Source of the DNA: Gnetum montanum
Taxonomy: Eukaryota > Plantae > Gnetophyta
Direction of reading: 5' to 3'
Assembly: GCA_015680685.1 (NCBI GenBank)
Contig: MNCI01000312.1
Span: forward strand, 1 to 64,000
Length of the DNA stretch: 64,000 nt
In this document: piece after piece, positions 1-64,000 of the stretch
Layout of the letters: each line of letters begins with the position of its first letter
Numbering within the stretch: position 1 is the first letter of the stretch
Position numbers and translations under genes: made by a program
Notes under the pieces: model-generated
Databases searched by the model: none
The model's input: only the letters and a program-made list of their open reading frames with translations
What the model was told of the DNA's origin: nothing

Positions 1-386
1 CCCAGTGGCGTACCTAGGCCTATGCTTGGTAGTCCCAGTAGCAGTTGTGCACGAAGTCCAAGATGTGTATGGTTGATCAAGGAATCGGTTGCTCGTCGCA
101 CTTAGGCTAGATTAGATTTTCTTACCTTTTCCTCTTAGCTTAGATTAGTTAATATTATTTTCCACTGTCATCAGGAGTAGCGTTAGAATTAGAACACATC
201 ATACACCTCATCTAGACTAAACCATACGTGACATATGCAAAACTAGTCTAGATGGGAAGACAGCGAACTGCGACCTAAGGCTAACTATCTAGATACCACA
301 ACTAGTCCATCTGCGGAGTTCGACCGGATCGCGCGTGCGACGCTCGTTTCGTATGGTTGAGTGTAGGGGTACCTCGCCACTCATCA
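1..386 (+). mobile_element. 3' end of an LTR (family unrelated to E0-E3), truncated by the window start
   Basis: Positions ~313-386 closely match ~3890-3964 (GGAGTTCGACCGGAT...GTATGGTTGAGTGTAGGGGTACCTYGCCACTCATCA). Both end in CATCA, the terminus of the TSD-flanked LTR at 3044-3964. Confidence 0.6.
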
Positions 387-3043
387 ACTGGGACGTCTAC
401 TGCAAAAACCCAACTCTCAAGTGAGACTTCTACTATTGAGACATCTCAATTTCTGTTGTAGGTGCCAAATACAAAAATGTTCGTTTTGATGCTTGGAACC
501 TTTGGATGCCTTTGAACAAGTTCCCATAGACTCAGGAACCTCCTAGACTCATTGAAATGAGTCCAAAACACCCCCAATATATGTCAAAACATCCAAGAAT
601 CATCATCAACAAAATCAACACAAGAAGACACAAAAAAATGACACATTTGTCCAAGTCTTCTTCAAGAAAGAAACTTGCAAAAATAACTTGTAGGATAAGC
701 ACAAGGAAATCGAAAGAGATGTTCTTACACCATATAACTAGGGGTTTGAGCCATAATTCATGTTTTTGATCCCTAAAATAATGTTGGATGATGATAATCT
801 CAAATTCAAAATTTTTCAACTTACTAACATATATCTTGAGGAGTTTCTAATCATCCATTGGGATCCCATCATTAGGTTGGAACAAATTGTAGCATCAGAG
901 ATGTATGTCATGTCTCACAATGAATAACTTTTGTAAGGTGATCCCTAACCTCTTGGCAATGAAAAATAATAAAGCTAGCAAAAAATGTAGTCTCTAGGGC
1001 TTTTTCGAGAATTGCTTATAATTTTGGAAATAGCAATAGATCATGTTTTTAAAATTTTAGAAGCTTAGAATAATCTATAGGATGTTAGATTTTGTTTTAT
1101 AGTTTTCTTTAATTTTAGTCATCCTCTTAGATCCTATATTTTAAGTTCTTAGTAATTTTGGATTCCTACTTAATAGTAACTTTTTTTGTCTTGGATATTT
1201 AATTTGCATATGTTAACTAATATAGATATGTTTCCCCATCACCTAGAGCTTTGTTTGGACATACATACATACATATGAATGAATGATTTTATGATTATTT
1301 GAATTTGGACTTTTAGTTAGTAATATTTATAGAGTTGCCTTTATTGGTAGATATTCTAACATGTTATAGTGCTTACATGAGTTGAATTTCTTAGTAAGAA
1401 GCAAAACACTTATGTAGGTTTCCTTTCTTAGTAAGTACTATTTATTTTTTTATCGTGCTTATAGGAGTTTCCTTTTTTTAGAAGGATCTAAATACTTATG
1501 TGGATTTATGTTCTTGGTAAGTATCATTCATTTAGTTTTGGTTTTGTTTGGGTTTTCTGGGTGATGATAGAGTCTTTCAGTTATTTCTATAGTTTGGTAA
1601 TTAATTTTGATATTTGTTTATTTTTTTATTTTGGTATACTTTTATGTTTGGTACTAACTCTTTGCATGTAGCTACTTTTCATGCATGACTATCCAGCTAT
1701 CTAATGCCTAAATCAAAATCAAGAAAGAAGTTTTTATAGTTTGTTTTCCCTACTTAGTTATAGGATTGATTTTCCTTGTATTTTTATGCCTTTCAAGTGA
1801 TTCATATAGTTGTGAGGAAGAGGAGTTAGATGAAGAAGTTAATGCCGAAATCACTATTTTTAATACATTTCTAGTTTAACCACTATGTTTCTAATTGTAT
1901 GTTTTTCTTCTAAGTTGTATGTTCAATTGGAATTTTTGGATTATGTAATGCTTTTCATTAGTTGTGAGGATTTCTATTTATATTTCTTTGGTGTAGGCTT
2001 AACTTTGTCAAGAAACTTATTTATGTGACATTGGATATTTTCATCTACTTGTATTTAGCAATTTTATTATTGTTAGATCCCAATGCATTTATAAATATTA
2101 TATTATTCTATATCAGTATATTTTATTTATTTATTCCACTATTTTGTGGTATCCTACTATTATTTTTGGCTTGGGTAATAGAGCTTTGAACTATTTTTAT
2201 GAGTGAGAAGATTAGTTTTTGTAGTCATGGGGCTATTATCATTGTAATTTACATTTTTCTTTTTAATGCTCAATGTTTTTCTACCTTGATGCTTTTGTTT
2301 TTCATGTCTACTACTTTGCCTATCATAAGTCTCTTAGCATTCAACATTTTCTTAGGCTATGTTTTTTTAATTTTATTTGCGCATTTTATTTTCCATATGT
2401 AATATCTTTCTAGCTTAAGCTTCATAGTCAAGTGTTACGCACAACATACTTAATAGCTCTGCACATGCTTTTAAAAAAATATGATAGCACCATGATTATA
2501 ATGACCAATAAGTAAATATAATCAATAAGAGCCATATAAACAATGATACATATTTAGGAGCTTCTAGTGAGCATAATAGTTAGTGCATAAAAATAGATAC
2601 ATTGTGATGATATCAAACCATGTATATATAATCTGACAGTTATATCATTAGACAGTTATAGAGATAAGATAAAATACGAATCAAGAGATACAAAGATAGA
2701 GATCTCTAGATGTGGAACATTATTCAATAGAAAACCAAAGAAGATAACTATGGTAAAACAATTGATGGTTGTTGTGTATAAGGATACACCTAAAGAAATA
2801 TAAACTAATCTATCATTTTTTGGAACCCTTAATTTCTAGGTTTGAACTATTCTGTTAGTTGTAATAATCATAGTGTCTACATTGTTTATCATCATTACAT
2901 TTGCCCCCTTGTTAATCACTATCCATAAAGTCACTATCTCTTCTCTACAAGGATTGATTGTACTTAAGCTTAGACACAATATTCATTTATTTATTAAAGA
3001 AAGAGGACATTATTCCCTTCCTTAGCTTTGATTGTAATGTCTT

Positions 3044-3964
3044 TGATGGGATGCGATATCGCATGGGCCGCTGCTAGTTCTATAAATAAGAGAAGGCTCT
3101 CCCTTGTTTCTCCATCTAGATCTAGACCTTAGCCAAACTCTTGTCATTTTTCTATTCCAGAGTTAGAATAATTTCCATGTGCCCGCAGTAGGAGTCCCAA
3201 AGTGAATGAATCTTTATTTGAGCAATTCTGTACCTGAGCACACAATTGTGTACGGCAATAAAGAAGAACTTTTGGATAAACCTTGNNNNNNNNNNNNNNN
3301 NNNNNNNNNNNNNNNNNNNNNNNNNNNNNNNNNNNNNNNNNNNNNNNNNNNNNNNNNNNNNNNNNNNNNNNNNNNNNNNNNNNNNNNNNNNNNNNNNNNN
3401 NNNNNNNNNNNNNNNNNNNNNNNNNNNNNNNNNNNNNNNNNNNNNNNNNNNNNNNNNNNNNNNNNNNNNNNNNNNNNNNNNNNNNNNNNNNNNNNNNNNN
3501 NNNNNNNNNNNNNNNNNNNNNNNNNNNNNNNNNNNNNNNNNNNNNNNNNNNNNNNNNNNNNNNNNNNNNNNNNNNNNNNNNNNNNNNNNNNNNNNNNNNN
3601 NNNNNNNNNNNNNNNNNNNNNNNNNNNNNNNNNNNNNNNNNNNNNNNNNNNNNNNNNNNNNNNNNNNNNNNNNNNNNNNNNNNNNNNATTAAAGCTTAGT
3701 TAGTGAAAGTTAGTTACTTAGTTTCTTCACCCTTTCCCCTCTTAGCATAGGCGATAAAAACATAAAAGATATAAAAATCACATGCCTCAAGCTTACTTAA
3801 CCATACAACTGTGACAAATATAAGTAAGCTTGGGAGGACAACAATTGATTAACCTTAAGTGTTCCATAAGGCGTGTAGGCACTTAGTCTGTGGAGTTCGA
3901 CCGGATTGCACGTGTAACGCTAGTATTCGTATGGTTGAGTGTAGGGGTACCTTGCCACTCATCA
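3044..3964 (+). mobile_element. Solo LTR, or a collapsed LTR element spanning the gap, with TSD GTCTT
   Basis: It starts TGATG (3044) and ends CATCA (3964), giving inverted termini. GTCTT flanks it at 3039-3043 and 3965-3969. There is a TATA-like TATAAATA near 3081. True length is unknown because of the N gap. Confidence 0.75.
3286..3687. other. Assembly gap (402 N)
   Basis: Run of n. Confidence 1.
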
Positions 3965-4387
3965 GTCTTCTTCAATTTCTCTTTCTTCCCACACAAAGTG
4001 TTTTACTATATCATCTTAGCTAATATTGGTTTTTTTCTCATTGATCACATGTTAAATCATTATGTATCTATCTTTATTGTTTCTTATATTAGATAATTCT
4101 ATGTTCGATTAGTAGAATAGGTTCTCTAATTTCTTGTTACCTTTGATCCATAGGGATTCTATTTTTAAGACCGTTCATGGTTGCTAGTCAAGTATACTTG
4201 CTTCGCGAGCGTAGCTTTTGTTTGAATGGTTGTCATGGAATAATTTTGCAATAACACATAACATAGGTTAGAAAAACAAAGCATAGGAAGGTTATAAGGA
4301 TATATTTATTGGTAAGTAATGAATGAGCAAATGAAAAGATACGTTTGAACACTATCATTATTCGTTTGTAGAACAACCATGGGAAGA

Positions 4388-4450
4388 CACTATCATTGAT
4401 TTTTGTTGCGGGTATTCCACTATCATTGATTTTTGTTGCGGGTATTCCAC
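4388..4450. repeat. Perfect 30-bp tandem duplication
   Basis: CACTATCATTGATTTTTGTTGCGGGTATTC occurs twice in tandem. Confidence 0.9.
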
Positions 4451-5439
4451 ATACCTAGAAGAGTAATAATTGTATTTTAGTTATTGCACACAAATTTTCA
4501 AAAATGGTTCATTTTTGTTCTCCGTTTTAAAACTCATGATAGCAACAAGGTGACAAAGTTATTCTAAAAATCATAAACTCTTACGGCATTCTTTGACGTA
4601 TCATAAGCTTTTCGTTGCTTATAAGTTGTCTATCATTCCTACTTTCGTAAGTTGAAATTGTTTTCTCCATTTGCAAAGTCAATTGCCTATTGCCTCCAAG
4701 TTGGTAGGTTGGAGTTCTCTATCGATTTTGCTTTCTGAATCCGTAACCGTTGTTTATTCTATCATTTTGGTAGTTTGCTATCTCTCCATAGGTGGAATGT
4801 ATGATGTACAATTTCGTAAACTTGTGAACCTCTTTCTTCAGAATCTGTGGCTACTGATTGTTGCTGTAGTTTTGCCCTTAAATGGTTCGTTAAGGGTTTC
4901 GTAAGACGACCCCGTCTTGAATTTCCAAATATGTTTTTACCGCTGCAAAGTAGCCGCTGTAACTGGTCAGAAGCTGAAGACTAATGGATCACCAAGTAAT
5001 TTTCAAAGTGAGTTGAATTGGTGGTATACATAAAAACCACAAGAACAAGACAAACGCTTGGATGCTTTAATCACAATTCTATAAACAAGATAAAGTCGAG
5101 GAAGATCTTTTTACGCTATTAAATCCGGGGGATAAATACTTCGAGCATTAACCATCCATTATCCTGGTCTGTCTAATCTGGTAAGTAGAGTAAAGTTGTC
5201 TGCATGAATTTTACAGATTGACGCCTTGTTGTCCGAACCTTCATCATCCGTTCTAGAATTCACTTATATGATTCCGTGCACGTGCACCAGCCCTGCGTAC
5301 CCACTGAACATTAAGCGTGATTCAAGGCGCATCAATGCTTTTAGGGTTTTTTTGCTTTCTTTCTTGGTGAAGTCGGCAGAAGCATTCTCCTCGTGCAGAA
5401 TTCGCATTTTTTGTTTGTTCCGGTTGCCTTTGTGTACTG

Positions 5440-6451
5440 GGTCAAAATTCGGGTTCCAGAAGCAGACAACTCTTTTTTGTTTTTTGCACAAACATCAAAA
5501 TTTCTGCACCTGCAATTAACCGAGTCTCTCTCCTAACTCAAGGATGCGTCCTTTATCTCTTAAAGTGATTCCTACGATAATTATCTCATGATAAACCTTG
5601 TTGACCTTAACGAGTTTGTATTTGTTTAGCAATGCGTATGCATAAGAAACTGTGACCGGCCAGGCCAGCTTACAGTATCTGAAAATTGATAAGAAATCCA
5701 TTTTTCCATTCCAGACCAGCAAGGCATTAAAAACCATTCACAAGATCCTTAGCGTTGTTGCAAAATCTTAAATGTCATTAAATGGAGGGTGGGTTCAGTG
5801 GGTAGTTGCTTTCAGTCCATTTCCGTGACCCGGTCAACCGACCACAGCATTTGTGTTAGAGTTGCAGGTTTCACACCGTCTCTGCCACAAAATCAAAATG
5901 AAAAAGTTTTATACCAACTAATTTGTCATCATCATCATCAGCTTCCAGGCTCACCATGTACTACTACCAATGTACATGAAACGTGATCTCTCTCTTTATC
6001 TGGAAGCCCAAGAGGAAAATGAAAGATAAAACAGTGCACTGTGATATAAATGAACCGTGAACCGATTATGATAGGCTCTGGATGAGTGTGCGAGGGAAAA
6101 CCCAAAGTCAGTAAAAGCAGTCAGAAGCGACAGCTAGCCGTCCACTGTGATGAAAATGATCGGTAAACGATTATGACATGTAGGACTTACTTCTGGAGGA
6201 GTGTGCGAAGGAAGAGCTAAAAATAAGTAAAATCAGTCAAAGATGGAGGCCGCATGGACACTTGCAGACATTGCAATTGCGTAAAGCAACTGGCTTCCAT
6301 CCACAGTGGAATCATTGACTTGGTATTGGCCCTGCAATTTTCATGTACCTATCCTGACAAACTCCAGAGAAAAAACACATCCCCAAATAATGCACAACCG
6401 GCTTTTGCAGGATCAGAAATACTGAAACAGTATCATCATAACAAGAGTCAA
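5440..6451. promoter_or_regulatory. Putative RLK promoter with a W-box (TTGACY) cluster
   Basis: TTGACY or its reverse complement at 5440, 5601, 5832, 6235, 6315 and 6446. There is also a diverged ~105-bp tandem duplication at ~6033-6243 and a TATA-like TACATATATT near 6511. Confidence 0.4.
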
Positions 6452-6559
6452 AAACCAGGGTTCGAAAGTTCAAACTGTGTGTGTCCGGTCCCATGTCACC
6501 AGATCATTAGTACATATATTGGAAACCCAGTTGCGGAGTTGTTTCCCAGGGGCAAAAAT

Positions 6560-9500
6560 ATGGCTTACAGCAGCAGCAGCCCTAAAGTTGTATTGGGTTT
6601 CGTGCTACTACTGTTGTTAGCAGCAGCAGGAAGAAGGTGTAGAGCCGTGTCTGATGATGCAAGTGTTCTTATGAAGCTGAAAACTTTCTGGCAGACAAAT
6701 GGCTTACTGAATGATTGGCAGCTGACCAGTTCTAATTCCAAGTCTAAGCATGATGAAAACGCTCCCTGCGACTGGACTGGAGTCACCTGTGATGAATCCA
6801 ATACCTCTGTCATCTCGCTGCACCTCAGTAATATGGACATCTCTGGCCAAATCCCTGATCTCATCGCTAATCTCCGAAATCTTACTGCTCTAAATCTCAC
6901 ATGGTGTTCTTTCACAGGAGATTTTCCTCAGTCTCTGCTCCGTATCAGACGTCTCAAATTTCTGGATATATCCAACAATCTCTTTGTTGGGCCTTTGCCC
7001 GATGATATATCCAGGCTTCCTGAGCTGCTTCTGCTGAACGTTACGGGCAACAATTTCACGGGCCAAATTCCTGCGGGTTTGAGCAAGCTCAGCAAGTTGG
7101 AGACCCTGTTCCTCGACGGCAATTTGTTCAGCGGAACAGTCCCTGCTTTCTTGGGCAACATCACAGAGCTGAAGCAATTGACACTGGCCTACAATCCTTT
7201 CTCGCCTGGTTCTATCCCAGACCTGAGCAATTTGACAAGGCTTGAGTACGTGTTCATGGCGAACTGCAGTTTTGTGGGAGAAATTCCGGCATGGTTTGGA
7301 AACATGCCCAATTTGACCCACCTGGACCTATCGAGTAACAATCTTACCGGAAGAATTCCTGAGGAATTGTCAAGTCTCAGGAATCTGGCAGGAATTTATC
7401 TGTACTATAACAGCTTGTCAGGCCCTATTCCTGAAAATATTGGGCGCATGAAAAGTCTCCGGGAACTGGATATCGCCATGAACAATCTTGATGGAAGCGT
7501 GCCTGAAAGCATCGGAGAGCTGGTCGGCTTGCAGAAACTTTATTTATATGGAAACAAGTTCTCCGGTTCTCTGCCCTCCAGTCTTGGGAAGCTTACAAAT
7601 CTGGTTTTCCTGAAGCTCTTCCAGAACAGTTTCTCAGGAACTCTGCCGCAAGGACTGGGCCTGTCTTCAAGCCTCTTGTATTTTGATGTGTCGAGCAACA
7701 ATCTGTCAGGGCCTCTCCCTGAGCAGAATCTGTGCTTCGGAAAGCAGTTGCAGTCATTCTTGGTGTTCTCCAACAACTTCAATGGAAGCCTTCCAGATTT
7801 TCTGGGCAGCTGCAGTAGTCTGTTGTCCGTGAGAGCTCAGAAGAACCAGTTGAGTGGCACCGTTCCAAAGGGTTTATGGATTTCCCCACTTCTGCAGGAG
7901 CTCCATCTGTACCAGAATTCCTTGCATGGGGAAATCCCATCTGGGATGACATCCTCCATGGGTGATTTGCAGATATCGGACAACCGGCTCAGCAGCAGCA
8001 TCCCCTCTGATATCGGAAGGCTTGTAAATCTGTCTGTATTTTCGGCCAGTGGCAACAATTTGTCCGGTGGAATTCCTGTTGGTCTTACCAGTCTGCGTTT
8101 CTTGACGGTTCTGCAATTGGATCATAATGGCCTGTCAGGGGATCTTCCACAGAATAATCTGTCATGGACCCAGCTTGCTGTCCTGAATCTTGCCAACAAC
8201 CAACTCACAGGGCAGATTTCTGAATCGTTGGCTTCTCTTCCTGTGTTGAATAGTCTTGATCTTTCAAACAATCGCCTTTCTGGTTCCATACCTTCACAGT
8301 TGGGTGACCTGAAGCTGAGCTTTTTGAATTTGTCCAACAACAACTTGCAAGGAGCAGTTCCCCAGGAGTACAACAATGAGGCATACGACAGAAGTTTTCT
8401 GGGCAATCCAGGATTATGTGGAGCGGGAGCACTGGGCCTCCGTTCTTGCAGCTCAGGAGGAGGTAAATCTGAAACACCCAAAATCGTTATAATTTCTGTA
8501 GTTTTGGCGATGGCGTGCATCATCGTTATTGGATTGCTGTGGAAGTCGTACAAAGATTTCCGCCGGTACAAAAAACCAGACACAGATTTGTGGCACTTCA
8601 CATCTTTCTGCAAAGTAGGGTTTGATGAGACCCACATTGTGAAGAATCTGACGGAGGAGAATGTAATAGGAGTCGGAGGATCAGGTAAAGTTCACAAGGT
8701 CACTCTGGGGGATGGAACCATTGTGGCTGTGAAAAAGATTCAGAGTAATCAATCAGAGGCTTTGGAAAGCAAGGAGTTCCGGGCAGAGGTAGAAACTGCG
8801 GGAAATATCAGACATGCAAATATTGTGAAGCTGCTTTCCTGCATCTCTGGTTGTGATTCAGAGCTTTTGGTTTATGAATTCATGGCCAACGGTTCCTTGT
8901 ATGAGCGCCTCCATGTCCATGGGAATGATTCACAACAAGGGCAAACATTAGCATGGCCTGTCCGATACCAAATTGCTCTTGGGGCTGCTCGAGGACTTTC
9001 CTATCTCCACCATGACTGCTCTCCTCCAATCATTCACAGAGATGTCAAGTCCAGCAACATATTGCTGGATTCTGAGTTCATGGCCCACATTGCTGACTTT
9101 GGTCTGGCAAGAAAAATCAAAGGAAAACTGGGTCAGGAGGATCTTGTGTCAACAATTGCAGGCACCCATGGCTACATTGCTCCAGGTAACAATCCAGATC
9201 ATACTTCGCTTTTTAGCAAACATATCTCATTTGATTTTATAAAATCTATATTGCCCTTGGATTTTTAACACATATCTCTGAATTTATACCAAAGGCATAC
9301 TTGACTTCCATTTTCTCTTTTACAAGACTGTTCAAATGATACTTCTTGTAACTGATTTGTGAGTGGGAGATGTTAAAGGTGCTTATTTCTTCAAGTTGTA
9401 ATAACTGTGAAAAAGGAGGTTAAACTTTTTACTTTTCCACTAATTCTTACGGGACCTGCTTTTGATGGCAATTTTTTGACTGATTATAAACTACCAACCC

Positions 9501-10267
9501 TCATGAGACCTGCTTGGGTGCTGATAATCATCATGAGGACCTGCTTGGGTGTTTGACACTTTTTTGTCTAGTTACAACTACCCATCATTATGACGATCTG
9601 CTTGGATGTATGAACATTGAACCCTCAGTTTTTAGAAGGTTAATTTCTGCCTCACATAGCAGAGAATCAAAGTGCTATAAGGTTAGGAGAATATAGATAG
9701 GGCCGAGGTTAACAGTTAACTGAAAATTTATCTGTCACCCGCCAATGCACACTGTACTTGTCAATTTCATGATTCTGAATGCGCTTGTAAATTTCATGAT
9801 TTTGGATTTGTGATGCAGAGTATGCCTACACCCTGAAGGTGAATGAGAAGAGTGACATTTACAGCTTTGGAGTGGTTCTTCTTGAACTGGTGACAGGAAA
9901 GAAGGCCAATGACAGGGAGTTTGGACATGGTATAGATCTTGTAAAATGGGTTAGGAAACAGGTTAACAATGACATAGATTTGGCTTTGGATTCAAGAATG
10001 CCACAAACATACAAACAGGACATGCTGATGGTGTTGAGGGCAGCTTTGCTTTGTACAAGTACTCTTCCAATCAACAGGCCTTCAATGAGGGAAATGGCAG
10101 AGATGCTGCTCATGTGCAGTCCAGATGAACGTATCAGAAATTCAGTAGCTGCCACTTTACCTTCTCATTTGAAAAGAAATCCCAGTGCTTTTCAAAGCAA
10201 GCCCAGGGATGCTTCTTCCTCTTCCTCTGTACATACGTCACCTACATCTCCATTGGATCAGGTGTAG
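6560..10267 (+). CDS. LRR receptor-like Ser/Thr kinase, HAESA/HSL-type (LRR-XI); join(6560..9185,9819..10267), 1024 aa
   Basis: Signal peptide (MAYSSSSPKVVLGFVLLLLLAAAG) and an N-cap with CDWTGVTC. About 20+ plant LRRs, then the GNPGLCG cap and a TM helix. The kinase has GVGGSGKV, VAVKK, HRDVKSSN and DFGLA. A phase-1 GT-AG intron splits GYIAP/EYAYTLKVNEKSDIYSFG, the usual LRR-XI position. The juxtamembrane WHFTSFCKVGFDE matches the HAE/HSL pattern. Spliced length is 3075 nt, in frame. Confidence 0.95.
9186..9818 (+). other. 633-bp intron of the RLK gene
   Basis: Donor CCAG|GTAACA and acceptor TGATGCAG|AG. Splicing restores the APE motif. Confidence 0.93.
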
Positions 10268-13200
10268 ATGACGACGACGATGATCTCCATGTATTATGCA
10301 TTTGTCCAAGAGTGCTAACACTGTAACAGTGAGATGTTAGGCTTTACATGACCTTTTTTTTCAGGTAGCCTTGTTGACAGCTCTCAATTTCCATGTAATG
10401 AGACAATTTGGCTCTCCCAATCTGGATGAAGAATTTGGAGCTGGCACTGACATACCTTTCATGGAAAAGTAGGAAATTTCTATGAGAACAGCTGATTTAA
10501 TGATATTAATGAGCGAAGAAACTTTTTGCCCTTGTAAAGCATATTATCTTTGCATACTTCAGATAACTCCTTTGCATTCCCCGTCATTTTAAAGGAATAT
10601 CAAACTTGAGAAAGTTAATCTAAATTATGAGAGATTAATAGGCTGCATTAGGTGGTTAAAAATTACTATGCTGTGATGCGAAAGGTAAGCAAAGTACTTC
10701 GGTGGAGTTTCTTAATTGATTTATTTATTGAGCATGAGTTTTAAACCATTAGCTAGTGTATTGTGACCTTCGTTTACCCCTCCTACCACCGTTTGGGTCT
10801 CTCATCACAAAAGAAATGATTTTGGGTACCCATGTGTGAATAAAGAAATGATTTCGGACGGAAAGGTGAATGTTAAGATAATATTAATAATTGGAAGAAT
10901 TTAAAGTACTAAGAAAGATGAAACTCCAAAACACCGATAAGTTTACTATGTAGATGGTTATTTGTGTGTATGGCTTTATAACTGATATCACTATAAGAAG
11001 AAAATTATTTGTCAAGTGGAAAAGATATTTTTAATCTTTAACTATCTTTACATCACCTGCAAAATCTACCTCTAAACTCAATATAACAAATGAACTTAAG
11101 ATAGAAATAAAAAATTCTTGCATCATATCACATCCCTAGAAAACAAAAATTTATAGAAAAATGTGGTATATATTCTAATCACCATTGCCTTGCAACTTAA
11201 AGTAGACCTTGCATTAAGAACCTGTCATCAACTTAAAGTAAACCTTGCATTGAGAACCTAACCTTGCATTGAGAACCTTTGTCATCAACTGTAGATTGCT
11301 TTTGAACATTATTTTTGATCTTTGAGCTAACATTGTTCTTAATGGATAAGTATAGATTTTCCATAGGAATTATTTGTGTGGACTAATTAACATTTCTTGT
11401 AGTAATTGTGATAGCTTATGTGCCCTTTGATTTCTCTACTAATGCTTTTTTCCTTTAGTCATTGGCATTAGCAAAATTTTTCCTATTCTTAGGTTTAACA
11501 AGTTTTCCTAACTTTGAGAAAAAAAGGATTGCATTAAATAAATGTCCTTCATGAAGATAAAAGTTGTAGAAGTTAGTAAGATTATAATATGTAATTAGCT
11601 AAATGTAAATTTTTTAATCTAACAATACCCATTATTTTAGATGGTTAAGAAGATGATTGTATATATGTATGTATGATGTGGAAATAGTTTTCGTTTGCTT
11701 AATAGAATCAAGAAGACCAACAAGCTACCACTTAGGTTTATGAAAAATCAATGGTAATGAGTGGTGAGAGTTTCTTATGCCTAATTATACAGAGATACAT
11801 AAGCACTGCAAGTGATTGTGTTGTCATCTATAGATGAAGCTCGCTTAATGTCTAGATAGTTAAGAGTTGATTGCACGTCATTGTCTACCTACTTGGACTC
11901 ATTGTGGTATTAGAGCAAACCATGACCCAAGGGCCATTCAAAACCATGGGTCGACTACAACATGAACCTGTTAATGAACCTTGAAGCCACAACACAAGGA
12001 AAGCCATTGATCATCACTAGATGTACCATATGTTTGTTATATGAGTCAAAAGATACCTTTCCATTTGATTTCCCAAACAGGGGATCAGACATTTGGATCC
12101 CAACAACCAACATAATTCTTTCATGGATATCATTAACCAATGAAGATCTGATTATGCCTCATTAAGATTCATCAATTACAAGAGATGTTGGTAAGACCGG
12201 TCTAGGTAACTCTTACCCATCTTAATACTATAATTATTAATTGATTAGGGTCATTGTTAAATTTCTTTCAAAAAAAGTTAGTAACCATGACCTGAATTGA
12301 TCTTGTTTTGTTGAAATTCACTATCCAAGTAATCTAGAAGACCTCAAGTTGCCATATGTTAGCCTAGAAATGTTAGTTCAACAAAATAGGCAATTTGGTC
12401 TTCTTAATTCTTGAAAAATTAACTTCATTTTTAAACCCTAAGATTATGTCCAACATGTAGTAATCATTGAGATGATTCCAAAGGTTTAAATTTAGTCTTG
12501 ATTAGACTTACAGTTTGGGAGATATTAATGTTTAAAGTTTTTGGTTTTGCATGCATTTAAATAATATTAAATTATTGTTTTCATTTATAAAAAAGGTCAA
12601 AATTTTAGGGTCAAGAATTAAACCTGGAATAACTGTTTAATTATACTGAACCTCCACCTAGTCATCGGTTGAACTGCCACATCGATCGCCGAGGCAAGGA
12701 GGATAATATAATAATAAAAAGTTAAAAAAATCTCTAAAATACTTATCGAGTGGGAGGTCATGGGTTCAACCTTGTGCCCCAAAATGGTTTTAATTAAATA
12801 ATAATAATAATAATATAAATAAAAAATATATTATCATTTATTAAAAAATAAAAACATAAAAAAAACCCCCTTTTGGGTAGGCTGCAATTAGCCTTATGGT
12901 TGGCCACAGCAAGGCTTGCAAGGTTGGTTAGCAGTTGGAGGCAATTGGGTTTGCTGCACAATGCCGTGGTCAACCCCAAAAGGGGGCTGGAAAGGAGGTT
13001 GGCTTACCTCTTGCACACTGCCTGCTCCCATGCCGCTGCCAAATCCCCATCCCCCTAGCCGTTTTGCATGCATGCCTATTGACCTGCCGCTTTTGTAGCC
13101 CTCCACATGCCATCATCACATTGCGTGCCCATGATGCTTCTTCTCGTTGCCTCCTCTCCAGCATGCATTGTTGCCTTCATACACACTCACGTTGTTTTCC

Positions 13201-13486
13201 TACCTATTGCTTACCATTTTTGCTATAGAAACCCTTACTGCATTTTTCGCAGCTATTGTTGACTGCGCTACTACTACCCAATGATGCTATGAATCATCGC
13301 CTCCCATGCCACTGATCATCACCTCCTATGCTACTAATCATTACTGATCAAGATCATCACCTCTCATGCCATCAATCATCACCTATTGCATTGCCAATCA
13401 TCACCTCCCTCCTCTAGTGTCGAAAAAAACCCTAGTGCAATGCACACTAGAAGACAAAAAAAAAAAAAGAAAAAAAAAACACTTGT

Positions 13487-14461
13487 TGAAACACCAGCAA
13501 ATTTGGACAACGGCGTCTCGGCTGAAAACTTTGGCAAAGTGTGGAAACTACACTCAACCCCTCTGTAGAGTGTAGAGAGCATAGCAAGTTGGAGGGAAAA
13601 TCTTGAAATTTTGCCCAAGTGTTGAGACTACGCTCTTCCCCAAGTACACTAGTTAAGAGCGTAGTCAGCCTCTTGTGGAGAGCATAGTTAGCAAAAGGTC
13701 AGTTTTCATAAATTTTGACTAAGTGTTGAGACTACATTCTTCCCTAGATGGGAGTGTAGTCAACCTCTTATAGAGAGCGTAGTTAGCAGGAAGGCTAGTT
13801 TTGCAAATTTTTTCTAAGTGTTGACACTATGCTCTCCCCCAAATTGGAGCGTAGTCAGCCTCTCATAGAGAGTGTAGTCAGCAGAAAGGCCAGTTTTTGC
13901 AAATTTTTTCTAACTATTGACACTACGCTCACCCCTAGTTAGGAGTGTAGTTAGCCTCTCATGGAGAGTGTAGTCTGTAAAAAATATATTTTCCTCATAA
14001 ATTTCACTAACAATGAGACTATGCTCTTCCCCAACCTAGAGCATAGTCAACCTCTTGTAGAGAGCGTATTCAACCAGAACAATCTCCAGTAGCCTCCATA
14101 GTGCAGCAACAATGCTTGGCTCAGCTCCAAAATGTAGACAACTCACTTTCTGCAAGCATAGTAGACAAAATATTTCCATTTTGTATATCTTTTTGTCCCA
14201 AAATTGTAACTACCCTTAACCCCACACAAGACTGTGGAGAGCGTAGTGCCATGGAGCATAGTCTTTGGCTTTCATTTCTCAAGTACCCTATAGTCTTCTT
14301 AACACATACATGTGATTGGCATCATAGTCACAGTCTCACAGTCTCATAGAGTCTAGAAGAGCATAGCAAAGCACAACACCAGTAGCCCCATCGGTACACC
14401 ACATGAATAGTGACTATGCTAAATGTAGTGCCAACCATCCCCTCTACCACATGGCAGTCAT
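13487..14461 (+). repeat. E0 5' LTR, left part (GACTACGCTCTC-type subrepeats)
   Basis: It is the reverse-complement match of the E3 LTRs (~30230-31310 and ~62745-63826). Confidence 0.85.
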
Positions 14462-15688
14462 TGAAACACCACAAAATTTAGAGCTTAGTACTTATCAAAC
14501 ATTTGGTGTCAAACATGGCAACTTCGGGGATCAAGTGCTTAATTTTTACTAAGTATGCAGTTCCAGCGTATACGCCCAACGTATACGCCCAAGTGCACAA
14601 TACCAGCGTATACGCCCAAATCCTCAGCGTATACGCCCAGCATATATGCTCAAATCCACAGCGTAGACGTCCAGCGTACACACCTCACATGCATGCTCGG
14701 CAGGTACAACAGATGAATATGCCCGACGACGAAATCTCCAAGGACAGAATGGAAACAGCACCAAAGAGCAAGAATTGAAGTAAGTTGGCAACCATCAGCG
14801 TATACACCCGGCAACCATCAGCGTATATGCCCAGCATCCACCAGCGTATAAGCCCAGCAACCATCAGCGTATACGCCCAGCATCCACCAGCGTATATGCC
14901 CAGTGTCCATAGCCTCCACCCAAGTTCACACACGCCCAGCATATCCAGCGTATACGCCCAACGTATACGCCCAGCGTATACGTCGGCCTGATGTAGCGTA
15001 TACGTCCAACATATGTAATATATTATATATTTGTAAAGTGTATGCACCCGGTCAACGCGCCACGTGTCTCCTAACCCGAGTCTAACGTAACAATCGGTAT
15101 AAAGCCCCGATTTTCCACTTCATCCAGGTCGGTTGGCAAAATCCCAGAGCATACCCAAGAGCAATTACGCTGCGCACCAGAGCTAAAAACCCCTTACGTT
15201 GGAAAACCCTGTACGCCTTGCACACAGTCTCTACGCCGCGCCTACAGTGTGAACCAGCCCAACCGCCCTCGCATCCACTGGGGCTTTTCGTCTGCCTTGT
15301 ATTTCATCACAACTACGTTAGATCGATGCACTGTATTCTCATCCTGTAATACCATTACTACATCTTCTTCATAAAATTGTTTACAGTTTACATTCTTTTT
15401 GTGCATGTGTTTTGTTTACGCTCGTTTACGCTTACGTCCTGTTCGCATCTATTACGCTTTCTACGCTCTCGTTTACGCCCGTTACGCCGTTTGCATATAA
15501 CCCAACGTATAGCATTTCGGTATACGTTCGGGAAATCCTTGTTTGATCTGCGTGCGGACCACCCAAGGTACTCTGCCTTCATGCATTCCAACTCACCCTC
15601 AGGCGAAGGTAGAGTCTTCTGTGCTCGCCCTGCGATCCCATGGTCTCTGTTTCCTTCCAGCTGGAGATCGACGATTTCAGGCGGTACA
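14462..15688 (+). repeat. E1 5' LTR
   Basis: TGAAACACCAC...GGCGGTACA, a direct repeat of 26019-27223 with many CAGCGTATACGCCC subrepeats. Confidence 0.95.
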
Positions 15689-15693
15689 GAAAT

Positions 15694-15710
15694 TGGCGCT
15701 AGAAGGAGGG
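15694..15710 (+). promoter_or_regulatory. E1 primer-binding site
   Basis: TGGCGCTAGAAGGAGGG lies 5 nt after the LTR end and is identical in E2 (35264-35280). Confidence 0.85.
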
Positions 15711-16318
15711 CCTCCACCTAAAACCTTGCTTACACGTTCCCCAGCGTCTACGCTCATCAGCATTTACGCTGGCCTGCTCAAAACTTACTCCCTGCAAGTC
15801 TTTCAGCGTCTACGCTGCCAACTTCACGTGGACCCTGTCCACAGAAACCCCAGTGTTTATGCTGCCACACGCTACACATTTCACTCTATAGATTTTCCTT
15901 ACGCTGCACCAAAGTTGTTAAAGTTTATGCTGCGTATTTCACTTACGCTGAACAGTTTACGCTACGTAGTCGACCATTTACGTCGTACCCTCTTTACGCT
16001 ATAAACCTTATCCATGTTGTACGCCAACTTTGTCCCTGATATTCTTTACGCCCTAGATTTGTTTTACGCTGTATCCTGTTTTTTACGCTGCACCCTTTAT
16101 CCTGTTCTTACACTGCACCCTTTTACGCTGTGTCCTGACGCTGTATACGCTGTCCAGCGTATATGTTGAACCACTTACGCCGTAGACTCGTCTACGCCGA
16201 ACATATATGCTCCGTACATATACATTGTATACGCTGTCAGCTGAAGCGTATACGCTGTACGCTGCGCAGTACATTAGTTTTACATCTTCAGACTGTTCTA
16301 TATCTGCAACATATCATC

Positions 16319-19300
16319 ATGAACTTCGCAAACACCACCGCAACAAACACTCAAATCACTAACATCATAGACACCATGGCTGTCTAATAGCCCGTCGCAC
16401 AACACCCGGGAGTACAACCTACAGCGGGGTCCCGCCGGTCCCTAAGGTTGCCGGGAAGAGATCCAGCCTCCAACATTATTACCCAGGATCAGTATAATTT
16501 CATATGTATTAAAATACAAGCTGGCCTAGCTGTCGATCGAGCCGAAATGGAAGTAAAGAGGCAGTTCAAACTCTTTTACAGGGGAGGATGCGAGTTCATC
16601 CCTTCCCCATATGATGTAATCCCCATTCCGGAGCAGTACTCGGAGCTCGTCACACAGCTCCTCCTGCACAGGAGCCACTTGCTAGAGCCCCAACTAGAAG
16701 AAGAGGACGACTTCGCTGTTCAATCAGAGCACGAGGACTCCTACCACACCCTCAGTCTGTAAAACCATATTAACCCCATTTTTCATCTAAGTACAGGGGA
16801 AATCATGCCCCTCCAGCATCTCAGGTTCACCCAGGGCCAAGCACCGCCACCGGAAACATCAACGCTAGTGCACATTCCTCCCCCGAGCGACTCCCAACCT
16901 AACACATTCCCTCTAGTAATCATCCCCACTGCAGCTGCAGGCCTGTCCTCACAAGCACCGCCCCCTCATGATAGCGTGGGAGTGACATTCCCACCCCGAG
17001 TGATAGGGATGCCACACGTGATACCGGCATCCACATCCAATCACTACATCTAGCACATTCAAGCACATGCAGCCCCCTCGACTATTCGTACCCAACAAAG
17101 AGTCCCTTCGCACAATGTGGCCGGGCAATGGCCAGCGATGGGTGGGCCGTCACACCAACCCTCCCACCACCACGTGCCACCCCACACGGTGCCACCAACC
17201 AATGCTCCCCCAGTACAGCTGCAACCACAGCCCCAGCAACCTTTCCCTTATGACGTGCCGTCCCTAGTGCCACCCACTGTAACCTTTTCACAAGCACAAC
17301 CGCCGATCGCCCAACTTTCAGCCTTTCAACCCCCGACTCAACAGTCTAACTTGTATACAGCCCCACACCCCCAACCCGTTGCTTCACCGAGCACCCAAGA
17401 TTGGGCAGACGCCAAAAAACTAATGCAAGAATTAACAGACGAGGTAAAACGCCTCAAAACAGCCACCGACGGGGAGTTGAAGGTAGTGGATTTCTACCAC
17501 GATGACCCTATCAGCCCTTCTGTCCCACCCTTAACCTTGTCCAAAGGCGTCTCGTTACCAACACTAACCAAGTATAACGGGGAGATGGACCCCAATGCAC
17601 ATCTCATAACATTTAGGTTAGAATGCGCACTACTCCAGGCATGGCCCCATGCCATTCTCCGAGTGTTCCCCATGTCCCTCGTAGGGAGAGCACTTGATTG
17701 GTACCGGGCCCTGCCAAGGAATTCCATCTTCTCCTTGGAAGACTTACTACACCATTTCGTGACCAGGTTCAAGTACAACTTGAAACCCTAGGCAACACTG
17801 GACAGCCTCATACAGGTCAAGCAAGCACCGCTTGAACCTGTACAGAAATTTATTCAGAGGTGGAGTGCCACTCTCAACGAGCTGCATGAGCCAATCTCTC
17901 AAACCTACCTGCTTACTATTCTAAAAGGGGCCGTTAATGATTTCTTTAAATCCAAGCTATACTACCTTAACGCGCGTGATCTTAACCAAGCATTTGTACA
18001 AATTAAAAACATAGAAGAGGTGGCCCAAAATAGCCATGACCCTGCATACCTAGCCTTTAAAAATCAACACACTAAAAAATATAAAGAGAAGGCTAAGGCA
18101 ACGATAGTGGCGATAGCAGGGACGCAACAACAAAACAAACTGCCGGTAACTCCTACTAACTACAATAAACCAACTCCCACAACCGCGCAAGAATCATCAT
18201 CACAGCAGAACCCAACAAACCGTACACGAAATTTCGAGAGGAAAGAACCCTTTCAATACACACCTCTGCCAATGAAGCCATCCCAGCTCTTCGATCAACT
18301 CTTGAAGGCTGGGTTGATGAAGCATAAACAGTTATCCCCTGCGGCCATCTAGAGACATGACCGGTTCTATCAACTCGTTCAGAACCTGAGCCTAGCGACA
18401 CCGGATGAGCCTCCCGTACCCAAAGGCTTTAGAATGGATCGCTTTTGCGACTACCATCAACGAAACGAGCACGGTACGGATTACTGTTTCACCTTAAAGC
18501 AAGATTTACAGCGGATGATCGATGATGGCCAAATCACTTTTGATGAGGCCAACCCGATCCAACCGCAGAATCAAGCTATGGGGGTCTATAAAGACCCCCT
18601 GAACACCAAAGAGGCGCCTTACGTCATCAATACAATCTGCCTTGATGATGATTCCGATACACCCCACATCAACACTGTCTACCCCCAATATAAACAGGAA
18701 ACACCTAATAGGCCGTTCGTAGTTCAGATTCCTCCCGCTGTGTCCACGCCCACGTCTCAACCACCACGTGCCCCCCAGCAGCCCTACGTCGTCCGAGTAC
18801 CCTCAGCCGTACCCACATTCAACCCCATGACACGTGAAAAACCATACGTGGTGCGTGTCCCTCTAGTCATTCCCTCAAATGCACCGACCCCTTCTACTCG
18901 GCCCGCCCCTTTCGTAGTCCGAGTACCACCCGCCGTCGCAACAGCGGAAGTCCAATCTCCACCAAAACCAACCCCGTACGTTGTTAGGACACCCGAAAGT
19001 CCTAACAATTATCAAACCTCCACCTCACGAGCGCAAAGCAAACCTAGCCCCTACGTCATTAGGGTCCCTGGCTAGCCTTTAGCTCAAACATTTGACACTG
19101 CCCAACCGCAACGCCGCCCAGCTCCGTATGTGGTAAGGGTCCCAGGGCAACTTGAGGCCCCAAGACCAGCCCCACCTCCACGCTACACACAAGAACGCCT
19201 AGCAGACAGGCTTACACGTGAACGTGTGGAGAGGGAACGCCAACGGCTAGCTGTGGGGCCACCTAAGCCCACTCCACTTAACTCCATACCTATGTCGTCA

Positions 19301-20488
19301 CCTAATAACCAACCGAACACAGGCAACGAAGGTGAATCATCTAAAATGCAAGAACCACCTAAAACGACAGTTCCGAACAAGAATGACAAATCAACAAAAC
19401 GAGAAATAAAACTGTTGGGCCCAATGGACCCAGTCATTGTCGATAAAAACATCTCCAACAGTAGAGACTTCACAACAGCCTTGACACAAGTCACCCAAGC
19501 ATTGAAACAAAAGAACACTTCACTAAGCTTGTACGACTTGGTTTTAACATCCCAAACACATCGGGAAGCTTTAGTACATATGTTAACGTCAATCCCGATA
19601 AGTGAGGACTTGCCCCTAGATGAACCTTCCATGCATGCGGTAATGTACTCGCCACACGGGACTACTCCTAAACCCTTAAGCTTTCATGACGACAACATTA
19701 AGGTGGACAAGCAAACAGGGGAGATAACAGCAACCCCCATGTTCATAACGATTTGTATAAACCAGTTCAAGATAGATAGAGTCCATGTAGACGATGGAGC
19801 CGCAACAAACGTAGTACCATACCCCATCGTTAAACAATTGGGGCTTACTGAGTCAATTAAACCAACCACAACTACATGTTTAAAGTCATTCAGCAGGTCA
19901 CGCGTAATGGTAAAAGGCAGAATAACCTTGGATTTCATAGCGGGAGACCAGTTCCCTACATCTGCCGACTTCCTAGTGGTCGATGAGATGCAAGGATTCA
20001 ACCTAATATTGGGAAGACCCTGGTTGGCCCAACTGAGAGCTGTCTCCTCCCCTATACACCAAGAAATTCACCTACCTTATGAGGGAGGTGAAATCATCAT
20101 ACACGGGGAAGCGGCTACTCCTATCATTTCATCACACATGGACATGGACCAAGGCTCGGAGGTTGAGCTTGAAGAGCCTAAAGGAAACGATAAAAATATG
20201 CAACAACTGGTAAGCAGTAAGCCTTTGAACATAGAACAAGACCCACCTAAAACAGAAACACCTGCATCTGACACTGTACAAACAACTCCTCAAGTGGAAA
20301 CTAACACATAATTTGCAACAACTACCGAGACATCTGAAAACACTGCCGCAGGAACCACTCCATTAGACGTCCCTTGGACTGAGTTACCATTCAACGTGAT
20401 CAGCGAAGGAGATGCTGAATATAGAATCGTACTGGATAATACCTCGCCCGACATAAAAATGAAAAGGATCAAAAAATTGTTAAAATAA
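16319..20488 (+). pseudogene. E1 gag-protease ORF (single frame, ~1390 codons, several premature stops)
   Basis: All track ORFs from 16163 to 20311 that carry these domains are in one frame. They include the retrotransposon gag core (KYNGEMDPNAHL...LVGRALDWY), a zinc knuckle (FCDYHQRNEHGTDYC), PYVVRVP repeats and an aspartic protease (VHVDDGAATNV...NLILGRPWL). Confidence 0.9.
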
Positions 20489-20504
20489 TCCCATCTAAAG
20501 AACA

Positions 20505-20990
20505 AGTCCGAAATGACGTTAAACTAGAAAATGTCCGAAATGACATTAAACTACGCTTAGTCCGAAACGACGTTAAACTATAACCCGTCTGAAATGACGC
20601 TAAACTATGACAAATCAAAAAACACTAAGCTACACGCCAAGTCTAAAATGACGTTAAACTAGAAAATGTCCGAAATGACCTTAAACTATGATAAATCACA
20701 AAATAAAAAAAATTAAATTAAACTACACTCGCGGTCCGAAACGACGTTAAACTATCATGTCCGCAATGACATAAAACTAGCCACGATCAAAGATGATCGG
20801 TCAACCGAGAAACTTACCCACTTTGTCCGAAATGTTACTTGTTTACAATTGGGGCCCGAAATGGCTTTAAACTAGTGTGAATCCGGCCTGGTATGGCCTT
20901 AGACTGCCATTACGGCCCGGTATGGCCTTAAACTGCCACTTACGGCCCGGTATGGCCTTAAACTGCCATACGTCCCGGTGTGACGATAAT
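20505..20990 (+). repeat. E1 degenerate tandem array between gag-PR and pol (TAAACT core)
   Basis: Repeated GTCCGAAATGACGTTAAACTA, followed by GGCCCGGTATGGCCTTAAACTGCCA units. Confidence 0.85.
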
Positions 20991-21091
20991 CCACCATTAT
21001 GCACGTACACATAGCTTAAAATTATCAAAAGGCATAGAACGATCTCCCTTTTTCTTATTCAGCTCTCCGTTTATTGGCAGGAGCAAGCTCA

Positions 21092-24000
21092 ATGGACTAC
21101 CAGCATCTAACCGCACCGTTAATCATTGACGGACCATATGGCAAAATTGCACGAGACATTAACATAAACCTCATCAACTTAAGTTCACCAATGGACGACG
21201 TAGTCATAGCCTCAACATAGCAAATAACAAATGATTACGATGGCATGACAAAATTCCTTGACATAGAGGCCAAAAATATCACCGAAGATCCGTTGGCTAA
21301 AACCCCCATTACCATGCCTGATGGGAAAATTAAAGTGTTAAAATTAAGCACATTACTACAACCGCACTTGGCCCAAGACATCTAGAATGTGCATAGGGAA
21401 AATATGAAAGCATTCGCTTGGTCCTATACGGACATGCCCGGGTTAGATCCTAGAATTGTCCAACACAACATTATCCTTGACCCAAAATTGAGACCAGTAA
21501 AACAAAAGGCACGAAAAGTTAGACCCGAGGTGGCATTGGCAGTTCGCAATGAGATCACCAAGCTTTATCAGGCTGGGTTCATTCGGGCTGTTGATTACGC
21601 CGAGTGGGTGTCCAACATGGTCATCGTCCCGAAGAAAAATGGAAGCATTCGCCTATGTATTGACTTCTGAGATCTAAATGTAGCAACCATAAAAGATGAC
21701 TTTCCCCTACCTAGCATCAATCAACTCATTGACTCGACTGCTGGGCACACATTGTTATCTTTTATGGATGGTTTTTCGGGATACAATCAAATACGAATCA
21801 ACCCGGAACATCAGCTTCGGACAACATTCATGACCCCATGGGGAACTTTTTGTTACACAATGATGCCCTTCGGTCTCAAAAACGTTGGGGCCATGTATCA
21901 AAGAGCAATGACGTTTATCTTTAGCGATTACATATTACGCTCACTCAACGATTACGTGGATGACATTGTAGTTAAATCAAAAATGGAAGAACAACATGTA
22001 CAAGATGTCGACTTAGTATTCAAACGTTGTTTAAAGTATGAACTAAGACTTAACCCAAAAAAATGTGTCTTCGGCATTAAAATAGGCAAAATGCTTGGAT
22101 TCATAGCCTCAGAAGCAGGAATACGAGTAGATCCCGATAAGGTTAAAGCCATAACAAACCTGAAACCACCAGGCAACCTTACCGAACTTCGAGGTCTACA
22201 AGGTAGATTGCAGTTTATCAGGCGCTTCATAGAAAAATTGACGGACAAACTAAAACCTATGAACCACATGTTACGCAAAAATGTCCATTTTGAATGGACT
22301 CTGCAGTGCCAAGAAGCATTCGAGAACATCAAAATAGCACTTGCCCGACTACCTACGGTTTATCCACCCCAAAACGATAAACCGTTTTACATCTACCTTG
22401 CCACTTTAGAATCGTCAATCGTGTCTATGCTCTGCCAGAAAAAGATGACCGAACTGAAGTCCCTGTATATTACTTGAGCCATGCATTAGTTGCCCACAAA
22501 AAAAGGTATAACGACGTGGAGTAGTCATGTTTAGCTTTGGTCTTTTCTTTAAGAAAATGGCGACATTACCTCTTCCGTAATCAGGTTTACATAATTTGCA
22601 AGGACAATGTACTAAGAGCCATAACAGGGAACATTTATGAAATAAGTCGAATAGCCCGGTGGAAAGCCATGATAGCTGAGTTTGACCTGTACTACGTAAC
22701 GCAATCATCAGTTAAGGGTCAAGCTATAGCAAATCAAATGGCCACATCACCAACACGTGACCAAGCGACTATAGAGCCAAAATTCCCGGATGAGAACATA
22801 AGCGCAATAGACATAGTGCCCAATGACTACGATGCTATTTTAAACTTCGATGGAGTATCCACCTCTCGAGGAGGAAGTGCAGCCGCTGTCATCACCTATC
22901 CCTTCGGGGAGATCCGACCCTTTGCCTATCGTTTCAACTTTCACTGTACTAACAACATAGCAGAGTATGAAGGTCTCCTTAGAGGCCTCACGGTAGCACT
23001 GGCTTCAGACATCACACGGCTTGTAGTCAGAGGTAATTCACAACTAGTCCTAAACCAAGTCACAGATGTCTATACATGCAAAGCCCAACACTTACAACCA
23101 TACTGCGACTTGGCAAAACACCTAATGAGGTGATTCGAAAACATCGATGTGCAACACGTTTCTAGAAATGATAACACCATCGCAGACGCGTTAGCCACAT
23201 TAGCATTAAACATATCGCCTGATACGTTCCATGCATTACCAAGCTCCGTAACCAGTTGTGCCGAGCCAGTCACTGATATCCCTGACACGTTGCCGATTGC
23301 ATCTGTAAGTACAACACACGTGATAGAATGGTACGATGACATAAAAGAATACCTTCTACGCGGTGAAACACCACGACATCTAACAAATGCACAAAAGGAC
23401 GCCGTGCGGAAACGTTCTAAGCAGTATACCCTGGTAGGGGACACACTGTGTCGTTGATCGTACGAGGGCATATTGCTAATATGCATTAGTAGTACCAATG
23501 CCCAGACCATCATTGATCAGGTACATGAAGGATTATGCGGAGGACACATAGCGCCAAAAGCCATGGCAACGAAAATAAGACGTTTAGGCTACTATTGGCC
23601 ACACATGGAATATGACTGTCTCTCCAAAGTCAAAACATGTAGCACTTACCAAAAACATAGTAATCTAATACATGTACCACCAAATGAGTTGCACACGGCG
23701 CAAATCACATGGCCCTTCCAAAAGTGGGGATTAGACCTTATCAGCTCAATAACACCCTCATCTTCTGTAGGGCATAGTTTCATTATCACCGCAACCGAAT
23801 ATTTTACAAAGTGGGTAGAAGCTGCTACCCTTCGAAAAACCACATCTAAACACGTGTGCAACTTCATTCTGGAAAATATTGTAACCCGTTTTGGCATCCC
23901 CTTGACAATTATCACTGATAATGGGCCACAATTTAGCAGTGCCGAAACCCAAACCTTTTGTGACAGTCTGGGGATCAAACACTCGTTTTCATCCCCTTAC

Positions 24001-24566
24001 TATCCTCAGAGCAATGGACAAGCGGAAGCAACAAACAAGATGATTATTACAATACTTAAGAAAATGCTTACCCAAAGCAAAAGAAAGTGGCACGAACAAT
24101 TGGTATACGCATTGTGGGCATATCGTACTACGCACCGAACGTCAACAGGTAAAACACCATACAGTCTTGTTTACGGTTTAGAAGCTGTTTTACCTTTGGA
24201 ATGCAGGTACCATCTTTAAGGATCACACTTTCCGGGCTTCTCAACGATGGGCAAAATAATGATCTACACATCATTGACCTTGACTCGGTGGAAGAGGAAC
24301 GCATACGCGTGCTCGATCAGATCGAATGGTATCAAGAACAACAACGACAACGACATCGGCATAACATCAACAAGCGCCCTATCAAAGAAGGCGACCTTGT
24401 GCTTAAGGCTGTTCGGGAACACCCGGACAAATTCTCAGCTAAGTGGGAAGGGCCTTACTTGGTCACTAAAGCATTTGACAATGGAGCATTCAAGTTAGCT
24501 GACATGGAAGGAAACGAGCTTGCCAATCCAACCAATCACTTGTACCTAAAACCGTTCTATGTTTGA
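21092..24566 (+). pseudogene. E1 pol: RT - RNase H - additional archaeal-type RNase H - integrase (stops and frameshifts)
   Basis: RT motifs FAWSYTDMPG, RLCIDF, DGFSGYNQI and YVDD. RH motif WRHYL...RIARW. aRH motifs LNFDG, TNNIAEYEGL and GNSQLV. The integrase has an H..H..C zinc finger, WGLDL, ITDNG, SNGQAE and a C-terminal KWEGPY. Confidence 0.92.
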
Positions 24567-24589
24567 GTACAAGCTCAGGTACGTGCAAA

Positions 24590-24956
24590 TCCTGGAATCA
24601 TGACTATAAATTGATACCACAGCTCGTCCAGGAATCATGACAGTAAACTGATACCACAGAACAGTCCTGAGTTACGACTTAAAACTGGCACCACAACTGT
24701 CTTGGCATCATGACAATAAACTGATACCCCATAGTGTCCGCAATGATGATAAACTAGCACCCGTTCGGCATGACAGTAAACTGCCACTGTCACAACCATC
24801 AGAGTTTGCTAAGACTATAAACTAGCTTGCCTCTGCATGGTCCGCTAAGACTAGAAACTGGCAATGTAATGTCTGCCACAACGCTAAACAGGCAATGTCC
24901 AACGGGTTACAACATAAAACTAACCCATGGTAGTCCGCTAAGACTATAAACTGGCA
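24590..24956 (+). repeat. E1 3' tandem array (~32-bp units, ATGAC-N-TAAACTG core)
   Basis: About 11 degenerate units such as GGAATCATGACAGTAAACTGATACCACAG, directly after the pol stop. Confidence 0.85.
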
Positions 24957-26005
24957 CGTTCATCTCCGGCTCTTCACTTCACAGCCACACTCGCTCATCA
25001 GAATCACCGCATCGCTCACCATCCGACGATCTTACCAGTACTGCTGTCATCTACATATAGTGCCTGCAGCCTCCTTTAGCATCTTTGCGCCATCTGCTAC
25101 CATGTAAGTCTAAGCTCATTTTCTCGCTCATGGTTTTCTTGTCTCCTTGGAGTTATGTTTGCAGGATGACACCCAGAGGTTTTGCACAAGAATGCACCTC
25201 ATCATAAGCAACAAGATACGATAATGTTCACGGCACACATGGCAAAGCTAAGTCAAGCCGTTCACTAGTACATCCCCATTCATCAACTCATTCCCTATTC
25301 ACCCACCAGCGCATTTTATTCAGCCACACCATTGACACACCCAGTACATTCAAAACTTTGAGCGCACTGTCGCACACTGTACCACGTTACAGCAGTTGCG
25401 ACACACAACCTGGAACCTGAGCATGAGTACAAAATCAACGTAAAAGTTTCCAAAAAAAAGGAAGAAGAAGCCCCTTGGCACTTCCCATAAAAGCCCCAAG
25501 CGGGAAGGTAGTTGTCTCAAAACCAAGTACTCATGCCCAAAACGGTCAAAAAGCATCCAGTTGCATGGCTTTGGCTATCCGTCAACAGGTTCCCCTTAAA
25601 CATTAAGCACGGGCCTTGTTCCTCCAAAGAATGTAACACATCTCCCGTGGCTTTGGTCTTGCCAACAAGTTCTCTTGAACACTAACCAAGAGCCTTGTTT
25701 CGCCAAAGGACGCACATTGCATGTCTGAACTTTGAGTCTGCTAAACAATGGCTATTGACAAGGACCAACATGTCGCACACTAGAGCATCCCCTTCCCCTT
25801 GCATAATCCCTTGGATCGGTTATCCATCCTCACAATCTCCATAACCCCCCAGATACAAAATTCCACTTGCGCGATCCCATGTACTATTGCACACGGTGCG
25901 ATGACGTCTAGTCAAGTGGCAGGGAACAAAGTCTCTATCAAGTTGCTTGTGGTGTTTTTCACTTCTTTGTCGATGCCTCTCGGGTCGATTCCTTCAAGCA
26001 TCAAC

Positions 26006-26018
26006 AAAGAGGGGCCAA
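26006..26018 (+). other. E1 polypurine tract
   Basis: AAAGAGGGGCCAA immediately before the 3' LTR. The same tract occurs in E2 at 50939-50951. Confidence 0.8.
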
Positions 26019-27223
26019 TGAAACACCACAAAATTCGGATCTTAGTACTTGTCAAACATTTGGTGTCAAACATGGTAACTTCGGGGATCAAGTGCTTAAT
26101 TTTTACTAAGTATGCAGTTCCAGCGTATACGCCCAGTGTATACGCCCAGCGTATACACCCAAGTGCACAATACCAGTGTATACGCCCAAATCCTCAGCGT
26201 ATACGCCCAACATATACGCTCAAATCCATAGCGTAGACGTCCAGCGTACACGCCTCACATGCACGCTTGGCAAGTACAACAGATGAATACGCTCGACGAC
26301 GAAATCTCCAAGGACAGAATGGAAACAGCACCAAAGAGCAAGAATTGAAGCAGGTCGGCAACCATCAGCGTATACACCTGGCAACCATCAGCGTAATTGC
26401 CCAGCAACCATTAGCGTATACGCCCAGCATCCATCAGCGTATATGCCCAGCGTGTACGCCCAACGTCCATAGCCTCCACCCAAGTTCACACATGCCCAGC
26501 ATATCCAGCGTATACGCCGGCCTGATGCAGCGTATACGCCCAACAGATGTAATATACTGTATATTTGTAAAGTGTATGCACTCGGTCAACGCGCCACGTG
26601 TCTCCTAACCCGAGTCTAGCATAACAACCGGTATAAAAGCCCCGATTTTCCGCTTCATCTAGGTCGGTTGGCAAAATCCCAGAGCATACCCAAGAGTAAT
26701 TACACTGTGCACCAGAGCTAAAAACCCCTTACGTTGGAAAACCCTGTACGCCCTGCACATAGTCTCTACGCTGCGCCTACAGTGTGAACCAGCCTAGCCG
26801 CCCTCGCATCCACCGGGGCTTTTCGTTCGCCTTGTGTTTCATCACAACTGCATTAGACCGGTGCACTGTATTCTCATCCTGTAATACCATTACTACATCT
26901 TCTTCATAAAATTGTTTACAGTTTACATTATTTTTGTGCATGTGTTCTGTTTACGCTCGTTTACGCTTACGTCCTGTTCGCATCTATTACGCTGTCTATG
27001 CTCTCGTTTATGCCCGTTACGCCATTTGCATATAACCCAGTGTATAGCATTTCGGTATACGTTCGGGAAATCCTTGTCTGATCCACGTGTGGACCACCCA
27101 AGGTACTCTGCCTTCATGCATTCTAGCTCATCCTTAGGCGAAGGTAGAGTCTTCTGTGCTCGCCCTGCGATCCCACGGTCTGTGTTTCCTTCTAGCTGGA
27201 GACCGACGATTTCAGGCGGTACA
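26019..27223 (+). repeat. E1 3' LTR
   Basis: TGAAACACCAC...GGCGGTACA, followed by the TSD GTCAT. Confidence 0.95.
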
Positions 27224-27228
27224 GTCAT

Positions 27229-27961
27229 CCCACATTTTTTGCTAACCCTAAACCTATAAATACTTGTGCCCTCAAATTTTTTAGGGTTGGCAAATCTAAG
27301 GACCACCTGGGAGAAAACCAAAGGCATAGTGGTGAACCGATGAATAAGAGAAGTGGCAAACCATTAGTAGAACACTGAATCTAGCAGTACACCACAGTAG
27401 CTAACCCAGTAGACACAGATACCTCAATAGAACACTAGTCTTCATGGCCAGACACCCCAAGGACTATGACTACACTATCCACTTGTGCCTGCTATACATC
27501 ATGTACCTTCTAAATCCCCTTATGGTGTTAACTACGCTCAACCCCATTTTGGGTGGTATTCTTCTCCATTCTCTCTATTTCTTTGCATTTTTTGCACTTT
27601 ATTTGCATTTTTGCGATTTTTATTATGTAAACATGTTTGAACTATGCTTAGGTGATGGTCCTTGGGCATTGACACCATTTTCCTTACTAAAACTCTTAAT
27701 TGCGCTCGTCCCCTTAGGCACTTATAACTACACTCAACCCCATTGACACTGTAAACACTACTTGTATCCTTAGCACCACTTGCATTAGCATTGTAGCTAA
27801 CCACGCTGCACCCCCATTACATCTGGTAAGTTCCTATTCAATTGGCTAGACTATTTAGGGAACCCCATCTCTATCTCTAGGAGGCCCTAGTGTAGATTCG
27901 GGGTTAGGTTATGTGCCCATGGACCTCAGTGTTCTAGCCATCAACATTTTTAGTCATCACA
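27229..27961 (+). repeat. E0 5' LTR, right part
   Basis: It joins 14461 seamlessly when compared with the E3 LTRs. It contains TATAAATA (~27255) and is followed by a degenerate PBS, TAGCACTAAAAAGAGGG. Confidence 0.85.
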
Positions 27962-28445
27962 ATTTCTAGCACTAAAAAGAGGGCCTAAACCACGTTTTCG
28001 GCTAGCATAGACCATAAAACCCCTGTGGACCTGCTACACATGCAGTAGTAGCTGGATCGTACACCAGCATAGACATTGTCTACTAACTTGTTAGTGTAGA
28101 TTGGACCCCATAGTTGGTCCCCTAGGGACCCCGTGTAGCAACCCAAATCACACTCATTTCCATTGTTGCTAAGTTCCTATTCTCTTCAGTTGGAGTGTAG
28201 TAATCTCCAACCTAGTTAGTGTAGTCCACTCTCCAACATAGAGAGCATAGTTCGCTCTCAAGCATGGAGAGCATAGTTAGTGTAGTTTTGTCTTTGGCTT
28301 GGAGAGCATAGTTAGCGTAATTTATGCTTTGGCATAGAGAGTGTACTTAGTGGTGTTAGTTGGGACAGAGTCAATTTTAGTGTAGTCCATAGTATTTCTC
28401 AACTAGCAACCTTTGCAGTCCCCTTTTACAACTCGATCTGTGCCC

Positions 28446-29455
28446 ATGAACCCAGATCAACCTTCAATGTTAGTCTTGAACACACTTGATGTCTTGCCCA
28501 TCCAATAGGAGACCTGGATTGACACCCCTGGGTGTCTCGTGATGGCAAGACAAAGGTAACCCCTTAGGTTACATAGTTAAGACCCAGAATATGCCATGCT
28601 AAGCAACGAGCAATACAACTTCACATGTGCAAAGATTCAAGTAGGATTATCTATAGACTGCTTTGACATGAAGGTGAAATGGAACTACGGGTCGATTCAT
28701 TAGGATGGAAAAGAGTATATCCCCTCCTTGTTGATATCATCCCACTCATAGAGCCCGACCATTACCTATTAGCCTAGCTCATTCGAGCAAGTGAGCACAA
28801 TGTAGGGACGGATTAGAAGGGAGTCCTACAAGATGAAGAGGATGAGTTCAAAGCTTACTTAGAGCATGAGGGCTTTATCCATATTTTCTTTCAATGAGTG
28901 ATCCCTAGTCTAACCCCTCCTCTGTCTAGTTCACTCATTCTCTTCAAGATAGTCATAGTACCAACATCACCTTCCCACTCTACTAGGCCTAGATCAATGC
29001 TTGTAATAGTAGCACACTAGATGCAACACACACGTTATGATGTAATGACTCCCTTTGACTTGTCCTTTGTGGCATCATCACAACCCACTTAGCCATCTCT
29101 GCCTATAGCAACCACACCTGCTAAACCATATGTCTATGCAGGGCTTGTCTCTAGGCCTTGAATGACTTAGGCATCTTACATCTTGCTTGTTTCATTGGTG
29201 TCCCTGGCATTGGCCCAACCTACACATGGATTGCTTACCCCAATTACCATCCCTATAACATAGCCAATGCATCAAGTGCATTGCGTGGCTTTGCAACCTA
29301 CCATTAGGCCATGGTCTGTACAACTAGCATAGCTAGCTAGAGCATCTCAAAACTTAGACTAGGTGTTCCAAATGATCCAAAGTTTGACAAAAGAGGTGAA
29401 GCAACTTAGAGCTACCTTGTTTGAAGTTGTTAAAGTGGTGGACTTCTATGAAGAT
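28446..29455 (+). pseudogene. E0 gag N-terminal remnant
   Basis: EQYNFTCAKIQVGL and KEVKQLRATLFEVVKVVDFYED are homologous to E1 gag (DQYNFICIKIQAGL; DEVKRLKT...KVVDFYHDD). Confidence 0.75.
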
Positions 29456-31310
29456 TGTAGCAACTAAAAACATCGATGACTGGAACACCAAGATCCACGA
29501 ACATATAGCCTAACCCCAAATCTATGTGAGGGCTTATTGGAGGTGAGATAGGATGCCTTAAATGATTTAGTTGATTGAATAGGGACTTAATGGATGCCAT
29601 GGGGGTGTAGCATGGTTAGTTGTAGTGTTGATGCAAAATGATGCTAAGTGTTCAAGTAGTGTCAATGGTTTTAGTGGGATCGAGCGTAGTTAAGATTTTT
29701 GACAAAAATAAAGGTGTCTACATGTAGAGACCACTGCCCAAGAATAGTTTTAGGTGTAGCTATGTAGTGAAACAACAAAAAATGCAATTAAAATGCAAAA
29801 AATGCAAAGAGAGAGAGAGAGAGAGAAGCGGAACACCACCCCAAATGAGGTTGAGTGTAGTTAACACCAAAAAGGGGTTAGAAGGTACATGGTGTACAAT
29901 AGGCATAATGGATAGCATAGTCATAGTCTTAGGGGTGTTTTTCACAAAGATTGTCTTTCTATTGAGGTTTCTGCATTTGCCAAGTTGGTTGCTATGGTGT
30001 ACCATTGGTTGTGGTGTTTTGGTGGATTGCAGCGGGCTACAGTGGTCTACAACTTTGCCAATATGCCTTTGGTTCTCTCCCAAGAGCTCCTTAGGTTTGC
30101 CAAGACTTTGGATTACTAATTCATGAACTCTAAAATTTGCCAACCTAGATTTCTGCCAACCCTAAAAACATTGAGGACAAGGGTATTTATAGGCCTAGGG
30201 TTAGTGCAAAATGTAGGATGGTCACCACATGGCAGAGGGGATGGTTGGGACTACACTATCACCTAACTACACTCTCCATTGGGCTGGTGGTGTTGTACTT
30301 TGCTAAGCTCTACCGGACTCTATGAGACTGTAACTATGCTGCAAATTGCATGTGTGTGCTAAGAAGATCGTAAGGTACTTGAAAAAATGCAATTTTGGAT
30401 ACTATGCTTTGGGGCTATGCTCTTTATGCTCTTGTGTGGGGTTGAGCATAGTTAAAATTTTGGGGCAAAAAAGGGGATACAAAAGGATGCATTTTGCTAA
30501 CTATCCTTGATGAAGGTGAGTTAGAGCTAAGCTGAGTGATGTTGCTGTGCTATGGAGGCTATTATTACTAACTATGCTTGACTACGCTTTGGACTGGGGG
30601 AGAGCATAGTCTCACACTTAGGAAAAATTTGTGAAACATGGCCTTCATGCTGACTACACTCTCTATTGGAGGTTGACTATGCTTTGGGTCAGTGAAGAGC
30701 ATAGGCTTGATACTTAGAAGAATATGCAAAAATTACCTTCCATGTTGACTATGCTCTCCATGAGAGGTTGACTACGCTCTCAATTGGTAAGGAGCATATT
30801 CTTAGTACTTTTCAAAACTTGTGGAAACTAGCTTTCAATTGACTACACTCTCCATGAGAGGTTGACTACACTTTGGCATAATGAAGAGTGTAGTTTCAAC
30901 ACTTAGAAAAATTTGTAGTGACTAGCCTTGTGTTGAAACTTAGAAAAATTACAAAACTAGCCTTCATGTTGACTAGGCTCTCCACGAGAGGTTGACTACG
31001 CTCTAAGGCAGTGGAGAGCATAATCCTAGTAGTTAGAAAAATTTACAATGATTGGCTTTGTGTTGACACTTAGAAAAAATTGTAAAACTAGGCTTTGTGT
31101 TGACTACACTCTCTATGAAAGGCTGATTACACTCTCCACTAGGGATGAGTGTAGTCTTAACACTTCGAAAAAATTTGCAAACACTAGCTTTCATGCTGAC
31201 TATGCTCTTTATGAGAGGTCGACTACAGTCCCTACTAGGGTTGAGCATAGTCTCAACAGTTAGCCAAAATTGTAGTCAGGATGTCATAGTTCGAATTTGG
31301 TGGTGTTTCA
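29456..31310 (-). repeat. E3 3' LTR
   Basis: A diverged direct repeat of 62015-63826, preceded on the minus strand by the purine tract AACAAAGAAGGACCAA. Confidence 0.88.
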
Positions 31311-32509
31311 TTGGTCCTTCTTTGTTGAAATATGGAGAAGTGGCTCGAGAGATGTCAACAAACAATAAAAAAACACCACAACAGACTTGGCACCAACATC
31401 GCTCTTCAGTGAGCGATCATATGTTGTTGCATTGTGCTTAAGAGTGTTGTGGATAGTGGTATGCTAACTGGCCAGTAAGAAGTGGGAGTAAAAGGTGTAG
31501 GTGATGTGCTAGGGATAAAAGGAGATATGAGGTATAAACAAGATGTTATAATGCAAGGACATCAAGGTTGATGGTGACCATGGCACCAGAGTGGCTTACC
31601 CTTGAAAATGTTGGTCTCTCGTTGGAGTGCTTGTGAGAGAGTAAAGGTGTATGTTCAAGGCTAAGTTGGCTACAAAATTGCTTTGCTACTGGATTTCTTA
31701 ATGACGTGCTTCACCCCCCCTTTTTGTGGGGTGAACCTTCTTTTGGCTCTACACTTTGTTAAATACTTGTTGGGAAGTGAAATGCTTTTCATCAAGTGAG
31801 TTGTGTATCACTAGATGGGCTTTGCTTCATCATTGACAAAACTACATGGTATTTGTACAATAGGTGTTTCCTCCCTAGGATGACTTATGTTTCATCTGTC
31901 TAAGCTTTGACTAGCTGATAGAGGCTTCCCATGGGATGACTTATGTTATGTTTACCTTGGGAAGCTAACATTTGATGTGAGATGTGAAGAGGGTGCCATG
32001 TAGTCATAGCACGTGAGCATCAAAAGGGTTTGTTAGCTTTTCCATGTAGAGAATATAAGGGTATCTAGATATAGGAGTAGGTGTGAGTAGGCTATAATAA
32101 GATGAGGGGGATGTGCACTCTTGAGAGGCTTAGCTAGTCTCATCATGCACATTGGAGTGATGTGGTGACTTGCTGTTGTAATGAGAGGTGCCTTTGCATG
32201 ATGACCTAGAGCTTCATCTTATAAGCACAACTCTAAGAAGACAAGAAAACCATAGAAGATAAAAAATTTCATGAAAGACTATAGGGTGCGAAGATGTTGC
32301 AAGTGCTCCAAATGCTATCCACATGGCAAGTGCTAAAAAAGCCAACAAAATTGTAGGGGATGAAGATGTTGTAAGTGCTCCAAAGAATATCCCCATTACA
32401 AGTGCTTCATTCTAGGAATATAGCATACTCGCCCACGTGGTATAGAAGGGGGACAAGGATTATGCTCACTCACTCACTTGCAGGAGGATGAAAGGAATTA
32501 TTAGTGGTT

Positions 32510-33150
32510 GACCATGAACCCAATTTAAGGTCTTAGTAGACTGCAACCTTACTAGTTTAAGGTCCTAGTAGATCATGCTATGCAAGTTTATAGTCTTAAT
32601 GGACTACATTGTGCTAATTTAACATTGTGACCCAAGGACAAGCTATGCTAGATTAGCATCATAGCCGACAAATGCTATGCCAATTTAACATTGTAGGGGA
32701 TGAGCTGTGCTAGTATAACATTGTAACAGATGAAATGTGCCAGTTTAACATCATAGTGGATGAATACTATGCTAGTTTAGCATCATAGTAGACGAATGCT
32801 ATGTCAGTTTAGCATCATAGTGGATGAATGTTGTGCTAGTTTAGCATCATAGCAAATGAGTGTTGTGCCAGTTTAGCATCACAGTAGGTGAATTGTGCCA
32901 GTTTAACATTGTAGTGGATGAATGCTTTGCTAGTTTAATGTTGTAGTGGACAAATTTTATGTGTGTATGCCAGTTTAACATTGTAATGGACGAATGCTTT
33001 GCCAGTTTAACGTCATAGCAGATGAATGCTTTGCCAGTTTAATGTCATAGTAAATAAGCTGTGCTAGTTTAACATCATAGTAGATGAATGCTTTGCCAGT
33101 TTAATGTCATAGTGGATGAATGCTTTGCTAGTTTAATGTCATAGTAGAAA
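32510..33150 (-). repeat. E3 3' tandem array (~33-34-bp units, ATGATGYTAAACTRG core on the minus strand)
   Basis: Roughly 18 units of the type GATGAATGCTTTGCCAGTTTAACATCATAGT on the + strand. Confidence 0.9.
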
Positions 33151-33159
33151 AATTTTGTG

Positions 33160-33397
33160 TGTTGCCACAGGGATCTTGATAAGGGGATCTTTCATGATGT
33201 CCCTTGACTCTAGATCGAGAGCCTTAAACTAGATGGTTAGGCTAGTCTAGTGGTGCTTTTATGGATGCTATGTACTCATTGTAGGCTATAGGCTTGAGGT
33301 CTAAGCAATGAAGGTCAATGCATCACTAAATGTCACCATGAGGTCCTGTGAGGACTAAAGGTGAGAAGATTTTCTCCTGCATAGCCATGTCGTGTTC
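33160..33397 (-). pseudogene. E3 pol N-terminal stub; the rest of pol is deleted
   Basis: Minus-strand SPLVLTGPHGDI..CIDL and KALDLESRDIMKDPLIKIPV match the E2 pol start (APLIIGGPCGKIARDIDI; KPLHIEAEKITEDPLTETPI). The stub abuts the 3' array directly. Confidence 0.7.
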
Positions 33398-33984
33398 CTA
33401 CAAAAATAAACCAAAAGAATTTCAAGTGGCACCTATTTTAATGAAGTTAGGGTTCACTACACCTCACCCAACTACACTCTCCACTGGGCATTTGGTGTAG
33501 AGCATAGTTTCAGGTTGGTGGATCATTAAATGACCTCAGGAGGGTATATAGATGGTGTTTTACCATGGTAACTTGTCATTTTTTCCATTTCATCATGATG
33601 TTGGAAGTGTAGTCTTGTTGCTACTTCTGCCATCACTGTCAATGGAGAGTGTAGTTAGAAAAAATATGACACACTGGAGTGGACATCTTCACCCAAGGTT
33701 GGTGAACATTACAGAGGGAGAGAAAGTGTTAAGCCTTCTACTGTAGGTGTGTGGAGGAGAGGAGGCTGTTGGTGTCAACTAGGTACATTGACTATGCTCT
33801 TCCCATTTTTCTATTTTGTATTTGTTCTTATGATTTTTGGAAGGCTTGAGAGTGTAGTCCCATGGTGTTGCCTTGTGTGCCCTACTACGATAGTGGCCGC
33901 CACAGTTGCATGCCATTTGGGATGTGGTGTGATGATTGGGAGGAGTTGGTGGTAGGGAGTTACTATGTGGGAGGGTTTTGCTAG

Positions 33985-35258
33985 TGAAACACCACAAAAT
34001 TTTGAGCTTAGTACTGTTCCAACAAGAATCGAGCCAAGTCATAATGTTCCCTAGCATGACTAAAGCTTGAGGGCCTCACAGACAACTTCCAGCAGAGTCG
34101 AACTCAACGAGGAGCAGTTCCTTGAGACCCGTCGATGGCCACGACAACATTTGCTATCAAACATGGCAACTTCGGAGCTCAAAGTACTTAGTTTACACTA
34201 AGTATGCATTCTCAACGTATACGCCCGATATTCACAGCGTATATGCCCAGTGTATACGCCCCAGATTGCATCCCCAGCGTAGACACCCAACGTATACGCC
34301 CAGTGTAGACGTTCAGCGTACACGCCTAGCGTACATGCCTCACAGGTACAGTCAACAGGTACGACTGATGTATACGCCCGACATGCAATCCCCAAAGACG
34401 GCATGGAAACGACATTGCAGAGCAAGACTTGGTACGAGGCATCGACTCATAGGAGAAGAGCAACCATCAGCGTATATGCCCAGCGTATATGCTCAACATC
34501 CACAGCATATACGCCCGGCACGCCCAGAGCCTACGCCCACCAGATACAGCGTATACGCCCAGTAGAGGCAGCATGTTGTACACTTGTAAATTTTGTTCTT
34601 TTGCACCCAGTCAACGTGCCACGTGTCGCCCAACCCGAGTCAAACATCTAAACCTGTATAAAAACCCCAATTTTTCATTAGATAGGGGGGGGGGGGCAAT
34701 TTTGAGCAAATCAGAGAGAAAAACAGAGACGCTAAGAACGAGAGTAGAGAACCTTGTACGCTGGACCTCAACCCTATACTCTAAGCATACAACCTCCACA
34801 CTGTGCCTGCAGTTTGAACCAGCACATAGTCATCCCTACATCCACCGGGGCTATTCATTCACCTTATGTGAAAGCCACAATTGCGTTATACTGGTGCATT
34901 GTAATTCTCACCTTGCAATAATATTGCTGCATTTTCTTCCTAAAATCTATTACAGTTTTCCATTTATCATTGCATGTTTGCTGTTTACGCTCTGGTATGT
35001 TTACGCTCCGTTTACATCAGTTACGCCGTTTACGGCTTGTTTTACATCAGTTACGTTGTTTACATATAACCCAACATATAGCACTTTGGTGTACGTTCGG
35101 GGAAATCCTTGCCTGATCCGTGTGCGGACCGCTCAAGGTACTCTACCTTAATTAATTCCAGCTTGCCCTTAAGCGAAGGTAGGATCTTCTGTGCGTGTCT
35201 GGTGATCCCCCGATTCTTGTTTCCTTCCAGCCAGAGACTGATGATTTAGGATGGTACA
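33985..35258 (+). repeat. E2 5' LTR
   Basis: TGAAACACCAC...GGTACA, followed by the PBS. Confidence 0.95.
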
Positions 35259-35961
35259 GAAATTGGCGCTAGAAGGAGGGCCTGACTACTTAAAACTTAC
35301 TGTGCTTCAGAACTCTCAGTGTCTACGCTATTGAGTATACGTCATCCTTGTCCACAGAACTCCTAGTGTCTACGCTGTTGACTATAAGTTGACCCTATTT
35401 GCAAAATCCCTAGCGTCTACGCTGCCAAATATACATCGCACACACGCCACGCTGTAGACTTTGTCTACGCTGAACACAGAACTCTATTTACACTGCTGAC
35501 ATATATGCTACACACTCTATGCCATAGACTCGTTTACGCTACTGACATATACGCAGCACACTCTACGCCGTAGACTCGTCTACGCTGCTGTTTACTTTAC
35601 GCTGCACACTCTACGCCATAGACTCATCTACGCTACTGCTAAGTTTACGCTGCACTCTCTATGCTGTAGGCTCTGTCTATGTTGTACGCTGACTCTGTCT
35701 ACGTCGTTCAGTACACGCTACACGCTCTACGCCATAGATTCCGTCTGCGCTGCTTAGCATATACGTTGTACGCTCTACGCTGTAGATTCTCTACGCTGCC
35801 ACTATATGTTGTATACCTATACACTGTCATTGTACGCTGGTCATTGAAGCCTATACGCTAAGACCCAGTTTATATGCTGTACGCCACGAATGTAGGTTTA
35901 TGCCGTACTAGGTATACCAGTTGCATATCCCTTCACTGTGTTGTATTCTCAACCGTTCATC

Positions 35962-38900
35962 ATGAACACCGCAAACTCCACCGCTACAACCACATCGGTC
36001 ACGGACCGTGTAGCCAGCATGGTCGTTCAACATCCCGTGGTACAAGCCATAGTGGGGCGCTACCGGTCTCTTAGATTGCAAGGGAGAAGCCCATCGTCTA
36101 ACATCATAACTCAAGACCAGTACAGTTTTATATGCGTGAAAATACAAGTCGGCCTAGCTATGGACCGAGCCGAAATGGAAGTTAAGAGGCAATACAAACT
36201 TTTCTGTAGGGGAGGACAAGAGTTCATTCCTTCCTCATACGATATCATCCCCCTTCCAGAGCCTTACTCTAAGCTCATCACACAACTCCTCCTGCAAAGG
36301 AGCCAGTCTCTAGATCAGCCTGTAGTAAATCCTCAACTGGAAGAGGAGGATGACTTCGCAGCCCAATCTAAGCATGAAGATTCGTATCATACTCTTAGTC
36401 CACAAACCTATGTCAACTCGTTGTTTCATCTAGCCATAGGGGAAATTACATCCCTTCAACCATTTAGATTCACCCAAACACAAATACCTTAACCAGAATC
36501 ATTCGCAGTTGTTCATATTCCTCCTGCAATCGACCCGCAACTCAATACACTCCCTCTTGCTATTCTCCCTGTGGCAACTGTAGCCCCATCCTCGCAAGTA
36601 CAACCCCCCCCAAAATAATGTAGGAGAAACCTTCCTACCTCGAGTGATCGAGATGCCACATGTGATACCGGCATCTACGTCCACTCATTATATCCCCCGG
36701 ATCCAAACTCACGGAGCCCCTTTCACCGCTGTAGCCCAACAAGTCCAGGGGGTTCCTACACAAAACATGATCAGGCAATGGGCAGCAATTGGTGCTCAAT
36801 CACATCAACCCCCTCACTATAAAATACCACTTCACACAATTCCATTGGCCAACATCCCTCAAGGACAACCACAAAAACAACAACCCCTTACTTATAATGT
36901 GCCACCCCTAGTACCAACCGCTATAAATATCCCGCAAGTATAGCCCCCAACTACACAACTTTCCGCCCCCAACTACACAACTTTCCGCCTTCGAACCCAC
37001 TGCCCAACAATCTAACATGTATACCGTACAACATCCCAAAGCTGCTATCTCACCTAGCGCCCAGGATTAGGCTGATGCCAAAAAATTAATGAAGGAGCTA
37101 ACTGATGAGGTCAAACGCCTCAAAACCAACCCCGACAGAGAACTGAAGGTAGTAGACTTCTATCACGATGACCCTATCAGCTCTTCGGTTCTACCCCTAA
37201 CATTACCCAAGGGTGTATCTTTGCCTACGCTGACCAAATACACAGGGGAAATAGACCCCAACGCTCACCTCATAACATTTAAATTAGAGTGTGCACTACT
37301 TCAGGCATGGCCACATGCCATTCTACGAGTGTTCCCCATGTCTCTCGCTGGGAGAGCACTTGATTGGTATCGGGCCTTGCCACGTAACTCGATATCTTCT
37401 TTGGAAGATTTGTTGCACCAATTTGTCACCATGTTCAAGTATAACTTGAAACCCGAAGCAACGCTAGATAGCCTCATACAGGTCAAGCAAGCACCCCTTG
37501 AACCTGTCCAGAAATTCATCCAGCGATGGAGTGCTGCTCTTAATGAGCTCCATGAGCCAATCCCAGAGACGTATCTCCTTACCATTCTAAAAGGGGCTGT
37601 CAACAATTTTGTGAAATCCAAGCTATACTATCTCAATGCGTGCACTCTGAGTCAAGCATTTGTACAAATTAAGAATATAGAGGAGGTAGCACAAAACAAC
37701 CATGATCCCACATATTTAGCATTTAAGAATTAACACAGTAAAAAAGACAAAGAAAAAGTTAAAATAATGATAGCAGCAGTATCAGAAACACAACAAGCAA
37801 ATATGGGACAACAAAGAAAACTGCCTATGGCCCCTACTAATTACACCTAACCTACTGCTGCGACCGCACCAAAATCATCCTCATCGCAGAACCCAACACT
37901 GAACCGTACGAGAAACTTCGAGAGGAAAGAACCCTCTCAATACACACCACTACCCATGAAACCATCGCAGTTGTTCGACCAACTCCTGAAGGCTGGATTA
38001 ATGAAACACAAATAGTTGTCCCCTGCAGCCATCCAAAGGCATGATCGGTTCTGTCAACTAGTTTAGAACCCAAGCCTAGCGATGCCAAATGAGCCCCTAG
38101 TACTAAAAGGCTTTATAATGGACCGCTTCTGCGATTATCACCAACGTAATGGACATGGCATGGATTACTGTTTCACCCTAAAGCAAGACATCCAACGAAT
38201 GATCGATGGAGGTCAAATCACTTTTGATGAGGCCAACCTGGTCCAACCACAAAACCAGGCCATGGGTGTGTACAAAGACCCTCTAAATACTAAAGAGGCA
38301 CCATACGTCATTAACACGATCTACCTTGATAATGAACCTGAAACACCTAGCATTAACACCGTCTACTCCAACCATGACCAGAAAATGCCTAACAAACCAT
38401 TTGTAGTGCGCATTCCTCCCACTATACAAACATCATTACCTCAGTCATCATATTCACCGTAGAAGCCTTATGTTGTCCGAGTACCCCCCGCCGTAGCAGC
38501 TTCTAACACCCCGACACGCAAAAAACCATACGTGGTGCGCGTACATCCAACGGTACTACCGTAAACATACCAACACCTTCTATTTGGCCTGCCCCCTACG
38601 TAGTCCGAGTACCACCAGCCGTCACAATAGCGGAGGTACAACCTCTAGCTAGGCCAACTCCCTACGTCGTTAGGACACCCGAACGTCCTAGTGATCACCA
38701 ATCCTCTATTTTGCAAACACACAATAAACCCAGCCCTTATGTCATCAAGGTGCCCAGCCGGCCTGGCACTCAACCGCATACAACCGTCCAACCACAACCT
38801 CGCCTGACTCCATACGTAGTACGAATCCCAAGGTAACCTGAGGTCCCAAAAAAAATCGCACCCTTGCGCCACACACGAGAACGCTTAGTGGACAAGCTTA

Positions 38901-40181
38901 CACGCGAACGCTTGGAGAAGGAGCGCCAACGACTAGCCTTAGGCCCTCCCAAACCTACCCCACTAAATGTAGTACCCATGACATCACCTAACAATAAACT
39001 GAATAGAGGCCATGAGGGTGAATCATCCATAAAACATGATACGTCTAAATCAACGATTTCGGGAAAAAATGATAAACTAATGATGCACGAAATAAAACTG
39101 TTGGGCCCAATGGACCAAGTCACTGCCGACAAACATACGTCCAACAGTAGAGACCTAGCAACAACCCTAACACAAGTCACGCAAGCACTCAAGCAAAAAA
39201 ATACTTCATTAAGTTTATATGACCTAGTGCTGACATCTCAAACCCATCGCGAAGCTTTAGTGCACATGTTAACATCTATCCCGGTAAGCGAGGACTTGCC
39301 TCCAAATGAACCTTTTTCATGCGATAATGTACTCCCCTTAGGGGTCAGCTTCCAAGCCATTAAGTTTTCATGATGACAACATCAAAGTGGATCAAAAAAT
39401 GGGAGAGGTAACAACAGCCCCTATGTTCATAACAATACGAATAAACCAATTCAAGATACATAGGGTCCATGTAGATGATGGAGTTGCCACAAACATAGTA
39501 CTATATCCCATCGTCGAACAACTAGGGCTTACAGAGCTAATCAGACCAACCGCCACCACATGCTTGAAATCATTTAGCGGGTTGCGCGTGATAGTCAAAG
39601 GCACCATGACTTTAGACTTCATAGCAGGGGATCAATTCCCCACATCTGTCGACTTTGTGGTAATCGATGAAATGCCAGGGTTCAAACTAATACTAGGAAG
39701 GCCCTGGCTAGCCCACCTGAAAGCAGTCTCATCCCCGATACACCAAGAAATTCACCTGCCTTATGAAGGTGGCGAAATCATCATACATGGGGAGGCTGTT
39801 ACACCCATCATCTCCTCGTACATAGACACAGACCAAGGCTCAGAGGTTAAGCTTGAAGAGCCTAGACAACACGACATAAAGGAACAACAACTAGTAGGCG
39901 ATAATCCTTTAAACACAGAAGAAAACCCACCTAAAATAGAAATACCTGAGCCTGACATTGTACATACGCAGTCTCACTTAGAAACCACAACTGACACAGA
40001 AACTATAATACATGCAGAAGCGCAAGAAAACACTAACGCAAGAAAAATTCCATCAGACGTCCCTTGGGCTGAATTACCATTCAACGTGATCAGCGAAGGG
40101 GACGCTGAATACAGAATCATACCCACTAACGCATCGCCTAATGTCAAAATGAGAAAAATCAAAAAATTACTAAACCAATAA
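35962..40181 (+). pseudogene. E2 gag-protease (stops and frameshifts)
   Basis: Collinear with E1 gag-PR: KYTGEIDPNAHL, FCDYHQRNGHGMDYC, VHVDDGVATNI and LILGRPWL. Confidence 0.9.
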
Positions 40182-40184
40182 ACT

Positions 40185-40420
40185 ACAAACTGTCCGAAAT
40201 GACGTTAAACTACAACAAGTCCAAAAAGACACTAAACTACATTCCAAGTCCGGAACGACGTTAAACTATCATGTCCGCAACAACATAAAACTAGCCATGA
40301 TCAGAAATGGTCGGTCAACCAAGAAATCCACCCATGTCATTCGAAATGTCCCTTGCTTACGCTGGGGCCTGAAATGGCCTTAAACTACGCATATGGCCCC
40401 AAATAATGGCCTTAAACTAG
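40185..40420 (+). repeat. E2 TAAACT-core repeats, left flank of the cassette
   Basis: GTCCGAAATGACGTTAAACTA and ATGGCCTTAAACTA units. Confidence 0.8.
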
Positions 40421-40778
40421 ATCATCCACTTATACTTTGTCTTTCTCCCAAATTCTGGCTCACTATTCAAATTTACGCTTGCATTGTCATGTTGTCAATA
40501 ACAATTTTCGCAATTATCTTTCGTTTATCATAACACTCCTACTCATAAGTACATTCGTGCACTACACTTAAACCACAAAAACAAACCAAAACATTTTGCA
40601 TTGCCATGTCGTGTTTACAATTAAACTCAAAATCAACAAAAAGTTTTTTTATACATATACATGTAATGATGTACAATTACAAGAGTTAACTGATTTTATT
40701 CATCTGTTCAATATAACTTGAAATTTTCAATTTACAATCCCCGTATAAATTTGAGTCAGCATAATTTTACAACAAAAG

Positions 40779-43700
40779 CTAAACATCAGGGACAGGAGGA
40801 TCATCCCCTTTGGACCCGTTGGCATCATGGACCCCCGCTCCACTGGGGCTAGCTTCTTGGACATCATCATCACCTTGATCCTGGAGATGCAAAATAAACA
40901 ATCAACATAAGGACAAAAGGAAAAACTTTCAAACATTATTTAGTGAACGAATTTCATAATAACAAAATGCTTACCGTAGGGGATCCCCCTAAACCGAATT
41001 CCAGTTGGCGAAGGATTTCCTCTTCTGAGACACTAGTCCAATCGGTCCCATCAAGACCTAGGTCGACATCTACCAAGGCCTTCCCCTTGTCAATAGCTGA
41101 CCAGTTGGGATGCTTTAAATGGAATTCACCCTAGTAGGGGATTCCATCTCAATAGTTGTATTTTGAGCAAAGGTATCAAACGCAGAGCACAGACCCAGAC
41201 CCTCTACAAACATTTCTAGCTGACGCTTCTCAATGAATACTTCTTTCAATGATTTCTTATAATGGTGCTTGTGCTTCCTCTCATCCTGACCCCACTTACG
41301 CACCTTGGAAGAAAAAGCCTTCCAATCTTGTCATTTAAGGTTCAATAGATCTACCTGGGCCTTGCGCTCTGCTAGTTTCTGGGTTAGTGACGCGTGGTGA
41401 TTGAGTAGGTTCCAGTATCTAGTATACGTGACCTCGGAAGTCCGCCAAGAGCGATCACCACTTAGTTTAGCAGAGGCGAACTCATACCGAGCCTTGAAAT
41501 CGTCATGCTCAACTGACAACTCGAAAACTTCCTTCTCCTTTGCTTGAACTTGCAACCACAACTGCTCGATGGAACGCCTACAAGTCCAAAGCGATTTGGC
41601 GTTTTGTACAATACCTTCTGTCACCTTGTCATAAAATGGCCTTGGTACCTTCTTGACTTCTAGGGATAGTGTAGGAAAACTCTCAATGCTAACTATCTTA
41701 GATGGATCCCACCTCATTTTGGCACCTACGCACACGAAAAGAACAAACGCTAAAATGACAAAAATGGGGTGTGAAACTCTAAAGCTTCAAAAAACTTGAA
41801 ACATTTGTACCTATTTCAGGGTGGGCTTCCTGAATACGTTCAACAACCTCCTCAGTGATACCAGCCACAAAATCCATTTTACTTGGCATTTCGGTCCAAG
41901 TAAATGGTCCATGAGTATGGGATGGAGTAACCTCTGCGGTCCTTTCAGGGGGAACCGTTTTCATGGGCACATCCAGCCGCAGCATTCTGGTTTCACTACC
42001 TTCGTCTGGAAGCGATGAAAACATAAAAGTAAAAAATCATAAAATAACAACTCAAAAAGTGACATAATAAAATAAAAGAAAACATACCGTGTTCTTTGTC
42101 TCCTTCTGGGTTTGGAGGGTCACCAAGGTCCAACCTTTCCTTGAGAAAGCTACTGAACATCTCATCGACACCACCCTGGTCATCGACTATTTTAGTCTCC
42201 GTGGTGTTTTCCCGTAGCTCCTCCGTCTCCTCCACCTGATCCTTGCCGACCTCTTCCTCCTCAGTCATTAACTCCTTGGTAGCTTTCTCCTCTTCAATGA
42301 TAGTCTCTAATTCCTGCCTCCTCACTTCTCGAGTCAAGTCTGAAGGCATCAGTGGCATGTAAGCAGTCAAAATAAAAATTATAAATAAGACGAAAATCAT
42401 AAAGCAATAAGTGTACTGAGTTTACTTACCCTGGATAGGCATCTTGAACCAGATGCGCTTCACCCATGGCTCGTCCACATTTGAGGCCTCCTCGGTTGAA
42501 CGTTCATGCTTCGAGAGCTTCGACTTGGCCTTACCAATGGTTTCTTTGATGACCCATTCTGCCCTCTTGGTAGTGTAAGGCACATCGTTTGGTTCCAATC
42601 CTACACTGTCACATGTATGGATTGAGGTACCAGATGAACCTCCCGTCGTGATGGACACTGACTCATCAATCCCCTTAGGAGCATCCTGGGATTCAGCTGT
42701 TTCAAACAAATGGTTGATCCATGGGCGGGATAATTGACCTCGATCCCGTAGGACATATTTATTGTCCACGCGAACCACTTGAAACTTAGCTAAGCGGTGA
42801 ATATAGCTGACAAATAATGCAATGGTAAAGTGGAATTTTGCCTTGACATTCGAGTGCAATCGCACTATCTCCTTGTGAAGGCTCGACAACAAAAATTGGG
42901 CCTAGTTATAACACATCCCGGTTTCTAAGACGGTTCGCATAATATGCACAGCTTCAACACCAAGACTCCGCACATGGGAAAGGAATTTAGGGAATACCCG
43001 TGCCCTAAATAGGGGATATAATTGATTAACTTCCTCAACCTTTGACTTCCCCTACATAGGGAATCCCTTAGCACCCTTGGTAACACCCAACCAGGCCTCT
43101 AACTCACGTACTAGATGGAGCTCTTTCTGAGCCCTGTCCAAAACTACATTTACACCATCTGCCGGTACACCAAATAGGTTCGAAAAGAATTTGGCTGACA
43201 GATGGAAGACTATCTTAACACCCTTAATCCAGGTGCTGTAGTAAGAGACAGACTTGTCGAATGAATCCACGATCCCGATCATTTCTGCTATCGACACATC
43301 AGGGCTCGGGGTTGTAAAGAGCTCCATAAGGCTGGCATCATTTAAACAATGGACAATGAATGGCAGGGCATGGGTGCGCAACCATTTCTGAGCCTTACTA
43401 ATCTCCCCGAACTTCGTCGAGAGGGTACTCTCAGTTCGTCCTATTGTGATAGGGTCTCCGCTGGGAGGGACATCAACTGTAGATACAATTCGAAACCATC
43501 ACATCAATATAACCCACGACAGTTGAACAAACACGTTAACATATCGAGAAAATATTGTCACTTACCTTCAGTAGTGGACTTAGAGGTGCCACCCAAGTTA
43601 GAGTCATGAGGGAAAATTGGTCCCTTATGCGACCAGTCTTCATGCAACCACCCACGAGCTTTGCATTGTGCGAACGCTCTAGAAAATCATTTGTGAAAAT

Positions 43701-45285
43701 GGACAATATCACCCTTGGTTTGAGCTAACACATCTCCACGAAGGGTGGGACCTGCCATAAAGGTCTCTAGAGTGGTATGAGCTAGGGCAAGCCCATCATC
43801 ATCAACACATGTTCTGTCTTGGTTAACTTGGGGCCTACAAAAGAACGGTTGTCAAAATAGAAGCAAATGCCAAACGATAAAAAAAGAAAAAAAAAAGAAA
43901 CAACAAGCTTAAACGATCTTACCTATCTACCCGGTACACTGTGCCAGGAGGGTTCTAGAATAGCATGTGTGCACACGCAGTTAAAAATAGAGTGTTGTTT
44001 AGATAATAATGCCCTCGCGGAAATAGGGCCCACATGAGCACTAACGGGCGAGTAGACCTGGGCCTGCTAGAGGAACCGTCCTTGATCACAAGCGGCCCCT
44101 CGTCAATGTCTTCCATGAAGATCGTGACACCCTTCAAGGCTCCGGGCAACATAGCCTCAAGCATGCTCTGTGCCACTTATTCACTCAGATGCGACCAGAC
44201 AACTACCTTAAATCTGTCCAAGATGAAGGCAAGGAATTCACACGCCCTTCCCTGAACCACACCCCTTTGTTTTTAATGGTGAGATTAGGGGTAGGTTCAT
44301 CAGCCTCAAGGGGGCCAAACCATGCTAGTACTCCAACTAGCTTAACTACCAGGACAAAAGGCTTAGTGTCCCTACTAGAAACCAAAATGTAATGATAAAT
44401 CAGCCATACATGAAAAGGGGATGAAACAACAAAATTCCATATTGTAGGCCAACACTTAGAAAAATTACAAACTGTTTTCAATCAGCGTATACGCTGTTCA
44501 ACAAACTGTTCACGCTCAGTGTATACGCTATAAAAACTATCAGTGTATACACTATGAAAACTCTCAGCGCACACGCTGCTTGAAAGGAACAAACTGTTCA
44601 CGCTCAGTGTATACGTTGTGAAAATCCTCAGCGTATACGCCGTGAAAACCATCAGCGTATACGCTGTGAAACAATTTATGCTGAACATTGTGCAAATAGT
44701 TTACGCTGAACGATGTGAAAACAATTTACGCTATACGCTATGAAAACAGGTCTACGCTATACCCCGCCTGAAAAGAATACACTGTTTACGCTTAGCGTAT
44801 ACGCTATGAAAATCATCGGCGTAGACGCCGAGAAAACCATTAGCGTATATGCTATGAAAACAGTTAGCGTACATGATGATAAAATCGTCTATGCTTCATA
44901 CTGATAAAATCGTTTACGCTATGTACTAGTAAAATTGTTTATGCTACGCACTGACAAAACAGTTTACGCTATATACAGTCAAAACCGTCTACGTTGTACG
45001 CTATAGAGACTCTCTACACTGTGAACCTACAGGCCTTCTACGCTAATTATCTATGCCGGGCATATACACCGAAATCCTCTATGCTACCGAGACTATCTAC
45101 CCTACATAACATGTACAGATGAAAATAACTAACAGAGGCAGGATTAGAGCTTACCTGTGTGATGATCCAGGCCATGATGGAACCCTTAGCCTAGGCAGAC
45201 ACTACAGCATGGCCTCGCTTTCCTCCGCGAAAGTTAGATTAGGCCCCTTCCTCCCCTGGCCTTCTACCTCCTTGCCCTTACCCAT
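40779..45285 (-). pseudogene. E2 antisense spliced accessory gene, ~1065 codons: FCP1/NIF-like pseudo-phosphatase, plant transposon accessory domain, acidic linker, coiled coil. Exons 45285-45155, 44371-43923, 43834-43566, 43476-42430, 42339-42088, 42005-41811, 41725-40975, 40880-40779
   Basis: Seven minus-strand GT-AG introns of 783, 88, 89, 90, 82, 85 and 94 bp. Splice phases join the track ORFs in frame, apart from two 1-nt frameshifts (~44250, ~41140) and a few nonsense codons. A homologue with matching introns lies at 53390-56869. An in-frame upstream ATG also exists at 45384. Confidence 0.85.
44480..45060. repeat. TACGCT / CAGCGTATACGCTG motif array in intron 1 of the antisense gene
   Basis: Many copies of the same motif that fills the family A LTR and 5' UTR. 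Confidence 0.8.
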
Positions 45286-45587
45286 TTCGGCGTTCTCTAC
45301 GCTGCAATTGATAGGGTCTACGCTGAGGTCTAAACCGCATGCTGAATTGAATCTTGTACGTTGAGTCTGAGCCTTTACGCTCATGCTGAGTTGGGGCCTC
45401 TACGCTCACGCTTACGCTAAGTTTAAGCCTCTACGCTCACGTTGAGCCTCTACGCCGGAGTTGAAAGTTTACGCTTACGCCGAAGTTGGAGGTTTACACT
45501 GGGGTTTGGTTGTTTATGCTTATACTGAGGTTTACGCTCATGCTCAGTCTCACTTCAAATGCACAATGCTCACAAATGACATCCCCA

Positions 45588-45601
45588 CGCTATATATAGC
45601 G
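45588..45601. promoter_or_regulatory. Palindromic TATA box, putative internal promoter
   Basis: CGCTATATATAGCG is a perfect 14-bp palindrome, ~300 bp upstream of the antisense ATG and ~470 bp upstream of the pol ATG. Confidence 0.5.
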
Positions 45602-45811
45602 CTGAGCCGCACCGTCGCTGCTGCCTTGCATTTTGTTTCTTTTTATTTATTTATTACTCATTTTAATTAAATTTGTTCAAAAATACAAAAAAATAATATA
45701 TATAAAACAAAAAAAATACTACCACATGTTGATTCCCTCGTAAACCAACTTCAGACGTCCACACTGAACATTTTTGCGCAGACTCTCCTGTGCAAATTTA
45801 ACGGTGAACAT

Positions 45812-45950
45812 CTGGCCCGGTATGGCCTTAAACTGCCATGACGGCCCGGTAAGGCCTTAAACTGCCACCTGCGGATCACAGTCGGCTTGGTAAGGCCTTA
45901 AACTGTCACACGCAGCCCATCTTCGGCCTAGTATGGCCTTAAACTACCAT
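45812..45950 (+). repeat. E2 TAAACT-core repeats, right flank of the cassette
   Basis: Four GGCCYGGTAWGGCCTTAAACT-type units. Collinearity with E1 resumes here. Confidence 0.85.
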
Positions 45951-46070
45951 GTGTCCCGGTGTGATAATAAAACACCATCATGCATGTACACACGACTTAT
46001 GCTGCTAGAGAACATGGAACAATACCTGTCAGCTCATTTTGCTCTCTGTTTATTAGCAGGAGCAAGCCTG

Positions 46071-49000
46071 ATGGATTATCAGCATTTATCCGCACCGTTA
46101 ATCATCGGTGGGCCATGTGGAAAGATCGCAAGGGACATCGACATAAATCTCATCCACTTATGTTTATCAACGAATGACGCAGTCATAGCCTCAACACAGC
46201 AAATGCTATATAAGTACAAAGGTACGACAAAGCCCCTTCACATAGAAGCTGAAAAAATCACCGAAGACCCGTTGACCGAAACCCCCATCTCCATGCCCGA
46301 TGGAGAAATTAAAATATTAAAATTAAGTACATTACTACAACCTCAACTTGCCAAATACATAGAGGATGTTCTTAGGGACAACATAAAAGCATTCGCTTGG
46401 TCATACATGGACATTCCCAGATTGGATCCTTGAATCATCCAGCATAATATTATCCTTGATCCAAAATTAAAGCCAGTGAAACAAAAGGCCCAAAAGGTTA
46501 AACCTGAGGTGGCATTGGCAGTTCACGATGAGATCACCAAGCTTTATCAGGCTGGTTTCATTCGGGCTATCGATTACGCTGATTGGGTATCCAACATGGT
46601 CATTGTCCTAAAAAAGAACAAAAGTATTCGCTTATGCATTGACTTCCGAGATCTCAATGTTGCAACCATAAAAGATGATTTTCCCCTACCCAGCATCAAT
46701 CAACTTGTTGACTCGACCTCTGGGCACACCCTATTATGTTTTATATATGGCTTCTCAGGATACAACCAAATACGCATTAACCCGGAGCATCAGCTCCGGA
46801 CTGCCTTTATGACACCATGGGGAACCTTTTGTTACACAATGATGCCCTTTAGTCTCAAGAATGCTGGGGCCACATATCAAAGGGTGATGACATTCATTTT
46901 TAGCGATTACATGCTGCACTTGCTCAATGAATATGTTGATGAGATCGTGGTTAAATCGAAGACATCAAAACAACACGTACAAGACCTTGACTTGGTGCTA
47001 AAACGTTGTTTAAAATATGAACTGAGACTTAACCCAAAGAAATGTGTCTTTGGAGTCAAAACAAGAAAAATGCTTGGATTCATAGCCTCAGAAGCAGGAA
47101 TACGAGTAGACCTTGATAAAGTTAAGGCCATAACAAACTTAAAACCACCTGGCAACCTTACTGAACTTCGAGGTTTACAAGGTGGATTACAGTTCATCAG
47201 ACGTTTCATAGAAAAACTAACAGACAAGTTGAAACCTATGAACCACTTGCTACGCAAGAACGTCCATTTTGAATGGACTCCACAGTGCCAGGAAGCATTT
47301 GATAATATTAAAGCAACACTTGCCTAATTACCCACGGTTTATCCACCTCAAAATGATAAACCATTTTACATCTACCTGGCCACTTTGGATTCGTCAATCA
47401 CGTCCATGCTTTGCCAGAAACAAGATGATGGAACCGAAGTCTCTATCTATTACTTAAGCCATGCATTAGTTGCCCACGAGAAAAGGTATAACAAGGTGGA
47501 GAGGTCATGTTTAGCCCTAGTCTTTTCCTTAAAGAGATGGTGACATTACCTCTTCCATAACCAGGTCAATATAATTTGCAAGGATAATGTGCTCAGAGCC
47601 ATCATAGGAAACATTTACGAGACAAGTCGAATAGCCCGTTGGAAAGCCATGATAGCCAAGTTTGACCTACATTACATAGTGTAATCATCAGTTAAGGGTC
47701 AAGCCATAGCGAATCAAATGACCATGTCACCAACGCACGATCAAGCAACGATAGAGCCAGAATTCCTAGATGAAAATGTAAGTGCAATAGACATAGTACC
47801 CAATGACTACGATGCCATTTTAAAATTTGATGGAGCATCCACCTCTCGAGGGGGAAGTGCTGCCGCTGTCATCACCTATCCCTTCGGGGAGATCAGAAAC
47901 CCTTTGCTTATCGTTTCAACTTTCGTTGTACCAACAACATAACAGAGTACGAAGGTCTCCTTGGAGGTCTCATGGTAGCACTAGCTTCAGACATCACAAG
48001 CCTTGTGGTTAGAGGAGATTCACAACTGGTTTTGAACCAAGTCACAGATATTTATACATGCAAAGCACAACATTTACAACTATACTGTGACTTGGCAAAA
48101 CACTTAATGAGTCGATTCGAAAACATCGATGTGCAACACGTCTCTAGAAATGATAATACTATCACAGATGCATTGGCCACCCTAGCGTTAAATATATCAC
48201 CTGACATGTTCCATAAGCTCCATAATCAGTTGTGCCAAACCAATAACCGATACTCTCGATACATTGCCAATTGCATCTGTTAGTACAACACACGCGATAG
48301 AATGGTATGACGAGATAAAAGAGTACCTTCTACGCGGTGAAACACCGTAACACTTAACGAATGCACTGGTAGGAGACACATTGTGTCGTCGATCCTACGA
48401 AGGCATACTGCTAACATGTGTTGGTAGCGCTGATGGCCAAACCATCATTGAGCAAGTACATGACGGACTATGCGGAGGACACATAGCACCTAAGGCAATG
48501 GCAAAAAAGATAAGACGCTTAGGCTATTATTGGCCACATATGGAGTATGACTATCTATCCAAGACTAAAACATGTAATACCTATCAAAGACATAGTAATC
48601 TGATCCATGTCCCACCAAATGAGTTGCATACGGAGAAAATCACATGGCCCTTTCAAAGGTGGGGGTTGGACCTTATCGGACCAATAACACCCTCATCTTC
48701 CGAAGGGCATAGTTTCATCATAACCGCAACCGAATACTTCACGAAGTGGGTAGAAGCTATTCCCCTTCGAAAGACCACATCTAAACACGTATGCAACTTC
48801 ATTCTTGAGAACATTGTGACCCGTTTTGGCATCCCCATGACCATCATCACTGACAACGTACCGCAATTCAGCAGTGCCGAAACCAAAAATTTCTATGAAA
48901 ATCTGGGGTTCAAAAAATCATTTTCATCCCCTTACTACCCTCAAAGAAATGGGCAAGTAGAGGCCACAAACAAAACCATCATTATAATACTTAAAAATAT

Positions 49001-49502
49001 GCTTACCCAAAGCAAGAAAAGATGGCACGAATAGCTGGTATACGCATTGTGGGCCTATCGTACTACGCATCAGACTTCAACAGGTAAAACACCATATAGT
49101 CTGGTTTATGGTTCAAAAGTTGTTTTACCTTTGGAATTAGAGGTACCATCTTTAATGATCACACTTTCTGGACTCCTCAACGAAGGACAAAAAAATGACC
49201 TGCGCATCATTGACCTGGACTTGGTGGAGGAGGAACACATACGTACACTCGATCAAATTGAATGGTACCAAAAAAAATAATGGTAACGCCATCAGCATGA
49301 CATTCATAAGTGCCTTATCAAAGAAGGCGACCTTGTACTCAGAGCCGTTCGGGAACACCTGGACAAATTTTCAGCCAACTGGGAAGGGCCCTACTTGGTC
49401 ACCAAAGCATATTACAACGGAGCATTCAAGTTAGCTGATATGGAAGGGAATGAGCTCGCAAATCTGACCAATCACTTGTTCTTGAAACCGTTCCATGTCT
49501 GA
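46071..49502 (+). pseudogene. E2 pol: RT-RH-aRH-INT (stops and frameshifts)
   Basis: Collinear with E1 pol: FAWSY, RLCIDFRDLN, YVDE (YVDD mutated), LKFDGAS, GDSQLV, WGLDLIGP and WEGPY. Confidence 0.92.
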
Positions 49503-49524
49503 ACATAGTCAGGTACGTGCGAGT

Positions 49525-49895
49525 CTTGGCATCATGACTATAAACTGATACCACAGCTTGTCTTGGAATCATGACGGTAAACTGATACCACAGCTCGTCC
49601 TGTAATTATGACAGTAAACTGATACCGTAGAACAGTCCTGGAATCATGACTTAAAACTGATACCACATAGTATCTGCAATGACAATAAACTAGCACCCGT
49701 CCGGTACGATAGTAAACTGCCACAGTTGCATTCACCAGACTCCGCTAAGACTATAAACTAGTTTGCCTCTTCATGCTTCGCTAAGACTAGAAACTAGCAA
49801 TGCACCGTCTGTCATGACGCTAAACGGGAAATGTCCAATGGGTCATGACATAAAACTAACCCATGATAGTCATCTATGACTATAAATTGGCAATT
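49525..49895 (+). repeat. E2 3' tandem array
   Basis: ATCATGAC-N3-TAAACTGATACCAC units, as in E1. Confidence 0.85.
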
Positions 49896-50951
49896 TCATC
49901 TCTGGTTACTCAATCGGTGGCTGCATTCAAGCTTCATCAGAATCGCTGCATCACTTGCCAATCGGCCGATCCTAACGCCATTACTGCCATTCACATACAG
50001 TGCCTGAAATCTCATCAGGTGCATTTGTTTCATCAGTTGCTATCCCAGTCTAAGCTTACTCACTCACTCATGGTTTTCTTATCTTCTCAGAGTTGTGTTT
50101 GTAGGATGACGCTCAGAGGTGTTTGTACAAGAATGCACTTCGTCATAAGAAGCAAGGTGAGATGATGTTCACACACGTGGCAAGACTAAATCAAACCATT
50201 CACTAGTCCATCTCCCATTTCATATCCCGCCTATCCTTCAACACCTTATACTTGGTTACATCTCGAACACATCCAGTACAGCCTGAAACATCGAACATAC
50301 CATTGGATATTGCGCCACTCTTAAGAGGTTGCAACCCACCACATGGCACTAGAGCATGAGTACAAGATCAAAACAAAGCTCTTCAAAAAAAAGAAAAGAC
50401 ACTTGGCACTTCCCATACAAGCCCCAGGCAGGAAGGTATTTGTCTTGGAACCAAGTGCTCGTGTCTAAAACAATCAAGAAACATCCTGTTGCATGGCTTT
50501 GGCTCTCCGCCAACAGGCTCCCCCTAAACACTAAACAAGGGCCATGTTCCTCCATAGAATGTAACACATCATCACGTGGCTTTGGTTTTGCCAATAAGGC
50601 CTCTTGGATACTAACCAAGAGTCTTGTTCCACCAAAGGACACACATCTCATGTCTTTATTCCGAGTCTGCTAAACAATGGTTATTGACAAGGATCAGCAT
50701 GACCCGTGTACACATCAGAACATCCCCTTCACCATGCACAACCTTGATTCCTCCCAAATCCCCACAGTTCCCCTCTCCCTATCAAATACAAATTCCATTT
50801 CCCATAATCCCATGTACTACTGAACACGGTGCGAGGATGTCTAGTCAGGTGGCAAAGGACAAAGTCTCTATCGAGTTGCTTGTGGTGTTTTGCACTTATT
50901 TGTCGATGCTTCTCAGGTCGATTCCTCCAAGCGTCAACAAAGAGGGGCCAA

Positions 50952-52219
50952 TGAAACACCATAAAATTCTGAGCTTGGTACTATTCCAACAAGAATCGAG
51001 CCAAGTCATAATGTTCCCCAGCATGACTAAAGCTTGAGGGCCCCATAGACAGCTTCTAGCAGAGTCGAACTCAACGAGGAGCAGTTCCTTGGGACTCGTT
51101 GACGGCCACAACAACATCTGCTATCAAATATGCCAACTTCGAAGCTCAAAGTACTTAGTTTACACTAAGTATGCATTCTCAGTGTATACGCCCAGCCTAT
51201 ACGCCCAACATTCACAGTGTATATGCCCAGCGTATACGCCCCAGATTGCATCCCCAACATATACGCCCAGCATAGACATCCAACGTACATGCCTAATGTG
51301 TACGCTCAGCAGGTACGACTGATGTATATGCCCGGCATGAAATCCCCGAAGACGGCATGGAAACAGCATTGCAGAGCAAAACTTGGTACGAGGAATTGAC
51401 TCATATGAGCAGAGCAACCATCAGTGTATACGCCCAGCATCCACAGTTTATATGCCCAACGTATACGCCCAGCACGCCCAGCGTATACGCCCAGAGCCTA
51501 CGCCCACCAGATATAGCATATACGCCCTGTAGAGGCAGCATGTTGTACACTTGTAAATTTTATTCTTTCACACTCGGTCAACATGCCACATGTCACCCAA
51601 CCCGAGTCAAACGTCTAAACCTGTATAAAAACCCCAATTTTTCATTAGATAGGGGGGCAATTTTGAGCAAACCAGAGAGAAAAACAGAGACGCTAAGAAC
51701 CAAAGCAGAGAACCTTGTACGCTGGACCTCAACCCTGTACGCTGAGCATACAGCCTCCACGTTGTGCCTGCAATTTGAACCAGCACATAGTCATCCCTGC
51801 ATCCACTAGGGCTATTCATCCGCCTTGTGTGAAAGCCACAACTACGTTAGACCGGTGCATTGTAATTCTCGCTTTGCAATAATATTTCTGCATTTTCTTC
51901 CTAAAATATGTTACAATTTTCCATTTATCATTGCATGTTTGCTATTTACGCTCTGGTACGTTTACACTCCGTTTACATTAGTTACATCGTTTACGCCCTG
52001 TTTTACATTAGTTACGCTGTTTACATATAACCCAGCGTATAGCACTTCGGTGTACGTTCGGGCAAATCCTTGCTTGATCTGCGTGCGGACCACTCAAGGT
52101 ACTCTGCTTTCGTTAATTCTAGCTTGCCCTCAAGAGAAGGTAGGGTCTTCTGTGCGTGTTTGATGATCCCTCGGTTCCTGTTTCCTTCCAGCTGAAGATC
52201 GACGATTTCGGACGGTATA
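50952..52219 (+). repeat. E2 3' LTR
   Basis: A direct repeat of 33985-35258, lying between the PPT and the TSD. Confidence 0.95.
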
Positions 52220-53389
52220 GCTAGGCTGTGGGAATTTTGCTAGGTTATCGGGATTTGGCATGTGTGGGGGGGAGGGAGGGGTTAGGACCCTGTGCACATC
52301 ATGCATTGCAATGTGGCTACAGAGGCTAAGGCTGCCATTGCATGCTACTTCGTAGCTATAGGGATCATGTTTGTTATTTTTGTAAGGAGGGGGGCGTAGG
52401 CCCCAGGGAATTTAGGGCCCTGTGGCCATGACTATGCATTTTGTGGTGTGGTTGCGATCCATGCCTAGGTTTTGTTGGGACATGTGTAGAAATGAGGGTG
52501 ACTGTTCCTTCTTCCCTCGTTCCCCCCCATTTTTCTATTCTAGTTGTAGGGGTGTAGGGTTTGGGATTGCACATTGCATATCAACATAGCTGTAGGGGCC
52601 ATGGCCACAATTGCATGCAAGTGCTATAGGATTTTATTTTTTGTGTTTTTTTTTGTTTGGTGTGGCATAGCCACAGGGTCTGGGATCATGCGTGGGCTAC
52701 ACATGGACTAGGGATATGTGTAGGGATTTTGGGTTGTGCAGGGTTATTTGTGGCCATAAAGGATATGATCATTCTTGCATGTCGTAGCATGGTTACTAGG
52801 GGTTGTGGCCATGATCAGCAAAGTTTGCGCATCTATTTTTTTTATTTTTATGTTTTTTGGGTACAATAGTGAAGGTGTGACCTATCAAAATGATGGGGCA
52901 AAGTGGGTTGTTGGGTGCGGTGCTGTGGGAAGACTATGCTCTCCATGGCCATGGGACTACACTCTCCATGTGTGGAGGGTGTAGTTTGCAGGGAAAGTGC
53001 TTGGAAAAATGTATGGTCCAAAGTTAGCCAAATTTTGCAATTTATTTTTTTGGGACTACACCCTCCATGGAGGTAGTTTGGAGTTAGAAAAATTTTGTAG
53101 TTTTTAGACTACACTCTCCATTGAGGCAATCCAGAGTTAGTAAAAATTTTACCAAAATGTTGTTAACCATGCATGATGCTAAACTTGCAAAATGTAGCAT
53201 TAATCCTATAAAAGCATGCTATACCCTAGTGAGTGCTAGGCACGTCAAACAAGTTAAGTGATGTCCTACACTTAAGGGGCACCAAAGTATATTGCCAAAA
53301 TTGCATTTCTGCTAATAATTTATAATGTTTATATCAAACTTTTATATCTATGTGTACTAATACTTTGCCTATTGCCTGTTAATTGCAAG

Positions 53390-56300
53390 GTGCTATTGAA
53401 GCTCATTCTAATAGTGATTGAGGTCATAGGTATCCTCTATTACATGAGTGAACTTGTCCCTAACATGCCTACACTAGATATGTGGGTGGACCATCAAGTG
53501 ATTTGGTTTTAGACAAGGGATCAAGAGTTTCTGGAATACCTACTACAATAGTTCAATGTGATCATGTGGTCACACTTGGTAGTGGAGGTTGTTAGCATCA
53601 TCACCGAGATGTTGCTACCTAGGGCTAAATGGGACATCTTGAAGTGCATCTCATATGAGCTTGTTGATGATGTTAATGGGGTGAGAGGCTCAGGTAGAGA
53701 TCCCAAAGTGCTTATCAGCTATCTAGAGTATGACACATGATAGTGTTTGCTTATCATAATAAGAGAAATACCATTTTTATCACATAGTAGTTGCATACCT
53801 TGTTCCAGAACCCACCTAGAATCTTCCATTGTGTTGGAGGGTAAGTGCTTCTATTGCTCTCACAGTATTTTGTGCTATTTGCCTATATGAAGTTGTTAAC
53901 ATTTCTATGGTCAATGCTAGGTTTAGAGTTGATGAAGACAGCTTGCATGATGATGTGGATGCTTTAGTCTTAACTCGTACTACCTTAGAGGTGTTCTTAT
54001 CTCTCACAAATGTTTGAGCATCCATGCTTGAGTAGGTGGGGCACAATTTGAAGGCTTACATCTCCTAGAATCCAAAGGCATATGAGCGATGTAGGATCAA
54101 TGGTTGGTTGGATGAGGAGTGGGTTGTTGGTGAGATTAACACCAAAGAGGTTTTTATAGCACCATCCCCATCTCACACTTCATTTGTACCACGTACGTAT
54201 CTATGTTTTGGTCCATGTGGTTGCTTGTGTATGCCTTTCAGTTTGCTTCATTTGCATAATGCTAATGTTGTTTTACATTATGTTGCAGGGAAAATCTCCT
54301 TAGCCAAGGTGATAGTGATCACCATAGGCCACATAGAGGCCACCCTCATCATGAAATATGGTAATGTAGAGGATGCGTAACATTGGTTGTGCCAAAAAGT
54401 ACCAGATGCACTAATGGCTTAGCTCATGCATGCTAGGTTAATGAACCTATTCTTAGTCCTTAGCTTGAGTATTTTGGTGTTTGAAATAGTCACCATCATT
54501 GACTCCTTCAGTAGTGATGTCAGGTAGTTTATCACTTGGATGTGCGATGTGATGGAAGTGTTGAACCTCAGTAAGGCCTTCTTCTCAAATCTCTTCGACA
54601 TTCTTGCTGATGGCCTGATGATTATCGATAAGGCCAGCAAGGAGGTGGACCACCATGGGGAGATCAAGGACTGGTTGGAGGCCACTCAATCCCACAAGGG
54701 CATATTGATCAAAGATGTGCTAGTGCCTTAGGTGTGGGGGCTCTACCCTCTATTCCATGCTCGTGCTTTTCCAGAGCTGCTTTCCCATGAAAATATTCTA
54801 GTGGTGGAATAGGCACAGGTGATAAAGGAGGTGCTGCTAGAGGGCACGAGGTTTAACTAGGCTATGTACATAGCCACTGGCTTACGTGTGAAGATTTCTA
54901 GGCTATGATTCAACCTCTAGGTGAGGTCCTATGTCCATTTTGCATTCTTCGCAAGATACCTGCAAAGGTTCGCGGAGCTTTTGGTTATGCAAGATGATGG
55001 ACGATGGGTAGTGTAGGATCATGAGTAGCTATCTAGGCCATGGATCAAGCATATGTTCTCAACCACACGTGCATAGGACCCCCCAGAGGAGATTGATGAT
55101 TCATTATCAGTAATGACCAAGGGTCTTATTGGGAACTTGCATTACTCATGCAATAGTGCAGGTGAGGGTCCCCCAGTTTGCACTGGGGACATGAGTAAGG
55201 CAGATCACTACATAGCTAAGATGGTGGGACCATCCAAGGCCAAGATTAAGAGGTTGAATCCTCCAGAGGAAGCTACCCCTAAGATTAGGAAGCTAAGCAG
55301 GAAAACAATCCAAATAAAGCTACAAAGCTTGCATGTAGATGTTGTAGGTTAGTATGCATAGATTCTTAGATGCCTTAGTTATATTCATGTAAATGTTTCT
55401 TTATTTTTATGTTTTTTTGTTATGCCATATTATTAATTAGCTAATGATGTGCTATGCATACTAATATGATATATGTGTATATGTGTTAATTACAAAAAAA
55501 GAAGAGAGGGCTACATAAGTAGCGACTAAGGTGGTAGCAAAGGAAGCACCTCCTCAAGCTGAGGAGGAGGAGGCTCATAGAGAAGAGCCTCATGAGGTGG
55601 CATAGGCTCTCCAATATTTTGAGAAAGAGGGGTTTGTCCACCCTAATGGGGGTGATTTTTATAGTTTTTTCAATGGTACGTAACTAGGTGAGCCCCCTAC
55701 ACTCACGCCTGAGCACTTGCTAGGTAATCAACTTATACTGCCATCTATCTTCCCTTGTTTTCTTTAGTATATTTAGTTGTTAGGACATATCTTAATTGCA
55801 TCATTTTATTATAGCATTAGATGTTCTTGTAAGTATTCCCATATCTACCTACCACATGGAGTCGTGGGTAGAGATGCCAGATAAATTGGCCTTCATGGAA
55901 GACATTGTTAGAGACATGGTGGACTGCTTGCAACAAGTAGACCCAAAGCTTAGTATGTGTGCAATGTTTTCATTTTATCCTATCATGCTTACTACTTAAA
56001 TGCTTAGTTTTTGGCTAAGATGTTTTAGTTGTTGCATGTCTACAGGTCCTAAGTTGTAGTGGGACCTAAGCAAGGTGGCCAAGGTGGACATCCTACCTGA
56101 CTTTCCTCCTGAAGTTGATCAGGTACCTCATCACATGTACAAGATATTGAAGAAGTGTGCACTTTCCTATGTGAAGGTGTTGTGGGTCTGTAGGTGCTCG
56201 AATGAGAACCTATGAAAATGTGTGCACAAACTCTAGGAGATGGTGACTAGCCATAATGAGAAGATTAAGGATCTTCAATCCAGATATGACTTCATAGTAG

Positions 56301-57040
56301 CTAAATTGTAGGAAGATGACACTTGGTGTATCTCTAAGATTGAGTATGCCAGATATTGGATAGCTCTTAGAGGTAAGAATGAGGTAATGTAGGATCTAAT
56401 AGGGCAATAACTCTAGATGGATTTGCTCATATAGAAGAACCACGATTGGAAGAATTACAGCACAAAGGTTTATCAATGGGGACAAATGCAAAAGAATTAC
56501 AAGCATTAGTACAAGAAAGAGTGTGACATGTACCTATGATGGGATAAGGAGGAGTCTAGAAAATGCTGCTACATTGAGATGTTTCTTGAGGTGACTGGAA
56601 AAAAGTAGGCATATGATTTGTTTGTGTAGAGCAAGGTCATGAGTGACTTTCTTGTGAGATAGATTGTAACCCCCTCTGGAGAGGCCTCTTCTGCTACATT
56701 TTTGATGGAGCTACCAGAATGAACCACTGTGAACAAAAGAAAGACCCTTGAGGGCATTAACTTTGGCTAGGAGGATTGGATGCAATGTTTTGAGGTCAAG
56801 ATCCTTTAATGTTTAGAGGTTGGCCTTGGAAAGTTACCTCTAGAACTCATCGATGCAGGACCCTCTTAGGTTAGTTGGTTTTTATGCTTTTCATGTTTTA
56901 AGTTAGCTCATATAGTGCATGTTTGCTTACTAATTTCACATGTTTGTTAATGGTTGTGGCAAGTACCATGAAATGCTATAGGCCCTTACAATGCAGTAGA
57001 GGAAGGAGAACTTCCACCCTCACTTAGTGCTACTAGTTGA
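53390..57040 (+). pseudogene. E3 copy of the antisense spliced accessory gene (heavily degraded)
   Basis: Peptides match the E2 gene: QEFLEYLLQ*FNVIMWSH, NTIFIT..HTLFQNPP, TTLEVFL, GWLDEEW, FFSNLFDILADG, LSRPWIKHMF, WVEMPDKLAF, WDLSKV and RYDFIVAKL. Introns at 53841-53920 and 54193-54288, further donors near 55348, 55724, 55954 and 56870, and acceptors near 55820 and 56045. Confidence 0.8.
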
Positions 57041-57224
57041 GCATGACTAGTTGTACCTCATGATGAGCTTTTTTTTAATACATTTTTGCCATGTGATGCT
57101 GTTCATGCTATGTATTACTATGCATATTACATTTGCTGGATGATTATTTTCTATGTGTAAAATTTTATGCTTATGTGACAATTTTATTACATTTGCTATG
57201 AGTGTGCAGGTTTGGGCCATTGCG

Positions 57225-57625
57225 AGCCATAGCGGTACTGGGCCATTGAAAGCCACAATAAGTCTATTGTTAGTTCAAAGCCTTGATGGATCCCATGCTA
57301 GTTTAAGGCCATAGTAAGAGGGCCAATGCTAGTTTTTTGGCCATTTCGGGCCATGTTTTGCCAATTTAAGGCCATAGCTAGCCAAGGTGCTAGTTTTAGG
57401 CTGTTCTGGGCCATAGTGATAATAGTAGTTTAGGGCCATTCTAGGCCTCTGTGAAAAAATTAAAAGTGATAGTTTTATGCCATTCCAAATTGTAGGGTTG
57501 CTAGTTTAAGGCCATAGTCAACTGTGTTGATAGTTTAAGGCCATTTTGGACTATGGCGATGGAGATCAAGAGTGGTATTTTAAGGTCATTCCAGGCCATA
57601 GTGTTGCCAGTTTAAGGCCATGGTA
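57225..57625 (-). repeat. E3 ATGGCCTTAAACT repeat array between gag-PR and the antisense gene
   Basis: Repeated AGTTTAAGGCCAT on the + strand. Confidence 0.85.
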
Positions 57626-57924
57626 GGCTGGGTATTGCTATCTCTCTCTTTGTAATTTTTGCTTTTATGGTTTTTATGCATTTTGATGTTTTAAAGTGAT
57701 AACTATAGAAGTGTAAAATAACAAGAAAATGCCTAAACAAAGTAGATGAATGTGAGAACCAAGCAAATAAATGTGTAACCTAAGCAATTAAGCTAAATGC
57801 AAATAACATGCTATGGTGCTAACCTAATGTGACAAAAATTTAATAGAAGTAGAAATTAGGGTATAGGGAACACAAAAGCAAATAGTGGGCAGGCACCTAG
57901 CTTATTTTGGACTAATGGGGTACC

Positions 57925-60900
57925 TTAATTGCACAATTGCTTCCTAATCCGATGTGGGTTAGGGGGTGCGTAGGGCCTAGATTGCAATCTTTGATATTTG
58001 CCTTGACCCTCACTTGCTACATTAGAGGGAAACTTTGCCCAAAGGGCATTCTCGAGGAGGTCGTTGGCTTCCACTACTTCTTTGGGTGCATTGGCCTCAT
58101 GTGTTTCCTTGTCTGCCATAGGTGCATCATCAGGAAATTCAATCTTTGACCCTTGCTCTATATCTACATTGTTGATGGCCATAGGGTGGCATTATCACCA
58201 TGGATGATAACTTCATCACCTTCATATGGAAGGTGTATGCCTTGATGAATCAAAGAGGAGATGGCTCATAACTAGGCTAGCCAAGGCCTACCTAATATCA
58301 AGTTAAAGTACAACATCTCCTCTATGATGATGAATTTGGTAGTGGTGAGGAATTGCTCCCTCACTACAAAAGCTATGGTGACCATGCCCCTAACAATGAC
58401 ATATGATCCATTGAAGGATTTTAGACATGTGATTTTTGTTAGATTGACTTGGTCTGTGTGGCCTAGCTTGTTGATGATGGTGTATAGAATTATGTTTGTT
58501 GCTGCCCCATCATTAATGTGCACTCTATGAATCTTGCATCATTCAAGATGTATAGTGATGAACATGGGGGCTACTATGACCTCACCCTTCCCAAGGTTGA
58601 CATTAATTACTTTATTGCAAAATGCCAGGGATGTGAAACTTGATTCTTACAGTGCAGGGGGCAACATCACTATGTGGATGAAGCTCTCATATGTAGGTAT
58701 GTCTTTCATGATAGGAATGGAGGTTAACATCTATACTAGTGCCTTGTGGTGGATGGATGAGGTCATGATTAGGTCATACAAGCTTAGTGTTATATTTTTT
58801 TGCTTGAGCATGTGCTTGACTTAAGCTAATGCATCCACAAAGTCATTTCCATTGGTCATGTTATTGTTGGCTTTGACTTCTTTCATGTGTCTTAAGAGAC
58901 GAATTTCTCATGGAGGTGAATTGGGCTTTGTTGGCTTTGCCTATGTAGGAGCCTCAGTGCTTGATTATGATTTGCTGGTTATGGCCTCCTTAATTGTTTT
59001 GGCCATGGAGATCATAGATATAGGGATTGGCTTTGGCAGGTCAAGTGCTCTATAGTCTTAATGTTACCTAATCATTCTATTTATGAGATGCTCATTGGGT
59101 CAGCTGGGTTGCCACCTAGAGGATCTGCTGATGTTGCCAATAGAATTAACCCTTGGATGAAAAGGGACTAATGCATTAGTTGCTGTTGGGATTTGGATAG
59201 GTGAAGGGTTAGCATGTTGTGACACCTTGACAATGAAGGGTAGCTGAACTATTATTGTTGTGACATGTTATGGGGCCCTAATCATAATGGGTTTTGTGGG
59301 TGCTTGAGGTGGCACTCTAATAATAAAAGGGGGCCTTGAACCTATAGGTGTTGAGGGAACCCTTGCACTACTAGAGGGCATGTAGACCATGAATGGCCAC
59401 TACACTGGTTCTAGGTTGTCATCAACATTGATAGTGTTTATGACATAGATGCCATCATCTACATTTAGATGGTCATTGTACACCCTCATAGATTGGTTTT
59501 GTGGCCTGATTGGATTTGTAGTGTCAAGGAATAGCTTTCCTCTATCGATCATCTTGCAAGGCTAGGTAGAAGTCTATGCTATGATTAGACAACTAGTGGT
59601 AATGGTAGAGATGATCTAGCATAAAATGTTCTAGGATCTGGGGCTCAGTTGGTGCTACCAAAGTATGGTTTCTGAGTAGCTCACAGTATCTATCATGCTT
59701 TTTACAAGCATCCTTAGACATTTTCTTATATTGGATGCACTTGGCTTTTAGCAGTTTTTCTAGAAACTTTGAGGGATTTAGTGGCAATGGGGTGTACTTG
59801 GAGTGATCCTTGCACTTGAAGTTAGACCTTTGACCAACTTGCATCATGGCCATTGCAGATGGAGGTGAGTTGGTTGCCTTGGAGCTAGTGTTGGTTGCTG
59901 TGTTGTTGGATGGGGCTTTGGGTGACCTAGTTGTCGGCCCCCTGTTGGTTATCTTGTCCTCTTTGTCTACTGCTTCCACCATTGTAGTTTGCTTTCCCTT
60001 GCCATTGTCTCTCCTCACATGCTGGTTCTTGTTGTCCATGTAGGCTAGGTCCTTACTAGCTTCTATCATATCCTCTATGCTCTTAGTTTGGGTGAAGGCT
60101 TGGCTTAGGGATTGTGGGCCTAAGTAGTATAGCTTCAACTTTATGAAATCATTAACCACATCCTTGAAAATAGCTAAGAGATGTGCCTTGGCTATGGGAT
60201 CTCATATTTCATCTAACATTGGATGAATTTTTGCATGGGCTCTAAGTGGCCCTACTTGACTTGCATTAGCTAGTCCAAGGTTGCTTTCAGCTTTAGGTTA
60301 TACTTGAAGCGTGTCACAAACTAGCTTAAGCAGTCTTCCAGAGAGGAGATAAAGCCTCTAGGTAGTGCACGGTACGAGTCTAACACTTTTCCAATCAATG
60401 ACATGGAAAAACGTGTATGATGGCATGTGGCCAAGCTTGCAATAGCAAACACTTTAATCTAAATATGACCAGATGTGTGTTGGGGTTCCCCTCATCATTA
60501 TACTTGGTGAACTGAGGCAGTGGGACTCTAGCTAGTAGAGTTAAAGATGGGACCGTAGTACTTATAAGATTATCTTGGTAGAATTTCACCACTTTGGTAG
60601 TTTTAGAGGAGGTGACTTTGAGTTACTTCATCTCTTATATCAAGGTTTGGATTAGTTGGAACACCTGGTCTAAATTTTGGGATGCTCTAGCTAGCTATAC
60701 TAGTTATTCTATTTGCTGTGTTGGTTGTGTGGCCCATGACCTAGTCATAAGTTATAGAACTAGAAAGGTGCTTGATGCATTGGTTGTGTTATAGGGATAG
60801 TGATTGGGCCAAGCCAGGCATGTGTGGGTTGGACCGACATTGAGGATGCTAACAAAATAGGTAGGATGTAGGGTGCTTGAGTCATTTGGAGCTTGGAGAA

Positions 60901-61588
60901 TGGCCCTACATGAACATATGGTTGAGTTGGCATGATTGCTAAAGATGGCTAAGCAGGTTTAGTTGATACCACGAAGGACAAATTAATGGAGTTGCATCAT
61001 AATGCATGTATTGCATCTAATGGGTTATCGCTACAGGCATAGATCTAAGCTTGACAGAGTGGAAAGGTGATGCTAGTGTTATGATGATCTTGGGGAAGAT
61101 GGGTGAAGTAAACCCAGGAGGGGCTAGATAGGGATTGCTTGTTGGAAGATGGTGTGAAAGGGGATCTCATGTTCAAAGTGATATTTGAACTCGTCCTCTT
61201 CCTCCTGTAAGGCTTCCTCGTAGTTAGTTCCCATGTCGTGCTCACCTTGGATGAGTTGGGATAATAATTGGTGGTGGGACTCTATGAGTAGGATGATGTC
61301 AAATGAGGAAGGGATATACTCCCATCCATTCTAGTGGATTACTTCAAAGTATCATTTTGCCTCCATGTTAAGGTGATCTATAGGTAACCCTGCTCAGACC
61401 TTTGCACATATAAAGTTGTATTGCTCATTGTTAAGCACAACTTACTCTAGGCCTTGGTTGTGTAGCCTAAGGGATTGGCTTGGCTTGGCCATCATGAGAT
61501 TCATAGGGTTGTCAATCTTGATCTCTTGTTGTATAGGCAAGTTATCAATTATGTTTGAAACTGACACCAGAGGTTGAACTAGGTTCAT
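57925..61588 (-). pseudogene. E3 gag-protease (degraded)
   Basis: EQYNFICAKV, KYNDEGNPNTHLVIFRLKCLLLQAWPHAI, YTPLPLNPSK and the protease HINDGAATNI...FNLILGRPWLA. Confidence 0.85.
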
Positions 61589-61992
61589 GGTTGTAGATCA
61601 AGTTGTAAAGGGAAATTGCAGAGGTTGTTGGCTACAAAATATAGTGGATCAAGATAAAATTAACTCTATTTTGGCTAACACCACTAACTATGCTCTCCAT
61701 TGTAGAGAGCTGACTATGCTGTATGGACTAACTACACTCTCCATTGCGAAGAGCCAACTACGTTATCTACGACAAAGAGCTAACTATGCTATCTACGTTG
61801 GAGATGAATATGCTTCAACTAAGGAAAATGGGAAATTAGCAAAATAGTAGAGAGAAGTGTAGTTTGGGATTGCTATGCAAGGTCCTGGGGGGATTGACTA
61901 CAATATCCAATTTACATCGATGGATCAATGAACAACTACGATACAAAGAGCTCATAAAATAACCTCAATGGAGCTTGAAAAAAGGGATTCAT

Positions 61993-62009
61993 CCCTCCTT
62001 CTAGCACCA
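61993..62009 (-). promoter_or_regulatory. E3 primer-binding site
   Basis: TGGTGCTAGAAGGAGGG on the minus strand, 5 nt from the LTR end. Confidence 0.85.
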
Positions 62010-62014
62010 GAAGC

Positions 62015-62343
62015 TATAGATGTTGAAAATGTTGGTGGCTAGAACATTAAGGTCCATGGGTGCATAACCTAATCCTAAATCTAGGTGAGTGCTTGTTGGA
62101 GGTAGAGACGGGGGTGCCTTGAATGATTTGGCTAGTTGAACAGGGACTTACTAGATGTAATGGGGGTGTAGGAGGTAGAATGATGCTAAGTGTTCAAGAA
62201 ATATCAATTGTGTTAGTGGGGTTGAGTGTAGTTAATATTTTCAGAAAAAATGAGGGTGTCAACATGTAGAGAACATCATCCAAGTGTAGTTTTAGGTGTG
62301 ACTATGCCATGAAATAGTGGAAAGTGCAAATAAAATGCAAAAA

Positions 62344-62390
<47 letters not shown>

Positions 62391-63826
62391 AGTAGAACAC
62401 CACCCCAAATAGGGTTGAGCATAGTTAACACCAACAGGGATTAGAAGGTACACAGTGTACAAAAGGTGCAGTGGACAACATAGTCACAGTCTTAAGGATG
62501 TCTAGCCATGAAGACTGGCTTTTTGCCGAGGTGTCTACATTTGTTGAGTTGGCCGCTATGGTGTACCATCGGCTATGATGTTCTTGTAGACTATAGTGGT
62601 TTGCGACTTCATCGATATACCTTTGATTTTCTCCCAAGTTCTCTTTAGGTTTGCCAACCTTGATTTTTGTCAACCCTAAAAACATTGAGGATGAGAGTAT
62701 TTATAGGCCTAGGGTTAGCAAAAAATTTAGGATGGCTACCACATGATAGAGAGGACAGTTGAGATTACACTGTCATCCAACTATGCTCTATATTGGGTTG
62801 GTGGTGTTGTACTTTGCTATGCTCTACCAGATTCTATGAGACTATGAGACTATGACTACACTGCCAGCTACATGTGTGTGTCAAGAAGACTGTAAGGTAC
62901 CTAAGAAAATGCAACTTTGGAGACTACACTCTAGGACTATGCTTTTCATGCTCTCACATGGGGTCAAGCATAGCTATAATTCTAGGGCCAAAAAGGAAAT
63001 ACAAAAGAATGCATTTTGCTAACTACACTTGCCAAAGGTGAGTTGGAGCTAAGTTGAGTGACGTTGCTATGCTATGAAGGCTATTCTTGTTGACTATTCT
63101 TGACTATGCTCTGGACAGGGAAAGAGTGTAGTCCCACACTTGGGAAAAATTTACAAAACATAGCCTTCATGTTAACTATGCTCTCTACTAAAGGCTAACA
63201 ATGGTTTGGGTTAGTGGAGAGCATAGTTTCAACACTTAGAAGAATTTGCAAAAATTAGCTTTTGTGCTAACTACACTCCCAGAGGCTGACTATGCTCTCA
63301 AGTGGGGATGAGCATAGTCTTAGTACTTATCAAAACTTGTGGAAACTAGCTTCTGGTTGACAACACTCTCCACAAGAGGTTGACTATGCTTTGGGGCAAT
63401 GGAAAGCATAGTCCCAACACTTAAAAAAAATTTTAGCAACTAGCTTTGTGTTGACACTTAGAAATAATTGCAAAACTAACCTTCATATTGCCTATGCTCT
63501 CTATCAGAGGCTGAGTATGCTCTAAGGCAGTGGAGAGCATAGTCCCAACACTTAGAAAAATTTGTAGTGATTTTCTTTTTTTGACACTCAGAAAAAATTA
63601 CAAAATTGGCCTTTGTGCTAACTACACTCTCTATGAGAGGTTGACTACACTCTCCACTAGGGGTGAGCATAGTCTCAGCACTTAGAAAAAATTGCAAAAG
63701 CTAGCTTTTGTGCTGACTACACACTCCATAAGAGGCTAACTATGCTCTCTACTAGGTTGAGCATAGTCTCAACACTTAGCCAAAATTGCCATTGGGATGT
63801 CATAGTCTGAAATTGGTGGTGTTTCA
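62015..63826 (-). repeat. E3 5' LTR, including a (GA)n microsatellite at ~62348-62383
   Basis: It starts TGAAACACCACC on the minus strand at 63826 and repeats 29456-31310, where the GA tract is shorter. Confidence 0.88.
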
Positions 63827-63831
63827 AGGAT

Positions 63832-64000
63832 GACCCTATAAGTCATGTAGTCCCACCTCTAACTCTTTGAATTGGGATCCCACTTTCCCAATTCATCAAA
63901 TACAATAGTGAGGGAGATCCCAATGCACATTTGGTCACATTTAGGTTAGAGTGCCTACTATTGTAAGCATGGTCACATGCCATCACACATGTTTTTGCCA
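63832..64000 (+). pseudogene. E0 gag continuation after the E3 insertion
   Basis: DPISHVVPPLTL*IGIPLSQFIKYNSEGDPNAHLVTFRLECLLL*AWSHAI. Confidence 0.8.

Follow-up and report, generated by a model that had tools for sequence, protein, structure and literature searches.

UBLCP1, SCP1/CTDSP, CTDNEP1, and Fcp1 are active phosphatases that carry the DxDx(T/V) motif and a DD pair. The Mg-binding acids hold the phosphate in HAD-type phosphatases, and the motif II Ser and the motif III residue are phosphate-contacting positions in HAD enzymes. These phosphatases (for UBLCP1/HAD-IIID, PDB 3shq) have the NIF fold in common with the domain described here, which is encoded by an accessory gene of a plant LTR retrotransposon. 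DxDx(T/V) is given as the motif of NIF phosphatases in PMC8346121, and in the available text of that source and of PMC13216928 fungal Tim50 appears as a NIF fold that lacks the catalytic motif and serves as a protein-binding module, both Tim50 and the fungal DXNXT NIF proteins being described there as pseudophosphatases. Tim50 resembles the element domain in these respects but is a mitochondrial membrane receptor from another subfamily, and the likeness is one of mechanism only. Extra genes that have become fixed in an LTR family, as here, include the Ogre/Retand accessory ORFs (PMD PF10536 and TRP28 PF04195), the AlkB/2-ODD of orchid Gypsy elements, and YgdH in Citrus; the available text of PMC7264820, PMC11963269, PMC6317226, and PMC9289625 describes such ORFs as often antisense and with host-related domains. 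Accessory-domain capture by Gypsy elements is already known, and the present locus is not a new system class. The extra ORFs described so far lie 5' of gag or in the interval between pol and the 3' LTR, whereas here the gene lies between protease and reverse transcriptase (RT) in one element (E2) and after protease in another (E3). The accessory gene matched neither PF10536, PF04195, nor the other Pfam families of this kind, and, while the orchid AlkB is an active enzyme, the NIF domain of the element is predicted to be a dead one. No report of a NIF domain in LTR elements was found in the literature that we consulted. The origin and function of plant LTR accessory ORFs are presented as open in the portion of PMC7264820 available to us, with most of them lacking an identifiable host source; the gene described here leads back to a family of cellular proteins, and there is evidence that it was selected after catalysis had been lost and that it is spliced.

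The window, by which we mean the whole 64-kb stretch of DNA that was analysed, contains E2 on the plus strand. Its 5' LTR (33985..35260) and 3' LTR (50952..52220) are 90% identical, the TSD GCTAG lies just before the former and just after the latter, and a PBS, presumably of the tRNA-Arg type, lies at 35264. Between the LTRs, also on the plus strand, are gag (PF03732) and protease (37071..40181), followed by RT, RNase H, a second RNase H of the aRH type (RVT_3), and integrase (46434..49034). An aRH between RNase H and integrase is the criterion for Ogre/Retand (Tat) elements in PMC6317226, and E2 has this order (RT_RNaseH, RVT_3, integrase) together with the LTRs, 5-bp TSD, and PBS of that group. 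From its sequence, E2 is classified as an Ogre/Retand-type LTR retrotransposon, with Ogre and Retand left unsplit. E3 is a minus-strand gag-protease element in which pol was not detected, and the accessory genes of E2 and E3 in the window are both broken. The sister element E1 lacks the entire accessory block, which indicates that the accessory gene is not essential.

The accessory gene of E2 runs antisense to gag-pol on the minus strand and contains introns, of which at least five with GT-AG borders were mapped. A putative first coding exon, placed by its phase and with a tentative start codon, occupies 45155..45285 and is followed by a GT donor at 45154. An earlier note on this DNA had assigned a phosphatase-like domain to 43566-44371; the peptides that it quoted are present in the minus-strand translation, and its interval coincides exactly with two GT-AG-bounded exons, 44371-43923 and 43834-43566. 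The domain does not extend over both, as had been proposed: exon 2 (43923..44371) holds all of it, at approximately 44355-43940, and no NIF match was obtained for exon 3 (43566..43834), which is homologous between E2 and E3 at 26% identity but has undetectable NIF similarity. A VDDDGL stretch in exon 3 was considered as the C-terminal extension of the cellular proteins and ruled out (hhalign probability of 0.2%, HMM score below those of shuffled sequences). Exon 4 (42430..43476) encodes an orphan domain of about 349 residues that is under purifying selection and gave zero family matches in Pfam or PDB searches. A 3' exon (40975..41725) has introns on either side (41810-41726 and 40974-40881), and the whole accessory protein would be roughly 1,000 residues long. 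Exon 2 of E2 is interrupted by two stops and, near 44244, by a single frameshift. Its homologue in E3 lies on the plus strand at 53393..53841, and the two agree in the position and phase of the intron after NPP.

Exon 2 was compared to cellular proteins by means of a profile built from 79 cellular NIF domains, with which all six frames of the window were searched. Only two places matched, and these were the E2 and E3 exons. The E2 read-through scored 41.0 bits, compared to a best score of 4.0 in 2000 shuffles, and the single-frame piece of E3 scored 21.9 bits against a shuffle maximum of 6.0. Alignment of the element domain with the cellular family by hhalign gave a probability of 96.4% (E=1.2e-9, 139 columns). 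Pfam PF03031, by which the earlier note had suggested that the homology be checked, gave 12.6 bits for E2 (E=0.11), below the 21.8 gathering cutoff and from the piece after the frameshift only, and no match for E3, so that this check succeeded with the 79-relative profile and with hhalign but not with Pfam alone. A phmmer search of 1.84 billion representatives returned three matches, of which P0001 and P0002 were discarded as tandem-repeat artefacts and the sole remaining one was a NIF protein. These comparisons identify exon 2, at the level of sequence, as a NIF/FCP1-like HAD domain, as had been claimed. Word-index protein searches found no relatives of the 607-residue read-through among 7997 candidates and none of the four-piece alignment (A1) among 1990 when longer proteins were searched, and two metagenome scans found none among 596 and 285. 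No intact family member was present in the protein and metagenome collections searched, and the family is defined by two decayed copies and by read variants. Sequence matches in the PDB were limited to MTCP1 for a single piece (E of about 0.5) and to the HAD enzyme 1rku for A1 (E=1), and neither was counted. A structure model from the single sequence had a pLDDT of 41.7 and no fold match. Guidance by 37 cellular relatives raised the pLDDT to 75.9 and gave a match to SCP1 (E=1.5e-3, Z of 6.8, rmsd of 3.5 over 100 aligned residues), which is circular because the model was built on those relatives.

The nearest family found was not SCP, CPL, or FCP1, as had been supposed, but an uncharacterised group of NIF (PF03031) proteins with a D-x-N-G motif I, present in plants and deeper-branching relatives. 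KAH8970694.1 of Sphagnum fallax and LOC116259084 of Nymphaea are examples. The group falls far under the NCBIfam cutoffs for FCP1, SCP/Dullard, and UBLCP1-type (HAD-IIID) proteins, making any link to the CPL/SCP-type CTD phosphatases indirect, and TIGR02250, TIGR02251, and TIGR02245 yielded no family for any of the three window pieces, weak matches having been filtered out. Its best sequence match in the PDB was UBLCP1 (E=1.9e-12, alignment A3); the RPLVLMWAL of E2 resembles KPLGVIWAL of UBLCP1. The S. pombe protein C1271.03c presumably belongs to the same group. The D-x-N-G proteins probably form one group with the fungal NIF pseudophosphatases that carry DXNXT and are described in the available text of PMC13216928. 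The first Asp of motif I is present in 73 of the 79 members and each D of the DD pair in 77, while the site of the second motif-I Asp, the N of D-x-N-G-L, is Asn in 74 and Asp in none; the DxDx(T/V) premise of the earlier note is therefore unsuited to this subfamily, and part of the acid loss is older than the capture. Between motif I and NPP the element domain is collinear with these proteins and has in common with them the +3 Gly of motif I (78/79 members), R..EFL..F.V..WS (motif II W-S/T in 76/79), LW, and NT....NPP. It differs from them in lacking Asp1, the +2 Asn, DD, and the C-terminal extension, and in being fused to orphan domains on a mobile element; what it retains of D-[LVI]-N-G-L in motif I is confined to the Gly and the pattern of hydrophobic residues. 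In a tree of 46 rows, which did not include UBLCP1, SCP, CPL, or TIM50, the retrotransposon pair sat on a very long branch, and E2 scored alike with profiles of 7 deep-branching members (32.1 bits) and of 21 land-plant members (30.3 bits). Judged by its alignment, the element domain is derived from or related to the D-x-N-G subfamily, without being a typical member. This draws attention to a little-studied host family that was apparently worth keeping for a transposon.

Neither the DxDx(T/V) of active phosphatases nor their DD is found in the element domain. The motif I equivalent (44334..44349, minus strand) reads V-V-K-L-V-G in this E2 copy, compared to D-[LVI]-N-G in the cellular family, and the motif IV equivalent (43976..43981, minus strand) reads T-A. 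The note's readings VKLVG (44346) and TA were thus seen, as was NTLFLT (43996), but the Lys and the Thr are specific to this copy. In all four DNA runs other copies have Glu in place of the Lys (97-99% of depth), and at the Thr codon they differ at the first base, which gives Ala if the remaining codon is unchanged. The E3 copy, in which the note had likewise reported the acids missing, indeed has IEVIG (53417) and NTIFIT (53767): its motif I is E-V-I-G, with Glu at the first position as in other E2-family copies, and at the DD position it has Thr and then a stop. Position +2 of motif I is Val in E2 and Ile in E3. Substitutions giving Asp were below 30% at the first motif I position in all four DNA runs and at +2 in two of the four; the second Asp of DD was excluded at 30% or more in all four runs, and the first is unlikely in other copies among the variants listed. 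The absence of catalytic acids from both E2 and E3 agrees with the view that the loss is shared and old rather than recent decay. Motif II is represented by W-S-H (44191..44197, minus strand), with its Ser present in E2 and E3, and the motif III basic residue is Arg in E2 and, by an inspection that depends on the alignment, Lys in E3. On these motifs, the element domain is likely catalytically dead.

Selection on the gene was examined by comparing E2 and E3. Nucleotide identity at codon positions 1, 2, and 3 of exon 2 was 0.48, 0.64, and 0.26 over 132 codons, and in exon 4 it was 0.54, 0.62, and 0.31. Of 1500 neutral simulations, the 1255 with 60 or more aligned codons were counted; none reached the 0.38 gap of exon 2, the maximum being 0.31. 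This codon-position conservation indicates purifying selection on exon 2 and bears out the claim that the captured domain was retained (0.64 versus 0.26). The element family is high-copy, with 1910-2638 contigs aligned to exon 2 per DNA run in four runs from four organism labels, and the exon 2 frameshift and one of the stops were copy-specific in these runs.

We consider it reasonably probable that the NIF/HAD-like N-terminal domain of the accessory gene, its aspartates gone and the sequence under purifying selection, is an enzymatically dead protein-binding module. An ancestral element would have captured the domain from the D-x-N-G subfamily, already without the second Asp, after which the nucleophile Asp would have changed to Glu and the Mg-binding DD been lost, and the antisense orientation would let the introns persist through RNA-based copying. 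By analogy with fungal Tim50, we infer that the dead fold may dock on a host protein, most plausibly one that also partners the cellular D-x-N-G proteins, and that the accessory protein would aid element expression or transposition without being essential. A defined domain is now available for pull-down and enzyme tests. A bolder reading is improbable as a whole: an old Tat-lineage family, present in several related plant species, would carry the multi-intron antisense gene both between protease and RT and in elements without pol, and the captured dead fold would bind the phosphorylated Pol II CTD or the partners of host NIF proteins and serve as an anti-silencing or transcription factor. The idea, following the earlier note, that the domain reads phospho-peptides or acts as a decoy, on the Pol II CTD or on CPL/SCP-type phosphatases, by which transcriptional silencing would be evaded, likewise appears improbable: the retained motif II Ser and the motif III Arg or Lys fit it, as do the SCP1-type enzymes among the top structural matches of the circular, alignment-guided model, but the Mg-binding acids are gone, the nearest family falls far under the FCP1, SCP/Dullard, and HAD-IIID cutoffs, and in the available text of PMC8774115 CTD activity is shown for only SSP4, SSP4B, and SSP5 among 16 Arabidopsis SSP proteins.

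The fold could also serve only for structure or oligomerisation within the accessory protein and bind no host factor. Its conserved positions are mostly those of the hydrophobic core (EFL..L..F.V..WSH), and exon 2 is as similar between E2 and E3 (35% identity) as the orphan exon 4 (36%); we nonetheless regard this as unlikely, given that copies saturated at third codon positions still have in common the surroundings of the old active site (motif I Gly/Glu, motif II Ser, NT, and NPP). We give very little credence to neutral cargo that has decayed since its capture and lost its aspartates at random. Both copies are broken and E1 moved without the block, but against this stand the codon-position bias that no counted simulation reached, the shared position and phase of the intron, and the copy-specific nature of the breaks that were checked. 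It is equally hard to credit an atypical active hydrolase in which Glu has replaced the Asp nucleophile. An acidic Glu does occupy that position in the E2 family as well as in E3, part of motifs II and III is retained, and some motif-degenerate phosphatases remain active according to the available text of PMC13216928; however, the +2 acid is missing and DD is absent in both copies. By general HAD chemistry, this would leave no evident Mg site.

Transcripts provided evidence of splicing toward the 3' end of the gene. No RNA junction for the NIF exon was seen among the poly(A) reads, while in poly(A) reads of related copies both 3' introns (41810-41726 and 40974-40881) were spliced: the loose ends of nine and seven reads matched the following exon, where the splice site had been predicted, better than anywhere else in the window (22/30 and 21/30, against at most 18 elsewhere). 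Most RNA reads (197 of 234 and 562 of 698) fell below 90% similarity to this copy. In run X12, the depth of first-mate-plus reads exceeded that of first-mate-minus reads in all 19 bins across 40861-44413, in a library of uncalibrated orientation, and this asymmetry gives a hint of antisense transcription.

The accessory gene lies in E2 (33985-52220; LTRs 90% alike, TSD GCTAG, PBS at 35264), its host element among the nested LTR retrotransposons of this plant DNA. E2 codes for gag (PF03732), a protease and a pol in the order RT, RNase H, second RNase H (RVT_3) and integrase; the order RNase H, second RNase H, integrase is a hallmark of Ogre/Retand elements (PMC6317226). A sister element, E1 (14462-27224), has an RT 86% identical and a protease 70% identical to those of E2, the latter giving a weak Asp_protease_2 match in E1. 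A block of approximately 5.4 kb separates protease from RT in E2, where the accessory gene is found (40400-45800, minus strand), and is absent from E1; because E1 does without the gene, the gene is dispensable. E3 (29477-33984 and 52221-63826, minus strand), inside which E2 is inserted, has gag and protease, and tblastn found no RT, aRH or integrase in it; it is apparently non-autonomous, since it has the accessory gene alongside gag and protease but no RT, RNase H or integrase. A further gag fragment at 63823-64000 (+) starts exactly where the E3 LTR ends on the outer side, which suggests that E3 is itself nested within yet another element.

GT-AG introns of the E2 gene were placed at 45154-44372, 43922-43835, 43565-43477, 41810-41726 and 40974-40881 (minus strand). 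A homologous gene is present in E3 at 53.4-56.4 kb (plus strand), and the intron following NPP is identical in position and phase in the two copies. The span 43566-44371, which the earlier note had read as a dead NIF (FCP1-homology, PF03031) domain, equals exons 2 and 3, and the peptides quoted for it are present in the translation of the window. A conserved orphan domain of approximately 350 residues (42430-43476, minus strand, exon 4 in E2; 54288-55340, plus strand, in E3) is 36% identical between copies with strong codon bias, and had no match in Pfam, PDB, protein databases or metagenomes. Arrays of 24-25 bp repeats lie inside intron 1, with shorter repeats upstream (44500-44995 and 45358-45464), and a similar AGCGTATACGC motif is present in the LTR arrays.

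In Pfam, NIF was the top match of the post-frameshift E2 piece, but below the cutoff (E=0.11; 12.6 bits, cutoff 21.8), and the E3 piece gave no NIF match. A phmmer search of 1.84 billion representatives returned three matches, two of which were dismissed as repeat artefacts; the other was P0003 (E=5.4e-4), from the moss Sphagnum, in which two D-x-N-G NIF domains stand in tandem. Searching with the first of these domains found 147 relatives among 218 candidates, of which 120 were listed; the first 102 in that list yielded 78 with a full domain which, with the P0003 domain, formed a 79-domain profile of a cellular family found independently of E3. Across six frames of the window, this profile matched two places, 44242-43940 and 53408-53650. 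The E2 read-through (X at breaks) scored 41.0 bits, with 4.0 the most that any of 2000 shuffles gave; the corresponding values were 21.9 bits (shuffle best, 6.0) for the piece of E3 in a single frame and 21.2 bits (shuffle best, 9.8) for a longer E3 read-through. When the profile was restricted to 21 named members from land plants, excluding the Sphagnum seed, it still gave 30.3 and 27.5 bits. The NIF identification was right in substance. By hhalign, the match (96.4%, E=1.2e-9) covered 139 columns and stopped just past NPP, and exon 3 did not match the cellular family (0.2%); the homology is real and limited to exon 2.

Motif I of the cellular family reads D-[LVI]-N-G-L, with Asp first in 73 of the 79 domains; residue +2 is Asn in 74 and never Asp, and +3 is Gly in 78. 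Each D of the DD motif is present in 77/79, the motif III Lys in 79/79 and a motif II Ser/Thr in 76/79. A few angiosperm members are missing the first Asp as well (S/P/G/C-L-[NG]-G; 6/79). Six members tested were far under the TIGR02245 and TIGR02251 cutoffs or gave no match, and none matched TIGR02250; the best PDB sequence match of the family was UBLCP1. Fungal NIF proteins bearing DXNXT are classed as pseudophosphatases (PMC13216928), and we infer that they belong to the same group. At motif I the element copies read K-L-V-G (E2) and E-V-I-G (E3). Both retain the motif II Ser, and their motif III residue is Arg in E2 but probably Lys in E3. Among contigs of four DNA runs, the first base of the E2 motif I Lys codon differs in 97, 98, 99 and 99% of depth, giving Glu, and the four-run tallies list neither a C>A nor a C>G change at 30% or more through which Asp could arise. 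The first base of the E2 Thr codon at the DD site differs in 98-99% of depth, and if the rest of that codon is unchanged, other copies would carry Ala at the first DD position; the contig tallies exclude the second Asp of DD in other copies and, going by the tally rows listed, make the first unlikely. Comparison of the cellular family, E2, E3 and the contigs indicates that the catalytic acids are missing family-wide, as the earlier note had held, but that the E2 motif I Lys is private decay and that the second motif I Asp was already missing from the nearest cellular family.

A single-sequence structure model was uninformative (pLDDT 41.7). A model built from the E3 piece aligned to 37 cellular relatives reached pLDDT 75.9, and SCP1 was its best match (Foldseek E=1.5e-3; Z 6.8, rmsd 3.5, 100 aligned), no match attaining 1e-3. 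Since the fold is imposed by the alignment, this guided model shows no more than compatibility. In a 46-row tree made of 43 cellular members picked by hand, the more distant NIF protein P0115, E2 and E3, the two element copies grouped (100/99) on a very long branch adjoining angiosperm members. The tree left out UBLCP1, SCP and CPL and therefore cannot fix the donor lineage; E2 scores just as well with a profile of seven deep-branching members as with the land-plant one.

Exon 2 of E2 and E3 has 46 of 132 aligned residues in common, with nucleotide identities of 0.48/0.64/0.26 at codon positions 1/2/3. Exon 4 follows this pattern (118/328 residues; 0.54/0.62/0.31), and exon 3 had no significant codon-position bias (P=0.11). 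Of 1500 neutral simulations, 1255 had at least 60 aligned codons and were counted; none attained the observed gap of 0.38 (maximum, 0.31), and we regard neutral cargo as very improbable. Exon 2 was matched by 1910-2638 contigs per DNA run (four runs, four organism labels), in which an indel at the E2 frameshift site accounts for 31-56% of depth and one E2 stop differs in 89-92%. At two donor sites, 9 and 7 reads of the poly(A) run X15 have loose ends whose best fit in the whole window is the predicted position in the following exon (22/30 and 21/30; next-best score, 18), and therefore spliced antisense RNA is made by related copies. Most RNA reads were less than 90% alike to the E2 copy, and the junctions displayed did not include one for exon 2.

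Homology, acid loss, selection, spread and splicing in relatives are shown, and the NIF domain of the accessory gene is real, selected and probably catalytically dead. It may have been captured from the D-x-N-G group and then have lost catalysis, and it would serve for docking within a protein of approximately 1,000 residues, the remaining domains of which are orphans. By analogy, we lean toward a dead binding module, the working model being fungal Tim50 with its likewise dead NIF fold (PMC8346121). An atypical active enzyme is scarcely credible. A phospho-CTD reader or silencing decoy, as first suggested, is a minority hypothesis and unlikely, and a purely structural role of the NIF fold is likewise doubtful.

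The antisense orientation of the gene would preserve its introns through RNA copying, as is established for such an arrangement. The multi-intron antisense gene occupies the protease-RT gap, unlike the 5' or 3' sites described for extra ORFs. In Retand, antisense extra ORFs are typical, lie between pol and the 3' LTR and mostly carry TRP28 (PMC11963269, in the main text of which "FCP1" and "phosphatase" do not occur). Extra ORFs are dominated by PMD, TRP28 and Athila ORF-1 in PMC6317226, whose supplementary text had no match for a NIF/FCP1 domain, a large domain table perhaps lying outside that text; a screen of 121 angiosperm genomes gave 15 atypical domains (PMC9289625), NIF not being named in its results section, and its supplements may bear on novelty. 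Literature searches for FCP1 homology/PF03031 in transposons, C1271.03c and CTD phosphatase in Ty3 accessory genes, with subscription papers mostly outside coverage, found no description. This probably dead NIF domain, borne by an antisense gene with several introns at an unusual site, is a variation on a known kind of accessory gene. Elsewhere in the window, a long trinucleotide microsatellite (3144-3700) is a source of spurious ORFs, and a 1013-codon open frame (6227-9268, plus strand) encodes an LRR receptor-like kinase.

Follow-up and report, generated by a model that had tools for sequence, protein, structure and literature searches.

An intron-containing antisense gene in two diverged families of Tat-type Ty3/gypsy elements from Gnetum montanum

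The function of the antisense extra genes in plant retrotransposons is an open question, and a 2020 review calls for a search for spliced antisense transcripts. The window analysed here, a stretch of 64,000 nucleotides from Gnetum montanum (contig MNCI01000312.1), raises the question of whether two distinct families of retrotransposons carry one and the same spliced antisense gene, and what its product may do. A sequence-only reading of the window had proposed such a gene, with equivalent intron positions and long-term selection on both the protein and its splicing.

Host elements and structure of the gene

Element E2 (33985..52218, forward strand) consists of an LTR, a PBS, gag-PR at 35.9-40.2 kb, the accessory gene, pol (RT-RH-aRH-INT) at 46.0-50 kb, and the second LTR. 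Its LTR pair distance is 0.124, and the insertion is bounded on each side by the 5-bp target-site duplication GCTAG. Element E3 (29477..63826, reverse strand) has LTRs at 63826-62015 and 31310-29477 with a pair distance of 0.241, gag-PR at 61.5-57.9 kb, and the accessory gene; no pol, RT included, was detected in E3. The third element, E1 (14462..27222, forward strand), is a close relative of E2 (amino acid identity 72% in gag-PR and 74% in pol) without the accessory gene.

E2 and E3 are Tat-type Ty3/gypsy elements of deeply diverged families. As the sequence-only reading had stated, their LTRs are largely different (local matches reach E 0.28 at best) and their gag is diverged (gag-PR, 41% amino acid identity). 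The order RT-RH-aRH-INT, by which the Tat clade of Ty3/gypsy is recognised, was found in E1 and E2 as RVT_1, RT_RNaseH, RVT_3, and rve, with RT_RNaseH in E1 only among the scanned ORFs. All three elements have a protease motif at the gag end, followed by a stop, a spacer, and, in E1 and E2, pol; the gag-PR ORF is thus set apart from the RT-RH-INT ORF by a non-coding spacer, as in Ogre. A single PBS, presumably a tRNA-Arg primer site, is common to E1, E2, and E3. The nearest RT matches, named as a Ginkgo model and Victoria cruziana, were only 55-57% identical, so that any lineage assignment is provisional. Elements of ferns and of some gymnosperms share this domain order (PMC10508981).

The E2 gene (40779..45285, reverse strand, AATAAA at 40700) comprises approximately 1,060 codons in eight exons separated by seven introns. 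Exons 1-4 lie at 45285-45155, 44374-43923, 43834-43566, and 43476-42430, and exons 5-8 at 42339-42088, 42005-41811, 41725-40975, and 40880-40779. A TATA-like box is present at about 45598. In both E2 and E3 the gene is antisense and just downstream of gag-protease, with RT on its other side in E2. It is absent from E1 at a clean junction, where the repeat blocks flanking it in E2 abut near 20500-20980. Since E1 has no such gene, it is dispensable in cis. A short-repeat block of the GTTTAAGGCC type (57190..57660, forward strand) separates the 3' end of the E3 gene from gag-PR, and matching blocks occur at 32500-33200, 40160-40440, and 45790-45960.

The E3 gene lies on the forward strand. Exon 2 (53390..53840), a HAD/FCP1-like segment without catalytic aspartates, is 35% identical to E2 exon 2 over 130 amino acid columns and carries premature stops plus one frame break near 53740-53766. 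Intron 2 (53841..53920; 80 nt, GT-AG, phase 2) falls at the same codon as E2 intron 43922-43835. Exon 3 (53921..54192) has 25% amino acid identity over 87 columns (nucleotide z 5.5), and intron 3 (54193..54288; 96 nt, GT-AG, phase 1) is at most one codon away from E2 intron 43565-43477. The coordinates and phases given for introns 2 and 3 in the sequence-only reading were thus confirmed. Exon 4 (54289..55347), the main conserved domain, to which no family was assigned, contains 11 in-frame stops versus 37 and 25 in the other two frames. Intron 4 (55348..55494; donor phase 1) has a damaged acceptor, so its end and the start of exon 5 (55495..55675), an acidic linker, are approximate. Intron 5 (55676-55820; phase 1) is followed by exon 6 (55821..55952) and by intron 6 (55953..56045; phase 1), at the same codon as E2 intron 41810-41726. 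Exon 7 (56046..56869), heptad-rich and then basic, is heavily decayed, with 17 in-frame stops versus 18 and 28 in the other frames. Intron 7 (donor phase 0; weak acceptor near 56964) and a short putative last exon, unaligned to E2, occupy 56870..57042; the acceptors of introns 4 and 7, being damaged or weak, were positioned by reading frame. The E2 gene is damaged as well (across exons 2-8 it has 6 stops that are premature and is out of frame at 2 breaks), and both window copies are pseudogenes.

The start of the E3 gene is tentative. Its likely promoter, a candidate exon 1, and the beginning of intron 1 were placed at 33200..33984, and the remainder of intron 1, past the E2 insertion, at 52224..53389, with the GCTAG duplication on both sides of E2 and the family-B motif in both parts. 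The proposed exon 1 at 33642-33782, which would put E2 inside intron 1, is plausible in its position: a TATA-like box lies near 33545, the donor at 33783 is T-rich, and the family motif surrounds the exon. In sequence, it shows no likeness to E2 exon 1 (nucleotide z -0.1; best E at the protein level 0.32).

Conservation and transcription of the gene

The homology of the two antisense genes, at an equivalent place in E2 and E3, was borne out, and both peptide pairs that had been cited for it (e.g., LSRPWIKHMF and LSRPWINHLF) were found. E2 43450-42440 matched E3 54318-55322 with 35% identity over 337 amino acids (E 7e-50), and E2 exon 7 matched E3 56009-56623 with 33% (E 2e-24). The offsets of four tblastn blocks agreed within 14 nt between the two copies across 3.2 kb. 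A global protein alignment scored 1096, compared to -228 +/- 24 for 50 shuffles, with 34% identity over 891 columns. The identity at the three codon positions was 0.50/0.61/0.31, and the fourfold sites were randomised (29 of 114 identical), a pattern that shows the proposed selection on the protein. Furthermore, when nucleotide alignments were scored against shuffles, six exon pairs gave z 3.4-17.4 and five intron pairs (all except introns 1 and 7) gave z 0.7-1.8. The exons are thus conserved beyond the introns, whose sequences are dissimilar, as had been claimed.

The claim that the introns fall at equivalent codons held in part. Introns 2 and 6 coincide exactly, and intron 3 is off its nearest anchors by no more than one codon. 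For introns 4, 5, and 7, the protein alignment shows donors that keep the same phase and are shifted by approximately 5, 17, and 9 codons, all in poorly conserved linkers. The phases of the internal introns are equal in six of six cases, which has a chance probability of 3e-4 to 1.4e-3 under phase frequencies of 0.56/0.22/0.22.

Public RNA reads were aligned to the window from three runs, picked by species label (organism B), which possibly differs from the window's own species. The reads on the E2 gene (225, 248, and 598) were mostly less than 90% alike and came from other E2-family copies. Unaligned read ends, on which the junction evidence rests with no joint in the RNA junction table, piled up at 41810 (7+13 reads) and 40974/40977 (9+10 and 6 reads) and continued into the next exon. 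By eye, they matched that exon at 21, 22, and 21 of 30 letters, compared to 7 of 30 for the intron at 41810. Under the usual library convention, the first mates of the stranded-looking run X12 were opposite to the E2 gene in 18 of 19 bins across 40970-44389; the depth peak of this run at 41330-41509 rests on few start places. Other E2-family copies are therefore transcribed antisense and spliced at two predicted junctions. As for the E3 gene, the first mates of run X13 were opposite to it in 17 of 23 bins (one against, five empty), and no spliced junction of its family was seen at the low depth available (12, 23, and 186 reads, many of the 186 on poly-T). The X13 peaks at 52588-52925 were rejected as expression since they were poly-T artefacts. 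The six matching phases, together with the spliced reads at two E2-family junctions, show that splicing was kept, in line with the proposed selection on it. Taken together, this is very probably a real accessory gene under long selection.

The divergence of the gene is of the same order as that of gag-PR (36% versus 41% identity in the same test; fourfold sites of gag-PR, 48 of 151), which is the expectation under co-descent, so the gene has probably descended vertically with gag. This comparison covers two gene copies, with E3 devoid of RT, and because synonymous sites are saturated, gene and gag could differ in age without this being visible. We weighed against it the reading that a mobile cassette entered the two families separately by recombination at the flanking short repeats. 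The gene would then be old and under selection yet passed on independently of gag, so that a gain in E2 rather than a loss in E1 is possible. Direct repeats do bound the gene, and E1 and E2 do differ in its presence at a clean junction; however, the nearly equal divergence of gene and gag-PR, the family's own motif in the 5' region of each copy, and the shorter account given by a single loss in E1 make separate entry distinctly unlikely. The gene may have originated by capture from the host or from a DNA transposon. A single capture with introns followed by passive carriage would suit the eight exons with short AT-rich introns, which resemble a nuclear gene, the phosphatase-like domain, which hints at a host origin, and the pseudogene state of the window copies. 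Nevertheless, under passive carriage the proteins could not have stayed 34% identical, nor the six phases the same, while the synonymous sites became randomised. The codon-position pattern refutes it as stated, other copies are expressed and spliced, and no host homologue was found for exon 2 or exon 4, so we regard it as highly improbable.

The predicted product and known systems

The predicted product has a phosphatase-like N-terminus, a helical domain, an acidic linker, and a heptad-rich and basic C-terminus. For exon 4, no phmmer match was obtained among 1.84 billion representative proteins, no match in PDB sequences, and no confirmed case among 596 pattern matches in metagenome contigs, and none of 1,509 word-sharing candidates similar in length proved to be related; neither the E2 nor the E3 exon 4 matched Pfam at E up to 1. 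The exon 2 profile found no relative among 1,097 longer candidates, and single exon 2 pieces matched nothing relevant. A profile of exon 2 pieces aligned with residues 75-177 of ThrH (1rku), which we take to be a HAD enzyme, at E 0.0085, and exon 2 matched positions 45-74 of Pfam NIF at E 0.058, weakening to 0.26 with a longer piece. The catalytic HAD motifs are defined by DxDx(T/V) and the motif IV aspartates. Both were absent from the two copies in the alignment, whereas the motif II serine was retained in both. Compared with FCP1/SCP (NIF) and other HAD phosphatases, the N-terminus thus appears to weakly resemble a HAD/FCP1 phosphatase that lacks the catalytic aspartates, and exon 2 would encode at most a catalytically dead domain of this type. 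Exon 7 gave a single PDB match by profile (E 0.46), and a Pfam Cmc1 match at E 0.004, which did not pass the cut-off and appeared for exon 7 of E3 but not of E2, was dismissed as chance. No DNA-binding, RNA-binding, or membrane domain was identified in the product, and neither TRP28 (PF04195) nor PMD (PF10536) was matched in Pfam. The fold models were unusable (pLDDT 35, and 40 for exon 2), and a fold search with the former, with nothing under E 0.4, carries no weight.

The fungal gene brtn of Boty (Botrytis), which is spliced, and similar genes are small and located between pol and the 3' LTR, and their proteins are unrelated to the one described here. Like the gene here, brtn is an extra gene of a Ty3/gypsy element in antisense orientation (PMC7264820). 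Among plant elements, gene23 of Grande, the ORFs of RIRE2, and the TRP28 ORFs of Retand also run antisense to gag-pol and are conserved between copies as well as between species. They have family-specific tandem repeats on their flanks, are present also in non-autonomous elements, and are of unknown function, with the Grande ORF transcribed from an internal promoter (PMC7264820, PMC11963269). However, those ORFs sit between pol and the 3' LTR and are mostly TRP28, whereas the E2 gene sits between protease and RT, has seven introns and approximately 1,060 codons, and matches neither TRP28 nor PMD. The word 'intron' is absent from the main text of the Retand survey (PMC11963269). According to sections of PMC4408406 and PMC6317226, Ogre and Tat lineages IV-V share the domain order, the non-coding spacer, the 5-bp target duplication, and an extra gene with a heptad-rich end; their spacer averages 274 bp in Ogre, whereas that of E2 spans 5.9 kb and holds the gene, and the Ogre extra ORF is 5' sense or 3' antisense and contains PMD. 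No NIF or HAD terms occurred in part of the Neumann 2019 supplements. The titles and abstract openings covered, which take in few subscription papers, describe no antisense gene that is spliced and placed between protease and RT in a plant element.

A family-specific motif and the role of the product

A short family-matched motif recurs in LTRs and 5' UTRs as well as in the 5' region of the gene itself, but not in coding DNA. The first counts were circular, as the patterns came from the same regions, and the retest used 8-mers from other elements. Ten 8-mers learned from the E1 LTR gave 30 hits in E2 intron 1 (expected 0.5; since overlapping 8-mers inflate counts, about ten sites) and none in the three 5' segments of E3. 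Ten learned from the E0 LTR gave 9, 7, and 12 hits in those segments (expected 0.1-0.2) and none in E2 intron 1. Coding regions had 0-3 hits, and the E2 promoter and exon 1 had no E1-derived and two family-B hits, with a core variant present there. Passages of PMC11963269 report family-specific tandem repeats without known function as common in Retand internal regions; what is new here is that the LTR repeat motif of each family also crowds the gene's own 5' region. When CpGs kept/decayed in the LTR pairs were compared between motif and elsewhere, the counts, small as they are, were 20/9 vs 37/18 for E1, 9/12 vs 23/28 for E2, and 0/4 vs 0/11 for E3 (p 1.0). The motif CpGs decayed like the others, and thus left no footprint of protection from methylation.

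We propose that the product likely works in trans, as a regulator specific to its family that sustains transcription of the elements, an explanation that, taken whole, we consider evenly poised between right and wrong; an action in trans on transcription or chromatin, taken by itself, has an even chance. The introns would outlast reverse transcription because they face the opposite way and stay unspliced in genomic RNA. The gene would be driven by its own internal promoter beside the pol-side repeat block, and the direct repeats around the cassette would permit its loss by recombination or template switching, as in E1. The protein would bind the family motif or be recruited there, opposing silencing, and copies without the gene and copies without pol would complement each other. 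The closest parallel is VANC of Arabidopsis VANDAL, likewise a spliced accessory gene with family-specific motif repeats, one set in its own intron; its targets, which are not the same in different families, are located within introns, between genes, and in terminal non-coding DNA, as parts of PMC5735166 describe. However, VANDALs are Mutator-like DNA transposons, and no sequence relationship of VANC to the gene here was detected, exon 4 giving no match and exon 7 being covered in Pfam and PDB. Binding and demethylation were demonstrated for VANC in the same portion of PMC5735166, whereas the likeness here is one of motif layout, with a negative CpG test. Strictly VANC-like motif binding is a doubtful proposition, and it could be a host factor that binds the motif.

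The product may instead act after transcription, in export or packaging of genomic RNA, in the splicing that yields pol, or in nuclear import of the integration complex, with the motif as host-factor sites or by-products. The gene occupies the gag-PR/pol spacer, a partly spliced intron in Ogre according to part of PMC6317226, an acceptor-like site plus ATG ahead of pol is common to E1 and E2, such a function was suggested for antisense ORFs in PMC7264820, and the CpG test was negative. But the sequence ahead of the gag-PR stop yielded no conserved sense-strand donor, the product showed neither an RNA-binding nor a membrane domain, and the presence of each family's LTR motif in the gene's intron 1 would be left unexplained, so that this role seems rather doubtful. 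It is unlikely that the gene is a very diverged PMD and coiled-coil extra ORF of Tat elements, relocated, extended by a phosphatase-like domain, and working as a PMD protein. The layout of helical domain, linker, and heptad-rich end would match, and short stretches of exon 4 look PMD-like to us, but exon 4 found no match in Pfam or by phmmer, and its fold model was unusable. In support, such ORFs are typical of Tat lineages III-V, some of them antisense (part of PMC4408406), PMD proteins of hosts are found in association with DNA motifs and counteract silencing by Polycomb (part of 10.1101/2024.09.27.615353), and MAIL3 is a PMD-phosphatase fusion (part of PMC5418596).

Returning to the family-specific regulator, its boldest form, which we hold as a speculative possibility, is an ancient Tat lineage that opposes silencing by a sequence-specific system of its own, as the counterpart of VANC among LTR retrotransposons. 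Lying within the gag-PR/pol spacer, an eight-exon antisense gene built on a captured, catalytically dead CTD-phosphatase-like domain would co-evolve with the family motif and be common in trans to complete, gene-less (E1), and pol-less (E3) copies. The case couples a large protein outside any known family, both selected and expressed, with a candidate target motif that takes a different form in each of the two families. Since the motif differs by family and natural copies without the gene or without pol exist, a direct family-swapped binding test is possible. If the product binds the motif, retrotransposons, like some DNA transposons, would bring their own means against host silencing.

Homology and conservation of the accessory gene

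The retrotransposons E2 (33985-52218, + strand, family A) and E3 (63826-29477, - strand, family B) each carry an eight-exon accessory gene antisense to gag-pol, at 40779..45285 (-) in E2 and, from exon 2 onward, at 53390..57042 (+) in E3. When the E2 spacer was searched against the window by tblastn, it matched E3 collinearly at 53.4-56.8 kb (large exon, E 7e-50; exon 7, E 2e-24) and gave no match in E1. The homologue proposed by the sequence-only reading was thus recovered, and the LTRs of E2 and E3, which it had called largely different, showed no significant match. Global alignment of the two translations, with X at breaks, scored 1096 versus -228 +/- 24. E2 and E3 share one layout, which runs from gag-protease through a short-repeat block, the gene's 3' end, the exons and a long intron 1 to exon 1; beyond it lie a TATA-like box, a short-repeat block and then pol (E2) or a 3' remnant (E3).

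The E3 introns that the sequence-only reading had named (53841-53920, phase 2; 54193-54288, phase 1) are present with those phases. Its claim of equivalent intron codons held exactly for introns 2 and 6, but the donors of introns 4, 5 and 7 are offset by about 5, 17 and 9 codons, at equal phase and in variable linkers. Intron 3 lies at most one codon from the anchors at either side, having moved four columns, beside a gap, in the global alignment. All six internal intron phases are equal (2,1,1,1,1,0; chance 3e-4 to 1.4e-3). In E3, introns 4 and 7 end in damaged or weak acceptors; at intron 1, an intact AG in E3 gives phase 0, E2 has phase 2, and the E2-equivalent position in E3 is one base off and damaged. 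Exons were indeed more conserved than introns (z 3.4-17.4 for exon pairs, 0.7-1.8 for intron pairs).

Over 891 aligned codons, protein identity was 34%, and agreement at the three codon positions was 0.50, 0.61 and 0.31, with 29 of 114 fourfold sites agreeing, which bears out the proposed long-term selection on the protein. The gag-protease values were similar (41%, 48/151; accessory gene in the same test, 36%, 17/79). Therefore the gene has been under purifying selection since a split that randomised silent sites and was about as deep as that of gag, an age comparison that is coarse with saturated silent sites and two copies without a tree. Both window copies are dead: E2 exons 2-8 contain 6 premature stops and 2 frame breaks, and the E3 copy contains 37 stops with strong CpG loss (0.16 of expected).

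The predicted E2 protein has about 1,060 residues. No relative of exon 4 was found in Pfam, near-length candidates, 1.84 billion representatives or PDB. Exon 2 matched Pfam NIF at E 0.058 (0.26 with a longer piece), and its four-piece profile aligned with ThrH across 102 positions (E 0.0085); both are HAD-fold proteins. The catalytic aspartates are absent from both copies. Exon 2 is somewhat more probably than not a dead HAD/FCP1-like domain. Exon 5 is acidic, and exon 7 is heptad-rich, then basic.

Transcripts and splicing

Three RNA runs of organism B, selected by species label, placed 225, 248 and 598 reads on the E2 gene. Since these were mostly less than 90% alike, they derive from other copies. 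Unaligned read ends stacked at donor sites, with 7 and 13 reads at 41810 and 9, 10 and 6 reads at 40974/40977. On visual comparison with the window, the former ran on into exon 7 (21/30 letters, versus 7/30 to the intron) and the latter into exon 8 as two variants (22/30 and 21/30). At least two expressed copies therefore splice out introns 6 and 7; the remaining five junctions of the E2-family gene were not seen in these runs. In run X12, first mates mapped to the strand opposite the gene in 18 of 19 bins, the bias flipping in the bin closest to gag. In the two oligo-dT runs, intron 1 was near-empty with a few reads in the exon 1 bin; in the DNA run that bin was much deeper than intron 1. The E3 gene drew 12, 23 and 186 reads, none with a splice junction, and strand bias in run X13 matched in 17 of 23 bins. 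Separately, about 100 X12 reads with few start places matched only a short stretch of exon 7 (41390-41460) and diverged to either side of it; they may come from a more distant family or from a captured fragment.

The element nest and its families

In this plant DNA, four LTR retrotransposons lie one within another downstream of a host LRR receptor-like kinase gene (6227-10267), in three levels and two families. E0 (family B, +; from about 13.6 kb, parts at 13600-29460 and 63830-64000), a relative of E3 with a 76% identical LTR, hosts E1 (14462-27222, +, family A) within its LTR and E3 within its gag; E2 is inserted within E3 with a 5-bp duplication, GCTAG. LTR distances are 0.073 (E1), 0.124 (E2) and 0.241 (E3). 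A run of 402 N occupies 3286-3687, and ORFs spanning it are artefacts. In run X1 (organism A), a single contig matched the low-copy segment 52250-52955 across 706 bases with 3 differences, so the same locus may be present in organism A.

E1 and E2 are laid out as gag-protease, spacer and RT-RH-aRH-INT, the Tat dual-RH order (PMC6317226, PMC10508981). The E2 RT (46434-47324) was at most 57% identical to each of 1,194 matches, the best named being a Ginkgo gene model and Victoria cruziana, which suggests an undersampled Tat lineage. A pyrimidine tract, AG and ATG precede pol in both E1 (21060-21100) and E2 (46040-46080), with about 120 conserved codons ahead of the RT region; their pol may come from a spliced or separate mRNA. 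E3 has gag-protease and no detectable pol, and at 31315-33200 just short matches to the post-integrase and pre-LTR regions of E2 are left; E3 thus amounts to gag-protease plus the accessory gene.

At 20500-20980 of E1 the whole 5.4-kb accessory cassette is absent, and the two repeat blocks flanking it in E2 are joined. E1 and E2 proteins are 72-74% identical in gag-protease and pol; taking E3 as the outgroup, a single loss in E1 explains this most simply. Introns can survive retrotransposition when they lie antisense to the RNA that is packaged, and those of the accessory gene would persist in this way. E2 was tentatively placed inside E3 intron 1, and this is supported by 33200-33984 and 52224-53388, segments with the same motif that E2 splits with a clean duplication; however, the candidate E3 exon 1 (33642-33782) showed no similarity to E2 exon 1 (z -0.1).

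Family motifs and the proposed role of the protein

Each family repeats its own motif, type A AGCGTATAC and type B AGAGCGTAGTC, sharing the core AGCGTA. The motifs crowd non-coding DNA (LTRs, 5' UTRs, 44375-45810, 33200-33984, 52224-53388) and avoid coding parts. Tested independently, 8-mers derived from the E1 LTR matched 30 times in E2 intron 1 (expected 0.5) and 0 times in the 5' segments of E3, and those derived from the E0 LTR matched 9, 7 and 12 times in the three E3 segments (expected 0.1-0.2) and 0 times in E2 intron 1. Coding regions held 0-3 matches to either set; the putative E2 promoter was an exception, with 0 family-A and 2 family-B matches.

The accessory gene is real, old and selected, and is expressed in one family. 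Most likely, its protein acts in trans to keep family copies transcribed, and other copies would supply those that lack the gene or pol. The data establish the gene, its selection, splicing and strand, and how the motifs are distributed, whereas the activity of its promoter, its translation, binding to the motif and any effect on silencing are inferences. The motif distribution is the one reported for the targets of VANC, anti-silencing proteins of Arabidopsis VANDAL transposons (PMC5735166). Against a VANC-like reading count the CpGs within the motif, which decayed no differently from other CpGs, and the family-specific repeats without known function that are common in Retand (PMC11963269). 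A post-transcriptional role of the protein is kept as an unlikely alternative.

Antisense ORFs of Tat elements encode Tr28 in lineage VI and PMD, alone or joined to a coiled coil, in lineages III-V (PMC4408406); extra ORFs sit either 5' of gag or in the interval from pol to the 3' LTR (PMC7264820, PMC6317226). The accessory gene resembles them in orientation and conservation but differs in position and domains; that it is a remote PMD-coiled-coil gene, which would be compatible with the trans-acting protein, is marginally less probable than the post-transcriptional role. Exchange of the gene between families, set beside its gag-like divergence, is rather improbable, and passive carriage, given the codon pattern, is very improbable. 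No matching description emerged from a literature search, key subscription papers and most supplements being outside its reach; the words retrotransposon and LTR are absent from the accessible part of 10.64898/2026.08.24.746577, as are the searched terms from that of PMC13468544. Relative to known Tat ORFs, what is new is the unusual position, the seven introns, a protein without a known family and a candidate target motif, and this candidate target of the accessory protein is testable.
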